From: an uncultured delta proteobacterium
GTDB taxonomy: Bacteria; Desulfobacterota; Syntrophorhabdia; Syntrophorhabdales; WCHB1-27
Reading direction: 5' to 3'
NCBI GenBank assembly: GCA_963810935.1
Contig: CAWEPK010000005.1
Location: 224,001-288,000 of the forward strand
Length of the DNA: 64,000 nt
In this document: positions 1 to 64,000 of the stretch, piece after piece
Position numbering within the stretch: the first letter of the stretch is position 1
Layout of the letters: each line of letters starts with the position of its first letter
The notes under the pieces: generated by a model
Seen by the model: only the letters and a program-made list of their open reading frames with translations
Database searches by the model: none
What the model was told of the DNA's origin: nothing
Program-made: the position numbers and the translations under genes

Positions 1-44
1 TAGACGGGGAACAGCAGGCAAAGTATTACGAAAAACGTTTTCAC
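1..44 (-). CDS. 5' end of a secreted or membrane protein running off the window edge
   Basis: GTG at 44 with AAAGGAG RBS upstream; reads MKTFFVILCLLFPV (signal-peptide-like). Confidence 0.55.
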   Translation of the reverse strand, partial: MKTFFVILCLLFPV

Positions 45-278
45 AACTCCTTTATATATCATATACGGCCCTTAAGCAATAGTTTTCGCGGTTGTACAAA
101 CCTTTTTCCGGCCGGGTGAGTATATTAGGCTTGATAATCATTTTCAAGAATTATTTGTCACACGCTTATGGAAGACGCGCAACGAAGACGACGACGAAGC
201 TATGCGAAAAAGGTCCCGGCCCCATTCTCCTGCTTCTGCCGCTTCCACTTTCCCGCCTTGTATAGTATCATTTTACTA

Positions 279-2181
279 ATGAAGACAATCGTCATAGGGA
301 CCGCGGGCCATATCGACCACGGGAAGACCGCCCTCATAAAGGCGCTGACCGGCATCGACTGCGACAGGCTCAAAGAAGAAAAAGAACGGGGCATCACCAT
401 CGAGCTGGGCTTCGCTTACTACCGCTTCGGCGACGATATCCTCGTCGGGATCGTAGACGTGCCGGGTCATGAGCGTTTCGTGAGGCACATGGTGGCCGGG
501 GCGTGGGGCATCGATATGGTGCTCTTCGTCGTCGCGGCCGACGAGTCGATCATGCCGCAGACGCGCGAGCACATGGACATATGCGAGCTTCTCGGCGTAG
601 AGCGCGGCATCGTCGCGATCACGAAGAAGGACCTCGTTGACGCGGACATGGTAGACCTCGTCACGGAAGAGGTAAAGGACCTGGCGAAGGGGAGGTTCCT
701 CGAAGGCGCCCCCATCATCCCCGTCTCGTCCACGACAGGGGAGAACATCGACCTGCTGCGCGAAGAGATAAGGCGTAAGGCGCTGGAGATCGACGAGAGG
801 TCGTAGAGGGCATCTTCAGGCTGCCCGTCGACAGGGTCTTCACGATAAAAGGCTTCGGCACCATCGTCACGGGGACCTGCATCTCCGGCAGCCTCCGTCC
901 GGGCGAAGATGCGGAGATATACCCTGCCGGCAAGATAGCCAGGATAAGGACCGTCCAGGCCTACCACCAGGAGGTAAGGGAGGCCGGCGCAGGCCAGCGC
1001 GTAGCCCTCAACCTCCAGGGTGTCGAAAAGCAGGAGATAGACAGGGGGGCCATCGTGGGGCGGCCGGGCACGCTGCTTATGACGAGCCGCATCGACGCAA
1101 CGCTTCGCTACCTGAAGCTCCCGTTCAGGCCCATAAAGAACAACACCATATTGCGCTTTCACATCGCCACTGCGCAGGTCGAGGCGCGGCTCATCCTTCT
1201 GGACAGGGCAGAGCTGGAACCGGGCCAGGAGGCGTACGTCCAGTTCGCCTTTTTCGAGCCCATCGTGATCCTTCCGGGCGACCGCTACATAATGAGGGGC
1301 TCCTACGCCATACAGACGCTGGGCGGCGGCACGGTCCTCGATATAGCGCCGGGCCGGCATAAAAGGATGTCGGACGGCCTCGACGCGGTCCATGACCTGC
1401 TGCGCCGCGGGTCGGTAAGGCAGAAGGCTGAATACCACGTCGAAAAGGGTGGCTACAAGGGCCTGTCCAGGGATTACCTTGCGATGCTCCTCGGTCTCAA
1501 GAAAGAAGGCGCGGACTCGATAGTGGACGAGTTGGTGCGCGAAAAGAAGGTACGGGCCGTAGCCAAGACGGTTGTAAAGGCCGAGCGGTTTGACTCCTAC
1601 AAAAAGCTGCTCGAAGGGCTGCTAAAGGAATTCCACGAAAAAAACCCGCTCAAGGTAGGCATCTCCCGCGAAGAGCTCGAGGACCAGGCTGCCGGAGACC
1701 GACCAGCAGGTCTTCCAGGCCGGCCTCGAAGAATTGGCGGGGCAGGGTGTCGCCGAGATCGAGAAAGACCGGGTCAGGCTCAAGAGCGCGGCGCAGAAGC
1801 AGGACCAGTCGGCCGACAGGCTTGCCGGCCGGATCGTCTCGCGTCTCGAGGCGGCCGGCCTCACGCCGCCTACCTTCGCCGAGCTCGACGGAGGAGCTTC
1901 ATGTGAGCGAGGGCGCCATGCGGGACATCATGGGAAAGCTCGCCTATGAAGGGAAGGTCGTCAGGGTTAAGAGCGATATGTATTTCAGCGGAAGGAGCAT
2001 CGATGGGCTTAAAGGGACCGTCGTCGAGAACCTCGGCCGGCAGAAGGAGATGTCCCCGATGGACTTCAAGGCCGTTTTCGGCCTGTCAAGGAAGTATATG
2101 ATACCGCTGCTCGAATACCTCGACGAGATAAAGCTGACAATCAGGAAAGGCGATAAAAGGGTGCTGAGGACTGGCGCCTGA
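279..2181 (+). CDS. selB: Selenocysteine-specific translation elongation factor (3 apparent frameshifts near 800, 1680, 1890)
   Basis: [59 protein letters not shown] continues in another frame; C-terminal [23 protein letters not shown] winged-helix motif. Confidence 0.95.
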
Positions 2182-2191
2182 AGCTATCATT

Positions 2192-2282
2192 GGGGCTCAG
2201 CGCCCCCTCCACGGGCAAAGCCCATGGAGCCACCCCGCTCGGTGCTGCGCTGCGCTTGCTTTATTGCCGCCTGGCGCGGCAA
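2192..2282 (+). repeat. Dispersed REP-like structured repeat, copy A, with trailing hairpin
   Basis: GGGGCTCAGCGCCCCCTCC - hairpin - CCCCGCTCGGTGCTGCGCTGCGCTTGCTTTA; homologous to copies at 2288, 28930-29030 and 56302. Confidence 0.85.
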
Positions 2283-2287
2283 TTATT

Positions 2288-2359
2288 GGGGCTCAGCGCC
2301 CCCTCCGCAAGCGAAGCTCGCGGAGCCTCCCTGCTCGGCGCGGCGCTGCGCTTGCTTTA
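2288..2359 (+). repeat. Dispersed REP-like structured repeat, copy B (tandem to A)
   Basis: Same 5' and 3' boxes as copy A with a different internal hairpin. Confidence 0.85.
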
Positions 2360-2369
2360 ACCGGCCGGC

Positions 2370-2987
2370 TCAAGGCTTGCACGCCTTGCACGGCACGTAC
2401 CCTATCCGGATGGGATCGCCCCGGTCTCTGAAAATGATCTTGTTCCTCTCCGGCACCTTATTGCTCAACGGGCAGGACGGCTTGTGGAACGTGTAAGTCC
2501 GTTTGTTCCCGATGTAGTAAGGGGTGGTTTCCTGCTTTTGCTCCTGCCAGAGCCCCGCGTACCTTCGGGCCGCTTCTTTCTCGTAGCGCTGGAACAGCTC
2601 CTTGTGCCTCTCGTCGAGCCGGCGCACGTCTGTGCGGGCATAGCCGAGCCTCACCATCTCGCCGTTGACCAGAGTGTTTTTTACATAGATATAGGCAGAA
2701 ATCTTGCCTTCAGTATCTTTGCCGCCGTCGACTATGATGCGGACTTTCTTTAACAGCACCATGCTTTTGTTGAACCGGGCGGCCTCTCTCGCAAAGAACT
2801 GGGGGCCTCCCTCGCTCTTCTTCAGGTGGGGGGCGTCGATGCCGGCGTACCGGACGATGTCGCCGTTCTCGAGGACGATCGTATTCCCGTCGATCACCTT
2901 TGTTACAACGAGTTCCTTCTCGCCCGCCTCCACCTGGAAGGCCCAGAAAACAAGGACCAGCACCGAAATCGCGAGAAGCTTGTGCAT
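2370..2987 (-). CDS. Secreted thermonuclease (SNase-like) with C-terminal Ada-type metal-binding domain
   Basis: Signal peptide; VIDGNTI, VRYAGIDAP, EMVRLGYA, GLW; C-terminal YIGNK..FHKPSC...GYVPCKACKP. Confidence 0.85.
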   Translation of the reverse strand: MHKLLAISVLVLVFWAFQVEAGEKELVVTKVIDGNTIVLENGDIVRYAGIDAPHLKKSEGGPQFFAREAARFNKSMVLLKKVRIIVDGGKDTEGKISAYIYVKNTLVNGEMVRLGYARTDVRRLDERHKELFQRYEKEAARRYAGLWQEQKQETTPYYIGNKRTYTFHKPSCPLSNKVPERNKIIFRDRGDPIRIGYVPCKACKP

Positions 2988-3200
2988 ACCGGGCACATTC
3001 TACATCATTTCAGGCCGGCTTTCCATCTCCCCGGAGCGGCCTGCCGTGCCGGGCGCATTTGCGAAAATTCTCAGCGCTTAGTGGGAAGAAAGCGCCGCCC
3101 CGCCGGGCGCATGTTTGCAAAGGACTGCGGCGCACACCACACAACATTTGAAAGTACCTTAAGACAGGAAGCGAAGGGTAAATCTCACCGGGTTAGCGCC

Positions 3201-4782
3201 TTAACTCCGATGGGCCCCCGTTCCGGACAAACGCTTTTTTCCAAAAGGGATATTGAGCTTCCTCATCTTTGTTCTAAGGGTGGAGGGGTTTATCTCGAGC
3301 AGCTTCGCCGCACCCCCTGCGCCCTCTATACGTCCGCCCGTTATTTCCAGCGCACGCCTGATGTGGTTCATTACAAGCGCCTCCAGGGCCAACATCCCAT
3401 TGTCGGCCGAAAAGGTTTCGGCCGCCGGTAAGCTCTTCTTTCCCGCTTCCCCCAGGTCCTCAAATGCCAGCGGCCTTCCTCCGCTAAGTATGAGTGCTCT
3501 TTCAACCACGTTCTGCAGCTCACGCACATTTCCCGGCCAGGAATAACTCATTAGCCTGTCAATGGCGCCGGGTGCGAGTGTCGGGATATCGACCAGACCC
3601 ATCTCCCGCGCCCTCTTGGTAATGAAATACTGAACAAAACCGGGAATATCGCCCAGCCTTTCCCTCAAAGGAGGAATCGTGACGGGGAAGACACGGAGGC
3701 GAAAATAGAGGTCTTCCCTGAACCTCCCTTCCCTCATCATCGATTCAAGGTTGCGGTGCGTCGCCGCAATTATGCGGATATCGAGAGGTATCTCTTCCGT
3801 TCCTCCGACCCGCTCGATCTTCTTTTCCTGGATTACTCTCAGCAGCCTTACCTGCGCCCCCGGGGTAAGCTCGCCGATCTCGTCGAGAAAGATGGTGCCC
3901 ATATGAGCGCGCTCGAAGCGGCCCCGCTTCTGGAAAAGGGCGCCGGTGAAGGCCCCTTTATCATGGCCGAAGAGCTCGCTGTCCATGAGCGATTCGGGAA
4001 TGGCGCCGCAGTTTACCTTGATAAGCGGTCCGGTCCGGCGGTGAGAAAGGTTGTGGATGGCATTCGCGATAACTTCCTTGCCCGTTCCTGTCTCGCCAAG
4101 GAGGAGAACGGGACTCGACAGAGGCGCGACCTGACGTGCCAGGTCCATGACGTGTTTCAGGCCGTAATTGCTCCCTACTACCTCTTCCCCTGTCTCCCTG
4201 CGAAGTTCTTCCTGCAAATAGCGGTTGTCGTCCGCAAGGATGTCCTTCAGCCGCAAAACCTCGCGGTAGCGCATATAGTTGACGAAAGCGATGACGAAGG
4301 GCTCCTCCAGCATGGAAAAAAGGCGCACATGTTCTTCGGTGTACTTTTCGTCCCCGCGGTTCGCTATAAAGATCCCGCCGAACTGCCTCCACTTCGGACT
4401 GGGCCCGATCGCCATTACCGCTGTATTGGGGTTCTTCAAGACGTCGGCAAAAGGGGACAATAAGGGGTGTTCACCCACGTGATCCGCCACAACAATCGAT
4501 TCAAGGCTTCTCACTGCCCCGGATTCTGGAATCGACGATCCGGACAACCTCGGGGGGGAACGCTACCTTGATGGAGACCATCTCTCCTCCGTGAATATCG
4601 GCCCGAACGATGGTCTCGCCCACGCCCGTACCAGGCTCATAGAGGTTCAGGAATATCTCGTCTGCGGGGATATAGTCGCGGATATATATGAGACAATCCC
4701 AGAGGGCCTTCTCGATCTCCGGGGTTCCGCATATTCTGAGCGTCACTTCCCGGAAAAAATCCTTTTCGTCTACCGTCTTCAC
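3201..4782 (-). CDS. Sigma-54-dependent Fis-family activator with GAF-like N-terminus (frameshift at G7 run near 4555)
   Basis: GETGTGKE, ELFGHDKGAFTGA, FLDEIGEL, WPGNVRELQN, C-terminal HTH; N-terminus in ORF 4501..4782. Confidence 0.92.
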
Positions 4783-4928
4783 GGTTCTCCTTTCTGCTCA
4801 ACGAGTAACTGCTGTATTGGACAGTATAGCACGTAACATGCGGAATAAAACAGCCAGTTTCTGCTTTATGCCACGGCCAACATACGGCCTTATCGTCTAA
4901 GTCATTGTATTTAAACGGTCTATCCGTA

Positions 4929-4944
4929 TGGCACGGTTCAAGCA
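4929..4944 (+). promoter_or_regulatory. Putative sigma-54 (-24/-12) promoter
   Basis: TGGCACGGTTCAAGCA (GG-N10-GC), divergent from the sigma-54 activator. Confidence 0.55.
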
Positions 4945-4979
4945 TACGACACTTTAAAACAATACGGTGTGACAGACGA

Positions 4980-5261
4980 GTGAAAAGTATCGAGATCATA
5001 TCGCTTCGTACCACGATGAACCTAGAGCCCCAACTCTACGCGGACCTCTGTGCAGCCTGCCGGGAAGCAAAGAAATCGCATGGAGCAGAGGCGGAGGTGT
5101 ACGCGAGCGGCGACGTCCCCGGTGATCTTGCCGTCATCCTTTCGTGGGTAGGAACGTCGCTCACGGGAGAAAAGAGCAACCTGGGGCAAATGCTATCTAC
5201 CGCACTGAAGCGTTTCGGGCTGGTCGATCATGCGGTATGGGTGACGACCGAGAAGGGATAG
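4980..5261 (+). CDS. Small hypothetical protein
   Basis: GTG start just after the sigma-54 motif; VKSIEIISLR...LKRFGLVDHAVW. Confidence 0.65.
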   Translation: MKSIEIISLRTTMNLEPQLYADLCAACREAKKSHGAEAEVYASGDVPGDLAVILSWVGTSLTGEKSNLGQMLSTALKRFGLVDHAVWVTTEKG

Positions 5262-5271
5262 GCAAGGATGG

Positions 5272-5949
5272 GTGAAAATGGATATGGGAAGAGAACCTTA
5301 CAGCATCGGGCGGGCAGGCGGTGCAATTTACTCTTTGTCAGACAAGCGGAATAGGTACGAAGACAGCGACAGACAGGGGAGAGGAAGCTTATGTCGAGAC
5401 ATCGGGAAATCCTATGGCGTCCGTGTGTTCTTCGTTCTTACAGTCTGCCCGCTCTTTCTATGGTTTGTCTTCATCGAAGTTTGTCAGGCAGAGAATGGAG
5501 TCTCGATCGGGTATGGCTTCGGTGCCTGGAACGGAAACGGAATAGGGCACATCGAGCAAAAGAAATCCTACGACTACGGGACGGGCTCCTATTTTTACGA
5601 AAAGCCCCTTACGTCGGCGCTCGCCTTCATGATCGAGCCTTTTGTCGGCTCCGTCAGCAGGCCGGTTGCGGGGGCCGATGTCGGCTTCAGTATGTATATC
5701 AAGGCATATCTGCCTAAACTCTCGCCGGAAAATCGGTTCTATTTTACGGCTGGCCCTGGGGCGGCTTATACAAGCGTCAAGTTCATGGAACAAGGAACTC
5801 ACGGTCTCTTTGTCCTTCAGGGCGGGGTTGGATACAGGAGGGGAAGGCTCTTCATCGAGAACCGGTTCCATCATTACTCCAACGGAGGGCTGGCGACTCC
5901 GAACCGCTCGGTCAACTCCAACCTGGTGGTGATAGGATGCTATTTTTGA
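5272..5949 (+). CDS. Lipid A 3-O-deacylase PagL / acyloxyacyl hydrolase family outer-membrane beta-barrel (start probably further downstream)
   Basis: RFHHYSNGGLATPNRSVN matches the PagL H-x-S-N-x-G motif; terminal aromatic YF; hydrophobic signal mid-ORF. Confidence 0.8.
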   Translation: MKMDMGREPYSIGRAGGAIYSLSDKRNRYEDSDRQGRGSLCRDIGKSYGVRVFFVLTVCPLFLWFVFIEVCQAENGVSIGYGFGAWNGNGIGHIEQKKSYDYGTGSYFYEKPLTSALAFMIEPFVGSVSRPVAGADVGFSMYIKAYLPKLSPENRFYFTAGPGAAYTSVKFMEQGTHGLFVLQGGVGYRRGRLFIENRFHHYSNGGLATPNRSVNSNLVVIGCYF

Positions 5950-6356
5950 TTTCCGCTTTATCGATATTCCCGGAACAACATAGGCTCGGGAAGAAACAGC
6001 GTAAGAAAGATGAGGCCCCCGTCGGGATGGAAGAGTGAAAACGAGACAATTCCTTGACTCGAAATGCCTGGAACCTTAGCCAAGGGAGCCTGAAGCAGTG
6101 AGTGCAGCGATGACAACTCAGGCACTAACTGGTTGCGGAATGGTCCCCGCCTTATCGGAGACAGCGGACACAATCGAAGACGAGACGCGCCAGGCGTTTG
6201 GACCGGAGGGAAGGGGTGTGTGGTACGACGGCCTGCTGCTCGCTGTTTCTTTCACGCTTCTCCTTCTCGGCCTTCTGCCTCTGGAAAAGAAAGGGCCCCA
6301 GGGGACTTGCCCGCCCGGTTGTTCCCGGTGACGACCGAATACGCAGGAGGAAGGGA

Positions 6357-6617
6357 GTGGGAGAGACGACCGCAGTCGAAAAGGAACAGCGAAAACAAGG
6401 TGACGGAGAGATCAGGGAGAGCGATGTGGCGGCCGCGACGCAAACGAATAAGGCCAGGGGCGCCGGGGCCAATTTGATCGTTCAGATGAAGAAGATGTTC
6501 AAATTGGATGAAAGCAGGTACCGGAAGGAACTCCGTTTCCCTTACTACCGGGGCTACCTGGAAGGCCAGATGAAAATGATAAGGTTCGTCGAAACATTCC
6601 TTCGCGAGAAGGAATGA
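6357..6617 (+). CDS. Hypothetical protein
   Basis: AGGAGG RBS then GTG at 6357, in frame with ORF 6198..6617. Confidence 0.5.
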   Translation: MGETTAVEKEQRKQGDGEIRESDVAAATQTNKARGAGANLIVQMKKMFKLDESRYRKELRFPYYRGYLEGQMKMIRFVETFLREKE

Positions 6618-6763
6618 ATCGGGTGGCGTATCCGGTGCATGACGGAGGACAAACAATTTCCGTCAGTCGATTCATGGAGTGGGGCGCGATAAGGACGGAT
6701 CGTACCGCACGGCAAAGACCAGGAAGGGAGTAAACAGAAAAAACCGCCCGTGGAGCCGGACCT

Positions 6764-7162
6764 ATGATGAGGGATCGGAAGCCGAGGGTAATCATAATAG
6801 ACGAGAACAGGGCAATCAGAGAGTTATATGGTCTGGAACTTGCGGACAACGGATACAACGTTGTTATGGTGGGAGACACAGCGGCCGTTGATGAAGCGAT
6901 CGGCAGCTTCAAGCCCGACCTTGTAATTCTCGATCCGTGGATCGGAGGAAAGTACAGGTGGGATCTGCTGTCCGGCATTAAGCAAGCGCATTCCTCGATA
7001 CCCGTCATTCTTTGCCTCGCTTTCGGCGCACCCGTTCCTTTCCACGCGCCCTTTCCTAAAGATCTGATTCCGGCTGAAAGTTTCGTGGTCAAAAGCATGC
7101 GTATCGAGGATCTCCTTCTCAAGGTCGGACAGATTATACAAGGAAGTGGAGAAAATAAATGA
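6764..7162 (+). CDS. Stand-alone response-regulator receiver domain protein
   Basis: IIIDEN, PDLVILD, IPVI, VVKS receiver pattern. Confidence 0.8.
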   Translation: MMRDRKPRVIIIDENRAIRELYGLELADNGYNVVMVGDTAAVDEAIGSFKPDLVILDPWIGGKYRWDLLSGIKQAHSSIPVILCLAFGAPVPFHAPFPKDLIPAESFVVKSMRIEDLLLKVGQIIQGSGENK

Positions 7163-7289
7163 CTGACTGCTTATCGCATGGTGCGTCGATATGCGCTTAA
7201 TGCGTATTTCGCGCAGGCGGTCTCCTGCGGTAATGACCGGGCGACTTTACTTCAGAGTTGGCCAATTTTAATGAAGAGAGAGATGAGGT

Positions 7290-7535
7290 ATGTCGACAGG
7301 TACGGTAAAGTGGTTCAACGATAGAAGGGGCTTCGGATTTATCAACGGTGAGGACGGGGAGATAGTCTTCGTGCATTATAAGGCCATCCTTGGGGAAGGA
7401 TACAAGTCGCTTCTCCAGGGCCAGCCGGTCAGTTACGAGATCGTGGAGACCCCGAAAGGCATGCACGCAGTAAACGTAATAAAACTGGATAACGGTGTGC
7501 AAATTGTAAATCTCAGCCGTAAAGACACGGGTTAG
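7290..7535 (+). CDS. Cold-shock domain protein
   Basis: GTVKWFNDRRGFGFI, VFVHY, GYKSL..GQ; GAGGT RBS. Confidence 0.93.
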   Translation: MSTGTVKWFNDRRGFGFINGEDGEIVFVHYKAILGEGYKSLLQGQPVSYEIVETPKGMHAVNVIKLDNGVQIVNLSRKDTG

Positions 7536-7983
7536 AGCAACAGTCTGGTCGGCGTGGGACGAGAGAGCTTGTTCGACCTTATCCGCGACGAGGCCCCCGC
7601 GCGATACCGGAAGATAATGCACTCTGTGTGGATTTCGGAAGAATAGAGGGAGGACGACGCAAGGACCGGTCTTTGACCCCCTGCATGAAAACTCAGCGAG
7701 AAATGGCGCCAAAGATTTCGGCAATTACGGTGTTTGCGCTTCTACCGGGTATCCTCGTAGTGGACGTCCGGGCCAAGGAGGTTTACGTCTTTGGCGGCGC
7801 GAGAACTGCACCACCCATGCCGACAGTACAGTGACGGCGTGCGCGCTCCAGCAGGGAGATAAGAGCTTAAGGTTGTTCGCGGTCTCTTTCTGTTCGGCCA
7901 CCGGGTGCGTTGAGGGCGCCGCGCCGGGAAAACGGCGGAAAAGGCGCCAAATTTCCTCCGGCTGCCATAACTCTCCAAACTAC

Positions 7984-8012
7984 TTGACACCATCCCCCGC
8001 CCATTATAATAT
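7984..8012 (+). promoter_or_regulatory. Putative sigma-70 promoter of the thiolase gene
   Basis: TTGACA followed by TATAAT (15-nt spacer) or TAATAT (17-nt spacer). Confidence 0.5.
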
Positions 8013-8098
8013 AGGAGTGATTTTACAGATTGAAATGCTCGCCCGCTACATGGAACGCACTTCATGCCGGGCACGGAATTAAAAACTAGGAGGAGTCC

Positions 8099-9304
8099 AT
8101 GAAAGCTTACACCAAGGCGTACATTCCTTACGGCGGTTACTACTCGACGCCTTTCAGCCGCTGGCAGGGAAGCATGCAGAACGACAACGCGGTGAGCCTC
8201 GCGGCCAACACGGCAAGAAGGTGGTTCCTGGAAAAGAGGCAGCTCGATCCGACCATCATCGATTACCTTTACCTCGGGTCCACCGTCGCCCAGAACCACT
8301 GGTTCATCGCACACAACTGGGCGGCCGCGATACTTACCGACGACAAGAAATACGTACCGGGCCTTTTCGTCAACCAGTGCTGCGCAACCTCGGCGACCGC
8401 GATCAACCTCGCCGCGAAGGACATGGAGCTGGGCGTCTATGAAGTGGCCTATGCGCTCATGACCGACCGCTGCTCCAACGGCCCCCACACCGTATGGCCC
8501 GACCCCCTCGGCCCCGGCGGACAGCCGGACAGGGAGGACTGGAACATGGACAACTTCGGCGGGAACCCGAAGCACCGGGCTCTCATGGTCCAGACGGCGG
8601 AGAACGTCGCTGCCGAATTCGGAATCACCAAAGACGAGTGCGATGCCGTCGTGCTGCGGCGCTACGAGCAGTTCATGGAAGGACGCGCGAACGACAGGGC
8701 TTTCCAGAAACGTTACATGTTCGCCCCGCAGCTTACCGTAACCCGGAAGAAGACCATGCTCCTCGAAGAGGATGAGGGCTGGACGCCCACGAGCGCGGAA
8801 GGGCTCGCCAAACTGAAGCCCGTAGTGCCGGGCGGCTGCCTGAGCTTCGGCGCCCAGACGTTCCCCGCGGACGGCAATTGCGGGATTATCGTAACGACCA
8901 GGGAGCGGGCCAAAGAGCTGGCCACCGACCCGAAGATAGAGGTGCAGATCGTCTCCTACGGCTACGCAAGGGTTAAGCCGATGTTCATGCCGGCCGCTCC
9001 TATCCCCGCAGCCGAAATGGCCCTTGCCAACGCAGGCATAAAGCTGTCTGAGGTTAAGGCCGTCAAGACCCATAACCCGTTCGCAGTCAACGATGTCGCC
9101 TTTGCGAAGAAGACAGGTTATGACGTCATGAAGATGAACAACAACGGCTCCTCGCTGATTTACGGCCATCCCCAGGGACCTACCGGGGGTAGAGCAGTCG
9201 CCGAGATGATAGAGGAGCTTGCGCTTCTCGGCGGCGGTTATGGCCTGTTTACGGGCTGCGCCGCCGGTGATGCCGCAGCAGCCCTCATCATAAAGGTAGG
9301 CTGA
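8099..9304 (+). CDS. Thiolase family (acetyl-CoA C-acyltransferase)
   Basis: NQCCATS, PADGNCG, HNPFA, GHPQGPTGGR, TGCAAGD; AGGAG RBS. Confidence 0.92.
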   Translation: MKAYTKAYIPYGGYYSTPFSRWQGSMQNDNAVSLAANTARRWFLEKRQLDPTIIDYLYLGSTVAQNHWFIAHNWAAAILTDDKKYVPGLFVNQCCATSATAINLAAKDMELGVYEVAYALMTDRCSNGPHTVWPDPLGPGGQPDREDWNMDNFGGNPKHRALMVQTAENVAAEFGITKDECDAVVLRRYEQFMEGRANDRAFQKRYMFAPQLTVTRKKTMLLEEDEGWTPTSAEGLAKLKPVVPGGCLSFGAQTFPADGNCGIIVTTRERAKELATDPKIEVQIVSYGYARVKPMFMPAAPIPAAEMALANAGIKLSEVKAVKTHNPFAVNDVAFAKKTGYDVMKMNNNGSSLIYGHPQGPTGGRAVAEMIEELALLGGGYGLFTGCAAGDAAAALIIKVG

Positions 9305-9359
9305 TGCCGGATGCGCCGCACGCCTGACCGGCCGTTGCGGACGTAATAAGATCGAGCAC

Positions 9360-9403
9360 AAAGGGCCGTTTCTCCTTCTTTCGGGAAACGGCCCTTTCCT
9401 TTC
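9360..9403 (+). terminator. Intrinsic terminator
   Basis: AAAGGGCCGTTTC...GAAACGGCCCTTT stem followed by T-rich tract. Confidence 0.75.
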
Positions 9404-9463
9404 TCTGTGCGTAAGTTTTCTCAGGAGGGTTGTCGAAGGGACGAATGGGCACTATGTTTTTAA

Positions 9464-9874
9464 GTGACCTTCAGACGCAACCGGGTGCGGGCGACCGTTC
9501 TGGTCGTAGATGACGACGAGCGGTTCACGGACGTCATGCAGCAGAGCCTGACCCAGCTAAACTACGCAGGCGCCACCTGCAACGACCCGATCGAGGCCCT
9601 CAATCTTTTCTCCAGTATACCCGCCACCTTCGATATAGTGATGGTCGACGAGAACATGCCGAACATGCAGGGCCGCGACCTGGCCATAGCCCTCCTGCGG
9701 GTCAAGGACGACCTGCCCGTTATCCTGATGGCCGACGGTATAGCGCCGCCGCAGGAGGCGGCACGCTCAGCAGGCGTGCGGGCGGTCCTTGTAAAGCCCG
9801 TGCAAAAAGACGAGCTGCAGGCTGTCCTCGAGATGGTCTTAACCAAGGCGGGGCGGAGAGTCGCGGAGATATAA
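9464..9874 (+). CDS. Stand-alone receiver (CheY-like) protein
   Basis: VLVVDDD, FDIVMVDENMPNMQG, LVKPV. Confidence 0.88.
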   Translation: MTFRRNRVRATVLVVDDDERFTDVMQQSLTQLNYAGATCNDPIEALNLFSSIPATFDIVMVDENMPNMQGRDLAIALLRVKDDLPVILMADGIAPPQEAARSAGVRAVLVKPVQKDELQAVLEMVLTKAGRRVAEI

Positions 9875-9914
9875 AAAGGGGCCGGAAGGCGCCAATACAA
9901 GCGTCTTCCGGCCC
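9872..9914 (-). terminator. Terminator between convergent genes
   Basis: GGGCCGGAAGGCGC / GCGTCTTCCGGCCC stem with A-run (U-run on the minus strand). Confidence 0.7.
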
Positions 9915-9934
9915 GTGCTTTCCAGGCTTTACTT

Positions 9935-10432
9935 CTACTTATTCACCGGCTCGAACGCGTAGAAGACCCTTTCCATCATGATCGTGCCTGCCTTTCCCTT
10001 TTCTACGGGCATAGGCGGTACCGGGAAGACCACGAACTGGACTTCGTCGCCGCGCTTCAAGGCGCCGACCGGGCAGTTGACGATCTTGCTGATCATCCTC
10101 TTAACCGGCCCGTCGAACTCGATGACTGCGTGGATCAACGGTGATTCATAGCCGAGGGGCACGCCCTTCACCTCTTCGGAAAGGACGACTACCTTGCCCT
10201 TCTTCGGAAGGTCGACGTACTCAAGGTTCTCTGAATAGCAAGCCGGGCAGATCACTCCCCTCGGAGGGAACGCGATATGACCGCAGTCTTTGCACTTGGT
10301 CGTCGTGAACCGGCCCTGTTTCAGGTTCTCATAGAAAGGCCATACCTTATTGAACTCCTTCGCCTCTATGGGCCACAGGTCCATCGATACGGGATATAGG
10401 TTGTCAAGTATTGGAATTCCTACTACGGACAT
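9935..10432 (-). CDS. DUF35 Zn-ribbon/OB-fold thiolase partner
   Basis: KCKDCGHIAFPPRGVICPAC; directly downstream of a thiolase. Confidence 0.9.
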   Translation of the reverse strand: MSVVGIPILDNLYPVSMDLWPIEAKEFNKVWPFYENLKQGRFTTTKCKDCGHIAFPPRGVICPACYSENLEYVDLPKKGKVVVLSEEVKGVPLGYESPLIHAVIEFDGPVKRMISKIVNCPVGALKRGDEVQFVVFPVPPMPVEKGKAGTIMMERVFYAFEPVNK

Positions 10433-10444
10433 GGTTCGACCTCC

Positions 10445-11629
10445 TTATTTTACTGGCTCCAGGCCATAAATGAGAATGGTATGCTCGGCGTTGGCCCCGC
10501 TCAGGTTGTGCGTCAGGCCGATGTCGGCGCCCTTTACCTGATTGCGTGCCCTGCCCTGGAGCTGCTTCATGATCTCGGTGCCCTGCCTGATGCCCGTTGC
10601 GCCGAACGGGTGGCCGACGGCAAGAAGGCCGCCATCGGTGTTGACGGGGACCTTTCCGCCGATCTCGATCTGCTTGGAGCTACAGAACGCGCCGCCCTCG
10701 CCCTTCTTGCAGAAACCAAGCTCCTCGACCTCGATGACTTCCGAGATGGTGAAGCAGTCATGCGTCTGGGCAACTTTGATGTCCGAAGGGGACACCTTCG
10801 CCCTCTTGTACGCCTTCTCCGCCGCTACCCTCGTATGCTTCCAGTCGGCCAGGTGCTCGCCGGGGAAGTTGACGGAAAGGCTGGAGAGCGACGTCTGCGC
10901 GCAGCCCCTCAGGTAAACCAACGGCCTGTTCGTATATTTCTTTGCGATCTCGTCCGTCGTTATGATGCAGGCGGCAGCGCCGTCCGTAATCGGGCAGCAG
11001 TCATACAACGTAAGGGGCGGGACTATCGAAGGCGCGTTCATCGCCTCCTCCAGCGTCAGAGCCCTCTGCATCTGTGCTACGGGGTTGGTGGCGGCGTAAT
11101 TGTAGTTGGCTACGGAGACGGCCGCCAGGTCTTCCTTCTTCGTGCCGTAATGGATCATGTGCTCCTGCGCCGTTAATGAAAAGAAGGGCGGCGGCAGGCC
11201 CATGCCGTGCGTCGCTTCCCAGTCATGGTCAACGGACGCCAGCTCGCTGTAGAATATTTCCCACTTCTGCGGGGTATAGAGCTTCTCTCCGCCTGTAACC
11301 ATGACCATATCGGCGTTGCCCGACTCTACGAGGCCTTTCGCAAGTATGATGCCCGTGCTTCCGCCTGCGCAAAGCGTATCGCATCTCGTGCATATGGACG
11401 TCGGCTTCAGGCCGAGCCTCTCTGCTACGACAGGGGCGGTATTGACCTGGAAAGAACATCTTCCGGCATACGACGTGGCCACGATGATGCCGTCAATGTC
11501 GAGCGGCTTCAGCCCGGGTATGTCGTCCAGGCAAGCCTTTCCGGCTTCCTGGAAAAGGTCCATAATGTGGGCTTCCCTGACGCCCCACTTACCCTGACCC
11601 CCTCCCAATATCACTGCGTTTCTTGACAT
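10445..11629 (-). CDS. SCP2/SCP-x-type thiolase
   Basis: CAGGS, CCPITDGAAA, HDCF, VNTDGGLLAVGHPFGATG, THNLSG; AGGAGG RBS before MSRNAV. Confidence 0.92.
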   Translation of the reverse strand: MSRNAVILGGGQGKWGVREAHIMDLFQEAGKACLDDIPGLKPLDIDGIIVATSYAGRCSFQVNTAPVVAERLGLKPTSICTRCDTLCAGGSTGIILAKGLVESGNADMVMVTGGEKLYTPQKWEIFYSELASVDHDWEATHGMGLPPPFFSLTAQEHMIHYGTKKEDLAAVSVANYNYAATNPVAQMQRALTLEEAMNAPSIVPPLTLYDCCPITDGAAACIITTDEIAKKYTNRPLVYLRGCAQTSLSSLSVNFPGEHLADWKHTRVAAEKAYKRAKVSPSDIKVAQTHDCFTISEVIEVEELGFCKKGEGGAFCSSKQIEIGGKVPVNTDGGLLAVGHPFGATGIRQGTEIMKQLQGRARNQVKGADIGLTHNLSGANAEHTILIYGLEPVK

Positions 11630-11649
11630 GGAATCCTCCTTGAGTCTTT

Positions 11650-12430
11650 CTATTTGCCTTTGAAGACGGGTTTCCTCTTTTCCGTAAACGCCGCAAAACC
11701 CTCGCGTCCGTCCTCCGATACGTACGTAGTAACGAAGCACTCGTTCTCGAAGTTGAGCGCTGTTGCAAGGTCCATGCTGATCCCGTTGTCCATTGCACTC
11801 TTCAGGACCATCATGGCAACCCTTGGCTTGGCGGCGAGTTTTTTCGCCATCGTCATCGCCTCTTCCAGCAGCGCCTCTTTCGGCACCACCTTGTTGACCA
11901 GGCCGATCCGGTACGCCTCTTCGCCGCTTACTATTTCACCGGTGAAGAGAAGTTCTTTCGCCTTTCCCATCCCTACGAGCCTCAGGGAGCCTCTGCGTGC
12001 CGCCCGAGCCCGGGATAATACCGAGGTTGATCTCGGGGCAGCCGAGCTTCGCATCCGTTGTGGCAATCCGAAGGTCGCACGCCAGGGCAAGCTCAAGTGC
12101 GCCGCCGAGGGTAAAGCCGAAGACTGCGGCTATCGTGGGCTTGCTCATGCCCGCTATCTTATCGAGGCAGCCTCTGGAGATTTTTCCAAAGGCGTAATAC
12201 TCGGGTATCGATTTCCCGGCCACCTCTTTGACATCGAGGCCGGCCGTGAAGATCTTCTCGCCGACCGCCGTGAAAATAACGGCCCGAACCGAGTCGTCCC
12301 GATCCAGCTCTGAAAAAGCGTCGTACAGCTCGCCGTATGCCTTTACGTTGAGCGAATTCACGGGAGGCCTGTTCAGCTTTACAACCGCGACGCCTTCTTC
12401 TTTCTCTATGAGTAAGGATTCGTACGCCAT
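11650..12430 (-). CDS. Enoyl-CoA hydratase/crotonase (frameshift near 11985)
   Basis: LNRPPVNSL, AGLDVKE, GGALELALACDLR, PEINLGIIPGSGGTQRL; C-terminus in ORF 11650..12096. Confidence 0.92.
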
Positions 12431-12454
12431 TTCCTCCTCCTTATCCGCTGCTTC

Positions 12455-13308
12455 TTAGTACTGGTACCAGCCGCCGCCCGTCTTCCTGCCCAGGCGGTTC
12501 GCCTTGATCATGTCCTTCATCAGCCTCGGGGCGACCCACTTCAGCTCTTTGTTCATTTCCGAGTGTAGGTAGTTCGCTACGTGATAGGCGATGTCGATGC
12601 CGGTAAGGTCCATCAGCTCGAACGGACCCATCGGATAGTTGAGGCCCAGCTTAGCCGCCTTGTCGATGTCCTGCGGGCTGGCGATGCCTTCCTGAAGCAG
12701 CCATATGGCTTCGAGGAAGTGGGGCATCATGAGCCTGTTGACGACGAAGCACGGGATGTCTTTCTTGACTTCAATGGGCTCCTTGCCGAATTTCTTCGAC
12801 AGGTCCAGGGCGACGGCGATCGTCTCGTCGTTTGTATGGAACCCGCGGATCACTTCTACCAGCCGCATAAGAGGCACAGGGTTGAAGAAGTGCATGCCGC
12901 AAACCTTCTCCGGCCTCGACGTCGCGTTGGCGATCTCGGTGATCGACATGGACGACGTGTTCGTCGAAAGGATGGCGTCCTTCTTCGTGATCTCGTCCAG
13001 GGCCTTGAAGGTCTTAAGCTTGATGTCCATGATTTCGGGAACAACCTCGACTACGAAGTCGGCATCCTTCATGTCTTCAAGCTTCGTCGTGCCCTTGATC
13101 TTCCCGAGGACCGCGGCCTTTGCTTCTGCCGTCATCTTGCCTTTTTCGACGCTCTTCGTGAGGAATTTATCGATGCTTTTTATTCCCCCTGAACGAATTT
13201 CTCATCGATATCGCTCATGATTACGTCATAGCCGGCTGCGGCGGCCACCTGAGCGATGCCGTTACCCATGGTACCGGCGCCAACTACGCCTATTGTCTTG
13301 ATATTCAT
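12455..13308 (-). CDS. hbd: 3-hydroxybutyryl/3-hydroxyacyl-CoA dehydrogenase (frameshift at C5 run near 13187)
   Basis: MNIKTIGVVGAGTMGNGIAQ; STNTSS, GMHFFNPVPLMRLVE, YPMGPF. Confidence 0.92.
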
Positions 13309-13594
13309 CGGACACCTCCAGTTTCATTAGTTGATTTGGCTACAAAGGAAAATAAGTACAAGATACTAATTATATACCTATAATGAATGGAGCATGTCAA
13401 CTTAATTCTAGCCCGAATCCGCTCTACCCTTTGAGAAAGCGATAAGTTTTCCGCACATATGTATATGCGGCCGAACATGAAAAAAGATTCACTAGGTTCA
13501 CGGTACTGAACGTTATGTGACAGACAGTACTACGCGAACCACGGCATGTAGTATACTAATGAGTTGGCCTTTACGTCTTTTCAAGGAGGCTTGC

Positions 13595-14521
13595 TTGATA
13601 GTCGGAACAACCGGCCCCCTGACGGATGACTTCTTTGTCATCGGACTCGCCTGGTCCCCCGTCTACTTCCTTAAAGGGAGAAGGCCTGTGCTTTTCGAAG
13701 CAGGTTTTGCCTGCTCGGCGAGGATATCGTCGGATGCAATAAGGTCTTTGTCGGTCATGCCGCCTTCGATGCTCTTCCTGACGCACGTGCATTGGGACCA
13801 CTGCGGGGCGGCCGCTTACCTGAAAGAGGCGTTTCCCGGCCTCATTGTCGCCGCATCAGCCAGGGCGTCCGCTATCATGGCCCGCCCCCACGCCAGGGAC
13901 CTCATGGAAAAACTGAGCGAGAACGTAGTGCCTCTCGTCGCGGACCTTCCCGGTATCGATGAGAAGACAATCCGCGGCCTCCCCTTCCGGCCCCCTGCGG
14001 TCGATACGGTCGTCGAAGACGGGCAGGTAGTCGAGCTGGACGATGACCTGACCGTAACCGTAATGGCAACGCCGGGTCACACGCGGGACCACATGAGCTA
14101 CTACATACCGGAAAAGCGCATCCTGGTCGCTACGGAAGCGTGCGGCGTGCTCGACCGGGCGGGCAACGTCGCTACTGAGTTTATCGTCGATTACGATGCG
14201 TACGTCGCCTCCCTGAAGCGCCTGGCCGCGCTGCCGGTGGATATCCTCTGCCAGGGGCACCACTTCGCCTTCGTCGGCGCGGACGAGGTCCGCGCCTTCT
14301 TCGCGCGCTCGCTGGACGCAGCGGAGCGCTTCAGGGACACCGTGTACCGGCTGTTGCAGGAGACGGGAGGCGACGAGAAAGAGGTGGTCAGGAGGGTCAA
14401 GGCAGCACAATGGGATAGCAATACATCGGTAAAGCAGACGGAAACGGCCTACCTCATCAACCTGAGCAACCGGGTCGCCCATCTGGCCGAAAAATTGAGG
14501 AAGGGCGGCGGCCTTCCATGA
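13595..14521 (+). CDS. MBL-fold metallo-hydrolase
   Basis: THVHWDHCG, TPGHT, CQGH; AGGAGG RBS before TTG at 13595. Confidence 0.88.
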   Translation: MIVGTTGPLTDDFFVIGLAWSPVYFLKGRRPVLFEAGFACSARISSDAIRSLSVMPPSMLFLTHVHWDHCGAAAYLKEAFPGLIVAASARASAIMARPHARDLMEKLSENVVPLVADLPGIDEKTIRGLPFRPPAVDTVVEDGQVVELDDDLTVTVMATPGHTRDHMSYYIPEKRILVATEACGVLDRAGNVATEFIVDYDAYVASLKRLAALPVDILCQGHHFAFVGADEVRAFFARSLDAAERFRDTVYRLLQETGGDEKEVVRRVKAAQWDSNTSVKQTETAYLINLSNRVAHLAEKLRKGGGLP

Positions 14522-15258
14522 AAAGCGCTTTATTCACGGCCACCCTTTTCTGCCTCCTTCTTGCCTTGTCCGCTGCGGCGCAGCAAGGCTGCGGCAGCAT
14601 CGTTATCGCCATCGACGCGGGCCATTCACCGGATGCGCCGGGCGCGACGAGCGCCAGGGGGAAGCCGGAGCACGCCTTCAACGACAGGCTTGTAGGGCTC
14701 ATACTGGAACGCCTTCACGCAGCCGGCTTTACCCGTGCCTTCATCGTCCCCGTGAAGGCCGGCGGGCTTTCTCCTTCCGGGAGGGCCGGGGCGGCAAACG
14801 ACGCAAGGGCCGACCTTCTTATATCGGTCCATCACGATTCGGTGCAGCCCGCTTATCTTTCCGAGTGGTCCTACGACGGCAGGACGCTTCTCTACTGCGA
14901 CAAATTCGACGGTTATTCCCTTTTCATCTCCGGCCCCGAAGATACCGGCAACCGGGCCCTCCTGTTCGCCCGCATACTGGCGGCACGGTTGATCTCTGCC
15001 GGGCTGAGGCCGTCCCACCATCACGCGGAAGCAATACCCGGCGAGGCCAGGCACGCAGTCGATGCGGAAAAAGGCATATACCGCGACGACAACCTCGAGA
15101 TACTGAAAAGGGCGCGCGTGCCGGCAATACTGGTAGAGGCAGGCGTTATCGCAAACAGGGACGAAGAAGCGATGCTCGAAACGCCCGCCTACAGGGAAAG
15201 GATTGCGGAGGCAGTTGTCTCTTCGGCCGGGGAATATTGCTCGGCCTTACAAAAATAA
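14518..15258 (+). CDS. N-acetylmuramoyl-L-alanine amidase (Amidase_3)
   Basis: Signal peptide; IDAGH, E..FN, SVHHD, ILVEAG. Confidence 0.88.
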   Translation: MKSALFTATLFCLLLALSAAAQQGCGSIVIAIDAGHSPDAPGATSARGKPEHAFNDRLVGLILERLHAAGFTRAFIVPVKAGGLSPSGRAGAANDARADLLISVHHDSVQPAYLSEWSYDGRTLLYCDKFDGYSLFISGPEDTGNRALLFARILAARLISAGLRPSHHHAEAIPGEARHAVDAEKGIYRDDNLEILKRARVPAILVEAGVIANRDEEAMLETPAYRERIAEAVVSSAGEYCSALQK

Positions 15259-15269
15259 CGGAGGCCAAG

Positions 15270-16293
15270 ATGGTGCCGGAAAAAGGCAAAGACGCGAAAC
15301 CCCTCGCTTACGACGAGCGCGAGGCGATCATGCGGGAGATGATGGGCTTCTGGCAGATACGCATCGTCCTGACAGCAGCGGAGCTCGACTTGTTTACGCT
15401 TCTCAACGGCGCCCCGTCGAGCGCTGCCCGGCTGGCTGCGGCCGCCCGATGCGACGCGCGCGCCCTGGAACGCCTCCTCGATGCCCTCGCAGCCACAGGC
15501 TTCGTAAAGAAAGAAAGGGACGTCTTTGCCCTCTCGGCCAAAGGATCGCTCCTCGTGGCGGGCCGCTCCGGGACCGTCCTGCCGATGCTCCTTCATTTCA
15601 ACGAGCTGTGGTCTAAATGGAGCCGGCTGACCGAGGTCGTCCGGACGGGTCTGCCTGTGGAAAGAGAGGCAGGGGATACGGGCGAGGCAAACCGGCGGGC
15701 CTTCATCGGCGCAATGCACGCGGTAAGCCTGCGCCTTTCGATGGAGATGGCGTCCGCCTTCGACGCCTCCCGGTTCAACCGCCTTCTCGACATAGGCGGC
15801 GGCTCCGGCGTTTACACCATAGCCTTCCTCAAGCGGAACCCGGCCATGACCGCCGTCCTCTTCGACGTGCCCCAGGTCACCGCCATGGCGGCGCAGTTTA
15901 TCGAAGCGGAAGGGCTGGCCGGAAGGGTGGCGCTCGTTTCCGGCGATTTCTGTGTGGACGAGCTGCCGTCCGGCTGCGACCTGGCGCTGCTTTCCGCAAT
16001 CATCCACCAGAACGACCCTGCCCGGAACGTCGAGCTTTACGGAAAGGTCTTCCGCGCGCTAAGGCCGGGAGACAGCCTGCTCATCCGTGATTTCGTAATG
16101 GACGCATCCCACACGAGGCCGGCCGGAGGCGCCCTCTTCGCAGTCAACATGCTTAGTCGGCACGAGCGGAGGAAGTACTTACTCGTTCGATGAAATAAGT
16201 GCGGGGCTGGAAAAAGCGGGCTTTAGCGCAGTGCAGCTTCTCCGCGCGTCCGACGGCATGGACGCCCTGATATCGGCGAAAAAACCGGGATAG
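15270..16293 (+). CDS. SAM-dependent O-methyltransferase, Methyltransf_2 family (frameshift near 16155)
   Basis: TAAELDLF dimerisation region, LLDIGGGSG, GDF, SAIIH; shifted frame gives GGSTYSFDEI..LEKAGF. Confidence 0.88.
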
Positions 16294-16316
16294 AAGACCC
16301 CAGGATACCGCCGGTT

Positions 16317-17222
16317 TTATTCTTTCGGCAGGCGCTGTCTCAATGCGGCAGCGAGGGTCTCCCCCGAGGCATCATCTTTCAGGCCCGAAGCACCGACGAC
16401 AAACCTGCCGGAGCGGGAGAGCACCATCTTTTTATATAACGGGTCGTTCACGCGCAGGAGACTCTCGTCTTTGCCGACAGCGGTCTCCGACCCGCCTTTC
16501 GACGACTTCAGATATTTCGCGTATTCGTCGAGCGCCCGTATCGCTGCATCAGTTGACGGAAACAGCATGACGAACATCTTCACCCGGTCCTGGCCGATCA
16601 GGTCTTCCGCTGTCAGGCCCCTCCCGAAGAAGCCATACCCGAGGAGACCTGAAGGGTAGTACCGGTCGGTCAAAGGGACGGCGCCGGGGACCTTGAGCAA
16701 TTCGAGCTCTTTAGGTTTTTCCCGCCCGTCCGGGAGGCCCTTCGATATCGTCTCCGCGCATGAGCGGAACACGGCTGCATCACCGGTCGAGGCCCCCGAG
16801 ACCTCTATGCGCACGAAATAACGGTCCTGGTAGAACATCAACTGCGATTCGTCGGCAAAGCCTTCCGCACCTATCGGGACAAGGTTTGCACCGGGGCTGC
16901 GGTAACTCCCGTAGATACCGAAGGCATCGAGAAGCGACCCCATCCTGAAGATGGTCGCAACGATGCCGTAGCCTTTGACGCTCGCCTTCGCGTACCTTAC
17001 GGTTGCAGCTTCCGAAAACCCGTAAGGCATATACATCTCCGCCTCTCCGTCGATGTACTTGTAGAGTGTCGCGGGGGTATAAGTCGCGGGCTTCCCTTCC
17101 ATCGACCAGCCGGGCGCGAACTTCGCCGGCAGAAGTGCTCCTGCCGCCTTTTCGGCAGCGGCCGCGGGAAGGGCAAAGGCGATTATCAAAACGGCGACTA
17201 TCGCGGAGATGCTGCGCATCAT
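16317..17222 (-). CDS. Secreted hypothetical protein (DUF6599-like)
   Basis: Signal peptide; LYKYIDGEAEMY, DAFGIY; overlaps the stop of the aldo/keto reductase gene. Confidence 0.7.
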   Translation of the reverse strand: MMRSISAIVAVLIIAFALPAAAAEKAAGALLPAKFAPGWSMEGKPATYTPATLYKYIDGEAEMYMPYGFSEAATVRYAKASVKGYGIVATIFRMGSLLDAFGIYGSYRSPGANLVPIGAEGFADESQLMFYQDRYFVRIEVSGASTGDAAVFRSCAETISKGLPDGREKPKELELLKVPGAVPLTDRYYPSGLLGYGFFGRGLTAEDLIGQDRVKMFVMLFPSTDAAIRALDEYAKYLKSSKGGSETAVGKDESLLRVNDPLYKKMVLSRSGRFVVGASGLKDDASGETLAAALRQRLPKE

Positions 17223-18370
17223 GCGAAAAGACTCTGCGCCTGACGCATCTTCCCGGCTATGTCGAGGCCGTTGACACACTCGGCTACGCATTCCTTGCAG
17301 GCCGAGCAGCGCCGGGCGCCGGGCGCCCCCCTGTATGTAGACTTCGCAAGCGCATACTCCCTGTAACCTTCCGCGTACATAAGCGCGCGGTTGACGACGC
17401 TTATCTGCACGCCGTTCGGGCAGGTCGGCTCGCACTTCGCGCACAGCCTGCAGAAATACCCGTCGATGGCCTTTGCGTATTCCTCGACTATGCGCCGGTC
17501 CTTGTTCGTAATGCGGGCAGTCATGAGCGGCAGCATCTGCCTCACCTGGTCGAGCGTCTTCATGCCGGCTATGGCGCACGCCACGTTCTCGTCCTGCATC
17601 ACCCATTTGAATGCTGCGGCGGCCTGTTCGGGGCTCAGGGGCTCGTTCCCCTTCCTGTATCCGCCCATCTGGATCTTCATGGCAACTATGCCGACGCCTG
17701 CCGCTTTAGCCCGCGCTATGGCCTGTTTTACCGAAGGGTCACTCTTCGCGTTGTATCCCACGAGGACTACGTCGAAGAACTTCTCCGGGTCGTTGACGAC
17801 CGCGTTGATTACATCCGCCTGGTTCGTATGCGTCGTGACCCCCAGGAACCTCACCTTCCCCTGCTTCCGCAACGTTGCGTACGCCTCGCGCACCTCGGGG
17901 ATGAAGGCCCGCTTACCGTCGGTGAGGTTGTGTAGCTGGATCACGTCGATATGGTCCGTGCCGAGGCTCTTCAGGCTTGTCTCGACATCGGCGACGATCG
18001 TCTCCCGCGTGTTGGAGTCGGGTTTTGTCTTGGTGGCTAAATAAATCTTGTCGCGTATGCCCTGGATGGCCCTGCCTACTATCGACTCGCTTCTGCCGTT
18101 TAAGTACCTGCGCGCAGTATCGACATAATTGATGCCCGAATCGATCCCGGCCCGTATCACCTCGTACTCGGGGGTTAGCATCGCGCCGAAGCTTAAGGTA
18201 GTCACCTTCAGGCCGGTCCTTCCGAGGGTGCGGTAGGCAAGCTGAGGCTCCTGTCCGGCATGGACCAAGCTCTCAAGGCCCCCGACGCCGATTGCGGCGG
18301 CGGCTGCACCGGTCACGCCTGCCTTCAGGAAATCCCTTCTGTTAATGGAGCACGATTCCGGTTTTTTCAT
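17219..18370 (-). CDS. Tat-exported aldo/keto reductase with C-terminal Fe-S cysteine motifs
   Basis: NRRDFLK Tat signal; YRTLGRTGL, DTARRY, LATK, QLHN; CRLCAKCEPTCP and CSACKECVAEC. Confidence 0.9.
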   Translation of the reverse strand: MKKPESCSINRRDFLKAGVTGAAAAAIGVGGLESLVHAGQEPQLAYRTLGRTGLKVTTLSFGAMLTPEYEVIRAGIDSGINYVDTARRYLNGRSESIVGRAIQGIRDKIYLATKTKPDSNTRETIVADVETSLKSLGTDHIDVIQLHNLTDGKRAFIPEVREAYATLRKQGKVRFLGVTTHTNQADVINAVVNDPEKFFDVVLVGYNAKSDPSVKQAIARAKAAGVGIVAMKIQMGGYRKGNEPLSPEQAAAAFKWVMQDENVACAIAGMKTLDQVRQMLPLMTARITNKDRRIVEEYAKAIDGYFCRLCAKCEPTCPNGVQISVVNRALMYAEGYREYALAKSTYRGAPGARRCSACKECVAECVNGLDIAGKMRQAQSLFA

Positions 18371-18499
18371 ATCTCCTCCTCGAGGTCCTTTGACCGGTTA
18401 TATGAGAATTCTATCCTCTTCCCGTCCCTGATGCAAGTAGCGATAGAGACCGGGGCAAATAGATTCGGCGCATGTTCCGAGGCGGTTCAATTTTTTTAG

Positions 18500-19321
18500 C
18501 TAATCGGGCAAGCGTGAAATGGAGCGGGCTGCCGGGCGCTTTTTTTTGTCGGCCTGGGATGCAATGACTCTCGCTTTGATGTCCGGGCTCTGGAAGGCAT
18601 GCTCTTCGCGGAATGATTTCTCCAGCGTTATCAACCGCTCGCCGAATTTTATCGCGTGGAAGCGCATGGCCTCATAGGCCCCTTCGCTGTCCTTTCTCAA
18701 CACCACCTCGACGACAGGCAGGTGCCAGTCGCCCGGGTGCATGTCCCAGGGATCGGGGTTTATGACCTTCACTACCTCCCGCGTCAGCTTCAGCATAGAG
18801 TGAACGAGGCTCTCGTAGAAACGGTTGCCGCACATCTCGGCCAGTATAAAGTGGATTGCCTGCTTCCTGCCGATGTCCTCCCGCAGGGGCACAGCGGCCA
18901 GGTTCTCCGCGGCCGATGCCGCGCTGAGGCGTTCGGCGTATTCGTCCGTCAGGTGCCGGGCCGCAAGGCGCGCCACTTCCGGCTCGACGAGCACCCTCAC
19001 CTGGTGCAATTCGGGTATGGAGATCTTGTTGCTGAGAAAAAGGTCCAGGTACGTATAGGTCAGGTGCTCGAACGTCAACTCCGTGACGAACGCGCCGCCC
19101 GTCGGCCCCAGTCGGACGCTGATGAAACCGGCATTGCCGAGGACCCGCAGGGCCTCGCGTATGGCGACACGGCTGACCTCGAATTCTTCGGCGAGCTGGC
19201 GCTCGGAAGGCAGCCTGTCTCCCGCCTTGAAATTCCCCAGCAGGATAGACTGTTTAAGCTGGCCGGCCACCTCCTCGGAGACGCGCGACTGCTTGATCGG
19301 CTTAAACCTGCGTACATCCAT
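18500..19321 (-). CDS. GntR/FadR-family transcriptional regulator
   Basis: GDRLPSERQLAEEFEVSRVAIREAL plus FCD-like C-terminal domain. Confidence 0.92.
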   Translation of the reverse strand: MDVRRFKPIKQSRVSEEVAGQLKQSILLGNFKAGDRLPSERQLAEEFEVSRVAIREALRVLGNAGFISVRLGPTGGAFVTELTFEHLTYTYLDLFLSNKISIPELHQVRVLVEPEVARLAARHLTDEYAERLSAASAAENLAAVPLREDIGRKQAIHFILAEMCGNRFYESLVHSMLKLTREVVKVINPDPWDMHPGDWHLPVVEVVLRKDSEGAYEAMRFHAIKFGERLITLEKSFREEHAFQSPDIKARVIASQADKKKRPAARSISRLPD

Positions 19322-19455
19322 AAGTTTCCCTTAAAATACGCCAATAGCTCCCGTCTGTCAATCTTATTATCATTAAAATTCTTGACATTAGTTAATGACT
19401 AAGGTCAAATGTTTATACCATTAAAAAATAACGGACGCGATGCTTTCATATAGGG

Positions 19456-20946
19456 GTGCAGATGAACGTTGCCGCCAATTTAGAGAGATCAGCCCTTTTC
19501 TTCCCCAATAACCCGGCCATAAGCCAATCCGGCAGTGAAATGACGTACGCCCGCCTCGATGAGGAATCGGCCTTGATCGCCTCCGCGCTGATCGAAAGCG
19601 GGATAGCGCCCGGAGACCACGTAGCCCTTTGCTCCGCCAACCGTGCGGAATGGATCTCCTTTTACTTCGGCGTGCTGAAGGCGGGCGGCGTAGCCGTCAC
19701 CCTGTCGGGGGCCTTGACCTTCGACGAGCTTGCCCTGCTGGTCGGCCACGCGAAGCCGCGCATAATCTATACGGACAGGGCGGACGAGATGGCGCGTATC
19801 CTCGGCGATAATGCCGGCGGACGGATTATAAACCCCAGCGGGCCTCTCGATGTGTCAGCCTTCTGCGGCCGCGCAAAGGGTCGCGTAAAGGCGCTCGACC
19901 GCGACAGGACGGACGTGGCCGCGATCCTTTATACGGGCGGCACAACAGGCATTCCCAAGGGCGTTATGCTGACCCACGAGAACATCAACGTGTCGGCCCA
20001 CAACGTCGCTTTCAGCGAGCGGTCTACCGAGAATGACCGCGCCCTGCTCTTCCTGCCGCTGAACCACGTTTTCGGCCAGATGCACATAATGAACGCGACC
20101 ATCCTTTCGGCCGGCTGCCTGGAGCTTCTGCCGGTATTCAACCTCGATCAGGTCCTCGACCTGCTGAAAGAGGGGCGGGTGACCAAGCTCTTTGCGGTCC
20201 CGACCGTCTTCACGCGCCTCCTTGCGTTGCCCGACCTCAAGGAAAGGCTCGGCGCCGTGCGGTACTGCTTTTCTGCTGCGGCCAGCCTGCCCGCTGAAGT
20301 CATTCGCAAATGGAAGGAAGTGACGGGCATCGATATCTCGGAAGGATACGGGATGACGGAATCGGCCTCCGCGGTCACCTACAACCATTATTACCGGCAT
20401 GTCGTCGCCTCGGTCGGCGGGACCGTTCCGGGAGTCGAGGTCGAGATCAGGGACATCTCCGGCAACCGGCTCGCTCTCGGGCAGGAAGGGGAGATATGCA
20501 TCAAGGGGCACAACATAATGAAGGGCTACCTGGATAATCCGGAGGCTACGGCCGAGGCCTTCTGGCCAGGCGGCTGGTATCGCTCGGGCGACATCGGGGT
20601 GCTCGACGGACAGGGCTACGTGTTCATCGTCGACCGGCTGAAGGACATGATTATAACAGGCGGAGAGAACGTCTACCCCCGCGAGGTGGAGGAGGCTATC
20701 TACCTGAGGCCCGAAGTGCAGGAGTGCGCGGTGATCGGCGTGCCCGACAAAGAATGGGGCGAGAAAGTAGTCGCCTTTATCACCCTCAAGGAAGGGCAGG
20801 CTTTAGACGCACAGGCGATGAAGTCGTTCCTCAAGACGCGCATATCGGTCTTCAAGGTGCCTAAGGATTATATTGAGACGAAGGAGTTGCCCAAGAACGC
20901 CGCCGGAAAAATCCTGAAACGCGAGCTGAGACAATGGGTCCGGTAG
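19456..20946 (+). CDS. Long-chain-fatty-acid/acyl-CoA ligase
   Basis: YTGGTTGIPKG, EGYGMTE, SGDIG, DRLKDMIITGGENVYPREVE, PKNAAGKILK. Confidence 0.93.
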   Translation: MQMNVAANLERSALFFPNNPAISQSGSEMTYARLDEESALIASALIESGIAPGDHVALCSANRAEWISFYFGVLKAGGVAVTLSGALTFDELALLVGHAKPRIIYTDRADEMARILGDNAGGRIINPSGPLDVSAFCGRAKGRVKALDRDRTDVAAILYTGGTTGIPKGVMLTHENINVSAHNVAFSERSTENDRALLFLPLNHVFGQMHIMNATILSAGCLELLPVFNLDQVLDLLKEGRVTKLFAVPTVFTRLLALPDLKERLGAVRYCFSAAASLPAEVIRKWKEVTGIDISEGYGMTESASAVTYNHYYRHVVASVGGTVPGVEVEIRDISGNRLALGQEGEICIKGHNIMKGYLDNPEATAEAFWPGGWYRSGDIGVLDGQGYVFIVDRLKDMIITGGENVYPREVEEAIYLRPEVQECAVIGVPDKEWGEKVVAFITLKEGQALDAQAMKSFLKTRISVFKVPKDYIETKELPKNAAGKILKRELRQWVR

Positions 20947-21019
20947 ACGTGACAGGTGAAATAATGCCGCCGGTCCGGGCGGTGGAACAAAAAAACCAAT
21001 AGCATTAAGGGAGGAAACG

Positions 21020-22042
21020 ATGAAAAGGTTTGTCTTTGTCCTCTGCTGCGTGCTTCTCGCGGCATGGACGGTAAGCGTAACGGCCGTCCCTGCGCAAGCG
21101 CAGGAGAAGGCGATGAAGCTGAGGCTCTCGGTCATGTGGCCCCCGCAGCACGCGCTGACGAAGCTCTTTGACGCATGGGGCAAGGACGTCGAGAAGGCGA
21201 CCTCGGGAAGGATTACCGTTACCGTCTTCGCGAGCAACACCCTCTCCCCGCCGATGCAGATCTATGACAACACGTCAAAGGGCATCGTTGACGTCGGCAC
21301 GGCCCTCCTGGCCTATGCGCCGGGCAGGCTCCCACTTTCCGAGGTCCTGCAGCAGCCTCTGGGATACAGGAACGGTTATCAGGCAACCATGCTGGCAAAT
21401 GCATATTACAAGAAATTCAAACCGAAGGAATTCGACGACGTTCATGTCCTCTTCCTCCACGGCGCAGCTCCGGGCTTCGTTTTTACCAAGAAACCGGCAA
21501 AGTCGATTGCCGATGTCAAGGGACTCAGGATAAAGGCGAACGCGGAGAACGCCGACATAGTGAAGAACCTCGGCGGGTCGCCGGTAACGATGCCGGTTAC
21601 GGAAACCTACGACGCCCTTTCGAGGGGCCTGGTCGATGGCTGCCTATTCCCGTTGGAAGCCCTCCAGGGGTTCAAGATAGGCGAGGTCGTCAAGACGGTG
21701 ATCGAGGATTACGGCATGTCCTATATGACGTCCCAGTATGCCATCATGAACAAGGCTAAATGGAACGCCATATCCCCCGCCGACCAGAAGGCAATAGAGA
21801 AGATCAACGATGAATATGCCGAGAAGTTCGGCAAGATGTGGGTACAGCTCGACCAGAACGCCATCGCTTTCGCCAAAGGCAAAGGCGTGACTTTCCTTAA
21901 TGTCTCCAAGGAAGAGGAAGCGGTGACCGCCCAGAAGATGAAGCCGATCCTGACCGACTACGTCAAGATGACCAAGTCGAAGGGGCTCCCGGGCGACGAG
22001 GCGCTGAAGTTCTGCCTTGACTACCTGAAGACACACCAGTAA
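21020..22042 (+). CDS. dctP: TRAP transporter substrate-binding protein
   Basis: Signal peptide; DVKGLRIK, ETYDALSRGLVDG, MNKAKWNAISP. Confidence 0.9.
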   Translation: MKRFVFVLCCVLLAAWTVSVTAVPAQAQEKAMKLRLSVMWPPQHALTKLFDAWGKDVEKATSGRITVTVFASNTLSPPMQIYDNTSKGIVDVGTALLAYAPGRLPLSEVLQQPLGYRNGYQATMLANAYYKKFKPKEFDDVHVLFLHGAAPGFVFTKKPAKSIADVKGLRIKANAENADIVKNLGGSPVTMPVTETYDALSRGLVDGCLFPLEALQGFKIGEVVKTVIEDYGMSYMTSQYAIMNKAKWNAISPADQKAIEKINDEYAEKFGKMWVQLDQNAIAFAKGKGVTFLNVSKEEEAVTAQKMKPILTDYVKMTKSKGLPGDEALKFCLDYLKTHQ

Positions 22043-22052
22043 AATCGATATT

Positions 22053-22097
22053 TACGGCTGCGGGGGGCCGACGGTTTTTCGGCCGCCCGCAGCCGTA
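22053..22097 (+). other. Intergenic stem-loop between dctP and dctQ
   Basis: TACGGCTGCGGG...CCCGCAGCCGTA inverted repeat without a U tract. Confidence 0.65.
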
Positions 22098-22145
22098 TGG
22101 CAGGGCATTAAGAAACAGATCGAACGTTTAGTCTGGAGGCAGACG

Positions 22146-22631
22146 ATGAAGCGTTTTACGGCAGGGATCGTCGGTATCGACAAGGCATTATTTGTCCTCG
22201 CTGCCGGCGTGCTTGGGTGCATGATCTTATTGACCCTCTGCGACGTAATCATGAGGAATTTCGGCCATCCCATTACCGGATCGATGGAGATCATACAATA
22301 CGGAGGGTGCATCGTTTTCGGGTTCTCAATCCCTTTCGGCACACTCCTCGGGGCACAGGTAATAGTCGATATCATAACGGAGAAGCTCAGTCCTGGAGGT
22401 AAGCGGGGTATAGAGATAGTCACGAGATGCGTAGGCGTCCTTCTCTTCCTGTTCATCGCCTTCTATTTCTTCAAGTACGGGTTGGACGTAAGGCACACGG
22501 GCGAGCGAACGGCCAGCTTCAAGATCCCGTATTATCCGTTCAGCTTAGCCCTTTCGTTCAGCTTTCTCCTGCAGGGCTTCACTGTTTTTCTCGACCTGAT
22601 GAATAAGGTGAAAGGAGCAAGCCATGAGTGA
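22146..22631 (+). CDS. dctQ: TRAP transporter small permease
   Basis: Four hydrophobic segments; DVIMRNFGHPITGSMEI. Confidence 0.9.
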   Translation: MKRFTAGIVGIDKALFVLAAGVLGCMILLTLCDVIMRNFGHPITGSMEIIQYGGCIVFGFSIPFGTLLGAQVIVDIITEKLSPGGKRGIEIVTRCVGVLLFLFIAFYFFKYGLDVRHTGERTASFKIPYYPFSLALSFSFLLQGFTVFLDLMNKVKGASHE

Positions 22632-23931
22632 TGTCTCCGTAGGAATATATGGGATCATAGTGCTCCTTGCCCTTTTTCTCACCGGGCTCGAGATGGCCTA
22701 TTGCATGATACTCGTCGGCTTTTTCGGCTTCATCTTCCTTATGACGTTCCCTGCGGCCTGCAATCTCGTCATCAAAGACTTCTTCGATAACTTCACGACT
22801 TACAGCTATACGGTCATACCCCTTTTCATCATCATGGGTGAGTTCGCGTCCCATTCGAACATCGCAAAAAGGCTCTACCTGGGCGCGCACAAGTGGTTCG
22901 GCCATATTCCGGGCGGCCTCGCAATGACGACGGTAGCAGGCGCCACCGCGTTTAAAGCGATGTGCGGTTCGACGCTCGCCACGGTCGGGACTTTCTCTAA
23001 CCTGGCAATGCCCGAGATGGACCGGTACGGTTACAAAAAGGAGCTTTCCGCAGGCACCATCGCGTCAGTCAGCACCATAGGCATGATACTGCCTCCCAGC
23101 ACTGTGCTTATCATCTACGGGCTCGAAGTCGAGCAGTCGATAGGCAGGCTGTTCATTGCAGGCATCCTGCCCGCCCTCATGATCTCGGCGCTTTTCATGA
23201 TGGTCATAGCCGGCTGGGTGATGTGGAAACCGGAAATAGCCCCGAAGGCGGAGAAGGCGCCCTGGAAGGACAGGTTCGCGGTAATCCCGGAGGCGATACT
23301 CATTATCATAATCTTCGGGATCGTGATAGGCGGAATGATAACGGGCTTTTTCAGCCCCACGGAGGCGGGCACGATCGGCACCGTGGCGATTTTCATCCTG
23401 GCCCTCGTGCGCGGAGAGGTCAACGCGGCCATGATCGTCGGTTCCTTCAAGGGGGCCTTGAGAACGTCCATCATGGTCCTCATGCTCATTGCCGGGTCTT
23501 CCATTTTCGGCCACTTCCTAGCAATAACCGAGATCCCTATGATCGCCGCGAAGTGGGCCTCAGCGCTTCCCGTACCCGGCTGGGTCGTCATGCTCCTGAT
23601 AATCTTCATCTACCTGGTAGGCGGGTCTATCATGGATGACCTGGCGTTCATGGTGCTCGCCACGCCGATCTTTTTCCCGACCGCCACCCAGCTTGGCTAC
23701 GACCCGATCTGGTTCGGCATCCTGATTTGCGTTACCCTGATGATAGGCGGCATTATCCCGCCGGTCGCGATCTACGTCTTTATCCTGGGGAATATAACGG
23801 GGCTGCCGTTCAAGACCATATATAAGGGCGTCGTGCCGTTCCTCTCGGCCCTCGTCGTGGCCCTGGTAATACTCTTCGTTTTCCCGGAAGTCGCCCTCTG
23901 GCTGCCGAACCTGCTGATGGGTAAGGGATAA
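22624..23931 (+). CDS. dctM: TRAP transporter large permease
   Basis: IPLFIIMGE, GMILPPS, FSPTEAG, GYDPIWFG. Confidence 0.93.
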   Translation: MSDVSVGIYGIIVLLALFLTGLEMAYCMILVGFFGFIFLMTFPAACNLVIKDFFDNFTTYSYTVIPLFIIMGEFASHSNIAKRLYLGAHKWFGHIPGGLAMTTVAGATAFKAMCGSTLATVGTFSNLAMPEMDRYGYKKELSAGTIASVSTIGMILPPSTVLIIYGLEVEQSIGRLFIAGILPALMISALFMMVIAGWVMWKPEIAPKAEKAPWKDRFAVIPEAILIIIIFGIVIGGMITGFFSPTEAGTIGTVAIFILALVRGEVNAAMIVGSFKGALRTSIMVLMLIAGSSIFGHFLAITEIPMIAAKWASALPVPGWVVMLLIIFIYLVGGSIMDDLAFMVLATPIFFPTATQLGYDPIWFGILICVTLMIGGIIPPVAIYVFILGNITGLPFKTIYKGVVPFLSALVVALVILFVFPEVALWLPNLLMGKG

Positions 23932-23968
23932 AGCGGACCTGAGGGCCGGATTGCCCTTCCTTAGGTAA

Positions 23969-24755
23969 TTAAATGCGGGACGTACTTCTGCGGTTTTGAG
24001 CCCAGAGGTACGTCCCCTTTTCATTCGTCGTGACGGCAAATCCTTCCGCAGCCAGGAATGCCGAGAGGGCGTGCGCGTTCTTTTTCGGTCACTGGGTCCG
24101 GATGGACCTCGATGGCCACCTGCCCGACCCTGCGGAGCGTCTCCCCGGTCGATCCGTAAAGTATGGAGAACTCGCTCCCCTCGCAGTCGATCTTCAGGAG
24201 GTCCACGCCGGCCAACCCCTCCTCTTCCATGATCTGAAGCAGGGTGACCGCCCTCACCGTCTCACTCTTTGACGCACCGCCGGCTGCGCCGACCTTCGCG
24301 GTCGTCGGAAAGGTTTCAGGGCCGCATGCTATCTCGACGCTGCCCGGCTCTCCCGAGACGGCCGCCCGGACGCACTTCACGGCGATTCCGGCGTTTGCCT
24401 GCACGTTCTTTACCATCTCATCGTAATTTGCCCCGACAGGCTCGTAAGAAAAAACCCTGGCGCTCCATTTTGACGCAGCGAACAGGGTGAAAAAGCCGAC
24501 GTTTGCGCCGATATCGACAACGACCGGGCGGGCTACCAGGGGCAAGCTCAGACCCTCCAGGTAATGTTCGCGCAAAAATATGCTCTTGAACTCGGGATAA
24601 AGCTCGTCCGGGACGGTCACCGAAACGCCGCCCCGTGTAAGAAAGACCAGCGGCAACGTAGCCAGGCCCGCCTTTTCCGCGTAGTAGAGCCACCAGTTGG
24701 AGAAGGTCCTGAAAAGGTTGTATTGGCGTCTTACGGCTTTGTTCTTTAAAAGCAT
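23969..24755 (-). CDS. FkbM-family methyltransferase (probable frameshift near 24083)
   Basis: VVDIGANVGFF, YEPV, LLKIDCEGSE, IEVH; shifted frame gives LSAFLAAEGF..YLWA. Confidence 0.88.
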
Positions 24756-24871
24756 CGGCAAGGCCCGTGCATCAAGATAACCCATCACGGCCGCCATATC
24801 AACCGGCTGCCGCCCTCGCCTCTTTCGGGATTGTTATTGCACCCTTCAGGCTCGCTGTGCTACTCTTTACA

Positions 24872-25003
24872 GTGCGTATTCTCGCAGTTGACGTGGGGGA
24901 TCAAAGAACAGGTACTGCCGTTTCCGATGAGAGCGGCGCCATCGACGCAATGGCTGCGCAGATCATTCTTCAAGGTTATCCGGATGCGAAAGGGCGGACA
25001 TAA
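24872..25003 (+). pseudogene. ruvX: Internally deleted YqgF/RuvX remnant (43 codons)
   Basis: MRILAVDVGDQRTGTAVSDESG joined in frame to AIDAMAAQIILQGY; overlaps the mltG start. Confidence 0.8.
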
Positions 25004-25988
25004 AACTTTTATTGCCCTGACATGCCTGATCCTTCTTGCAGCGCTCCTCGTTGTCGCAGCCGTAGTCCCGATGGGCAAAGAGGGCGTTGGCGTGCCCTTT
25101 ATTGTGAAAAAGGGAACAAGGATCGGCGCGGTAGCCCAGGCACTCAAGGCAGAACACAGGGTCTTCTCGGAGTATGTTTTTATGGGCTGCTCCCTGGTTG
25201 TCTATCGCGGGCGCATAGTGGCAGGGGAGTACGAGCTTTCCGACGCCATGTCTGCGTACGGAATAGCCAGGAAGATGGCGAAGGGCGAGAGGAAGGTATA
25301 CAGCCTGAAGATCGTCGAGGGCTATAACATCTACACTATCGGCGACGTGATGGAAAAAGCGGGGATTATGAACGGCCCCGCGTTCCTCCAGCTCGCCCGC
25401 GACGAGGCGTTCCTGAGGCGCCTCGGCATAAGCGCCGACTCCGTGGAGGGCTATCTCTACCCGGACACCTATTTCTTCAGCAAAGAGACCGGGGTGGACG
25501 AATTTCTCGAAAAGATCGCCCGGAGGACATACAGCCTTTTCGACAAGGATGAGGTAAGGAAAAGGATGGAGGAGCTGCACATGAACATGTACCAGGTCCT
25601 CTGCCTCGCCTCGATCATCGAAAAGGAAGCGAAGCTGGAGAAGGAGAAAAAGACCGTCTCGGCCGTATTCCATAACCGGCTTGCCATAGGCATGTCTCTG
25701 GACGCGGACCCGACGGTGATCTACGGCCTGGGGAGCTTCAACAGGGACCTCAGGAAGGCCGACCTTGCGGAGCAAACGCCGTACAACACGTACCGCCTGA
25801 AAGGGCTGCCGAAGGGGCCCATATGCAGCCCATCGAAAAGCTCGATCATGGCGGCCCTTTACCCGGAGGATTCCCGTGTGCTCTATTTTGTTTCGAGAAA
25901 CGACGGGAGCCACGTATTCTCCGAAACGATTCACGAACACAATCGCTTTGTAGCGCATTATCAGAAACACAAAAGCAGAAAACAATAA
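24984..25988 (+). CDS. mltG: Endolytic transglycosylase MltG (YceG)
   Basis: N-terminal TM; EGYLYPDTY, LASIIEKEA, VFHNRL, DADPTVIY, PYNTY..GLPKGPI, LYFVS. Confidence 0.95.
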   Translation: MRKGGHKTFIALTCLILLAALLVVAAVVPMGKEGVGVPFIVKKGTRIGAVAQALKAEHRVFSEYVFMGCSLVVYRGRIVAGEYELSDAMSAYGIARKMAKGERKVYSLKIVEGYNIYTIGDVMEKAGIMNGPAFLQLARDEAFLRRLGISADSVEGYLYPDTYFFSKETGVDEFLEKIARRTYSLFDKDEVRKRMEELHMNMYQVLCLASIIEKEAKLEKEKKTVSAVFHNRLAIGMSLDADPTVIYGLGSFNRDLRKADLAEQTPYNTYRLKGLPKGPICSPSKSSIMAALYPEDSRVLYFVSRNDGSHVFSETIHEHNRFVAHYQKHKSRKQ

Positions 25989-26010
25989 TAAAGGACGAAG
26001 GAGGGATTTC

Positions 26011-27192
26011 ATGGAGAGAGATGTCGCAGTTATCGGGGTCGGTCAGAGCTCTTTTGTGAGGGGCTATGAGGGGTCGATCCGCGAGCTGGCATTCGAGGCC
26101 TTCAGGGAGGCGATGCAAGACGCGGGGATTGCGCAAAAAGATGTCGATGCCTCCGTCTTCTGCTCGGCGCCGGAGTATGACAAGCAGAGGTCGCCGGCCG
26201 GCGTGCTGGCGGAATACCTCGGCCTGATACCGCAGCCGACATTCTACGTCGAGACCGTCTGCTCGTCGAGCAGCACAGGCCTGAAGGTCGGTTACAGCAT
26301 GATAAAGGCCGGACTCCACGACGTTGTGGTCGTGGTGGGTTTCCAGAAGATGTCCGAGATCACCTCGGCCGAGTCCCAGGAGAGGATGGGCCGGGGCGCG
26401 GATATCCAGTGGGAGGCGCCTTTCGGCACCATGATGCCCGCGTACTACGCCATGTATGCCCAGGCTTACATGGCAAAGAACGGCCTGACCCACGACGACC
26501 TGCGGGACGTCAGGCTTAAGTCGGCCACCTACGGCACGACCAACGACAGGGCCGTCTACAGGAAGGGCGTAAAGGCTGCGGACTTTGACGCAAATAACCC
26601 GGAAGCAAAGATGGCGGGCCCGGTCGCCTGGCCTCTGCGCGTGGGCGATTGCTGCGCCAATGCGGACGGCAGCTCGTGCGTCATCCTGGCGAGCAAGGAG
26701 AAAGCAAAGGCCTTCTCGAAGAAGCCCATCTGGGTCGTCGGCATAGGGGGCGCCTCAGAGGCGGTCAACATGGCGGCGAGACCCGATTTTTCACAGGGCC
26801 TGAGCGTCGGGTACGGGGCGGCAGCGCAGGCATACAAGATGGCGGGCATCACGGCCAAGGACGTCAAAGTGGCCGAGGTGCACGACTGCTTCACGATCGC
26901 CGAGATCATGGCCTACGAAGGCCTCGGGTTCGCCCCTATGGGCGAAGGCAAACAGCTTATCCGCGAGAAGGCCACGTACAAAGAAGGCCGGATACCCGTG
27001 AACGTAGACGGCGGCCTGCTTTCGAAGGGCCACCCCATCGGAGCAACGGGCGGCTCGCAGATACGCACCATCGTCCTCCAGCTTCGCGGAGAGGCGGGAC
27101 CCATGCAGGTGCCCGGAGACCCGGATATCGGACTGGTGCACAACGTCGGCGGCGTGGGCCTTTACGGGAACGTAACAATATTTGGGAGGTGA
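26011..27192 (+). CDS. Thiolase (archaeal/SCP2-type acetyl-CoA C-acetyltransferase)
   Basis: ETVCSSSS, CCANADG, EVHDCF, VNVDGGLLSKGHPIGATG, HNVGG. Confidence 0.92.
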   Translation: MERDVAVIGVGQSSFVRGYEGSIRELAFEAFREAMQDAGIAQKDVDASVFCSAPEYDKQRSPAGVLAEYLGLIPQPTFYVETVCSSSSTGLKVGYSMIKAGLHDVVVVVGFQKMSEITSAESQERMGRGADIQWEAPFGTMMPAYYAMYAQAYMAKNGLTHDDLRDVRLKSATYGTTNDRAVYRKGVKAADFDANNPEAKMAGPVAWPLRVGDCCANADGSSCVILASKEKAKAFSKKPIWVVGIGGASEAVNMAARPDFSQGLSVGYGAAAQAYKMAGITAKDVKVAEVHDCFTIAEIMAYEGLGFAPMGEGKQLIREKATYKEGRIPVNVDGGLLSKGHPIGATGGSQIRTIVLQLRGEAGPMQVPGDPDIGLVHNVGGVGLYGNVTIFGR

Positions 27193-27195
27193 GAC

Positions 27196-27609
27196 ATGGG
27201 TTTCGAAAAATTCGGAAGGAAGAGCTTTACTGGAATAACGAAGACCGCGAAGTTCGTAGACCTTCTGGCCGAGGGCAAAATTGAGGGGACGACCTGCAAA
27301 AAATGCGGCGCCAAATTCTTCCCGCCCAGGGCCGACTGCGCAGTCTGCCTCTCAAAGGAGATGGACTGGTTCGAGATGCCCGGCAAAGGCAAGCTTGAGA
27401 CTTTTACGACAGCCTATTTCGCGCCTTACGGTTTCGAGGCCGATCCTCCCTATACGATGGGAGTCGTCGCCTTCGACGCGAAGCTTAAGCTTTTTGCCCG
27501 CCTCGCCAAGGACATAAAGCCGGAAGACGTCAAGGTAGGGATGGACGTGGCGATCCGCACGCTGAAGTACGACGACGGCCAGCTCTCGTTCGAGATCATT
27601 AAGGCCTAA
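27196..27609 (+). CDS. DUF35 Zn-ribbon/OB-fold protein
   Basis: CKKCGAKFFPPRADCAVC; 3 nt after the thiolase. Confidence 0.92.
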   Translation: MGFEKFGRKSFTGITKTAKFVDLLAEGKIEGTTCKKCGAKFFPPRADCAVCLSKEMDWFEMPGKGKLETFTTAYFAPYGFEADPPYTMGVVAFDAKLKLFARLAKDIKPEDVKVGMDVAIRTLKYDDGQLSFEIIKA

Positions 27610-27628
27610 AGGCACAAAAACCGGACCG

Positions 27629-27661
27629 AAAAAAGGGGGCCTGTAACAGGTCCCCTTTTTA
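27629..27661. terminator. Bidirectional intrinsic terminator
   Basis: AAAAAAGGGGGCCTGTAACAGGTCCCCTTTTT between convergent genes. Confidence 0.8.
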
Positions 27662-27682
27662 TTGCCGAAATTTACGCCCCTT

Positions 27683-27859
27683 TTAGGGAAAGCAGCCGAG
27701 CTGGCAGGAATTTATCTTTATCTTCAGCTCGTCCAGGATATCACCCACCTCATGGGTTGATACCTTGGCCTCCAGCGCTACTGCCAGCGCCTGCGCGCAC
27801 GATATCCCTCCGTCCTTGCTCGCCGCTTTCACTTTTTCGATCAGTTTCTCTTTTTCCAC
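27683..27859 (-). CDS. Small Cys-containing hypothetical protein (CQLGCF C-terminus)
   Basis: AGGAG RBS then GTG; ISCAQAL...KIKINSCQLGCFP; immediately downstream of tRNA-His. Confidence 0.75.
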   Translation of the reverse strand: MEKEKLIEKVKAASKDGGISCAQALAVALEAKVSTHEVGDILDELKIKINSCQLGCFP

Positions 27860-27877
27860 TGTGCAACGCTCCTGTAA

Positions 27878-27953
27878 TGGGGTGAGTGAAGGGGATCGAA
27901 CCCTCAACACCCGGGTCCACAGCCCGGTGCTCTACCTTTGAGCTACACCCACC
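27878..27953 (-). tRNA. tRNA-His (GUG) with G-1 and encoded CCA
   Basis: GGTGGGTGTAGCTCAAAGGTAGAGCACCGGGCTGTGGACCCGG..GGTTCGATCCCCTTCACTCACCCCA; cloverleaf, anticodon GTG. Confidence 0.97.
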
Positions 27954-27965
27954 GTATTATTCAGT

Positions 27966-27994
27966 TTTTTAGCACAGATGCGGCCAAAAGTCAA
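27966..27994 (-). promoter_or_regulatory. Putative sigma-70 promoter for tRNA-His
   Basis: TTGACT-N17-TAAAAA with upstream TG. Confidence 0.5.
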
Positions 27995-28018
27995 TTTACC
28001 ATAGTGTGGGGCCGGGCC

Positions 28019-28822
28019 TTACTTTCGCGTCCTTACCGGGCAGCCCGTCCTGAAACCCTCCGCTATCGCCCGCTCCCCCATGCCGCATTCCGGGTGCCCG
28101 TACCCGCTTGCGCTCCTGCCGGAGGCGATGTCGTAGATAATATTGTCGTCCCCTTTGGGGTTTGAGCTCTCCTTGTTCACGCCTGCCGGCACCCAATCAA
28201 GGCCCAGGACATGGCGCAGCTTCCATGCGATATTATGGTCCGCGCACGAGGTGTCGCCGCTAACCCCAAGGCCGCCCACTATTTCTCCGTCCCGGTTGTA
28301 AAGCGCCAGCCCCCCGCCGAACACGCAGACCCCGCCGATGAGCTTGCCGGTCATGGGGTCGTTATCAGTGCCGAAATCACCCACGTCGCCGGCATAGGCT
28401 ACGGCCGTATTTAACGGATTGCCGAGCTGAATGCCGAAGAGAAAGCCGCCCGGCTGCGTCCCTGAATAGAGGTTGGCCGTGGAAAGGGCGAGGGAAGAAA
28501 GGCTGAAGGCGTTTGCGGTATTGGCCTTTTGCGCTGCGATCAGCCTGCTCCCCGGCCATTGGTCGCCATATTGCTTGCCGCTGAAGGTGACCGCATGGAC
28601 GGAGCCGTCTCTCCGCACGACGGTTGCCCACATATTGAGGGCCAGACCCCCGTTGGCCTTCGGGTCTCCCACTTTTACCACTTCCCGGAGCGATGCTGTC
28701 AGGCCCGCGTGGTCCGGCAGATTATCGGGCGCTTCCTTCGGCCTGATCACAAGAGATTTCGCCGCCAGCGCGGCCCCTCCGACGGCCAGGCTGATTACAG
28801 TGAATCCTGTCGACTTTTTCAT
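28019..28822 (-). CDS. GlcG/HbpS-like heme-binding protein
   Basis: MWATVVRRDG, IAAQKANTANAF, FGGGLALY, VGGLGVSGD. Confidence 0.82.
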   Translation of the reverse strand: MKKSTGFTVISLAVGGAALAAKSLVIRPKEAPDNLPDHAGLTASLREVVKVGDPKANGGLALNMWATVVRRDGSVHAVTFSGKQYGDQWPGSRLIAAQKANTANAFSLSSLALSTANLYSGTQPGGFLFGIQLGNPLNTAVAYAGDVGDFGTDNDPMTGKLIGGVCVFGGGLALYNRDGEIVGGLGVSGDTSCADHNIAWKLRHVLGLDWVPAGVNKESSNPKGDDNIIYDIASGRSASGYGHPECGMGERAIAEGFRTGCPVRTRK

Positions 28823-28929
28823 AGCTGCCTCCTTTTGTCTGAAACAAGATAAACATAAGACAAGAACATCCCCTTCCAAGGGAGGCATGTCGAAAATCAC
28901 AAACCGGATTTATAATAGAATAGAGGTAA

Positions 28930-29030
28930 ATGACCCTGCTGCTTGCAGCAGGGTCATAAAGCAAGCGAAGCGCCGCGCCGAGCGGGGAGGCTCTATGCGG
29001 CTGATGCCGCTGGAGGGGGCGCTGAGCCCC
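28930..29030 (-). repeat. Dispersed REP-like structured repeat, copy C, with trailing hairpin
   Basis: Reverse strand GGGGCTCAGCGCCCCCTCC..CCCCGCTCGGCGCGGCGCTTCGCTTGCTTTA followed by ATGACCCTGCTGC/GCAGCAGGGTCAT stem. Confidence 0.85.
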
Positions 29031-29080
29031 ATTAATTGCATAGAGATAGAGCTTGTGCCTGATAAGCATGAGGAGGCGAA

Positions 29081-29290
29081 ATGAAACGTCTGCTCCTGAT
29101 GGCGCCCCTGATCGCTCTCCTGACAGGTTGCGCCCATTATTATTACAAGCCGGGGATGACCAACGCCGAGTTCTACCGGGACAAAAAGGAATGCGAGAAG
29201 AACGCGTACCAGACTGCGGTCCGCAACGGCACGCGGCAATGCGACGAGACCGAGCGCTGTCTTTTTGCTAAGGGGTGGAAGAGGCAGTGA
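29081..29290 (+). CDS. Small lipoprotein
   Basis: GAGGAGG RBS; lipobox LTGC; DKKEC..RCLFAKGW. Confidence 0.75.
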   Translation: MKRLLLMAPLIALLTGCAHYYYKPGMTNAEFYRDKKECEKNAYQTAVRNGTRQCDETERCLFAKGWKRQ

Positions 29291-30284
29291 CCGGCAGCGC
29301 ATCCCGGCAGGATGCGGCAAGATCATGCAAAAGCGGCAGAGACCGGCATTTGCCCGACGCCTGAATCAGGTTGGCAAGACCCGACGGTATATGGCCTAAA
29401 AAGACGGCGAGTCCTTTTTTGAGCCCCAGGTAGCCGAATGCCCCGAGGGCCTGCATGAGGCGCTGGGCCGACGCCTCCCAGAAGGCGTCGAGGAATGCGT
29501 CCCGGTCACGGCCCGCCTCCGACAGGCCGTAGTAAAAAGAAAGCAGCTCTTCCCTGCCGCTTTCGGGCATATCGACGTAAGGGTCGCACAAAAGCGATCC
29601 CAGGTCGTAAAAGGCGCAGCCGAAGCGCATGCCCTGAAAGTCGATAAAGACGGGCTCGTCGTCTTTGACCATCACGTTCTGCGACTGTAAGTCCCTGTGG
29701 ACGAGGCACGGCGGCCGGGCCGCGAGGCGCCCGGCCAGCCCGGAAAGCTCTTTTTCGATTTCCGATGCAAGCGCCGGGGGCAGCTCGATCCCGCAGACGT
29801 CAGCCACGAAGTGCTCCATGAAATAGCCCCTCTCCCATCGATAGAGGTCCGGGCCGAAGGCCTCCATGAGCTTCACCTTCCCGTGCGGAAATTCTGCGGC
29901 CGGGAATGAATGCAGCTTGTGCACCGACGAAAGCGTCTTCCGGTAGAGGACGCCCCGCGTCTCCCATCCGGCGCCTGCAAAGGAGGCAAGGTCCGCATTG
30001 CCCAGGTCTTCCATCAGGACAAGGCAGGCCTCTGCATCGTGCCTGACAACGCGCGGCACAGGCACGCCCAGCCCATCAAGGAATAACGCAATGGCTGCCC
30101 AGTACGCATTCTCCGCCCTCTGCGGGTCATAATGCACCAGCACCGCCGAGCCCGTCGGCTGCCACAAAACGCGGAAATAGGAGCGGTCCGACCCCCTTTT
30201 GTTGAGAGGGACAAGGGCGATGGAGACGGACTTCGAAAGGCCCAGGGCGTCACGCGCAAAGGCGGTCATGGCCTCCTGTCTCAT
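29268..30284 (-). CDS. AmgK-like anomeric MurNAc/GlcNAc kinase (APH phosphotransferase family)
   Basis: GSDRSYFRV, MEDLG, HRDLQSQNVM, IDFQG, YDLGSLLCDPY, QRLMQALGAF. Confidence 0.82.
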   Translation of the reverse strand: MRQEAMTAFARDALGLSKSVSIALVPLNKRGSDRSYFRVLWQPTGSAVLVHYDPQRAENAYWAAIALFLDGLGVPVPRVVRHDAEACLVLMEDLGNADLASFAGAGWETRGVLYRKTLSSVHKLHSFPAAEFPHGKVKLMEAFGPDLYRWERGYFMEHFVADVCGIELPPALASEIEKELSGLAGRLAARPPCLVHRDLQSQNVMVKDDEPVFIDFQGMRFGCAFYDLGSLLCDPYVDMPESGREELLSFYYGLSEAGRDRDAFLDAFWEASAQRLMQALGAFGYLGLKKGLAVFLGHIPSGLANLIQASGKCRSLPLLHDLAASCRDALPVTASSTP

Positions 30285-31021
30285 AGTGCCGCCTTGTCTG
30301 CCGGAGCAACCGGCGGCGTTTCACATAAACGCTCGTATGTGGCGATGTCGCCCATGTCGTGCCACTCGCCCTCATCTATGACCACGCCCCTGACTGCGCC
30401 GCGTGAGGCCGCTATCCGTCCGAGCAGGATGGGGACGATCGACTGGGGGCGGCCAGTCTCGATGAAGCGCAGGATCGACGTCTCTACTGCGTAGATCCCG
30501 GTGAAGAGGCAGTTCCTTGCCGATGGTGCGCCGAGGGCCCCCCGCATATCGCATACCACGCCCTCATCGCTGATGCTTACGTTCAGGGGGCAGCCGCTGC
30601 TTCGTAAGGCCAGCGTCGCCTCCGGCCGCAGCCGTTCGTGCCAGGCGCAAAGAGGTCCCAGGGAAAAACCGGCTATCACGTCCCCGTTGTAGCAGAGGAT
30701 GGCATCATCCTCGTCGAGGAGGTCTTCGATGTTCTTCAAACCCCCGGCCGTGTCGAGGAGGACGGGCTCGTTACGGAAAGAGACAGGCACGCCGCGCCAC
30801 CGGCCGTCCGGGAATTTTTCTTCGTACATCTCGTGACGGAGGTACGTGTTTACGATGAAGCGGTCGACGCCCGCAGTGATGAGGTGGTCCATTGCGTACG
30901 TGATGACGGGGCGGCCGCCCAGGGGCAGGAGCGGCTTCGGGCAGCGGTCCGTGAGGGGACGCAGGCGGGTCCCCAACCCGGCGCCCAGGATAAAGGCTGT
31001 CTTCAGCCGGCGTCTTCTCAA
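30281..31021 (-). CDS. MurU-like nucleotidyltransferase
   Basis: AFILGAGLGTRLRPLTDRCPKPL, LDTAGGLKN, YNGD, WHDMG; TTG start overlaps the upstream stop. Confidence 0.85.
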   Translation of the reverse strand: MRRRRLKTAFILGAGLGTRLRPLTDRCPKPLLPLGGRPVITYAMDHLITAGVDRFIVNTYLRHEMYEEKFPDGRWRGVPVSFRNEPVLLDTAGGLKNIEDLLDEDDAILCYNGDVIAGFSLGPLCAWHERLRPEATLALRSSGCPLNVSISDEGVVCDMRGALGAPSARNCLFTGIYAVETSILRFIETGRPQSIVPILLGRIAASRGAVRGVVIDEGEWHDMGDIATYERLCETPPVAPADKAAL

Positions 31022-32354
31022 TATAGCCTCGATAAGGTCGCGCCGCGAAAATAATGGGCCATAATCTGCTCCGCCGAAAACCCCCTGCTCGCCATCACTG
31101 CCGCTCCGATCTGGCAAAGGCCGACCCCGTGGCCCCACCCTGCGCCCTCGAAGACGAACCGCTCCGGCACGCGCCCTGCCGGGAGGGCCCTTACCATAAA
31201 CGCACTGCTGTAAAGGTGGCTGGGCGAGAGCCACCGCCTTATCTCCAGCTCCTTACCCACGACAACGGCCATTTTCGAGCCGGAGATCATAAGCTTGCGT
31301 ATCCGGCCCGAGGGGCCGCGCTCCAAAGGCTCGATTCTCCGAAGCGCGCCGAAATCGAGACCCGATTTTTCGCGGATGATCTGTTCGAGCTCGCCACGGG
31401 TATATTCCACGGTCCACCTAAAAAAAGACGTCGTCTCCCTGTCGAAATCGGGGAGGATGCTTGCAAGCAGCGCCTCGTCCTTCGTGTTGCAATAGACATC
31501 CGGCCGGGCGTCGATCCAGCGTTCGGCCTGCTCCTCTGTCGTGACCGGGGCATAGGCCCCCGGTCCGTCGAAGATGCTGACGAGGTAGGGTACGTGGACG
31601 TCCGCCCAGGCGGTGCGGAATTCCTCCGTCAACCCGCCGCACGCCTTCGAATAACGGGCGTCGCAAATCTCGCTTTCGTTGGTGAGGGCTATGCCCCTCG
31701 TCTCCCTTACCGCGTCGCGGACGTTATCGGACGTGATTTTCGTGAGGCCGTGGTAGCGTTGGCAGTGGTCGTCTGCGCAGACGTCGAAAAGCTCATGGTC
31801 CTCCCCGTCGTACCACCGCACGATCTCCGCGTCGCGTTGTGCAGGCGGGGGGCTCGCGGCGGACCTTGTGCGGCCCACCCTTTTTCACCAGTATGGCGAG
31901 GGCCCAGCTCCTCGACAGGATCGCGTGGCACTTCAGGAACTCGATCGGGGCCTGCGCGCTCATCTCGGAGGCGACTACGCTTTCCAGGTAATCCTCTACA
32001 GGCAGGCTCGTTGACGGCAGACACCCCGCCGTCCTTGCCGGCAAGAAGAACGAGGTTCCCCCGGTAACTGTGGTCCTCTTTTCTTTCCCAGTGGAAGCTC
32101 TTACCTATCGTAACACGGAAGAGGTCGAACATCGTGTTTGCGCCGCCTTCGATCCGCAGGGCGGCGGCGCGGGCCGCCTCGTGCCCCTCGCCGTCGCGCA
32201 GTACGATGCGCCCGGCGTGCGATGCGGCCGAAAACCCTCCCGACACCGGCCCTACGCCGTCTATCGAGAAGACGCCGTTAAGACGGCCTTCGAGGTTTTG
32301 CTCCTCGACTATGCTTACGGAGATGAGAGGTTCGCTTACAATCCTCACAGCCAT
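31018..32354 (-). CDS. SpoIID/LytB-domain lytic transglycosylase (frameshifts near 32000 and 31850)
   Basis: [58 protein letters not shown], across three ORFs. Confidence 0.9.
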
Positions 32355-32590
32355 CAGAGCCAAAAAATTATTACTTTTTCGGAAGACTGTCAATCGCGGC
32401 GGAATGTGCAGCCTTTTTTTACACCCCGCCCTCTTTCACGCGATGATGTCATTTACTAAGGCCTGAGGCGACGTTATCGGCCTGCCCTCCGGGGGCACGC
32501 ACCGAAAAGGTGTCCCTTCTCTTTACAGAGGCTCCACGCCCTTTCGTCGAAGATGCGCATGTTTTCAGGGTATTCGAGGGCCTGCGCCGC

Positions 32591-32606
32591 TGGTACGCAC
32601 GTTGCA
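32591..32606 (+). promoter_or_regulatory. Putative sigma-54 promoter
   Basis: TGGTACGCACGTTGCA, near-consensus -24/-12, 25 nt before an ATG with GGAGG RBS. Confidence 0.65.
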
Positions 32607-32631
32607 TCCCTTCAGGAGTGTCGGAGGGGAC

Positions 32632-32874
32632 ATGAACAGCCAGGTCATGAAGCACCTCGTCGGCATCCTCCTCGAATCGCCTCTGTATCTCACGCTATCG
32701 CGCAGGGAAAGACACCGCCTCCTGAACGACTTCGTCGGCCTTTACGCCTTCTTCGTGGAAACCCCCGACAATGCGGGCGCCGGGGAGCAGTCCGTGCTGG
32801 CAAGGAGCGCGAACGTGTCCGCCGAAACACGCAAGGCAGCCGGCCGAAAAGGGCTCTTCCAAACGTCTCATTGA
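32632..32874 (+). CDS. Small hypothetical protein
   Basis: GGAGG RBS; MNSQVMKHLVGILLESPLYLTLSRRER. Confidence 0.65.
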   Translation: MNSQVMKHLVGILLESPLYLTLSRRERHRLLNDFVGLYAFFVETPDNAGAGEQSVLARSANVSAETRKAAGRKGLFQTSH

Positions 32875-32944
32875 CCTTATCGCCGCAATAATCTATCATG
32901 GGAATATGCTTTGAACGCCCCAAATAAAGATAAGGGAGACGCCC

Positions 32945-33757
32945 ATGAATACGAAGAAGAAATTCGGCCTTAAGGGTTATTCGCTGCCTCTCACTCCGGA
33001 AGGGCGCTCATCCGTCATTGACGCGCCCCCGTGGTATTACGGGGGTGAGATCCTCCATATAGGGTTCAAGGCCGCAAAAGAGAAGGTCGCCCGGCTGCTG
33101 CCGCCGCCCCTCGAGATGGGGCCGGACCCCGGGGCCGGGGCAGTCTGGTTCCCCGACTGGGTATCCGTAAGCGAGGGCAGGCCCGACCTCGCGTTCGTCA
33201 ACCCGGAAAGGTCGAACTACCGCGAGTGCCTCGTGATGCTCGCATGCAGTTTTAACGGCAAGCCCGGCTACTTCGTCCCGTATATCTGGGTGGACAACGA
33301 CTTCACCCTTATCAGAGGCTTCATCCAGGGGTTCCCGAAAAAGCTTGGGAGGATATACGTCACCAGGCTCCACGAGCTGAACCCGAAGATCGGTGGAAAA
33401 AAAATAGGGGCGAAAATAAAGGGCATCTGCGAAGTAAACGCCCAGAGGATCGTGGAAGGTTCGATGACGTTTACGCGAAAGGCGAAGCCGTCCGAGGTCC
33501 CGCCCGTGAAATTCTATCTCATGCGCCATTTCCCGAGCGTGGAGGACCCGAACGTACCCGCCGTGCACGAGCTTGCGACCGGCGCTGTCCGGGACGTGAA
33601 GATAGCCGATGTATGGACAGGCAGCGGTGAGCTTTCCTTTTTCCCCTCGCCTTTCGAAGAGGTCGCCGGCCTCGGCCGCGTCAAGGTGCAGGAGGCGTTC
33701 TATTTCAGCATGGGCATGACGATAACAGGCGGCGAAGTGCTCCACAAGTACAGGTAA
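32945..33757 (+). CDS. Acetoacetate decarboxylase-like superfamily protein (MppR-like)
   Basis: GYSLPLTPEG..PPWYY, IWVDND, RGFIQGFPKK (Schiff-base Lys motif). Confidence 0.85.
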   Translation: MNTKKKFGLKGYSLPLTPEGRSSVIDAPPWYYGGEILHIGFKAAKEKVARLLPPPLEMGPDPGAGAVWFPDWVSVSEGRPDLAFVNPERSNYRECLVMLACSFNGKPGYFVPYIWVDNDFTLIRGFIQGFPKKLGRIYVTRLHELNPKIGGKKIGAKIKGICEVNAQRIVEGSMTFTRKAKPSEVPPVKFYLMRHFPSVEDPNVPAVHELATGAVRDVKIADVWTGSGELSFFPSPFEEVAGLGRVKVQEAFYFSMGMTITGGEVLHKYR

Positions 33758-33865
33758 CGGTCCACAGCCGCCTTTACGGGGCGCCTCACAGACCGCCCAA
33801 TCGAGCCGCCATTCCGGGCGCACCTCTCTTTACAGACGCGCCTGCCGGTCTAATAATTCTATAGA

Positions 33866-34546
33866 ATGCGCGACGCAGCGGCTGCATCACTCATGGCGAT
33901 AGCCATGCTCTGCTTCCCCCCGGCCTGCATGGGGGCAGGCCGGGACGCGGGCGCGGAAACGATTGTCAGGCAGATGCAGGCCGCCTGGGCAAACGTACAC
34001 GATTACCGGGCGCGGATGCTCATTCGCACATATCGGGACAGCGGGTCGCCCGATACGCAGACGTTCTTTTACACATTCAGGAAGCCCGACCAAATCAGGA
34101 TAGATTTCATACGTCCTCACCCGGGCATGGTGATGATATATCCTGACAAGGAGGGAAGGGTCTTCATCAGGCCCTCCGGGCTTGCCCGGCTCTTCCGTCT
34201 GCACCTGCCTCCGGACAGCCCGAGGCTCGTAGTCTCCGCCGGGCAGCGCATAGACCAGACGGACCTGGGGCTGCTGATCGCCAACATAGCGCGCAGCGTA
34301 GGGAGCGAGCGGCGGGGGCCGGTCTTCACATTCGAGGAGAACGGGCTGGCGGTCATTCAGACGGTCGCTGTGGACCACTTCCGCCCGGACGTAGTCACCG
34401 CTTACAGGTTCCTGATAGATAAGCACATGTGGCTCCCCGTCAGGGTGGAGGAATCGACGCCGGGAGGGCAAACCGAGCGGACGATAAGCTTTTTCGACCT
34501 CGAAGTGAACGTATCAATTCCGGTCGCTTTCTTCAAGGCCGGGTGA
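33866..34546 (+). CDS. LolA-like periplasmic lipid/lipoprotein carrier-fold protein
   Basis: Signal peptide; DYRA, FRKPDQIRID, LIDKHMWLPVRVE, FFDLEVN..F. Confidence 0.7.
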   Translation: MRDAAAASLMAIAMLCFPPACMGAGRDAGAETIVRQMQAAWANVHDYRARMLIRTYRDSGSPDTQTFFYTFRKPDQIRIDFIRPHPGMVMIYPDKEGRVFIRPSGLARLFRLHLPPDSPRLVVSAGQRIDQTDLGLLIANIARSVGSERRGPVFTFEENGLAVIQTVAVDHFRPDVVTAYRFLIDKHMWLPVRVEESTPGGQTERTISFFDLEVNVSIPVAFFKAG

Positions 34547-34564
34547 GGTAAGGACGGCCTGACC

Positions 34565-35308
34565 ATGGGAGAGACGGACGGCAGGGAGACCGGGAGGCAG
34601 GCAGAGTGGTTTGTGCCCTGGTTCGGGCCGGCAGCCTTCCGGTCGTTCGTAGGTCTTCTGTTCCTGCCGTACACGGGCATGGTCCTCTCCTTCGCCGTCC
34701 TGGGCTCCGTAGTCGCGCCTTCGATAGACCTCGGAAGGCTTTGCGCAATAGTTATTATTTATGCCCTGGGTCTCGGCGTAGGCGCCCACAGCCTCGACGC
34801 GCTTGGAAGGGGAGGGAAGAAACCGTGGGGCGTTATCCTCACGAAGCGGCAGCTTATAGTAGTCGCGGCCGCTTCCTTGACGTCCGCCTATGCCGTTGCC
34901 GCCTACTACATGGTGACCGCCGTCTCCCGCCTCTGGACCGTCGCGGCAGCAGAGGGCTTCTTCGTTTTCGCCTACAACCTGGAGTGGTTCAAGGGCAGGT
35001 TCCACACGGACGGATGGTTTGCCTTCTCATGGGGGTTTCTGCCCGTTATAGCAGGCAACATCATGCAGACCAACACGGTCTCTCCGGCCGCCCTTGCACT
35101 CGGGCTTTCCATGGCGCTTTTCAGCCTGATAGAGATAAAGGCCTCCCGCCCGTACAAGGAGCTGAAGAAGCGCGCCGGCCCGTATGCGGCGGATGACCTT
35201 TCGGAAATTGCCGCGTACGAATACATTTTGAAATGCGTGAGCCTCGGCGTCATGCTCCTTGCGTCGGCGTTTCTGATCCTGAGGTTTTCCGGCGGGCGGC
35301 ACCCGTGA
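34565..35308 (+). CDS. Integral membrane protein, divergent UbiA-prenyltransferase-like
   Basis: About 7-8 TM segments; AHSLDAL..KPW loop at the position of the UbiA NDxxD..RP loop; FAYNLE, FHTDGWFAFSWG. Confidence 0.55.
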   Translation: MGETDGRETGRQAEWFVPWFGPAAFRSFVGLLFLPYTGMVLSFAVLGSVVAPSIDLGRLCAIVIIYALGLGVGAHSLDALGRGGKKPWGVILTKRQLIVVAAASLTSAYAVAAYYMVTAVSRLWTVAAAEGFFVFAYNLEWFKGRFHTDGWFAFSWGFLPVIAGNIMQTNTVSPAALALGLSMALFSLIEIKASRPYKELKKRAGPYAADDLSEIAAYEYILKCVSLGVMLLASAFLILRFSGGRHP

Positions 35309-36276
35309 GCGATTTTCACGCATATATCGCGAGACGAAGGCCCCGAATCGATGAGGCTTACAACCTCAGGCTGTATGCCCTTCTGACCGGCGTACCGGCC
35401 GCGGACCGGACGGGCCTCTTACAGAGCCTCCAGGCAGGAAAGAAGATAAGGGGGTGCCTGGCCTGCCTCGTCTGCGAGGGGCTGGGCGGCCCCGTGGAGC
35501 AGGCAATCCCAAGGGCGGTAGCCGTAGAGATGATACAGGCGGCCACCCTGCTGCACGATGATTTCGTCGATCAGGACACGCTCAGGGGCGGCAGGCCGGC
35601 AGTCTGGACAGTCGAGGGGGCGAGGAGGACGGTCCTTATAGGGGACGTTATCTTCGCTGCCGCCATTAAAATGATGGCCGATGTGGGCGCACGCGACGGG
35701 CGGGAGGCGGCAGACGCCATCGCCAGGGTCTCGCGCGGCGCCTTGAAAGAGCCGCTCGACGCGCAGGCGCTCGCGGAAAGGATAGAATCGGACGGCCCGC
35801 ACGCGGCCCCGTACGATGAGATCGTCCGGCTCAAGACGGCCGAGCTTTTCGGCACTGCCTGCACCCTCGGCGCGATCGCGGCGGGCCTGGACGGCCCGGT
35901 ATCAGAGATATGCCGCAGCTACGGACTGTCGGTCGGCGAGGCATACCAGATAGCCGACGACCTGAAGGAAGTACGGCACTGCCTCTATGCGGGGCTCATC
36001 GATGCCCGCCACGCAACGGGCATTGCCCCTGCCGTCCTGCGCTTTGCGCCGGAGGCGCGTATGCTTCTGGTCGACGCGCTGAAAGGCGGGCGGCGGCAGA
36101 TCGATGCAGGGGACCGCGCACTCCTCGCAGATGCCGCCCGGCTGATGGAAGAGGCAGTAGAAGCGCGATGGGGGGCAGCGGCAGCCCTGATAGGCGGCTT
36201 TCCTTATAGCGGCTATAGCGAGGTTGTACGGAAGGCCCCGGAGGAGATTATCGCGATTTTCAACGAGTCGCTTTAA
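35305..36276 (+). CDS. Polyprenyl diphosphate synthase family protein
   Basis: GKKIRG, LLHDDFVD..RGG (FARM), IGD, LKTAELF, AYQIADDLKE (SARM); GTGA overlap. Confidence 0.9.
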   Translation: MSDFHAYIARRRPRIDEAYNLRLYALLTGVPAADRTGLLQSLQAGKKIRGCLACLVCEGLGGPVEQAIPRAVAVEMIQAATLLHDDFVDQDTLRGGRPAVWTVEGARRTVLIGDVIFAAAIKMMADVGARDGREAADAIARVSRGALKEPLDAQALAERIESDGPHAAPYDEIVRLKTAELFGTACTLGAIAAGLDGPVSEICRSYGLSVGEAYQIADDLKEVRHCLYAGLIDARHATGIAPAVLRFAPEARMLLVDALKGGRRQIDAGDRALLADAARLMEEAVEARWGAAAALIGGFPYSGYSEVVRKAPEEIIAIFNESL

Positions 36277-36330
36277 TTCTACCGTTCCACAAAATGTGTT
36301 CCTGTTTGAGGTTCGTTGATTCCTTTCCTT

Positions 36331-36437
36331 CCGTCATTCCGGCGAAAGCCGGAATCCAATGCTGTCAGGGACCCGCAATCGCTGGACCCTGGTTCCCGGA
36401 TTGAAACATTCCGGGACAAGCTTCATCAGGGTGACGG
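36331..36437. repeat. CGTC-type REP doublet
   Basis: CCGTCATTCCGGCGAAAGCCGGAATCCA ... TGGACCCTG-insert-CAGGGTGACGG, inverted CCGTCA termini. Confidence 0.8.
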
Positions 36438-37141
36438 CCGAGGGGGGCCGGGCTTTTGGCGCGGACGATGGCTGCTGCACCGAAGTGGAGGCTTTCTGAG
36501 CCGATTTCTTCGAAGCCGCAGCCAGCTAGAAGTTCTTTAAGGCGGGCTACCCAATCCGTCTGCCGAAGGAAGCCCGGAAGGTCGTCAAACGCGGGCCTCC
36601 AGGAAGGATAGAACCTGACTGCGATACTCTGTAAGAGCGCAAAATGGAGCCGCCACGCAGCAGCGCAGGTCTTGTTGCCGGGATAGGTGAAGTCGTGCAT
36701 AATGAGCAAGCCGCCCGGCCGGAGAATCTTCTTCACGTTTCGGACGAGGGCGGGAAGGTTTGCGTATTTTGCAAGGTACGATGAAGTGACGCAGTCGGCG
36801 GGCCCTTCCGGCAGCATGTCCTCGGCGCGTCCCTGCATCAACTCCACGTTGCCCAGGCCAGAGGCGGCTGTCTTCGCCTTTGCTATTTTCAGGTACCCTT
36901 CGGTCACGTCTATGCCCGTTACGCGGGCCTGCGGGAAATGCCGTGCGAGCATCAGAGTAAGGATGCCTGTGCCGCATGCCTGGTCGACTATCCTGGCCGG
37001 CCCTGCGGGTACCATCCCCACTATCCTCTTTTTCCACCTGTTGTCGAAGCCCAGCGTCGTCGCGCGGACGACGCTGTCGTAACTCGACCCCGTGCCCGAA
37101 AAAAAACGGCCCACGAGGTCCATACGATCGCTGTTCTCCAT
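36365..37141 (-). CDS. UbiE/MenG-like class I SAM methyltransferase
   Basis: FFSGTGSSYD..TLGFDNRWKK, VDQACGTG, GIDVT, LRPGG..HDF. Confidence 0.85.
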   Translation of the reverse strand: MENSDRMDLVGRFFSGTGSSYDSVVRATTLGFDNRWKKRIVGMVPAGPARIVDQACGTGILTLMLARHFPQARVTGIDVTEGYLKIAKAKTAASGLGNVELMQGRAEDMLPEGPADCVTSSYLAKYANLPALVRNVKKILRPGGLLIMHDFTYPGNKTCAAAWRLHFALLQSIAVRFYPSWRPAFDDLPGFLRQTDWVARLKELLAGCGFEEIGSESLHFGAAAIVRAKSPAPLGRHPDEACPGMFQSGNQGPAIAGP

Positions 37142-37182
37142 TGTGCCCGGCCCCAGCAGCCGCCTGCAGCGGCGGTACTAAT

Positions 37183-38172
37183 TTATAAGAGATTGCGCAG
37201 CAGTGCCGAAGCCTGCCTGATGCCCACCTTGATCCCCATCCGCGCCGAATTCTTTTTCAGCGTCCTGGCGCTTCGGAGATCGAGCCGCTCGCCCCGTCTC
37301 ATCCGGTCGATTACGCTCCGCTCGTCCTTCATCCAGCCGAACTCCCGCATTATGGCGCTCGTGTAACCCTCCGGGTCGTCCCAGGACCGCATGAGCAGGC
37401 TGACGCTCTTCATGCCGGGAACGATCCCATCGCCCGCGAGCGGCGCTACGCATCCGATTGCCTCGCCGACCCCCCAGACGTCGCATCCGTTATGTCTGGT
37501 GACGAAAGGCAGCGACGCATGCGGCGCCGTCAGGCGGATGTTCCCTTTGCAGCCGCAGAGCACTTTGCCCGGCGAGCCGTTGCCGCTCACCCAGCCGAGC
37601 TCGCGCAGGCGCATCGCCGGGTCCGCCAGCAGGGAGCCGCATCCTATGTGATATTCCCCTTTCGACAACGGGAAGCACCAGGCATAGCCGATGCCGCCGA
37701 GCGTTATGCGGTTTTCGAGCGCCTCATCGGAGCGTACCCGGAATTGAACGCACGGCAGCGTGACATCGTCATCGATGGCAGGCAGAAGCGCTCTGGATAC
37801 GCCGGACGCATCGATCACCCTCTCATATGACCCGGCGTCGAACCCAGAACGCCGTATCCCGGCCCCCGAGAAAAGGTCCCCCAGGAGCTTTTGCTTGTCG
37901 AAAGTCATGAGATCGACCCCTATCCTGAAGCCGTCAATCAGTATGTGGTCCATTTTGCTCAAGGCATAATCCGAAGCGTCGAGGCCCGCGTCGTGCGCAA
38001 GCTCGGCGAACTCCCGCGACGTCGCCCACGCGCACGGGCTGACCCCGCATGACGTACCGGGGTCCTTGCCGAAGACGTCGGCCCGGACGCCGCTTTGCAG
38101 AAGCAGCCGGAACAGATAGGCGGCCGTCAGGCCCGCCCCCAGAATAGCCACTTTCATAGCCCGGACTTCCAT
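37183..38172 (-). CDS. FAD-dependent oxidoreductase, geranylgeranyl-reductase-like
   Basis: VAILGAG, PCAW, IDASG, GYAWCFP..HIGCG, VGEAIGCVAPLAGDGI. Confidence 0.78.
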   Translation of the reverse strand: MEVRAMKVAILGAGLTAAYLFRLLLQSGVRADVFGKDPGTSCGVSPCAWATSREFAELAHDAGLDASDYALSKMDHILIDGFRIGVDLMTFDKQKLLGDLFSGAGIRRSGFDAGSYERVIDASGVSRALLPAIDDDVTLPCVQFRVRSDEALENRITLGGIGYAWCFPLSKGEYHIGCGSLLADPAMRLRELGWVSGNGSPGKVLCGCKGNIRLTAPHASLPFVTRHNGCDVWGVGEAIGCVAPLAGDGIVPGMKSVSLLMRSWDDPEGYTSAIMREFGWMKDERSVIDRMRRGERLDLRSARTLKKNSARMGIKVGIRQASALLRNLL

Positions 38173-38300
38173 ATATCGTTCAACTCCTTATATATTCATT
38201 ATAGGTCACGTCTGCCCGAAACGGCAAAAAAAGGCCTCACATAGCCTTCGCCTCCCATCCAGTTACGCAAAGGCATCGCAGGGTGTATAATAAGAAAAAG

Positions 38301-38984
38301 ATGAGAGACGAAGACTCCTTCACGGAACTGTGGAAGCACCTTCCGAAAGAGCTGCAGGACGAATTGGCCGAAGCGGTCGAGAAATCTTCGGCCAGGTCGC
38401 CGGAGGAGTTTGCCTGGCAGATCTTCGTCGGCCCCTGTCCCCGATGCGGCAGCAGGGAAACGCAGGACTGCGAGGGCGTCGCCGGGATCGCAGACATCAG
38501 CCTCGGCCTTTGCAACAGGTGCGGCCATCTTTGGTGTACCGAATGCGGGCGGCCTGCGGTGGTCGGGACGCCTTGCGAGCACTGGGAGATATGCGAGAGC
38601 TGCCTTGAAGAAAAAGGCAGACCCCATGATTGCGGCATATCCACCGCGGCCTGCCCTAAAATCGTATTTTCCGAGGCCTTTCAAGACGACGAAAGCGTTT
38701 ACAACTGCGCCTGGTGCAACAGGGTAATAGAGAAGGATGCGGACGTGTACGGGCTCGGGGCCAGGACGCGCAAAGGGATCCGCCCGCCCGGACGCGAGGG
38801 AACGCGCGTCAGGATACCCCTGAGCCACATAGACAAGACGGTCTCGGCCATCGTCCCCCGGCGCAGCCAGGATGCGAAAAGCGAAGGAGACGACCTTCTT
38901 TTCACGATCTGCAGCAGGAAGTGCGGCGAGCTGCTGAAAAGGGCGCTCCTGAAAGAGAAGTTCAGGATAGTACGGAAGGGCTGA
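38301..38984 (+). CDS. Cys-rich multi-zinc-ribbon hypothetical protein
   Basis: CPRC, CNRC, CTEC, CESC, CAWC, CSRKC. Confidence 0.75.
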   Translation: MRDEDSFTELWKHLPKELQDELAEAVEKSSARSPEEFAWQIFVGPCPRCGSRETQDCEGVAGIADISLGLCNRCGHLWCTECGRPAVVGTPCEHWEICESCLEEKGRPHDCGISTAACPKIVFSEAFQDDESVYNCAWCNRVIEKDADVYGLGARTRKGIRPPGREGTRVRIPLSHIDKTVSAIVPRRSQDAKSEGDDLLFTICSRKCGELLKRALLKEKFRIVRKG

Positions 38985-39052
38985 AAAGCCGCCTCATTGC
39001 CTCCCCCTTGTTTTGCTATTGACAAGAAGAACCGACTGTAATTAAATCAACC

Positions 39053-40066
39053 GTGGACAGGCCGGGCTATATTCGCGAGATGCAGATAGCGCGAGGGGTG
39101 GGCATACTTCTCGTCACCGTAGGCCACAGCGAGCCCATAAGGGCCGCTTACCCGGTCCTGTTCAATACCATCTACGCCTTTCACATGCCCCTTTTTTTCT
39201 TCCTGTCGGGCTTTTTTTCCCTGAAATCGACCACCGCAGGCACCTTCAGGGAATGGCGCAGCGTCGTCTGGCCGAGGCTCCTCAAGCTCATCATCCCATA
39301 CTTCGCAATCACGGTTACGTACTCACTGCTCAAGTGGTGCGTGCCGCAACTGGCCAAAAGGCCCGTTGACCTGGGCCGGCTCCTCGTCGATATGCTGATC
39401 TACCCTACGGACAACCCTGCCCTTTTCCTCTGGTTCCTCTACGCGCTCATTATTATGAGGGCGCTCGCGCCGCTTGCCATGAAGGCCAACCCTTACGCCG
39501 TCCTGGCGGTCTGCCTGGTCTTTCAGGTACTGACCCCCGATATACGGCCGCTGGGGATCACGCTCGTATTCTATTACGGCATATATTATTATTTGGGCTT
39601 GCAGACGGCCGCCCTGAAAAAAGAGCGGTTCCTCTTCCTGCTCAAGAGGCCACCGCTCCCCGTCGCTGCATTATGCGTCTTTGCCGCCGCCTGTCTCGCA
39701 CAGGCGCACTGGCCCACGCCGCTTTTGAGGTTCCCCGCCGCGGCGTCGGGCATACTCTTCGTCTTATCCGCCTGCTCCGTATATGGCAGGTTCCTGCCGG
39801 CCCGCATCCTCGAATATGCCGGCCGCCATTCCCTGCAAGTCTACCTGCTCCAGTATTTCTTTATCTTCCCGACCCTGTTCGCGCTGCTTGCCGTAGGCGT
39901 ACCCGGGCGGCTCATCGTATTCGCCACCTTCGCGGTCGGCCTGGCGGGACCGCTTTTGATCGCCGCCTCGGTCTTCCCCAGAAGCCGCATAATAGCACTG
40001 TTATATGGCGGAATTGAAACCGGTACGGGGGGACAGCCCGGACAAGTCGGGGAACGCGCTGCCTGA
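39053..40066 (+). CDS. Acyltransferase family 3 (membrane O-acyltransferase)
   Basis: ARGVGILLVTVGH, FHMPLFFFLSG, LWFLYAL, GRHSLQVYLLQ. Confidence 0.9.
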   Translation: MDRPGYIREMQIARGVGILLVTVGHSEPIRAAYPVLFNTIYAFHMPLFFFLSGFFSLKSTTAGTFREWRSVVWPRLLKLIIPYFAITVTYSLLKWCVPQLAKRPVDLGRLLVDMLIYPTDNPALFLWFLYALIIMRALAPLAMKANPYAVLAVCLVFQVLTPDIRPLGITLVFYYGIYYYLGLQTAALKKERFLFLLKRPPLPVAALCVFAAACLAQAHWPTPLLRFPAAASGILFVLSACSVYGRFLPARILEYAGRHSLQVYLLQYFFIFPTLFALLAVGVPGRLIVFATFAVGLAGPLLIAASVFPRSRIIALLYGGIETGTGGQPGQVGERAA

Positions 40067-40081
40067 ACGAAGGACAAATTT

Positions 40082-41687
40082 CTAGGGTTTACGCAGCCTG
40101 TCGACACGGTCCAGCACCATGACCCGGACGTCCTGGCCAGGCTTCATCTCCAGACACGTCTCGTACTGCTCCATCGCAAGGCCCTTATCGCCCTCCGCCT
40201 CGTGACACCTGCCCAGGATGTAATGCCCCCTGGCATAATACGGGTTCAGCTCGATGGCCCTGACGGACGTGTTCCTGGCCTCTTCGAATCGCGAGCCGTC
40301 TAGGTAGACTTCCGCCAGAGCGCACAGGAAATCGGGATAGGAAACACCGGAGGCCGCGAGGAAGACCCCGTGCTCGGCAGCCTGCTCGTGCTTTCCCAGC
40401 ATCTTCTGGGCATAGAAAAGGTTGAGCCTCGCTTTCGAGTACCGGGCGTTGAGCCTCACGGCTTCCGCAAAGCAGGCCTCCGCCTCTGCGGGCTGGTTCA
40501 CCTTCATGTAAAGCGTGCCCAGGCTGTTGTGGACGTCGGGATAGGCCGGGTGCTCCGCTATGTGGTTCCTGACGAGAGGGATCAGCGTCCCGGCCAGTGA
40601 CGCATCCTCGTCCGCGATGCTGAGGATGACCGAAACCATCTCGGATAAGTCGGGGGTGATCCTTATCGACTTATTGAACTCCGGTATGTTCTTCGTGATC
40701 TCGCTGTCTTTGAGCATCTTCCTTAACACGCCGGCGAAGTTCTCGCCCCGCGAGGAAGCCAGGACGCCCCGTATGGCCTGCAGCATGGTGGCCACGTCCC
40801 CGTCGCCCGGATCGACCGCGTGCAGCTCTTCAAGCTCTTTCAGGCCCTGCTCGAACTGGTCGAGGTAACAGTAAACCGCAGCCAGCTTGATCTTGGCCTC
40901 CTTGTACGAAGGGTTGATCGCCAGCGCGCGCATGAAGCTGCCCCTTGCCTTTTCCCATTCCTTTCGGGAGGTCTGCAAAAGCCCCAGATAATAATGCAGG
41001 TCCGCGTAATCGGGGAACGACGAGATAAGGGCCGTCAGCGCAACGAGCGCTTCGTCGAGCTTGCCAAGGTATATATGGGCCACAACGATCTTGATGCGCG
41101 CCTGTAAGTAATTGTGGTTTATCTCCAGCGCCGACTCGAACGACGCAAGGGCGCGCGCCACCTGTCCCTGTCCGAGAAGCGCGAGACCGAGATTGTAATG
41201 GATATCGGCGTATTGCGGGTTCTTGAAAAGTATCTCTTTGTAGAGCGACGCTGCCCTGTCCCACATCTTGTTGTTGTGGAGGACGACTCCGAACCTCAGC
41301 GCAACGGGAAGGTTGTGGGGATCGACCGAGAGGACCGTGTTGAAGCTGTCTATGGCGCCCTTGAAGTCGCCCAGGTTGTTCTGGCAGACGCCGATGAAGT
41401 AGTTCGAGCTCGTTATAATCGGGGTTGAAGTGGAGGGCCATCTTGAACTCCTCCAGCGCTTCACGGTAGCTCCCGGTAGCGAACAGGACGATTCCCAGGT
41501 TCCTGTGCGACTGGCTCGCATATACGAGAGAAAGGTTGTAGTGCAGGCTTTTCAGCGATCTCTTTTGCGCAAGCAGCTCCTCAAACTTAGCAATCGCCTC
41601 CCTATAATTGTGTTCGTTGAAGAATCGCATGGCCTCATTGTAAAGCTCGTTGCTTCCCAGCGTCCAGATCCTTTTAAAGATCCTCAT
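40082..41687 (-). CDS. Tetratricopeptide repeat protein (frameshift near 41410)
   Basis: Repeated YADIHYNLG, YADLHYYLG, YPDVHNSLG units; ATG abuts the sugar transferase stop. Confidence 0.88.
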
Positions 41688-43135
41688 TATAGCGCTCCCC
41701 TGCGTTCTATAACTGCCTTTATCGTGCGCAAAAGAATCTTGATATCGAGAGCCAGCGACCAGTTCTCGATGTACTGCATGTCAAGCTTCATCCACTCGTC
41801 GAACTTGACTTCGTTCCTGCCCGTTACCTGCCAGAGACACGTAACACCCGGCGTCACCGACAACCGCTTGCGCTGCCAGGGGCGGTACTGGGCGACCTCT
41901 TTGACAATGGGCGGCCTGGGACCAACGAGGCTCATGGTGCCGTTAAACACGTTGAACAACTGGGGCAGCTCGTCAAGACTCGTGCGCCGCAAAAACCGGC
42001 CTGTGCGGGTCAGGCGGGGGTCATTCCTTATCTTGAAGACCGGGCCGTCCATCTCGTTGAGGTACATCACCTGTTCCTGCATCCTGTCCGCCCCGTCGAT
42101 CATGGAGCGGAATTTATACATGGGAAAAAGCCTTCCGTTCTTGCCGACGCGCTCCTGGATGTAAAAGACGGGGCCGGGCGATTCCCTCTTGATAAGGATC
42201 GGAATTACTATCCAGAAGGGCGTACATAGGGCGATGGCGATCCCTGAGACGACAAGGTCTATGAGCCGCTTAAGGAAGAGCAGCTCGGGCCTGTGCCACA
42301 CGGGCTTGAATACGAAAAACGAATAATCCTGCGCGCCTTCGAACCCGACGTAGTCCACTCTTTTCACGAAGGCCGAGACGTTCAGGACAAAGTCGAGGCC
42401 TACAACAGGGCAGCGCAGGGCTAGGCTCCGGATGTCTGCCTGGTTGCCGCCCTCCTGGCCGAAAACAACGCAATCGACAACATGGCTTTCGAGAACCAGC
42501 AAAAGGTCGTCCGTCTTGCCAAGGACATCGAAGCCGTCGATCTTTGTCCCAACCTCTCCCTCGTTGCCCGTCAGGAGCCCGACGACCTTGATCCCCCACT
42601 CGCGGCGCGTCTCGAGCAATTGCGCTGTCTTCAACGCGGATGCATCGGTCCCCACCACGAGCATGTATCTCAGCGATTCCTTCACAGCCGACGACATATC
42701 GACAAGCCGCCTCATCAGCGCCATGTCGGCCATGAAGAGGAGCGAGAGTATGGCCGCAAAGACAACGACGAACCACGCGTAGGCCATCAGCCCCGGATTG
42801 ACGATAAGCATGCACAGGAAAACGATGAAGATGAATAAGCACGGCAGGGTCGTCCCTAACAGGCCCTGATTGATTCTGTACCGGTCATGGGAGGTCGACC
42901 GGCTCGCGAACTGGAAGAAGAACATGGACGGTATCAGAACAAGGGGCAGAAGATGGAGCATCCTGTCCCAGTGGAGGGAGGGCGAAAATACGAACTGCAA
43001 CAGGGGCAGCGACCGCGGGACCGGCCTGATAAGGCCCGCGTAAACGAGCAATGACGCGATGTAAGAGACAAACGTCGCTATGCAATTAAGAAAGAAGAGC
43101 AGCGGCGAATAATACGTCTCCCTGTCCCTAAGCAT
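41687..43135 (-). CDS. Initiating polyprenyl-phosphate sugar phosphotransferase (WcaJ/WbaP-like)
   Basis: LKRLID, YKFRSM, DPRLT..GRFLRRTSLDELPQLFNV..MSLVGPRP, PGVTCLWQV.GR. Confidence 0.95.
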   Translation of the reverse strand: MLRDRETYYSPLLFFLNCIATFVSYIASLLVYAGLIRPVPRSLPLLQFVFSPSLHWDRMLHLLPLVLIPSMFFFQFASRSTSHDRYRINQGLLGTTLPCLFIFIVFLCMLIVNPGLMAYAWFVVVFAAILSLLFMADMALMRRLVDMSSAVKESLRYMLVVGTDASALKTAQLLETRREWGIKVVGLLTGNEGEVGTKIDGFDVLGKTDDLLLVLESHVVDCVVFGQEGGNQADIRSLALRCPVVGLDFVLNVSAFVKRVDYVGFEGAQDYSFFVFKPVWHRPELLFLKRLIDLVVSGIAIALCTPFWIVIPILIKRESPGPVFYIQERVGKNGRLFPMYKFRSMIDGADRMQEQVMYLNEMDGPVFKIRNDPRLTRTGRFLRRTSLDELPQLFNVFNGTMSLVGPRPPIVKEVAQYRPWQRKRLSVTPGVTCLWQVTGRNEVKFDEWMKLDMQYIENWSLALDIKILLRTIKAVIERRGAL

Positions 43136-43185
43136 TCCCTAAACCTGTCCCGTTGATCTTAACATATCCTGCCCGGCGATACCTT

Positions 43186-44802
43186 TCATTTCGTTGGCCC
43201 TTTGGGCGGCGCCAGTCTCAGTATCTCCTCGTCGCCGACGCGCGAGCAGACCTCCGTTTGATATCTGCCGGCAAATGCCCGGTCCACTCCCAGCCGGTTC
43301 ATCTCCTTCCACAGCACGAACCTCCCGGGCCTCATGCCTGCGAGGTAAACGTCGTTCCCTGCGGAAAGGGCGTCTCTTATCCTGCGGTCGATCTCGGACA
43401 GCAGCTTTTCTCCCTTCCTGCCCTGCATCCCCAGGCCGAAGATGGAGAGCGTCTTCCTGTCGGTAAAGTAAGGGATGTAGAGGAAAAGCCTGTCGGTCCC
43501 CGAAGTGATTATCAGGTCGTCTTTCCTCGCCTTATCTTTGAGGGCGGCGGCGATATTATATTCAGCGTTGTTGGCTGTCCTCGTATCCGGCAGGACCGTC
43601 CCGAAAAAATTGACGATGCTTATGATGCAAACAAAAGCGACCGCGACTGCCCCCGGTGCGGACGAGAGAAGCCCCGGTGCGCCCCCCTGCTCCCTGTCTG
43701 CTTGCAGGGCAAGGACCAGCGCAATTGCCCCCCACCAGGAGGCGACCACGGGGACCCAGAACTGGATATCGGCAGGTATCCAGTACAAAGCGAAGGCCGC
43801 GTACAAGAACGCCGATACCGTGAAGAGGACCAATGGAAGGCGCCAGCGGGCGAGCAGTGCGCGCCGGCGAACGATCAACATTGAGGTGATGTAGACCCAC
43901 ATCGCGGAAAGCACCGCGTAGTACGATACGAACAAGACCTTCTGCCACATAGCTGCGAACATGAAGAACGTCCTGATGCCCGCCAGGTAATTGAGCCCCG
44001 GAAACCCGGCGAGGCTTCTCATGAGCCCGAGCGTGCCCGTCGGGAAACTCTGCCTGCTGAAGACACCCCAGAGCCCCACCTCCTGCAAAGACAACTGCCA
44101 GTGCACGAAGCCTTTCAGCGTCGAGACCCCATACACCACGTGCGCGACGAGGAGATGGCACCCGGAGACTATAACGAAGACCGTGAGAAGATAGATGCCT
44201 ATCAGCCTTATTTTCGATGCAGCTTTCCCAAAGTCCCCCAATATGTATGCGAGTCCTATAACAGGCACCATGAAGACGCCCGTCTCGTAAGAGAGGATGG
44301 CGGCGGCGGTCAGAAGGCCCGCGGCCACGGCATTGCGGGGCGCGGCAAGCCGGTGCGGTGGCAATGCGATCGCAAAGACCAACAGCGCGATGTTCAACGC
44401 CAGGGGGAACGTAACAACCTCGACGTCCGTGCTGAAGAGCCAGACGGCGAAGCACGTGCCGAAGCCGAATGAGACGAGGGCTGTAACGCGCCACATGCCC
44501 GTCATCCGCAGGACGAGGAACGCGAAGAGCGCAACGGAGACGGCCCCCCAGAAGGCGCTGAACATCTGCAGGGGCAGGATGGCGTTTCCGGTCCACCCGA
44601 GGAGCTTCCACAACGCGTACCACGCGAAGATGGACGCATCGTAAAGCATGTGGTTCGGCATGAGGGAGACGTGTGACGATTCCGTTGCCATAAGGAACTG
44701 GACCCCGTCACCGAGGTAATTTCTGGAAAGGGTCGCAAGGTATACGATGAATGCGGCTGCGCCGATACCGGAGAATATATATATCTGTTTACGCGCCTCC
44801 AT
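43186..44802 (-). CDS. Polytopic membrane protein, GT-C/DUF2723-like
   Basis: More than 10 TM segments; YLATL..GDG..F, PNHMLY, soluble C-terminal tail. Confidence 0.6.
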   Translation of the reverse strand: MEARKQIYIFSGIGAAAFIVYLATLSRNYLGDGVQFLMATESSHVSLMPNHMLYDASIFAWYALWKLLGWTGNAILPLQMFSAFWGAVSVALFAFLVLRMTGMWRVTALVSFGFGTCFAVWLFSTDVEVVTFPLALNIALLVFAIALPPHRLAAPRNAVAAGLLTAAAILSYETGVFMVPVIGLAYILGDFGKAASKIRLIGIYLLTVFVIVSGCHLLVAHVVYGVSTLKGFVHWQLSLQEVGLWGVFSRQSFPTGTLGLMRSLAGFPGLNYLAGIRTFFMFAAMWQKVLFVSYYAVLSAMWVYITSMLIVRRRALLARWRLPLVLFTVSAFLYAAFALYWIPADIQFWVPVVASWWGAIALVLALQADREQGGAPGLLSSAPGAVAVAFVCIISIVNFFGTVLPDTRTANNAEYNIAAALKDKARKDDLIITSGTDRLFLYIPYFTDRKTLSIFGLGMQGRKGEKLLSEIDRRIRDALSAGNDVYLAGMRPGRFVLWKEMNRLGVDRAFAGRYQTEVCSRVGDEEILRLAPPKGPTK

Positions 44803-44813
44803 GCGCGTGTCCG

Positions 44814-45938
44814 CTAATTGCTGCACGATGCCGCGCCTTGCCCGTCGCCCAGGCATTCCCGGAACAGCCTTTCGTAGTCGTCCGTTACCTTTTCCCACGT
44901 GAAGCGCTCAAGGACCGTCTGCACCGCCCTCTTTCGATAATATTCAACCGGTACGTCCCCGCGGACGACCATCTCCATCTTCTCGCGCAGGTCGTCCTCG
45001 CTCTCTTTTTCGAAAACTACCGCTGCGTCGCCTGCGACCTCGATGTTTTCCGGCGTCCCGTTCACGATCACGCAATTGCCGAAGCCCATAGCCTCGATAA
45101 GGGCCGGGTGCGTCCCGCCGACGGACGTCGCGTGCACGTAACAGTAAGCGTGGGACTGTAGCTCCCTGTAGCCCTTGCCGAACACGTAGCCTGCAAATAC
45201 GATCCTCGGGTCCCTGGTGCTTTTCAACGTCTCGATATAGTCCCTGGCGTAAGGGGCGTCGCCCACGATCACCAGCTTCATGTCCGTGGCGACCTTCTCG
45301 AATGCCTTAATGACGAGGTGGGCGTTATTTTCGGGCTCCAGCCTGCTCACATAGAGGATATAGCGGCCGGGCTCTACGCCGAGGTTCTCCAGGGCCTCGA
45401 TGCTCGGGGCCTTCTCAACGGTCGCGCCGTACGGGATGAAGACCGTCTCTTTTCCGTACGTCTCCCTGTAGTAATCCCTGATAACCAGGGCGTCGGAAAG
45501 GGTCACGTCCGGGAAGACGGTAGAGCAGATCTCCCCTATCCTGTACCATGCCCTGCCAAGGGCGTTCCATTTGGCCCGCTTCCTCTCGATCCCGTCGACG
45601 TTGATGACGACCTTCTGTCCGCCTATCCGGGGGATGAACGATAACGGACCGTTCGCGGCATTGCAAAGCAGGACGATGTCAAAGCGACGGAAAAGGGCGT
45701 GGACCAGGGAAATAAACGTGTGCACCACCGTATCGAGGTATTTGTGGCTGATGGTGGGCAGGATCGCGATCTCAACGCCTTTATAAAATTTCTGCCGGTA
45801 ATCGATTATGTTCGACCTGCCGTAAACCGTTACCTCGTGCCCTTTTTCAACAAGCCGCGTGCCCAGCTCTTCGGCAAAGGTCTCGAACCCTCCGTAACAT
45901 GCAGGTATGCCCCTGGTCCCGATGATGGCTATCTTCAT
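44814..45938 (-). CDS. Glycosyltransferase family 4 (DUF1972 type)
   Basis: IIGTRGIPACYGGFETF, VSRLEPENN, VGGTHPALIEAM. Confidence 0.93.
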   Translation of the reverse strand: MKIAIIGTRGIPACYGGFETFAEELGTRLVEKGHEVTVYGRSNIIDYRQKFYKGVEIAILPTISHKYLDTVVHTFISLVHALFRRFDIVLLCNAANGPLSFIPRIGGQKVVINVDGIERKRAKWNALGRAWYRIGEICSTVFPDVTLSDALVIRDYYRETYGKETVFIPYGATVEKAPSIEALENLGVEPGRYILYVSRLEPENNAHLVIKAFEKVATDMKLVIVGDAPYARDYIETLKSTRDPRIVFAGYVFGKGYRELQSHAYCYVHATSVGGTHPALIEAMGFGNCVIVNGTPENIEVAGDAAVVFEKESEDDLREKMEMVVRGDVPVEYYRKRAVQTVLERFTWEKVTDDYERLFRECLGDGQGAASCSN

Positions 45939-45945
45939 GGCCGGC

Positions 45946-46731
45946 TCATGCCGTCCGCTCCCCTACGATAGTGTAGGTGAGCCACTTCCGGCCCCGGTAT
46001 TTCTGCAAAGAGTAGCTGACTGTGGACTTTCCGAACCCCAGTGTCCGCAAAAACGCCTTGACCACCGCCGGTGACAAGAACCACCAGGTATCCGGGTGCT
46101 CGAAGCCGCTCACCCTGGGCACGAAGGTCATGTGCGGCCGGGGCAGAATACCGCTCAGCAGATAATAGGGAATGAACCGGTTCCAGATCACGTCCGTCAC
46201 TATGACCTTCTCGCGCGTCAGGGAAAGGGCGCTCTGGAGTGCAGCGAAAGGATTTTGGAGATGGACAAGGACTGCGCAGAAGGTCGTTATATCGACCTCC
46301 CCTATCTCGCGCGGGACGTGGTAAGTCGTTCCATAGACCACCCTGCTTTTCGACTCGTACACCTTATGGGAGAACCAGAACGCATTATTTATCTTCGCCA
46401 GGCCTTCTTTAAACTCCTCAACTTTTTTGTCGTGATCGTATCCGGCGAAAGGGACCACGTCCCATGTATAATTTTCGTTAAGATCGTAAGCAACCACGTC
46501 CGCGCCCTGCTTTTCCATGTAGAAACAGAGACAGCCGCTTGCTGTGCCTATCTCGAGCACCCTCTTGCCCGAAAAATCGACCCTGCCGAGATAATCGGCC
46601 TCCCGGCCCCTAAGGTCCCACGATCCTTTCATCGTCCCGTATCCAGGCAGGTCCATCGTGTGGTAGAAAATACAATCACCGATGTCCTCGACGATTTTGG
46701 GCGTTGCGTAAATAATACGACCCCCCGCCAT
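45946..46731 (-). CDS. Class I SAM-dependent methyltransferase
   Basis: FYHTMDLPG, KRVLEIGTASG, VLVHLQNP; AGGAGG RBS. Confidence 0.85.
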   Translation of the reverse strand: MAGGRIIYATPKIVEDIGDCIFYHTMDLPGYGTMKGSWDLRGREADYLGRVDFSGKRVLEIGTASGCLCFYMEKQGADVVAYDLNENYTWDVVPFAGYDHDKKVEEFKEGLAKINNAFWFSHKVYESKSRVVYGTTYHVPREIGEVDITTFCAVLVHLQNPFAALQSALSLTREKVIVTDVIWNRFIPYYLLSGILPRPHMTFVPRVSGFEHPDTWWFLSPAVVKAFLRTLGFGKSTVSYSLQKYRGRKWLTYTIVGERTA

Positions 46732-46810
46732 ACTACCTCCTCCTGCCATACAGCGCACCTCTCCCGTGTCCGAATTGCTCTATTGTTTATTCGTCCGATT
46801 GGGTCCCGGC

Positions 46811-49204
46811 TTAAGGATGACTGCCTTTTCTTGCGGCCAGGTATCCCCATGTGTAGGCGTTCGGGCCTATTGTCTGGTGTACCGTAAACTCGCACATAAT
46901 GGGATACCAGTAGACGTCCCAGTAGGTTTCCATCACGGGCCACTGCCTCGATTCGGGATAGCAGTACCGGGCCAGCGTCCGGTACGGCTCGGAATCGAAG
47001 CCCCCGACGAGGCTGATATCGAGGGGGCCCAGGACCGTAATCCCCGGCGGGGGCGCCTGGTTCGTCACGCGGGAATCAAAATGCATCGGGTGCAGGGGGC
47101 TTTTCCATCCCAGACCCGTAGTGTAGCTCATGTTGAGCGGGTTGGCGCCGGCCCCGGCCTGGCAGGCAAGGACGGCCGCCTTCAGGTACTTCGCGTCCCC
47201 CGTCATATAGTGGGCGCGCAGCACGTTTATGCTGTCCGATACGGTGAACGCGCCGGCGAAAGGCGGTCTGTACGGGTCCTTCATCCAGCGGAAGCCCGCC
47301 TGCTGCTGGGCATTCATGCGCCTTCCGGCTTCCTTGACAATGTTCTCCCTGCAGCGCGCCTTCAGGCCGTTGTCGATTGCGCTTTGCCTGTCTGAGCGTA
47401 TGCAGACCCAGGCGGCCTCCATCTGGCCGGAAGTTTTGGGGCGGTCCGGGCCGGAGAGGTCGATTGAAGCCAGGAATATATCGCGCCACGATTTTGCGCC
47501 TGTAAGGCGAAGCAGCTCCGCTGCAGCGAGGCCCCTCGATTCTTTCACCGGGTCGGGCCAGCGCTCTCTTGTGCCCAGCTCCCGCTCGGCCCAGGTCATG
47601 GCCGAAAGTGCGCTTTCACCGTATTCTTTCGACAAGGCGGGACTGCGCGTCTTCAGGGTGTAAGCGGCAGCGGCGGCAGCGGCGGCATATTCGTAGCTCG
47701 ACCATGCATCGGGCGCATAGGCCATGACGAGCTGCGATTCCTGCCAGCTTCCCTCCCCGTAACGCGGGTGGGCTTCCGATTCGATGCCGCCCCGCACCCC
47801 GCCCTCTTTCGTTTGGAGCCGCTTGTAAAAATCGACGTCCCAGAGGGCCTCCCGGATGATGCCGGGGAGGCCGTCAGGGCCGGGGAGGTTTAAATCCAGG
47901 CGCTCGAAATAATCGGGGAAAAGCTCGTAGAGCTCGAGGAGCGTCCTCGAAACAGAGAGGTGCTGAATGCGCCGGTCCCAGTCGCCTGCGTCGCAATATC
48001 CGCCCCATGCATTGGGGACTATATCGCCTGTCCTTCCCTGCACCAGTTTTGTGAAGGCATCGTTTTTCGCCTCCAGGCCGTTCGATGTCTCCATGAGCGT
48101 CGTTTTTGAGGCGTAGACCCTGACGCCGTCTTCCGGATGGAAGTTCCGCGGCCGCCGGAAGTTCGTATACGGCGGCCCCAGCTCAATGCCGCTCCTCTGG
48201 TGGTAAAGTCCCCGCACGGAGACGTAGAATGCCTTCTGCCAGACATCGTCCCGGATATCGAAAGGATGGGAGCAACCGACGCCTTCAACGCAGACCCGGT
48301 ATGTCCCAGGCTTAGCAAGGGGGCTGAAGTCCGCAATATAGACGTCGACGCCGTTGAAGTTCCTGCCGTAAGTATCCTCGGTGGGATCGCTGCCCCGTTT
48401 TGTAAGTTTTATGCCGCCCCTGAACTGAACGGCATCGCTTTTGTCATCAATGACGGAGAACGGGGTCCCCTCGCGGAAGGCACGCGCCCCTCCGCTGCCC
48501 ATCCAAAGGGATAGGAAAGCCGTTTTTGACGGGTCGTCCGGCCTGAAGCCTATCTGGCTCACGTGGACCGCCTCGCTGATGGTGCGGGCAGGGTCGTATA
48601 CGAAAGCCTGCTCCGGGACGCCGGGGACGGGGAGCCTGACCGAGTACTTCTTCCCGGGCTTCAAGGGGTCGGCCAGCTTCAGGTAGACCGTGTGCTCAAC
48701 CGGCGCGTCGAAAGTGCCCCCCATACAGGCAAGGTCGGTCGGCTTGCTCTTGCGGAAGACTGTTTCAGGGCTCTTGGGAGAGGCATAGGCCGCATCGTCG
48801 GCTGAAGAGATGGCGTACCCCTCGGGCCTGTCGAAAAGCGCGGGGTCAGGCCTCTCGCCGGCAACCCGGTCGAGGGATATCATCTTGCCCTCCTTGCGGA
48901 TGAGGGCCCCCACCATCTTAGTCCCCCGGAATACCCAGAAGGTGCCTTCCTCTCCCGTGGCGACCCTGTCGTTCTTCTGCTGGCTGTAAGGCTCCTGTCT
49001 TCCGTACTCGACGCGTCCCGCCCTTATCGTTATCGAAACGATATTCGGCCCAACAACGCCTATGGACTCGACTGCCGGCTTTTCAGGCTTTGCGGCCTCG
49101 GGCGACGGGCCGGCAGGCTTACCGCAGAAAGCGAAAACGAATGAGGCGGCAAGCAGGAGGGCAAGCCGGACCCGGCCGGGTGTTTTATATTGGTTCTGAA
49201 TCAC
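46811..49204 (-). CDS. Secreted glycoside hydrolase family 9 with Ig-like domain
   Basis: VHVSQIGF, LYHQRSG, WGGYCDAGDWDR, GANPLNMSYTTGLG..P.H, CEFT. Confidence 0.88.
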   Translation of the reverse strand: MIQNQYKTPGRVRLALLLAASFVFAFCGKPAGPSPEAAKPEKPAVESIGVVGPNIVSITIRAGRVEYGRQEPYSQQKNDRVATGEEGTFWVFRGTKMVGALIRKEGKMISLDRVAGERPDPALFDRPEGYAISSADDAAYASPKSPETVFRKSKPTDLACMGGTFDAPVEHTVYLKLADPLKPGKKYSVRLPVPGVPEQAFVYDPARTISEAVHVSQIGFRPDDPSKTAFLSLWMGSGGARAFREGTPFSVIDDKSDAVQFRGGIKLTKRGSDPTEDTYGRNFNGVDVYIADFSPLAKPGTYRVCVEGVGCSHPFDIRDDVWQKAFYVSVRGLYHQRSGIELGPPYTNFRRPRNFHPEDGVRVYASKTTLMETSNGLEAKNDAFTKLVQGRTGDIVPNAWGGYCDAGDWDRRIQHLSVSRTLLELYELFPDYFERLDLNLPGPDGLPGIIREALWDVDFYKRLQTKEGGVRGGIESEAHPRYGEGSWQESQLVMAYAPDAWSSYEYAAAAAAAAYTLKTRSPALSKEYGESALSAMTWAERELGTRERWPDPVKESRGLAAAELLRLTGAKSWRDIFLASIDLSGPDRPKTSGQMEAAWVCIRSDRQSAIDNGLKARCRENIVKEAGRRMNAQQQAGFRWMKDPYRPPFAGAFTVSDSINVLRAHYMTGDAKYLKAAVLACQAGAGANPLNMSYTTGLGWKSPLHPMHFDSRVTNQAPPPGITVLGPLDISLVGGFDSEPYRTLARYCYPESRQWPVMETYWDVYWYPIMCEFTVHQTIGPNAYTWGYLAARKGSHP

Positions 49205-49210
49205 GGTTGT

Positions 49211-49732
49211 CTAAGGACCGGTAGGATCACGTATGAAAGTGGACGGCGACGGGGGTACATCGTCGCATGCGACGACTTCGACTGCAACCCACATGCAGTT
49301 GTTCATGTTCGCGAGCCTTACGGGAATTAACCGATAGATATTCCCGTCGCACGCGAATTCGGGGGGCCGGACGTTAACGACTGCGCTGGCGTTCGCGTCC
49401 TTCCGCAGCGCCTCTATATCGTACTGGCAACTGAAGACCGGCACGCCGGGGTTGAGGACGACGTATTTTCCCTTAATCACCAGGTCCAAAAAATCGACGT
49501 GGAGCGGGTCGGGATGGAGGTCGAGCATGTTGAGGGTCTGGTTGGCCGTTTCGCCCTTCCTGTACATCCGCGCCTCGTGCCTGAACAGGTAACAGACACG
49601 CTCGATCAGGTTCGGCTCGGAAACGGCGAAACTGGCCCTTTTCACGTAACACTGGGTAGACCATGCCTGTAAGGGACAGAAAATGACAGCGAGCATGATA
49701 AGACCGATCGCTCGCCGTATTGCGTGCTTCAT
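49211..49732 (-). CDS. Secreted hypothetical protein
   Basis: AGGAGG RBS, signal peptide, several Cys. Confidence 0.65.
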   Translation of the reverse strand: MKHAIRRAIGLIMLAVIFCPLQAWSTQCYVKRASFAVSEPNLIERVCYLFRHEARMYRKGETANQTLNMLDLHPDPLHVDFLDLVIKGKYVVLNPGVPVFSCQYDIEALRKDANASAVVNVRPPEFACDGNIYRLIPVRLANMNNCMWVAVEVVACDDVPPSPSTFIRDPTGP

Positions 49733-49791
49733 TATTGCCTCCTTAAACTGCGGACGCCCCGTGCGCCCCTATTGTAACATAATTCGGGATG

Positions 49792-51288
49792 TCAGCCACC
49801 CGTGCGCTCAAGGGCCGCAGGATCGACGTTTCTTCCGCGGGGAGCGCCCGTTTCCCTGTTCTCTTTCTCGGAGAATAAGGCCAGGAAGCCGGCAGGGGCC
49901 GCCCGCACGACGAACACCAGCAACGCGTATAGACCCAGGGAAATCAACACCCTGAGAATAGGCATAACGCCCGAAAGGAGAACGTTCAGCACGACATAAA
50001 GAAGAACGTTCAGGCAGCCTATCTTCACCCACTTCCGCCATCGGAACACATTGCCCAGGCGGCCCGTCACGTAGCAGAACGTGACGGTTGCCAGGAATGT
50101 CTCGCAGCCCAGGGCGACCCATGCGGCGCCCCGGAAGCTGTAATGGGGGATCAGGAAATAATTGAAACCGAGGCAGAGCGCTGCCGCGCTCGCCGCGCTC
50201 CAGTAAGCATACTTGACGGAACCGATGCCTATGGCGGCGGCAGACGAGAAAAGAGAATAAAAGATAACGACGCAAATCCATGCCATGATGTCGAGGACGG
50301 GCGCGGCGGCCGCGAAGGCCTTACCGAACAGGAGGGTAACAACGCTCCCCGACACAACGGGAACGACGATGGCAATGGGGACCGCAACGATGGCAACGAT
50401 CTCGATCAGGGGAACGAACATCCGCTTAAGCGCGTCGACGCCGCTCAGAGCCCTTGCTGCGAAGACCGGTATGAGAGGCGCGGAAAGGGCCGCCGCAAGC
50501 AGGGCCGAAAGCTCCACGAACCTATAGCCCGCGTTGTATATGGCTACGGCATCGTCCGATTTCATGGCGGCCAGCATTAGGATCGGGATACGCGCCGTAA
50601 CGATGACGAACAGGGACGAAACACCCAGGGGGACGGCCAGCTTGAGTATGCTTTTGGTGAGGGGCAGGTCCGGAACAAAGACCGGCCTTATGGACCTCCA
50701 GGACAGAGAGAATGCAACGATTGCATATATCGTGTTCGACACTACAAACGCACACACTATGAATAGAAGGTTTTTTGTGAACATCAGGACCAGGGTCAGG
50801 AAAAGGCAGTAGCTCACGCCGTAGGAAACCGACGAATAAGTGGAGTGCCACGGTCTCCGGTATACCTGGAAAATGGGCTCGAAGAAGCGGGCGGCGAGGA
50901 ATGGGATGGCCAGCATGCCCGGAAGAAGGATGGGAAACAGGTCCCTCCTTAGATAGAAGGCCGCAATAATGCCGAAGGGGATCACCGCCAGGCTGAGGGC
51001 CACCCTCAGGAACAGGAAATTGCCCCAGTACAGGCCCGCCTGCTTCTCTTCCTGCGTTATGCCCCTGCCCAGGACCGAGCACATGCCGGAGTCCGCTATG
51101 GCGGCGAAAAGGCCCAGAAAGGCGAGCACATATGAGAACTTACCGAAGAACTCGATGCCCGCTATGCGGCCGATGATAATATAGGAGACAAAATTGGCGC
51201 CGAAAGAGACGGCCCTTCCGATGGCCTGGCTTGCCAGGTTGAGAAAGTACTGGCTCTCAAGGCTCTGTCGCCTGGCGGTCCGGATCAC
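49792..51288 (-). CDS. wzx: Wzx-type flippase
   Basis: About 14 TM segments; FGKFSY, AVAIYNAGYRF, LLFGKAF..AAPVL, LIPHY..GAA. Confidence 0.88.
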   Translation of the reverse strand: MIRTARRQSLESQYFLNLASQAIGRAVSFGANFVSYIIIGRIAGIEFFGKFSYVLAFLGLFAAIADSGMCSVLGRGITQEEKQAGLYWGNFLFLRVALSLAVIPFGIIAAFYLRRDLFPILLPGMLAIPFLAARFFEPIFQVYRRPWHSTYSSVSYGVSYCLFLTLVLMFTKNLLFIVCAFVVSNTIYAIVAFSLSWRSIRPVFVPDLPLTKSILKLAVPLGVSSLFVIVTARIPILMLAAMKSDDAVAIYNAGYRFVELSALLAAALSAPLIPVFAARALSGVDALKRMFVPLIEIVAIVAVPIAIVVPVVSGSVVTLLFGKAFAAAAPVLDIMAWICVVIFYSLFSSAAAIGIGSVKYAYWSAASAAALCLGFNYFLIPHYSFRGAAWVALGCETFLATVTFCYVTGRLGNVFRWRKWVKIGCLNVLLYVVLNVLLSGVMPILRVLISLGLYALLVFVVRAAPAGFLALFSEKENRETGAPRGRNVDPAALERTGG

Positions 51289-52082
51289 TTCGCCTCCCGG
51301 TCGTCGCTTAGCGCATCGGCTGATTTTATGATGACGATGTGGCTGTGCGATACGTAGGCGCCGGTGAAATACGAAGGGCGGTAAGGGGCGATGCCCGAGA
51401 CCGGACGCGTTATATCTCCCATGCCCTGTTCGTCCATGAGCTGCTTGACGAGTCCTACCATGCCGTAGTCGTGGCTTTTGAAACGCTGTCTGAGGCTCGC
51501 ATACTTACGAAGCCGCAAGACCCATTGCGTGCCGACCTCTTTTCCCGTCATCCGCGCGGCCAGGCGCAAAAGGAGCGAAACGACCCTGTAGCGGAAGGAC
51601 GGGCGGCCGTACTGCCGGTACCTCTTTCCGTCAGGCCAGTCGCCCCAGTAGCCCGTGCCCCAGTCCTCGATAGCGTAAATGCCGCCCGGCTTCAGGTGTT
51701 TCAGGAACAGGTGCCAGAAGGAGATCCGCGTCTGCTCCCCCATGTGGGAGCAATCGTCGATGATTATGTCGAAACCGCCGGGCGCGCTCTCCGCGCGAAT
51801 GCGGTCGAGCAGGCGCAGGTCGTCCTGCATCCCCCGGTAAACCCTGATGCGTCCGGTCTTATCCTCTATCGGGCACGGGTCCACGTCCAGCCCGGCTATC
51901 GTCCCCTTCTCGAAATAGTCGCGCCACATCAGCAACGAGCCGCCTTTCAGTATGCCCAGCTCCAGAAGCTTTACTTCTTTTTCCGCAAGGGGTGCGAAGA
52001 ATTTTTCGTACGCCCGCAGATAGTGGCTCAAATCTATTTTGTCCGTGTCGTACCACTGTGCGTCGAGTTTTTTCGTGCTCAT
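51285..52082 (-). CDS. Class I SAM methyltransferase (MycE/TylE sugar O-methyltransferase-like)
   Basis: TDK..HY..YE, LLELGILKGGSL.MW.DYF, FDIIIDDCSH, LKPGGIYAIED. Confidence 0.82.
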   Translation of the reverse strand: MSTKKLDAQWYDTDKIDLSHYLRAYEKFFAPLAEKEVKLLELGILKGGSLLMWRDYFEKGTIAGLDVDPCPIEDKTGRIRVYRGMQDDLRLLDRIRAESAPGGFDIIIDDCSHMGEQTRISFWHLFLKHLKPGGIYAIEDWGTGYWGDWPDGKRYRQYGRPSFRYRVVSLLLRLAARMTGKEVGTQWVLRLRKYASLRQRFKSHDYGMVGLVKQLMDEQGMGDITRPVSGIAPYRPSYFTGAYVSHSHIVIIKSADALSDDREAK

Positions 52083-53227
52083 GCAGCACCCAGGTACAGC
52101 TCTTTGATTCTCCGGCCGACATGCTTCAGCGAGAAGTTTTCCGTCGCCCGTTCTCTCCCGGACGCTCCCATATCGGACATCCGGTTCCGGTTCCCTATCA
52201 TCGAGTAAATCGCGTCTCGCAGGGCTGCGCCGTCCCCCGGAGGGACGAGGATGCCCTGCCTGCCGTCTTCCACCGCCTCGGGGATACCGCCCGTCCTGGA
52301 AGCTATAACGGCCTTCCCCGATGCCATCGCCTCGAGGATGGTTATCGAGAAGGTTTCGAACAGCGAAGGAAGGACGAAGCAATCGATGGCGCCGTAAAAT
52401 GCCGGCAATGTATGATTGGGAACGGGGCCCAGCAGGTGAAAATTGGAGGGCCTCCCCTTTTTTTCTATCTCCTTTGTAAAAGACGCATCGACCGGGCCGG
52501 CGGCGAAAAACTCCGCCTTGCCCTGCATACCCCTTGCCGCTTCCATCAGCAGGTCCGTCCCTTTTGCCGGTCCCAGCCTTCCCACCGTTCCGACCCTCGG
52601 GAGGCGCCTGTCGTATAGCTCTTCGAAGGCCACCTCGCTTCTATCGGCGGGATGGAATAGCTCCGTGTCTACGCCGTTGTAAATGACCTCCACGCCCGGT
52701 TTGGCGCCGAGCCTTTTCTCGAGCTCGCCCTTGCTCCACGCCGAGCAGGTGACCATAACGTCTACCGACCTGTTTATCATACCCTTCAAATGAGCGTAAA
52801 TCGGAGAAAGCCAGGGGCCGTGGAAGTGGATGATCTTCCTTGCGCCGTTGCCTATGAAGGGGAAAATAAGGCTTTCGGTCGCGTAATTGACCGCAACCAC
52901 GTCTGACCGCCCCATCAGTTTCTTAATCGTCCCGGGAGGCGTAAGCAGGCTTAAGGCCTCGACATCGAACTCGTTCACTTTACTGCGGAGCCAGCCGCGG
53001 ATGAGGCGCCGGGAGAAGGCGGAATTCCTCGATATGTAGCGCAGAGCGTGCAACACAACGCCCGAGGACGCAAGGAGCCTCTTCGTATCGCCGGTCGGCT
53101 CTCCCTTGCCGGAAACGATATGGACTTCGCATTCACCAGACAGGACCCGCGCCGTGTTCAGCACGAACGTCTCCGCACCTCCGAAGCATGTGGCGGCCGA
53201 TCCTGATACAATGCAAACCGCCTTCAT
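52079..53227 (-). CDS. Glycosyltransferase family 4
   Basis: GGAE, IYNGVD, GRLGPAKG, FVLPSLFETF...LEAMASGK. Confidence 0.93.
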   Translation of the reverse strand: MKAVCIVSGSAATCFGGAETFVLNTARVLSGECEVHIVSGKGEPTGDTKRLLASSGVVLHALRYISRNSAFSRRLIRGWLRSKVNEFDVEALSLLTPPGTIKKLMGRSDVVAVNYATESLIFPFIGNGARKIIHFHGPWLSPIYAHLKGMINRSVDVMVTCSAWSKGELEKRLGAKPGVEVIYNGVDTELFHPADRSEVAFEELYDRRLPRVGTVGRLGPAKGTDLLMEAARGMQGKAEFFAAGPVDASFTKEIEKKGRPSNFHLLGPVPNHTLPAFYGAIDCFVLPSLFETFSITILEAMASGKAVIASRTGGIPEAVEDGRQGILVPPGDGAALRDAIYSMIGNRNRMSDMGASGRERATENFSLKHVGRRIKELYLGAA

Positions 53228-54201
53228 CTGCCGGCCGTCCTGCTGCGCAGCTCGCGCCGGATGCTCTCGCGCTCCAACGATTTAAAAAGTTTCCTGTAGA
53301 ACAGCCGGGCCAGCCCCTCGTGGCAGCCGCAAAGGCGCCTCGCCGCCAGTATAATGAGCGGTCTTGTTACGCTGTTGATCGCCATGTCCGCAAGGAAATA
53401 TCGTAGCCTTTTGGCCGGGGAAGAGCCTTTGTAAAACCCCACAGTCGAAAGCAGCCGTTTCAGTTGCGGTGATTTCTTGTACCAGACCGCGAGGGTTTTC
53501 CCGCTTAAGCGCGCCAGCCTGACGTAATCGTCCTCCGACAGGTAATGGTAGTGGCAGCCCCGGCACTCCTTGTCGTAGACGATCCTGAGGCCGTGATGCG
53601 AGAGCCTTTCCGCGAGCTCGATATCGTCGTTGTACCGGAGGTCTTCATCGAAAAGACCATATTTCATCAGAAAGCTTTTCTTTACGGAGATGTTGCAGGT
53701 ATAGAAGGCGTTCCAGGGCAGCTCCGTCGTATTCTCCCAGAGGGCGTAGGCGGAATCGAGGTGCAGGCCGGCAAAGAGCGACGGAGGCAGGTCGGGAGAG
53801 ATGGTGACGTTCCCGAGGAATGCGCACGGTTCATCCGCATATGTGAGATGCGCGGCCAGATGTCTTGCAACGACGTCGGGCGCTGCTATCGTATCGTCGT
53901 TCAGGAAAAGCAGGATATTGCCGCGGCAGCATTTGATCGCCCTGTTGCGCGCAGCGTTCTGTCCGGAATTTTCCTGCCTGATGAATTGAAGGTCGAGGCT
54001 GCTTTCCGCCGAAAAACAGCGAACGACTTCCGCAGTCTCGTCGGCAGATCCGTCGTCCACAACGATTACCTCGAAGGCGTCCTTCGGCGCGGTCTGCCCT
54101 TCCAGGGCTTGCAGGCACTTCAGGAGGGTTTGCGCCCGGTTATACGTCGGGACGATAACGGTAAGCTTGTTTGCGGCGCTGTCGTCTGTCATATCAGCCA
54201 T
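53224..54201 (-). CDS. Glycosyltransferase family 2
   Basis: VIVPTYNR, VVDDGS, ARN, FLNDD, FDE..DDIEL. Confidence 0.93.
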   Translation of the reverse strand: MADMTDDSAANKLTVIVPTYNRAQTLLKCLQALEGQTAPKDAFEVIVVDDGSADETAEVVRCFSAESSLDLQFIRQENSGQNAARNRAIKCCRGNILLFLNDDTIAAPDVVARHLAAHLTYADEPCAFLGNVTISPDLPPSLFAGLHLDSAYALWENTTELPWNAFYTCNISVKKSFLMKYGLFDEDLRYNDDIELAERLSHHGLRIVYDKECRGCHYHYLSEDDYVRLARLSGKTLAVWYKKSPQLKRLLSTVGFYKGSSPAKRLRYFLADMAINSVTRPLIILAARRLCGCHEGLARLFYRKLFKSLERESIRRELRSRTAGR

Positions 54202-54213
54202 TTGGAAACACGT

Positions 54214-55348
54214 TTATCGGGCGCCCCGCGCGACGGCCTCAAAGACCCGCGCCACGTCGTGCGCCGCCGACTCCCACGTGAAGCGGCCGGCCCTATCCAG
54301 ACCCTTGTTTATGCACTTCCGGCGAAAGACATCGTCGGATAAGATTCTTTCCATGGCGCCTGTCAGGGCATCGACGCTGCCGGGCCTCACGAGCAGGCCC
54401 GCGTCCCCCACGACTTCGGGTAGTGAAGTGCAGTCGGAGCTGACAACCGGGCAGCCGCACGCCATAGCCTCGAGGCACGGCAGGCCGAACCCTTCGTAAA
54501 GCGACGGATAAGCAAAAACGTCCGCAAGGCCGTACAGCGCGGGCAGGTGGGCATGCGGGACAAGACCCGTGAATTTAATCTCTTTCGCGTACGGGGAGCC
54601 GGTGATGGCCGCCTCATCCTCTGCCGGCAAAAAATCCCTGGGGCCCGTTATAACGAGACTGTGTCCGTACCCTTTAGCCTTCAGTGCGTCGAAGGACTTG
54701 ACCAGCCCCGTAAGGTTCTTTCTCCTGTTGATGCGGCCGACGAAGAGAATATACCGCTCGCCGCCTGAAATGGCGTATCTCTCGATGGTCCGTCTCGCCG
54801 CCGCCCTGTCTTCGACGGGCCTGAAAACCGGATCGACTCCGTTGTAGCTCACATATATGCGGCCGGGCGGCAGGTGATAGGCATCCGCGATCTCGCGGCG
54901 CGAATATTCGGAGACCGTGAGGACGGCGCGCGCCCTCCGGGCAAAAAACGGCACAAGAAGACGGTCTTTGACCCTGTCGAATGCGGAAAAGCTGTCGGGC
55001 ACATGGAGGTAGGAAAGGTCGTGTACTGTCAGAATAAGCTTTCCCCTGTAAATGGGCGGGCCGTAATAGGTGGCGTGGAGGAGGTCGATTGCGTCCCTGA
55101 ACGTCTGAAGGCCCAACAGGGGCATGCGGACGAAGGGAGACGGTGAGGGGACGACGCGCAAGTGCACGTTTGGAAGCCCCCCGAGCCTGCTGTAATAGGG
55201 GTTGGACGCGTCGGTGATATAGAGGAAGTATTCATGCCCCGGGGCAATCCGCACCAGTTGCTCGACGATATTCCTTATATAAGTGCAGTTGCCCGTTCCC
55301 TCCCGCTCTGCCGCATGAAAATCGATTCCGATGCGCGAGGAGACTCAA
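54214..55348 (-). CDS. Glycosyltransferase family 4 (GT1_MtfB-like; likely 1-nt indel near the start)
   Basis: Upstream RIGID..TG..Y in frame; TVHDL, FVGRINRRKN, PSLYEGFGLPCLEAMACGCPV. Confidence 0.9.
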
Positions 55349-56289
55349 GGCGACGTGCCCGTATTCGGGAAATGCGCCAGGACAAGCTTCAGGTACTGCC
55401 CCATTCTGCGCCCCTTTTCCCTGGCCTTCTGGTCCCTCGATGCCATAAACCACAGTTTGTAAAGCGCCGCTCTGAGGGCGAAGTTGACGCAGAACAGGAT
55501 ATCGAACAGCACCAGTCCTTTGCCGCTGTTGTATCGCCCGTACAGGCTGCGCATATTCTCGAGCCACGCGAAGGAGAGGCCCCCGTTTACCGGGGCCGCC
55601 CTCGTCGCCCCCTGAAGATGGACGATGCTCAGGCCCGGCAGGTAGAATATTCTGTGCCCCGACGCCCGCATGCGGCACCCCCATTCCACGTCGTCGGCAT
55701 ACAGAAAAATGCTCTCGTCCATCATTCCCACTTCCGGGAGGATGGAGCGCCTGACGAGGAAATCGGCGCCGCAGATCCAATCGACTTCCATGGGCCCTCT
55801 GAAGCCGGAATAGTTCAGGTATAGGGTCTTTACACCTGGGACAATTTTCGACAGGAAGAGGGCATAGCTCGCCACGCTCGCGAGGGTGGGCCTGAAACCG
55901 GCGTCCCCTACCTGGTGGCTGCCGTCCGGGAAAATGAGCCTGCACCCGCTCGCGGACGCCTGCGGGTGCTCGTCCATGAAACGCAGCCAGGCGGCCAGCG
56001 TGTGCCGGTCCGGCATCACGGTATCGGGGTTAAGGAGGAGGACGTACTCCCCCGAGGCCTTCTCCAGCGCCAGATTGTTTGCCTTGGTGAACCCCAGGTT
56101 TTCGGCGGCCACCACCAGATCGACCCGGGGGAATTGCCTGCGTACCATGTCTACCGACCCGTCGGTCGATGCATTATCGACGACGATCACTTCAAACGGG
56201 GCAGACAGGTCCTGGCTGAAGAGAGAGTCGAGGCACTGACCGAGCAGCTCCGCTGTATTCCAGTTTACAAGGACGACGGAGAGCTTCAT
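55345..56289 (-). CDS. Glycosyltransferase family 2 (rhamnosyltransferase-like)
   Basis: VNWN, VVDNAS, NLGFTKANN, LLNPD, WICGA, FLYADDVEW. Confidence 0.93.
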   Translation of the reverse strand: MKLSVVLVNWNTAELLGQCLDSLFSQDLSAPFEVIVVDNASTDGSVDMVRRQFPRVDLVVAAENLGFTKANNLALEKASGEYVLLLNPDTVMPDRHTLAAWLRFMDEHPQASASGCRLIFPDGSHQVGDAGFRPTLASVASYALFLSKIVPGVKTLYLNYSGFRGPMEVDWICGADFLVRRSILPEVGMMDESIFLYADDVEWGCRMRASGHRIFYLPGLSIVHLQGATRAAPVNGGLSFAWLENMRSLYGRYNSGKGLVLFDILFCVNFALRAALYKLWFMASRDQKAREKGRRMGQYLKLVLAHFPNTGTSP

Positions 56290-56292
56290 ACC

Positions 56293-56390
56293 GCAATTAT
56301 CGGGGCTCAGCGCCCCCTCGCCGGGCGAAGCCTCGACCCTTCCCTCCTTACGTCGGGCGGGTTCTGCCCCGCCCGCGCGGAGGAGGGGGT
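56293..56390 (+). repeat. Dispersed REP-like repeat, copy D (5' box conserved, remainder divergent)
   Basis: GCAATTATCGGGGCTCAGCGCCCCCTC plus hairpins, intergenic within the EPS operon. Confidence 0.7.
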
Positions 56391-56392
56391 GG

Positions 56393-57877
56393 CTACGAGC
56401 CGGGCCCTTCGTCATCGCTTGCGTACCTGATGGATATGGCGCCAATGAGACCCATCAGGCTGTAGAAAAGCATCGACGTACTCATAAGCATGCGAAAGCC
56501 CGGGTCGACGAATCCATGAATCGCGTGGGCTACCATACCAGCGATGGCCCCGATTACTACGGCCCTCTCCCAGGGCCCCGCCCTCACCAGGCATTTCAGC
56601 CCGACAAAGAAGGATGAAAGGAAGAGCCCGCAGAAGGCGACAAGGCCGATTGTGCCCGTCTCGCACCACACCCACAGGTAAAGGTTGTGGACGACGTGCT
56701 GGACGTCGCCTTCATCCTTAAAAACCGACGAGCCGCCCGTTGTATCGTAAGTCCTGAAAACCCTGGCAAAGTTATTGAGGCCGACCCCGGTAATCGGGAA
56801 TTGCCTGACGATCGAGAAGGCGGCTGTATTCAGCGGCCGCCTCGACCTTGCCGACACGTCCTCGAAAGTAAGGCGGCTCCGGATAGCGGGGACCACGACA
56901 AGAACGAACGTCAGGGTAACGAGGAATAGCCCCGGTATCAGGTAAGCATACGCCTTCGGCTGCGCCAGCTTTTTGGCGTAGACGACAAAGAACACGAGGG
57001 GGAGGGACAAGGGAAGCGTAATCCACGCCCCCCTCGACATCGTAGTGACTATACCGACTATGCCGGCAACCACGGCAATCAGATAAAACAGCTTGAGAAA
57101 CGCCCGTTCCTCGACCAGGAACATGGCGAATGCAAATGGGATAAGCATCTCGAAATAGTAGGCCATTACGTTCGGATGGCCGATCGTCCCTCCGGCCCTC
57201 GTGAGAAAAGACCAGTACACGGGGGCAAGCCTCTCTCCCAGCACTGTAAGGCCGAGGGCCTGGCCGGTCCTGTACTGGTAAAAAGCGATGGCCGACTCCA
57301 GTATGAGGCCGAGGGCCAGGGAAAAGATGAACGTCGATATCTGCTCCTTGCCCTTGAGGTTCATGATAATGAAGAAAATAAGGAACAGCATCGTCAGGCG
57401 GACGAGCTCCAGGACGACCAGCTCCGGGGAGCTTGCGTTATAGAAGCTCAGGCAGCCTGCCATCATATACAGGATAGGCGCCCATAAAAGATATTTGTCG
57501 TAACGGAAAAGCGGGCCGGAAGCCGCGCGGCCGTGCTGGTACCAAAAAATAACGTACAGGACGAACGCGCTAAGGAGGGTGACCCCGATATCGACGCTCG
57601 TGACACCGACGTAGGCACGGTAAAAGAGGTTGACATCAAGGTTGAACGGGATGCCGAGACCCAAAAAGAGCAGGGCCCATCGCGCGATCCCCTGCTGCGA
57701 GGAAAAATAAGAGAGAAAGATTACGCCGGCCAGTATAAAGGAGACGGCGAAAACCGACTTGAATCCGTATTGCGCCAGGGTGATGGCGAGGACCACGGAA
57801 ATCGATCCGAGGATAAAGGAAACGAAGGCCTTTAAATAGGCCCTTTCTACGGGGGGTGTTGTCTCTCGATAATGCAT
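56393..57877 (-). CDS. O-antigen ligase / Wzy_C-family polymerase
   Basis: RAGGTIGHPN, TMSRGAW, GVGLNNF, VHNLYL..ETGTIG. Confidence 0.88.
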   Translation of the reverse strand: MHYRETTPPVERAYLKAFVSFILGSISVVLAITLAQYGFKSVFAVSFILAGVIFLSYFSSQQGIARWALLFLGLGIPFNLDVNLFYRAYVGVTSVDIGVTLLSAFVLYVIFWYQHGRAASGPLFRYDKYLLWAPILYMMAGCLSFYNASSPELVVLELVRLTMLFLIFFIIMNLKGKEQISTFIFSLALGLILESAIAFYQYRTGQALGLTVLGERLAPVYWSFLTRAGGTIGHPNVMAYYFEMLIPFAFAMFLVEERAFLKLFYLIAVVAGIVGIVTTMSRGAWITLPLSLPLVFFVVYAKKLAQPKAYAYLIPGLFLVTLTFVLVVVPAIRSRLTFEDVSARSRRPLNTAAFSIVRQFPITGVGLNNFARVFRTYDTTGGSSVFKDEGDVQHVVHNLYLWVWCETGTIGLVAFCGLFLSSFFVGLKCLVRAGPWERAVVIGAIAGMVAHAIHGFVDPGFRMLMSTSMLFYSLMGLIGAISIRYASDDEGPGS

Positions 57878-57916
57878 ATGCTTGCTACGACACAAAAGGG
57901 ATAAAACGCGGTGCGG

Positions 57917-58660
57917 TTACAACCTCTTGTAGATGGCCTCCGGAATCACGAACCTCTGTTTGTTGAGGATGGCGCCCAGGATACGCACATTGGCGCTTTC
58001 CAGCTCCCTCTTGGCCGATCTCGCAACCTCCCATCGCGTTTTGCCTGCCTGTATCACCATGATCAACCCGTCCATCTTGCTTGCCACAAGCAGGCTTTCC
58101 GGGCTTCCAAGGATTGAAGAAGAATCGAAGATAATCAGGTCGAACCGGTCGCGCAGTTTTTGCATGATCGTAGAAAACTTTGCCGATTCATACAGGGCGA
58201 CGGGGTTATCGAACGTTTGCCCGGCTTGCATGAAATAGAACCTTTTGAAAGCGACTTCACTGGCCGCGTCCTCTACGTCGCCCTTGCCCTGGATCAGGTC
58301 GACCAGTCCTTTCTTCCTTTTCTTTACTTCGAACTGGTAGTGCAGGATGGGCGCTCTTAAATTGCCGTCGATGAGGATAACGCTTTTCGGGCAGCTTGTG
58401 GCGAAGGCCGTCGCGAAGTTGAAGGCCATCGTGGACGCGCCTTCCCCTCCCCTTATGCCGGCGACAGCTATCGCGAACCCCTTCTTTCCCTTGGCCGCCC
58501 TGGTGTTTCCTTCATGTTCCCTGACGGCGCCCTCCCTGTCCGCCTGCATCAGGAGCTTCCACAGCACCTTATAGAAATGGTCATGCATGAACGTCAGGTT
58601 GCGAAGCTGACTGCCGCCGAGCCAGCCGAGCATGGGCATTTCTTTTTCCTGGTACGCCAT
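57917..58660 (-). CDS. CpsD/CapB-family tyrosine-kinase-like protein with degenerate Walker A
   Basis: GIRGGEGAST, LIDGNLRAP, FDLIIFDS, ILGAILNK. Confidence 0.85.
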   Translation of the reverse strand: MAYQEKEMPMLGWLGGSQLRNLTFMHDHFYKVLWKLLMQADREGAVREHEGNTRAAKGKKGFAIAVAGIRGGEGASTMAFNFATAFATSCPKSVILIDGNLRAPILHYQFEVKKRKKGLVDLIQGKGDVEDAASEVAFKRFYFMQAGQTFDNPVALYESAKFSTIMQKLRDRFDLIIFDSSSILGSPESLLVASKMDGLIMVIQAGKTRWEVARSAKRELESANVRILGAILNKQRFVIPEAIYKRL

Positions 58661-58788
58661 CGATTCACCGTTGTTTCGACTGCGGACAGGCATCTGTTAC
58701 AACCTCACGCCCGGGAGTCGCACTTCTTTCCCGGTCCCTTCATAAACGAAGCGGCGTTCGTAAGCATAGAGCATAAAGCAAAAGCCTC

Positions 58789-60817
58789 TCATTTCCGGAC
58801 CTCACTGTAAGGGCCGGTATTTCCACTGCCCGGCCTCGGCGTGCCGCCGTTGATATCGGCGCCCTGAGGCTGTGCACCCCTCAATTGCACCTCCATCTGG
58901 CCTCTGACCCGCTGAAGCTCCGCATCTATCTCGGCCCGCTCCTTTTCAAGCGTAGCGCGCCGCTGCTCCAGATCGTCTGCATGCACGTGCATCTCATCCC
59001 CCCCGACGGCAGCGCTCGGCGCGGCCTGCTTGGGGCGATCTTCACCGAGGAGGGCAGCGGGGTACACGGACGCAAGGGCGACCTGCCCGTAAGGCGACGC
59101 GCTCCGGCTCCCCGCCTGGGCGGTAAGGATAGATTCACTCAGCACCACGGGGTTCTTATGCTCGTATAGCATATAGCTGCCCATCCCTACCCCGAGCATC
59201 ACGAAGAAGATCAGCATATTCATGCCGCCGGGCATAAAGGAGCCGCGCTGCGGCTGCGGAGCCGGCTGCATTTGATTGTCACGCCCGAAGGCCCTGCGCA
59301 AGTTTTCCAACCCTCTTTTCACCCCCTGACTGACGGGTTGCAATTCGGGTCCGATCAGGAGCGGCATTGAAAGCAGGAGGGGGACGCCGAGGACATCTAC
59401 AATATCCTCGTTGCCCCTGAACGTATGGTTGAAGAACTCGTTCACCGCCGAGAAGCCGAATCCCAGCAGGAGGCCGACGAGGGCAGAGATAAGCACGATA
59501 AGGTTCTTCTTGGGATAAGAAGCCGTCAGCGGCGGGATCGCGGGCATCGCTATTTTCACGTCGGAGATGCGCCGCGAGTCGAGGTCGTCGGAGATGCGCA
59601 GGTCTTCCGCTTTCTTCTTATAGATCTGGTAGTTCTGCTCCGTGAGGTCCCTCTCCCTCTCGAGTCTGTCTCAGCGAGACCGTCTTAAGGTTGATGTCCT
59701 CTATCTTCTTCTTCGAATTGTCCAGTTCACGCTCCAGGCTGGCTTTCCTCGTCTGGAGGAGAGAAAGGTCCAGGTTCGATATGTTGATGAGGCTCTCGGT
59801 CTTCTGCCTGCGCAGGCCGGCTATCTGGCCGTCGATCGCCTTGATCTCGTCCGATTTCGTCGTGTAGAACTTCAGCATCCTCTCGCGTTCAGCCCGGAGA
59901 CGGAAGTACGACTCATCGATCGCGCGCAGGTACGTCTGTTTATCGACTGTAAGCGAGCCCAGCTCCGGTGTCTCGACCCATCCCCGGCTGCCTGCCATCT
60001 CTCTTATCTTGCTCATCTTTGTCTGGGACTGCGAATAATCGACCGTCACAACGTTCAACTGGGTCTGCAGGTCCGCCATGCTGCGCAACAGAAGCTCTTT
60101 CTGGAGGACGATGTTGGCTATGTTCGTGCCCGAGAGGAAGTTCTGAAGCTTGTCCTCTGCATCCCTCAGCTTCTTCTCGAACAGTGTTATCTGGTCTATG
60201 TAGAAGCGGTACGATTTCTGAGATTCGTAAACGAGCATATGCTGCGTCACGAACTCATCGGCGTAGACATTCGCCACGACGGCGGCGAACTTGGGGTCGG
60301 TCCAATCGAAGGCGACCGAGATCATGTCCGTATCTTCGAGGTACGTTACATGGAGTGCGTTAAGGAACGCCATGACGGTGCCTTTTTCAGGACCCACCGG
60401 CCTCGAAGAAAAACCCACCAGGGATAGGAGGTTCCCGACCACATTTTTGATGCCTTCGAAGATTCTGCCGACGATCGACTCATCCGTCTTTAGGGGCTCG
60501 ATCCTGTCCTTCAGCCGGGCGATTACCTTCTCGGTAAGGTACTGGCCCTTGAGAAGCTCCATCTCGTTGCGGATGTTCTGCGTCCTTTCCTGGAAAACGA
60601 CATTGTACATTTCCGGCCGGAATTGCTCCATCGACGATACCTGGGGCTTGCCCATCTTGACGAGGAGCTTCGTTTCCGCCCGGTATACCGGCGGGGTAAT
60701 TACGCAGTAAACGAGAGACATAACGATGGCCGTCAGAAAGACGGTAGTAATGACGACCCTATTCTTAAAAAAGATATAGAGTACGTCCCTGGCGGTCAGT
60801 AATTTCTTTGCTTCCAT
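58789..60817 (-). CDS. Wzc/GumC polysaccharide co-polymerase (frameshifted near 59660)
   Basis: N-terminal TM, PVYRAETKLLV, coiled-coil periplasmic domain, PKKNLIV TM, EFFNHTF..DI..LGVPLL. Confidence 0.88.
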
Positions 60818-60887
60818 TTCCCTTCTCCCGTCTCTACCCCGCCCTTCGTGAGAGCCAAAGGACCAGACGGCGTTCCGCTAAAGCCCA

Positions 60888-62222
60888 TTATAGCCGCCCG
60901 TAATCAACAAGCAGGTAGCCGCTGGGACTGACAACGACGGCCTCGGGCTTCACTTTCAAGACTTCGTCCGCCATAACGCCGATCCGGTAACTCCCAAAAA
61001 TCTTGTAGGCGTAAATGCCTATGCCGAGAGGATGTGTACCTATGCGCCTTATATCGGTTTTCAAGCGCCTGTCCGAGGGGGTCGTCGTGACGATCGTGGG
61101 CTGGTGGAGCACGTAGGCGAACCCAAGCGACGCGCTCTCGCCCTGATACAGGAAAAGCTGCTTAATATACTGGTCAACCCACATATCCATCTTCGCGATG
61201 GTCGTCTTCGGCACGTAGATAACGGCGTTGTTGGGCACGATCATATCCTGCTCGAGGCTCAGGCCGCTGAACATCTTGAATAAGTCCATCGTGCGCACCA
61301 TCGGCTCGTTCTTCTCGTTCCAGTACAGGATCTTCACGTTCTTGAGCGTGCCCGTCGGCGACACGCCGCCTGCCTGCGCGATAGCCTGCAGCACGGTCGT
61401 AGGCTTCGGCAGCGGCACCGGGCCGGGCCGCGGCACTTCGCCGAAGACGAACGCCCTGCTCCCCCCCAGGCTGTCGATCAGGACCGACACTGTCAGGTTG
61501 TTGAACTCGTACCGGTATTCGTTGTTGATGGCGTCGTTCAGCTCGTCGATGGTCCTGTTCGCCGCCTTTACAGGCTTGAGGAGAGGCAGGTAGACGTTTC
61601 CGTCGGGGCCTATCGGGAAGAGCTTCGCCTGACCTCTCGGGGCATTCGTGATCGCCTTCTGTAGCTCGGTGATCTTTGAGGAGTATTTGTTGACGCTAAC
61701 CGTAATGATAGGCTTGTTGAGAATATCGGAGTAGGTCTTCCCCACGTTCGAGGCAAGCTCTTCCGGCCTTAAGCCCGCAGCCATGAAATCGCCCTTGATG
61801 GGCAGGGTAATTTTACCGTCCGGCCGGACGACGACGGTGCGGTTGATCTGTGGCTGGTAGAAGAAATCGACGTTCAGCTCGTCGTTCACGCCGATCCTGT
61901 AAGCCTGCGTCTCCGATACGAGCGAGAGGTGGTACATCACCTCGAGGCTGTCTCCGGGGGACAACCTGTAGCGCGTAAGGCCGTCTTTAGCCTCTCTTAT
62001 CAGGTTTTGCCGCAGCTTGGCTTTTTCGGCCTCGGGGAGGCTCTCGGTATCGGGAAGGCGAACCATCTCGCCGTCGGGCATACGCTTCACCTCACCGGTG
62101 CGAACCGGGGTGCATCCGCCAAAGACGACAAAAAGAGACAGGGCTGCTACAGGCAGGAATGATGAAAAACCTATGTATAACAATCTTTTCAAATTCAGCG
62201 GCGCATACAAAGAGCAACGCAT
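60888..62222 (-). CDS. wza: Wza/OPX polysaccharide export lipoprotein with C-terminal Peptidase_S74-like domain (start 62222 or TTG 62192)
   Basis: Lipobox FGGC; YRIGVNDEL..VRPDGKITLP; VFGEVPRPG..QAIAQAGG; then SDRRLKTDI..IGVMADEV..PEAV..GYLLVDY. Confidence 0.9.
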   Translation of the reverse strand: MRCSLYAPLNLKRLLYIGFSSFLPVAALSLFVVFGGCTPVRTGEVKRMPDGEMVRLPDTESLPEAEKAKLRQNLIREAKDGLTRYRLSPGDSLEVMYHLSLVSETQAYRIGVNDELNVDFFYQPQINRTVVVRPDGKITLPIKGDFMAAGLRPEELASNVGKTYSDILNKPIITVSVNKYSSKITELQKAITNAPRGQAKLFPIGPDGNVYLPLLKPVKAANRTIDELNDAINNEYRYEFNNLTVSVLIDSLGGSRAFVFGEVPRPGPVPLPKPTTVLQAIAQAGGVSPTGTLKNVKILYWNEKNEPMVRTMDLFKMFSGLSLEQDMIVPNNAVIYVPKTTIAKMDMWVDQYIKQLFLYQGESASLGFAYVLHQPTIVTTTPSDRRLKTDIRRIGTHPLGIGIYAYKIFGSYRIGVMADEVLKVKPEAVVVSPSGYLLVDYGRL

Positions 62223-62255
62223 GTGGGCTGCACCTTTTATCCTCCAAGCAGGAAA

Positions 62256-62290
62256 GCTACCGCCCTTTCTTCGCCGAGGTACACCTCGCC
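62256..62290 (-). promoter_or_regulatory. ops-like element with upstream hairpin in the EPS operon leader
   Basis: Minus strand CGAGGTGTACCTCG hairpin then AAGGGCGGTAGC; TTGACA at 62342-62347 further upstream. Confidence 0.45.
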
Positions 62291-62415
62291 AAAGCTTGCC
62301 CAAGGCGCTAATGTATAATTGGTACAATGATTAGGGTAGCTTGTCAAGCATTTTCTGTATTTTCTGCTTTACTTTTTACGTTATTTGCGTTTATTGTTAT
62401 TGTTAAAGGGGAGAG

Positions 62416-62751
62416 GTGAGCTTGACCCAGGCTGCCATCACCACAAAGACGTTTAAGGAGCTTATTGCGGCAGGAGGCGGCTGCAAGATAACCCTTTTTG
62501 GGCAAAATTCCGGTTTCCGCGTTGTTATACGCTACGGGGCGATAGAGAGCATTTTATCAGGCGTCCGTGGCTCTCCCCGGCTTTTTTCGTCCCTGAATAC
62601 GGCTGTAAGCTACCTTGCAAGCGTAGGGATATTTATCTTCGAGGTAAACGCGGCGGAATACAAGCCCGGCCTGATCAGGAGCCCACGTCCCGACCGGGCG
62701 AAGGCACTTAGGGAAACGAGAAAGAACCCGAAGCAGGAGCGCCTCATATGA
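62416..62751 (+). CDS. Hypothetical protein resembling plasmid/ICE ParC-like small proteins
   Basis: GGGAG RBS; RLFSSLNTAVSYL..VGI..FEVNAA.Y..RPDRAKALR; family assignment from recall. Confidence 0.55.
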   Translation: MSLTQAAITTKTFKELIAAGGGCKITLFGQNSGFRVVIRYGAIESILSGVRGSPRLFSSLNTAVSYLASVGIFIFEVNAAEYKPGLIRSPRPDRAKALRETRKNPKQERLI

Positions 62752-62866
62752 AGGCTCCGGGCGTCGGCCTGTGTGCAGGGAGTGCCTTGATTATGTTGAC
62801 AGAAAGATATCTCTATCCTATACTCCACTCTAACCGGGGCCGCCCCCCGGCATGGGGGACGCATTT

Positions 62867-63451
62867 ATGTCGATAAAGCCTTTCACGCTCGTGTGCGCGG
62901 CTGTCTTTGCAGCCTCTTTTCTGTTCGGCTGCGAATCGGTTAGCAGGCTGGAGGAACCCCCGGGGCTGCTGAGGGTCGAAACCGAGGCGGTGCCTGCCCC
63001 GGAGGCCAAGGTAGCCCAGCCTGAGGCCAAGACCGCACTCTGTCCGGATTGTGCGGCGCGTCTCAAAGGCCCCAAGGCAGCGCCCGTTTACCGGTCGGGT
63101 CCGAGGCTCTCCGAGGCGCCGGGCCTTGCGGACATCTATTTCGATTACGACAAACACGCGATAACTCCTGCCGCGGCCCGCATCCTCAGGAACAACGCGG
63201 CATGGTTCAGGGCCAACCCCGGAGTAAAGGTCAGGGTCGAAGGGTACTGTGACGAGAGGGGCACCGGCAAATACAACGTACGCCTCGGACAGCAGAGGGC
63301 CGAAGCCGCTAAGAACTTTCTCGTGAAGCTGGGCGTCAATAGAAGGCTTCTGGAGGTATCCACCTATGGCAGTGATAAACCCGATCCATCAGACCATAAT
63401 CTTCGGGCTTGGGCTAAGAACAGGAAGGTCCATTTTGAGCCGGTCCAGTAG
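62867..63451 (+). CDS. OmpA/Pal-like peptidoglycan-associated lipoprotein
   Basis: Lipobox LFGC; IYFDYDK, VEGYCDERG..YN..LGQQRA, YG..KP, NRKV. Confidence 0.9.
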   Translation: MSIKPFTLVCAAVFAASFLFGCESVSRLEEPPGLLRVETEAVPAPEAKVAQPEAKTALCPDCAARLKGPKAAPVYRSGPRLSEAPGLADIYFDYDKHAITPAAARILRNNAAWFRANPGVKVRVEGYCDERGTGKYNVRLGQQRAEAAKNFLVKLGVNRRLLEVSTYGSDKPDPSDHNLRAWAKNRKVHFEPVQ

Positions 63452-64000
63452 GTACTGCCTCATAGCCGCCGTAATCGTCACGGCCTCGCTCTGCCTTGCC
63501 GCGCCGTCTCATGCCTTCAATCCTGCGGACTACCAGAGGCTCCTTACGACCAACTCCTGCCCGAAATGCGACCTCGAGCAGCTCGACCTCTCGTCCGCCG
63601 ACCTTGCGGCCGCAGTCCTTAACGGTGCAAACCTCGTCGATACGGACCTCACTTTTACGAACCTTTATCATTCCAGGTTGGAAGGCGTCTCGCTGAAGAC
63701 AGGCAATCTGTCCGGCGCAAACCTGACAGGGGCAAACCTGGCGGGGGCGAATCTTACAGGGGCAAACCTTTTCGACGCGAACCTGACCGGGGCAAACCTT
63801 ATGGGGGCGAATCTGACCGGGGCAAACCTCGTTGCAGCCAAGTTTTTCGGCGCCAATCTTTCAAGGGCCAATTTTTCGGGGGCGAACCTCTCCCGCGCCA
63901 TCCTTTCGCACGCAGACGTCACAAGGGCAAACCTGGCGGGGGCAAACCTCAACAAGGTCATTATGAAGTGGGCGGACTTCGCGGGCAGCAACCTGTCGCG
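63435..64000 (+). CDS. Secreted pentapeptide-repeat protein (runs off the window)
   Basis: TTG start, signal peptide, LLTTNSCPKCDL, then tandem GANL-type pentapeptides (15-nt DNA repeats). Confidence 0.88.
   Translation, partial: MSRSSRYCLIAAVIVTASLCLAAPSHAFNPADYQRLLTTNSCPKCDLEQLDLSSADLAAAVLNGANLVDTDLTFTNLYHSRLEGVSLKTGNLSGANLTGANLAGANLTGANLFDANLTGANLMGANLTGANLVAAKFFGANLSRANFSGANLSRAILSHADVTRANLAGANLNKVIMKWADFAGSNLS

Follow-up and report, generated by a model that had tools for sequence, protein, structure and literature searches.

An accessory gene cassette centred on a divergent UbiA-fold membrane protein and a UbiE-like methyltransferase

Organisation of the Locus

The window, a 64,000-nucleotide stretch of contig CAWEPK010000005.1 from an uncultured delta proteobacterium, contains five genes in two convergent arms (Table 1). 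Genes for a LolA-like protein, a membrane protein and a polyprenyl synthase face those for a GGR-like protein and a methyltransferase, with spacing in gene order of 18 nt, −4 nt, 88 nt (convergent) and 41 nt. The overlap is a GTGA at 35305–35308, where the GTG start of the synthase overlaps the stop of the upstream membrane-protein gene. The first-pass annotation of this DNA was correct on the five ORFs, on how they are spaced and on the AHSLD motif of the membrane protein.

Sigma70-like sites lie directly 5′ of both arms; by consensus match only, 4 such sites were counted versus 1.2 in shuffles. A palindromic repeat has inserted where the two arms meet; it extends the C-terminus of the methyltransferase, is missing from the same junction in loci L001 and L003, and is not a part of the cassette. 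An MppR-like gene upstream (32945–33757) and a downstream ORF adjoin the cassette in 3–4 close relatives only.

Table 1. Features of the cassette locus (positions in the window).
Feature	Position	Strand	Remarks
Sigma70-like promoter, left arm	33829–33857	+	10/12 matches, consensus only
LolA-like gene	33866–34546	+	ORF confirmed; 226 aa
Membrane-protein gene	34565–35308	+	ORF confirmed; 247 aa; core member
Polyprenyl synthase gene	35305–36276	+	ORF confirmed; GTG start; 323 aa; optional member
Dispersed palindromic repeat	36323–36440	not assigned	~20 blastn matches elsewhere in G000
Methyltransferase gene	36365–37141	−	ORF confirmed; core member
GGR-like gene	37183–38172	−	ORF confirmed; 329 aa; optional member
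Sigma70-like promoter, right arm	38198–38227	−	10/12 matches, consensus only

Distribution and Core of the Cassette

The five genes were found in the same convergent layout in genomes of Desulfobacterota, Nitrospirota and Pseudomonadota. Among 200 sampled Desulfobacterota genomes, all five subfamilies occurred in the same three and were absent from the other 197. Because the layout recurs in other phyla and the subfamilies share the same genomes, the grouping is not due to chance, and the co-occurrence implied by the first-pass annotation is real. Its view of the five genes as one pathway stood in part: the full set is not obligatory, with all five genes in 18 of 57 fully informative loci, while the pairing of the UbiA-like gene with the methyltransferase is constant. 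In 67 of 80 clade-1 loci and 68 of 69 informative clade-2 loci these two genes lie side by side, and they constitute the cassette core. They are fused in 4 of the 15 long homologs read, some from Chloroflexota; 8 of 12 long homologs with methyltransferase marks were judged to be frameshift artefacts from neighbouring genes and left out of the fusion count. Six loci, each with 7 kb of sequence downstream, have no methyltransferase nearby.

In 50 of 80 loci the UbiA-like gene is directly followed by the synthase gene, which is translationally coupled in this window; clade-2 loci lack the synthase. The LolA-like gene was present in 31/80 clade-1 and 0/80 clade-2 loci, and four distant LolA-like genes were seen in other contexts. 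In the sample of 200 Desulfobacterota genomes, the GGR-like subfamily occurred only alongside the cassette; at locus L037 a different GGR-like gene occupies the same slot.

Searches from two ends of the UbiA-like family scored at least 2,596 and at least 6,591 related proteins among 8,000 candidates each, and archaeal homologs exist. The cassette is accessory and has spread horizontally between unrelated bacteria, with Methylocaldum sp. GT1BB and Desulfuromonas sp. CSMB_57 among its named hosts; it had no match in plasmids or viral contigs. Distances between the genes were correlated (Mantel rho 0.54–0.64), a result that does not separate co-transfer from shared host ancestry. Methylene-ubiquinone of methanotrophs was set aside as a candidate product, since just 5 of 64 Methylococcaceae genomes carry the family. 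A literature search found no published description of the cassette.

The Membrane Protein

The membrane protein folds like UbiA and is nearest to the MenA/UBIAD1 group, consistent with its earlier reading as a divergent UbiA. PF01040 was matched at E ≤ 0.01 by 73 of 119 close homologs in a profile search, and hhalign matched the protein to a MenA-like group (92%). The top four structures by VIA all belong to the UbiA family, namely UBIAD1 (Z 14.3, rmsd 5.1, 216 aligned), ApUbiA (Z 12.7, rmsd 3.8, 195 aligned), AfUbiA and DGGGP synthase (6m31, Z 12.3), with soluble prenyl synthases next at Z 11, and values of 12–14 are close to the level that helical bundles attain by chance. Foldseek returned no match at E ≤ 0.001, and a PDB sequence search with the profile gave no useful match. 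At 247 residues the protein is shorter than solved UbiA members (275–283). A predicted complex of the UbiA-like protein and the methyltransferase scored 0.00, which speaks neither for nor against their association.

The putative active site appears rebuilt, comprising H75, D78, Y137, H147, S194, K/R198 and K/R201. The AHSLD motif spans residues 74–78; N[DE]xxD was found in none of 119 close homologs or 53 wide-set proteins, and HxxD in 119/119 and 48/53. Of the first Asp-rich motif NxxxDxxxD (AfUbiA N68, D72, D76) only D78, the D72 equivalent, is retained, and the second motif DxxxD (AfUbiA D198, D202) is absent from all family members. The first-pass observation of AHSLD in place of NDxxD, with no clear second Asp-rich motif, agrees with the family alignments. 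The segment opposite MenA-like NNIRDxxxD reads S-R-P-Y-K-E-L-K-K/R, with a register uncertain by one residue, and K/R198 is present in 52/53 wide-set proteins. Two new His are near-invariant (H75 in 51/53, H147 in 52/53). Y137, equivalent to AfUbiA Y139, the conserved TM4 Tyr, and aligned to MenA-like FYT, is found in 119/119 and 52/53; the one Asp and the Tyr essential in UbiA enzymes are each retained in 119/119. The AfUbiA R22 position holds F in 119/119 close homologs and H in 41/53 of the wide set, and the K146 region is variable, with a basic residue at R/K145 in 111/119 and 32/53.

Overall, one Asp alone is clearly retained of the six AfUbiA residues for Mg/diphosphate binding, and two His, one Ser and basic residues are conserved instead. 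In AfUbiA, Ala mutants at the Asp-motif, R22 and K146 sites abolish or weaken GPP binding, and MenA is killed by loss of its Asp motifs (PMC4106721). Because most of these residues are replaced, the plain prenyl transfer assumed in the first pass is not supported; to judge from the replacements, the protein may work by different chemistry.

Methyltransferase

The cassette methyltransferase matched PF01209 above cut-off (E 1.7e-19) and aligned over nearly its full length (residues 4–226) with Coq5 4obw in the PDB. It scored under all NCBIfam UbiE/MenG/MpqE cut-offs, including the UbiE/MenG equivalogs (87 vs 216 bits and 83 vs 158 bits). The signatures YDxxN and F[GC][LIM]RN were found in 0/53 cassette methyltransferases and 6/6 canonical ones; YLx[KR]Y stands where canonical UbiE has F[GC][LIM]RN. 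Canonical UbiE genes formed a separate group in a quick tree, which has interfering long branches and does not show whether the clade-1 and clade-2 methyltransferases form a single clade. By these sequence criteria, the enzyme is assigned to a separate UbiE/MenG/Coq5-like SAM subfamily with a class I SAM fold and a UbiE-type N-terminus.

Synthase, Reductase and LolA-like Protein

The earlier assignments of these proteins and the methyltransferase, as trans-prenyl synthase, GGR-like, LolA-like and UbiE-like, hold. Trans-isoprenyl diphosphate synthases carry FARM and SARM motifs, DDxxD (PMC9385802). The synthase of the window matched PF00348 (E 2e-34, residues 43–222), with an intact first Asp motif, a shortened second one (DDLKE) and a divergent C-terminus. 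FARM DDxxD was present in 45/45 cassette synthases, and SARM is DDxxE in most and DDxxD in a minority. The cassette synthase is an extra third paralog in carriers, beside the housekeeping synthases.

The GGR-like protein has the FAD-binding GxG start and the YxWxFP and GD/EAxG motifs, which we take to be the GGR signatures. It scored under the TIGR02032 cut-off (E 3.9e-7; 30 vs 159 bits). Its sole PDB match was the DGGGPL reductase 3oz2 (E 0.0017), with GYAWCFP on GYIWVFP, and it is ~70 residues shorter. ESM look-alikes were mostly archaeal, some with GGR_cat. We classify it as a predicted short flavoprotein of the geranylgeranyl-reductase family.

The LolA-like protein had no Pfam match of its own, DUF1571 was matched by 6 of 27 homologs, and a PDB sequence search with its profile gave no useful match. 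The AF2 model (pLDDT 86.9), an open beta half-barrel with a helical lid as in LolA/LppX/LprG carriers, matched LolA in Foldseek (E 3e-8) and 4mxt by VIA (Z 15.2, rmsd 3.3, 170 aligned). The N-terminus is hydrophobic without a lipobox (export judged by eye). According to the model, this optional member is probably a LolA-fold, DUF1571-like periplasmic lipid-binding protein.

Proposed Function and Alternatives

The observed folds, families, layout, co-occurrence, fusions and accessory status form the basis of the following proposal for the reactions, acceptor, product and destination. We give about an even chance to the reading that the cassette product is an aromatic membrane lipid, formed on a small aromatic acceptor by prenyl attachment and then methylation in the manner of MenA/MenG. 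The dedicated synthase would supply a polyprenyl diphosphate whose chain probably exceeds C20, and the UbiA-fold protein would join this to a small hydroxy-aromatic acceptor from the host or environment, using a putative His/Asp metal site and basic residues that replace the two Asp-Mg motifs. The UbiE-like enzyme would C-methylate the ring; where present, the GGR-like flavoprotein would saturate the tail and the LolA-fold protein would ferry the product across the periplasm. Where the synthase gene is missing, the host would supply a prenyl donor of its own.

This route is favoured by the fold nearest MenA/UBIAD1, the near full-length Coq5 match, the adjacency and fusion of the pair, the coupled synthase, the cassette-only GGR-like gene and the retained Tyr and Asp. 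It is weakened by the replaced Asp motifs and basic positions, the near-chance Z scores, the missing Foldseek match, the lack of head-group genes, the clade-2 loci without synthase and the six loci without methyltransferase. No head-group or decarboxylase gene recurs beside the cassette in the neighbourhood comparison of loci, and a UbiC or Rv2949c-like lyase was not found in the host. If clade 2 consists mostly of monoderms, as we infer, restriction of the LolA-like gene to clade 1 agrees with a destination in the outer membrane.

Loss of the Mg/diphosphate motifs and gain of near-invariant His also suit the main rival reading, less likely but possible, in which the UbiA-fold protein is not a prenyltransferase. 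A putative His75/Asp78/His147 transition-metal site would instead catalyse hydrolysis, cyclisation, hydration or oxidation of a prenyl diphosphate or of the host's own prenylquinone, coupled to methylation by the partner. A two-gene core without head-group genes fits a substrate present in every host, and pairs of a methyltransferase and a terpene synthase do give methylated terpenes (2-methylisoborneol, sodorifen). However, the methyltransferase is of the ring-methylating UbiE/Coq5 type and presumably not of the prenyl-diphosphate type, and the hosts, as inferred by taxon, differ in quinone (UQ, mPQ, MK), so that a common quinone substrate is not obvious. Only tentatively do we extend this to a His-type UbiA-fold family of Bacteria and Archaea, always with its own UbiE-like methyltransferase, that would perform transition-metal chemistry new to the fold and make undescribed membrane isoprenoid lipids, exported to the outer membrane in diderms.

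It is improbable that the pair is a salvage MenA/MenG that converts scavenged naphthoquinols (DHNA, menadiol) to an alternative respiratory menaquinone whose tail differs and is saturated. The MenA/UBIAD1 affinity would agree with this, as would the host assembly, where MenB, MqnA/D and MqnC were not found above cut-off. That assembly, however, is 93% complete, and the host is already equipped with a canonical ubiE, a MenA-like gene whose motifs are canonical and, next to UbiD, an MqnP-like gene; all five other cassette hosts examined keep a separate canonical UbiE, and a respiratory quinone needs no periplasmic carrier. On the same gene evidence we rejected the idea that the cassette substitutes for the main quinone pathway of the host.

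An O-methylated isoprenoid glycerol ether of archaeal type is very unlikely as the product: DGGGP synthase is among the top four folds, the reductase resembles archaeal GGR-like families and the membrane protein has archaeal homologs, but among the 160 loci neither GGGP synthase nor a CarS-like gene recurs, profile similarity indicates MenA and the methyltransferase is UbiE-like. The archaeal-type lipid raised in the first pass gained no specific support. Methoxy-archaeol was considered; no cultured ammonia oxidiser is named among the homologs listed, most of which are nameless, which is weak evidence. We see hardly any prospect that the UbiA-fold protein is a non-catalytic scaffold showing a lipid substrate to the methyltransferase, as the fusion, tight linkage and lost motifs might suggest, since invariant polar residues (H, D, Y, H, S) at cavity-equivalent positions resemble a working active site.

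Comparison with Known Systems

Predictions of quinone and lipid inventories rely on known pathways, and for several rare quinones genes are still lacking (10.1101/2025.09.17.676790). The cassette is the reverse case, a gene set without a known product, and it is compact, self-contained and widely transferred. Its two-gene minimal form, natural fusion and named hosts make it directly testable, and new chemistry at the rebuilt site would widen the range of the UbiA fold.

The last classical menaquinone steps, MenA and MenG/UbiE (with HepST/IspB and MenJ), and human UBIAD1 offer the same four enzyme types. In contrast to MenA/MenG, the cassette has replaced Asp-rich Mg motifs, YLx[KR]Y for F[GC][LIM]RN and scores under family cut-offs; it lacks ring-synthesis genes, is accessory and patchy, and has an additional LolA-fold protein.

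The methyl-plastoquinone pathway of Nitrospirota (mpqA, mpqC, mpqE, mpqQ) also combines UbiA-family and UbiE-like genes; these genes make a recently found quinone, and mpqA/E occur in all aerobic Nitrospirota (10.1101/2024.07.27.605408). The UbiA-like family, by contrast, was found in just 2 of 121 sampled Nitrospirota, the cassette methyltransferase scores 68 bits against the MpqE cut-off of 335, and neither a lyase nor a radical SAM gene is part of the cassette. For the integrative elements of Ca. Nitrosocaldus cavascurensis, the legend of Fig. 8 lists CHLP, GGPS, UbiC, UbiA and UbiE with no discussion of what they do (PMC5797428); by these legend labels alone, the mobile set resembles the four cassette enzyme types plus chorismate lyase.

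Archaeal DGGGP synthase and DGGGPL reductase share the UbiA fold (6m31) and the GGR motif (3oz2) with the cassette, which differs in lacking GGGP synthase and canonical Asp motifs and in having a methyltransferase as the constant partner.

Gene content and distribution of the cassette

The cassette comprises two convergent arms, each with a sigma70-like consensus upstream (consensus match only): LolA-like, UbiA-like and polyprenyl synthase genes on the plus strand, methyltransferase and GGR-like reductase genes on the minus strand. The five ORFs, GTGA overlap and AHSLD motif described in the first-pass annotation were all found.

A GTDB genome scan yielded 228 relatives, the best 80 of which fall in Desulfobacterota and other deltaproteobacteria, Nitrospirota, Nitrospinota and Pseudomonadota, with one Acidobacteriota and one Spirochaetota. 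Among these best 80 loci, the methyltransferase gene was present in 67 (66 convergent within 3 kb); the other 13 either end at a contig edge (7) or have 7 kb of downstream DNA (6). The synthase was found in 51/80 loci, the LolA-like gene in 31/69 informative loci and the reductase in 28/61. The five genes had been proposed as one pathway for a prenylated, methylated, saturated membrane compound; they do co-occur across phyla, but all five were present in only 18/57 informative loci, and the core of the cassette is two genes, UbiA-like and methyltransferase. No other neighbour recurred beyond a few of the 80 loci. Among 75 hand-picked flanking or related ORFs there was no recurring head-group enzyme, only single cases of UbiD (locus L058) and chorismate mutase type II (locus L011).

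A second clade, probably mostly Actinomycetota, was sampled at 80 of 564 metagenome loci. Here the methyltransferase gene immediately precedes the UbiA-like gene in the same orientation in 68/69 informative loci, the other 11 being cut short; synthase, reductase and LolA-like genes gave no matches in this sample. Clean in-frame UbiA-like/methyltransferase fusions were seen in 4/15 long homologs read; five sequences, each 502 residues long, form one fusion cluster, and one of them carries the name Ca. Limnocylindria. Named archaeal family members come from Nitrososphaerales, Hadarchaeaceae and Methylarchaceae MAGs. Another member, P0152, is joined to a START/polyketide-cyclase lipid-binding domain, a candidate fusion or read-through.

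In an even draw of 200 Desulfobacterota genomes plus the host, at thresholds of our choosing, four subfamilies occurred in the host and the same 3/200 genomes: those of the UbiA-like protein, the synthase, the methyltransferase and the close LolA-like proteins. The reductase subfamily was present in those three as well, and the cassette genes were always adjacent. The remaining 197 had no cassette subfamily at these thresholds, save four distant LolA-like matches. The cassette occurs in 11/40 relatives of the host, and the family in 5/64 Methylococcaceae and 2/121 Nitrospirota. This patchy distribution, with phyla intermixed in the methyltransferase tree, is typical of a transferred accessory unit. 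The cassette is real and conserved and apparently undescribed: a full-text literature search, with subscription journals mostly outside its coverage, found no published description.

Fold and active site of the membrane protein

The enzymes of the cassette are all of known kinds, but the active site of one is unusual. The closest named homolog of the window's membrane protein comes from a Syntrophorhabdales MAG (73%), which makes it probable that the host belongs to this group. The membrane protein itself had no Pfam or NCBIfam match. Nevertheless, its fold is UbiA, as first proposed, with MenA/UBIAD1 as the nearest group, since UbiA PF01040 was matched by 73/119 close homologs (E ≤ 0.01), UbiA structures ranked first in VIA-align, and the 53-member distant-family profile aligned to the MenA-like group with 92% probability, against <1% each for MqnP-like, DPPR-synthase-like and one other group. 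With the AF2 model (pLDDT 89.2), Foldseek returned nothing at E ≤ 0.001. In VIA-align the top four structures were UBIAD1 (Z 14.3), ApUbiA (12.7), AfUbiA (12.5) and DGGGP synthase (12.3); soluble prenyl synthases followed closely at Z 11.

According to PMC4106721, Mg-dependent GPP binding by AfUbiA needs R22, N68, D72, K146, D198 and D202, and Y139 is required for activity. Mapped through the MenA-like alignment, with AfUbiA numbering equivalence inferred by motif, D78 corresponds to D72 and Y137 to Y139, and R22 is replaced by F or H. N[DE]xxD occurred in 0/119 close homologs and 0/53 wide-family members, and the second DxxxD is missing, its region holding S194 and basic residues (K/R198 and K/R201, each in 52/53; register uncertain by one). 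Two histidines, H75 (51/53) and H147 (52/53), are new and nearly invariant. Judged by this conservation, the active site looks functional but of another kind, the most surprising feature of the cassette.

Partner enzymes and host context

The methyltransferase aligns with Coq5 across nearly its full length and scores under every UbiE/MenG/MpqE cut-off. A YLx[KR]Y signature was present in 63/63 sequences of the convergent clade, 27/27 of the second clade and 4/4 fusions examined, against 0/6 canonical UbiE.

In the synthase, the first Asp motif is intact, the second is mostly DDxxE and the C-terminus is divergent. The residues ahead of the first Asp motif are small, suggesting a product longer than C20. 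Among five relatives, the cassette synthase is a third paralog in three carriers. In the host genome only an IspA-like synthase was found besides it; as five relatives own a further long-chain-type synthase, this gene is probably missing from the host assembly.

The flavoprotein retains the GGR motif present in 3oz2, and resembling families are mostly archaeal. The first gene product has a clear LolA fold.

Elsewhere in the host, canonical motifs are present in four more genes of the UbiA family: an MqnP-like gene next to UbiD, a MenA-like gene, a DPPR-synthase-like gene and one other. The host also has a separate canonical ubiE; canonical UbiE likewise accompanies the cassette enzyme in 5/5 other hosts. 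A search of the host for a chorismate lyase found none.

Possible chemistry and acceptor

We rate at about an even chance that the cassette works by attach-then-methylate chemistry, with a small aromatic compound as acceptor. This reading is favoured by the MenA-like fold, by the ring type of the methyltransferase and by the presence of a prenyl synthase that is dedicated and coupled. His/Asp and basic residues could then stand in for the Asp-Mg sites. The rebuilt active site is the main ground for doubting plain prenyl transfer; that the UbiA-fold protein carries out different chemistry seems to us possible but rather unlikely. A possible lead to the acceptor comes from integrative elements of Nitrosocaldus, for which a figure legend names CHLP, GGPS, UbiC, UbiA and UbiE (PMC5797428): by these legend labels alone, four enzyme types are shared with the cassette and UbiC, a chorismate lyase, is additional. 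If those genes belong to the cassette family, the leading acceptor candidate would be 4-hydroxybenzoate or a similar product of chorismate.

Coordinates of the cassette and associated features (unprefixed, window, which lies on G000:C5; L, loci of relatives; G000, host assembly, with contig)
Location	Feature	Observation
33866..38172	Cassette
34565..35308	UbiA-like membrane protein	247 aa
31018-32393	SpoIID/LytB-like gene (presumed by motif)	Apparently split across two frames; possibly assembly indel
32945-33757	Acetoacetate-decarboxylase-family protein, nearest MppR	179 bits, under cut-off; adjoins cassette in close relatives only
36323-36440	Palindromic repeat between convergent stops	~20 related genome copies; lengthens methyltransferase by ~26 residues relative to L003
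40082-41687	TPR gene	Apparently split across two frames; possibly assembly indel
L017:176-1924	Squalene-hopene-cyclase-like	By or inside cassette, single case
L032:5596-6288	ICMT-family	By or inside cassette, single case
L055:9634-10266	CDP-alcohol phosphotransferase	By or inside cassette, single case
L037:4352-5452	Another GGR-like flavoprotein	In reductase slot; possible non-orthologous replacement
L224:5869-8082	Distant LolA-like homolog	Followed by canonical GGR-family gene
L226:805-2872	Distant LolA-like homolog (another genome)	Followed by canonical GGR-family gene
G000:C12:189282-189963	Canonical ubiE/menG	Broken by frameshift in assembly; sequencing error or pseudogene
G000:C13:551-4135	MqnP-like prenyltransferase in one open frame with upstream ABC permease-like region, then UbiD	571-575 aa; similar lengths in genomes G003, G009; mqnA/D/C not found over cut-off in the 93% complete assembly

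Follow-up and report, generated by a model that had tools for sequence, protein, structure and literature searches.

An OPX polysaccharide export protein with a short phage-type Peptidase_S74 domain at its C-terminus

We analysed a stretch of 64,000 nucleotides (the window) from an uncultured delta proteobacterium. Towards one end, a gene for a predicted OPX-type polysaccharide export lipoprotein continues in frame into a Peptidase_S74 domain, the self-cleaving chaperone module of phage proteins. Why should an export channel end in such a domain? Each part is a member of an established family, and on two orthologs the databases already carry labels for both. To our knowledge, little is understood of the way in which the C-terminal segment of an OPX lipoprotein enters the outer membrane by itself. 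As the first-pass annotation put it, this architecture is not known to have been described. A full-text search, with most subscription journals outside its scope, found no paper on an OPX-S74 fusion. The term 'S74' is absent from the accessible main text of the OPX classification (PMC9603273), whose supplementary tables could list the architecture.

The fusion gene and its export body

The features of the locus are as follows.

60888..62222, minus strand: OPX-S74 fusion gene encoding 444 aa, its start placed at the ATG at 62222 by comparison with orthologs
62112..62222, minus strand: predicted signal peptide ending in the lipobox-like FGGC, with the Cys37 codon at 62112-62114 (sequence)
61692..61913, minus strand: first Poly_export (PF02563) domain (Pfam)
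61476..61670, minus strand: second Poly_export (PF02563) domain
61212..61457, minus strand: SLBB domain (PF10531/PF22461; Pfam)
61104..61202, minus strand: amphipathic helix and terminal strand, a putative outer-membrane beta-barrel strand, from alignment to the PslD membrane segment
61077..61103, minus strand: Thr/Pro tail QPTIVTTTP; unfused orthologs have this as their native C-terminus (that in G013 ends IITTTTP-stop)
60891..61076, minus strand: short Peptidase_S74 domain, 62 aa, with a predicted cut between Pro382 and Ser383
61074-61076 and 61059-61061, minus strand: codons of the predicted catalytic Ser and Lys of the S74 domain
58789..60817, minus strand: co-polymerase (Wzz/PslE-like partner) downstream of the fusion gene, split in the window assembly
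41687..58693, minus strand: rest of a Wzx/Wzy-type exopolysaccharide cluster (autokinase-like, Wzy-like, glycosyltransferases, flippase, priming phosphotransferase)

The reading frame runs from the OPX body through QPTIVTTTP into SDRRLKTDI...GYLLVDYGRL, exactly as first translated, with neither stop nor frameshift between. It closes with TAA at 60888-60890. A mechanical ORF listing gives a longer alternative frame from a TTG at 62327. HMMER searches, which had been proposed as a check, placed every family above its Pfam cut-off. PF02563 matched twice (E 3.6e-31, 107.6 bits) and the SLBB region matched PF10531 (38.9 bits) and PF22461 (30.9 bits). PF13884, the S74 family, matched residues 363-409 of a 424-aa stretch with 23.2 bits in context and 28.6 alone (gathering cut-off 22). 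The FGGC motif sits behind a hydrophobic stretch and its Cys is nearly invariant in 100 homologs. By analogy with PslD and Wza, Cys37 is probably lipidated.

The gene heads the polysaccharide cluster and the co-polymerase is encoded alongside. Relative to G012, a related genome, the latter carries a 1-nt insertion near 59665 that breaks it in two; in relatives it is a single ORF (677 aa in G012, 681 in L184, 678 in L187). The split is probably an assembly indel. A gene at 168-1906 (plus strand), which we take to encode a SelB-like elongation factor, appears in overlapping frames and is another likely indel error. Inside the cluster, the product of 46811-49204 (minus strand), lipoprotein-like and 797 aa long, weakly matches a cellobiosidase family (E 4e-12) and is possibly a periplasmic hydrolase analogous to PslG. 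Four further Poly_export genes of the same genome (C5:47524, C8:177450, C17:157879 and C8:501598) all lack S74. Their C8 and C17 copies have identical scores, a possible duplication or contamination, and one of the four falls in a 1,098-aa frame.

Indel errors close by, and an assembly contamination of 7%, could point to an assembly chimera or read-through artefact. However, contigs from three of the four sequencing runs examined bridge the junction without a gap (X2, X3 and X5; X6 had no coverage there). X5 and X6 were two of six runs whose word shares lay below 0.35. The contigs from DNA runs X2 (60874-61399) and X3 (60949-61399) do not differ from the window at any position; these runs belong to one study, possibly the source campaign. 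The X5 contig (60928-61114), from another study, has one difference and, being from an RNA library, is no proof of transcription. The bridging contigs, together with three diverged fused orthologs, refute the artefact, which we regard as practically out of the question. The fusion as first read is confirmed. In another assembly of an identical protein (P0007), a frameshift within SLBB (window position about 61297) leaves 320 aa. The X2 and X3 contigs side with the intact reading of the window.

The body had been likened to E. coli Wza. It is an OPX protein, but the Wza-type C-terminal helix was not borne out. In a sequence search of solved structures the best match was PslD (E 2e-15, query 197-372). 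Matches to Wza (E 3e-8 to 1e-6, query 203-344) end before the Wza membrane helix, whereas the PslD alignment continues to the last residues of PslD (240-253) and reaches GESASLGFAYVLH in the OPX body. According to the accessible text of PMC13434223, PslD is an octamer and residues 240-254 of each chain supply one strand of a parallel beta-barrel. Because GESASLGFAYVLH aligns to that strand, the OPX body probably ends in a PslD-type barrel strand and not in a Wza-type helix. The monomer model contains the helix before the strand, and strand and linker have pLDDT<50 (326-349 of 407). Foldseek with the full model against a PDB copy found Wza-type chains (Wza, 2J58, E 3e-12); PslD was not among the matches and nothing was found for the S74 part.

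The protein shares much with PslD of P. aeruginosa (9V6L/9V75; PMC13434223, in the portion available). Both are OPX proteins, the fused one a predicted lipoprotein like PslD, matched over PES, SLBB, terminal helix and strand, and both are set in a Wzx/Wzy cluster with a neighbouring co-polymerase. Unlike PslD, the fused OPX, for which octamer and barrel would hold by comparison, has two Poly_export domains, a longer N-terminus, the Thr/Pro tail and the S74 domain. Wza (2J58) is a Class-1 OPX with the same Poly_export and SLBB architecture. Its C-terminus is surface-exposed, and a His6 tag there lowers function in E. coli to ~20% (PMC9603273, accessible text).

A short S74 domain with phage relatives

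The S74 domain retains the residues expected of a self-cleaving enzyme. A Ser-x4-Lys dyad starts at its first residue and aligns, by profile, to those of MYRF and 3GUD. As first proposed, this is an S74-family domain: the Ser, the Lys and the Gly of GVMA are invariant in an alignment of 108 rows, from which two loci without the Ser were omitted. The dyad and the GVxA motif are shared with the K1F endosialidase (3GW6), the GA-1 neck appendage (3GUD), T5 pb1 and MYRF (7DC3), and the Pro-Ser junction is as in MYRF. Compared with these proteins, the domain is about half as long and has no trimeric coiled coil, tentacles or upstream triple-beta helix. Sequence and model agree that a C-terminal trimeric coiled coil is absent, the protein ending 62 aa past the Ser. 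No trimeric beta-helix or fibre lies upstream as a folding client; the OPX membrane segment and Thr/Pro tail are there instead.

These absences bear on the chemistry. In the available text of PMC8326128, MYRF is cut between Pro586 and Ser587, and S587A and K592A abolish cutting. Cleavage depends on the dyad and on the trimeric coiled coil (PMC8326128 and PMC3742443, in part). In T5 pb1 an Arg from the neighbouring chain is required and the Ser departs with the chaperone (PMC4690869, in part). To judge from its residues, the window domain would have kept the cleavage chemistry while the known trigger is missing. Release of S74 by self-cleavage, as suggested in the first-pass annotation, is plausible. 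The literature searched held no experiments, on cleavage or otherwise, with any member of the short S74 subfamily.

The nearest relatives are phage proteins. A search with the last 66 residues gave 807 matches among 882 candidates. Besides two fused orthologs, the 120 matches listed comprise 118 other proteins, with identities of 66-79%. All 22 scanned of those 118 matched phrog_6121 (virion structural protein), and most also matched phrog_4287 (DNA ejection protein). The identity extends across all 62 aa, and length, dyad and terminal position are the same; the difference is that these domains sit on phage proteins and the window copy on a cellular export protein. At least 510 viral stretches encode a relative of the domain. 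The donor was phage-like, probably the end of an ejection or virion-protein gene. Hence, the proposed phage origin stands, but the kinship with tailspikes and endosialidases gives way to one with virion and DNA-ejection proteins among the relatives listed. The domain had rightly been called a short form without coiled coil. It is not truncated, since in 97 of the 118 nearest non-OPX homologs listed the Ser begins a domain of exactly 62 residues; members of the subfamily naturally have no coiled coil. A Pro immediately before the Ser (P1) occurs in 6 of the 118 phage homologs listed.

Structural comparison gave fainter signals. Compared with solved structures as a single sequence, the domain had 0 matches at E<=10, and relatives were found by profile only. 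The profile matched four PDB sequences: a phage long-tail-fibre chaperone (1.5e-5), MYRF ICA (1.8e-4), the GA-1 neck appendage (0.0097) and a fibre protein (0.054). The domain model (pLDDT 86.6) has one 7-residue helix, with strands at its end. Its top structural match, MYRF ICA, is weak (Z 3.2, rmsd 2.8, 52 aligned). Predicted viral ICA-labelled proteins match well (TM 0.85), and the best ESM Atlas score, 0.77, serves as a lead only. Prediction of a three-copy complex scored 0.02 and 0.01 (mark 0.42); controls were not folded and the result bears neither way.

The domain is widespread. Its profile finds 54,706 cluster representatives at E<=0.001, a figure that takes in the long forms. When 79 S74 genome loci were clustered by their upstream part, 17 grouped with viral proteins. 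The remainder appear to fall into some 14 groups of cellular proteins unrelated to one another, in most of which a Thr/Pro or Ser/Gly tail precedes S74. These carriers include lipoprotein-like proteins of Rhizobium and Labrys, a FecR protein, a caspase-domain protein and two OPX groups. In phage ejection-type proteins of 1,200-2,300 aa, two internal copies were found (38 among 150 matches listed; 14 scanned), which suggests that short S74 processes ejection polyproteins. P0242-P0386 are candidate self-processing polyproteins: each of their two, sometimes three, internal copies comes after a pilot-like segment, and a lytic domain often lies further on.

Distribution, junction and selection

The fusion is not a one-off free of selection. 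Besides the window, fused orthologs occur in G012 (also found as L008 and L105; 97% identical), P0002 (85%) and P0003 (also L184; 83%). Unfused orthologs 79-87% identical also exist. The 97% relative is labelled 'delta proteobacterium', and homologs 62-69% identical are labelled Syntrophorhabdaceae. Only 2 of the 120 listed homologs of the whole protein carry a PF13884 label. The ortholog is present in three of 22 genomes of the family and fused in two; PF13884 occurs in these same 22 genomes twice, both times on the OPX gene. In the phylum, 15 of 401 sampled genomes match, with the S74 part covered in the source genome only. The 24 metagenome loci comprise a single fused one, 22 unfused and one that is cut.

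The junction is exact. Precisely where the fused gene has the Ser codon TCG, the unfused ortholog in G013 has a TAG stop. In a tree of 27 bodies with S74 removed, the four fused rows and the unfused P0004 and L185 make up a starred clade of six, and one of these two nested unfused orthologs stops exactly at the junction. Fusion state requires three changes in 200/200 bootstrap trees. Hence, there was one gain with two losses, or lateral exchange. The first-pass annotation entertained a role in assembly or gating. An essential role of this kind does not agree with the unfused orthologs nested in the fused clade, nor with the 118 of 120 listed homologs without the PF13884 label. The sisters L184 (fused) and L185 (unfused) have a body dS of only 0.18. 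Behind the unfused orthologs L009 and L185-L191 we found no recognisable decayed S74 remnant, short tblastn extensions being spurious. L185/L186:4120-4280 has a short Cys-containing tail in place of S74 and a different intergenic stretch, L185 being closest to fused L184; this suggests that the tail may be a swappable cassette.

Once present, the domain is under purifying selection. Its dN/dS was 0.23, 0.28 and 0.34 in three non-independent pairs of related sequences, against 0.06-0.08 for the body. Synonymous divergence between the window and L184 is lower in S74 (9/52 versus 115/266 differences, p=3e-4), also at fourfold sites (5/27 versus 64/129, p=0.003), and lies far below that to the nearest of 80 viral loci (50%). 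This supports one origin and hints at a recent tail exchange between lineages, but it is weak evidence because a similar dip occurs in 7/12 phage pairs and most planctomycete pairs. RNA structure was rejected as its cause (z -0.35). Codon usage in the segment is weakly anomalous: GC3 is 0.65 versus 0.83, only the 8th percentile of 62-codon windows. The source genome (93% complete) contains neither a donor prophage nor a second S74 copy.

Further OPX-S74 fusions occur in Planctomycetota (L148, L149, L170, L175, L212 and L213), and four of the 79 S74 genome loci are of this kind. In the planctomycete family 13 of 20 genomes match, at 14 places, of which 6 are fused, 6 unfused and 2 incomplete. 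Eleven more proteins of this type were found, eight labelled with both domains. These fusions likewise combine two Poly_export domains with a short S74 that begins where orthologs stop: NFF precedes the Ser in fused proteins, and unfused ones end NFN-, NTF-, NFF- or GGF-stop. They differ in their bodies (22-32% identical to the window's, in patches), in a helix-type C-terminal segment and in the S74 domain itself (30-32/62 identical). They have been retained over saturated synonymous divergence with low dN. An AU test on 37 chosen rows of 66 columns rejected a tree that groups both OPX S74 sets (p-AU 0.006). Hence, the fusion arose twice independently, in two phyla. It is real, conserved and convergent, yet optional, and is just one case among the many in which this promiscuous module has landed on a protein.

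What the domain may do

The explanation that we prefer, and to which we would give about an even chance, is a self-removing, dispensable cap that cuts between Pro and Ser and restores the native OPX C-terminus. Briefly, the 3' end of a phage ejection or virion-protein gene would have been joined once to the PslD-type OPX gene of this lineage, the catalytic Ser taking the place of the old stop codon. After export of the lipoprotein, the small domain would fold in the periplasm. Its Ser-Lys pair would cut at the Pro-Ser bond and leave OPX with the C-terminus of unfused orthologs. The trimmed protein would then assemble an ordinary octameric pore with the co-polymerase. Such a cap could be dispensed with, yet would have to stay catalytically intact while present, because an uncut 7-kDa domain behind a membrane-crossing segment would hamper the pore. 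This harm alone would account for both purifying selection and all-or-none loss.

For the self-removing cap we counted the invariant Ser, Lys and Gly, the profile matches to MYRF ICA and the fibre chaperone, the Pro at P1 in some listed phage homologs and, from the published work as far as accessible, the MYRF cut, the Ser lost with the T5 pb1 chaperone and the harm done to Wza by His6. The coincidence of junction and orthologous stop in both lineages, the dN/dS values beside the nested unfused P0004 and L185, and the internal S74 copies of phage ejection-type proteins, as expected of a coiled-coil-free processing module, also speak for it. Against it, characterised domains, in the sources as available, need a trimeric coiled coil and, in T5 pb1, the Arg of a neighbouring chain; both are absent and an octamer is expected. 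Solved ICA domains resemble it only weakly in structure, and dN/dS comes from three related sequences. In addition, a purely neutral tag would be less expected to have two OPX origins and to be the sole PF13884 in 22 family genomes.

The main rival builds on those last points. As an assembly checkpoint, or pro-domain, S74 would keep the terminal strand or helix masked while the protein travels through the Lol pathway, and would cut only once protomers gather. Outer-membrane insertion would thereby be coupled to oligomerisation or co-polymerase binding, and the domain would be useful, not essential. We consider this possible but doubtful. Two independent fusions on different OPX subtypes in different phyla would fit, as would the fused state of 6 of 14 planctomycete places at low dN, the confinement of S74 to OPX in the family and the finding that known ICA domains cut only after oligomerising (PMC8326128 and PMC4690869, in part). 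The low synonymous divergence of S74 could mean recent lateral spread of a favoured allele, but phage pairs show it too. Very close unfused orthologs are nested among the fused, most homologs lack the domain, and the capped cellular groups, mostly behind low-complexity tails, raise the prospect that the two OPX cases are mere tolerance. With similar reserve we entertain a wider proposal: short S74 is a distinct, coiled-coil-free self-cleaving module of phage ejection (poly)proteins, repeatedly recruited by bacteria, and on OPX an oligomerisation-triggered pro-domain that masks the C-terminus until the ring forms, convergent in two phyla on helix- and barrel-type OPX.

Were the domain never cut, it would remain on the pore, probably exposed to the outside, and decorate it variably for adhesion, as a shield against phages or as a steric lid, with the tail as a swappable cassette. 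The lack of both coiled coil and triple-beta helix, the strongly differing tails of close orthologs such as L185, and the surface exposure of the Wza C-terminus (PMC9603273, accessible text) are in keeping with this. We think it unlikely, given an invariant dyad and a junction that, in both lineages, coincides precisely with the predicted scissile bond. Moreover, a self-inserting segment would have to carry eight folded domains across the outer membrane, when, in the same source, even His6 impairs Wza. Homology to trimerising intramolecular chaperones would suggest that S74 folds OPX as it does tailspikes, a role that we judge highly improbable: there is no coiled coil, the model ends in strands, OPX proteins of known structure are octamers (PMC13434223, in part) and orthologs 79-87% identical manage unfused.

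If the self-removing cap is correct, its mutable, predicted catalytic Ser would offer a switch for trapping OPX before insertion. The case also draws attention to a very large short S74 subfamily that may cleave itself without the supposedly necessary coiled coil and leave a traceless C-terminus; the domain may resemble an intein-style hitchhiker or be of use as a tag that removes itself. Should the cap be no more than tolerated, it exemplifies a promiscuous module and not new regulation of a channel. A search of the podovirus paper PMC10386132, in its accessible part, found no passage on S74 or cleavage.

Other carriers of the domain vary in context. L118-L146, L137-L160 and the plasmid matches H41-H70 encode Rhizobium/Labrys lipoprotein-like proteins in which Ser/Gly linkers lead to a terminal short S74; their annotation reads 'tail fiber domain-containing protein'. 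At L111:2561-4192, L155:2633-4267, L169:338-1096 and L161:3797-4534, S74 follows a FecR protein with Thr-rich repeats, a caspase or an IPTL-CTERM protein, and a tandem pair also occurs. In Gamma- and Betaproteobacteria, short peptides with what we take to be a lasso-type leader are joined directly to short S74 (L120, L123, L125, L131, L133, L140, L147, L153, L163, L164, L166, L168, L174 and L176), and some of these loci have altered dyad motifs.
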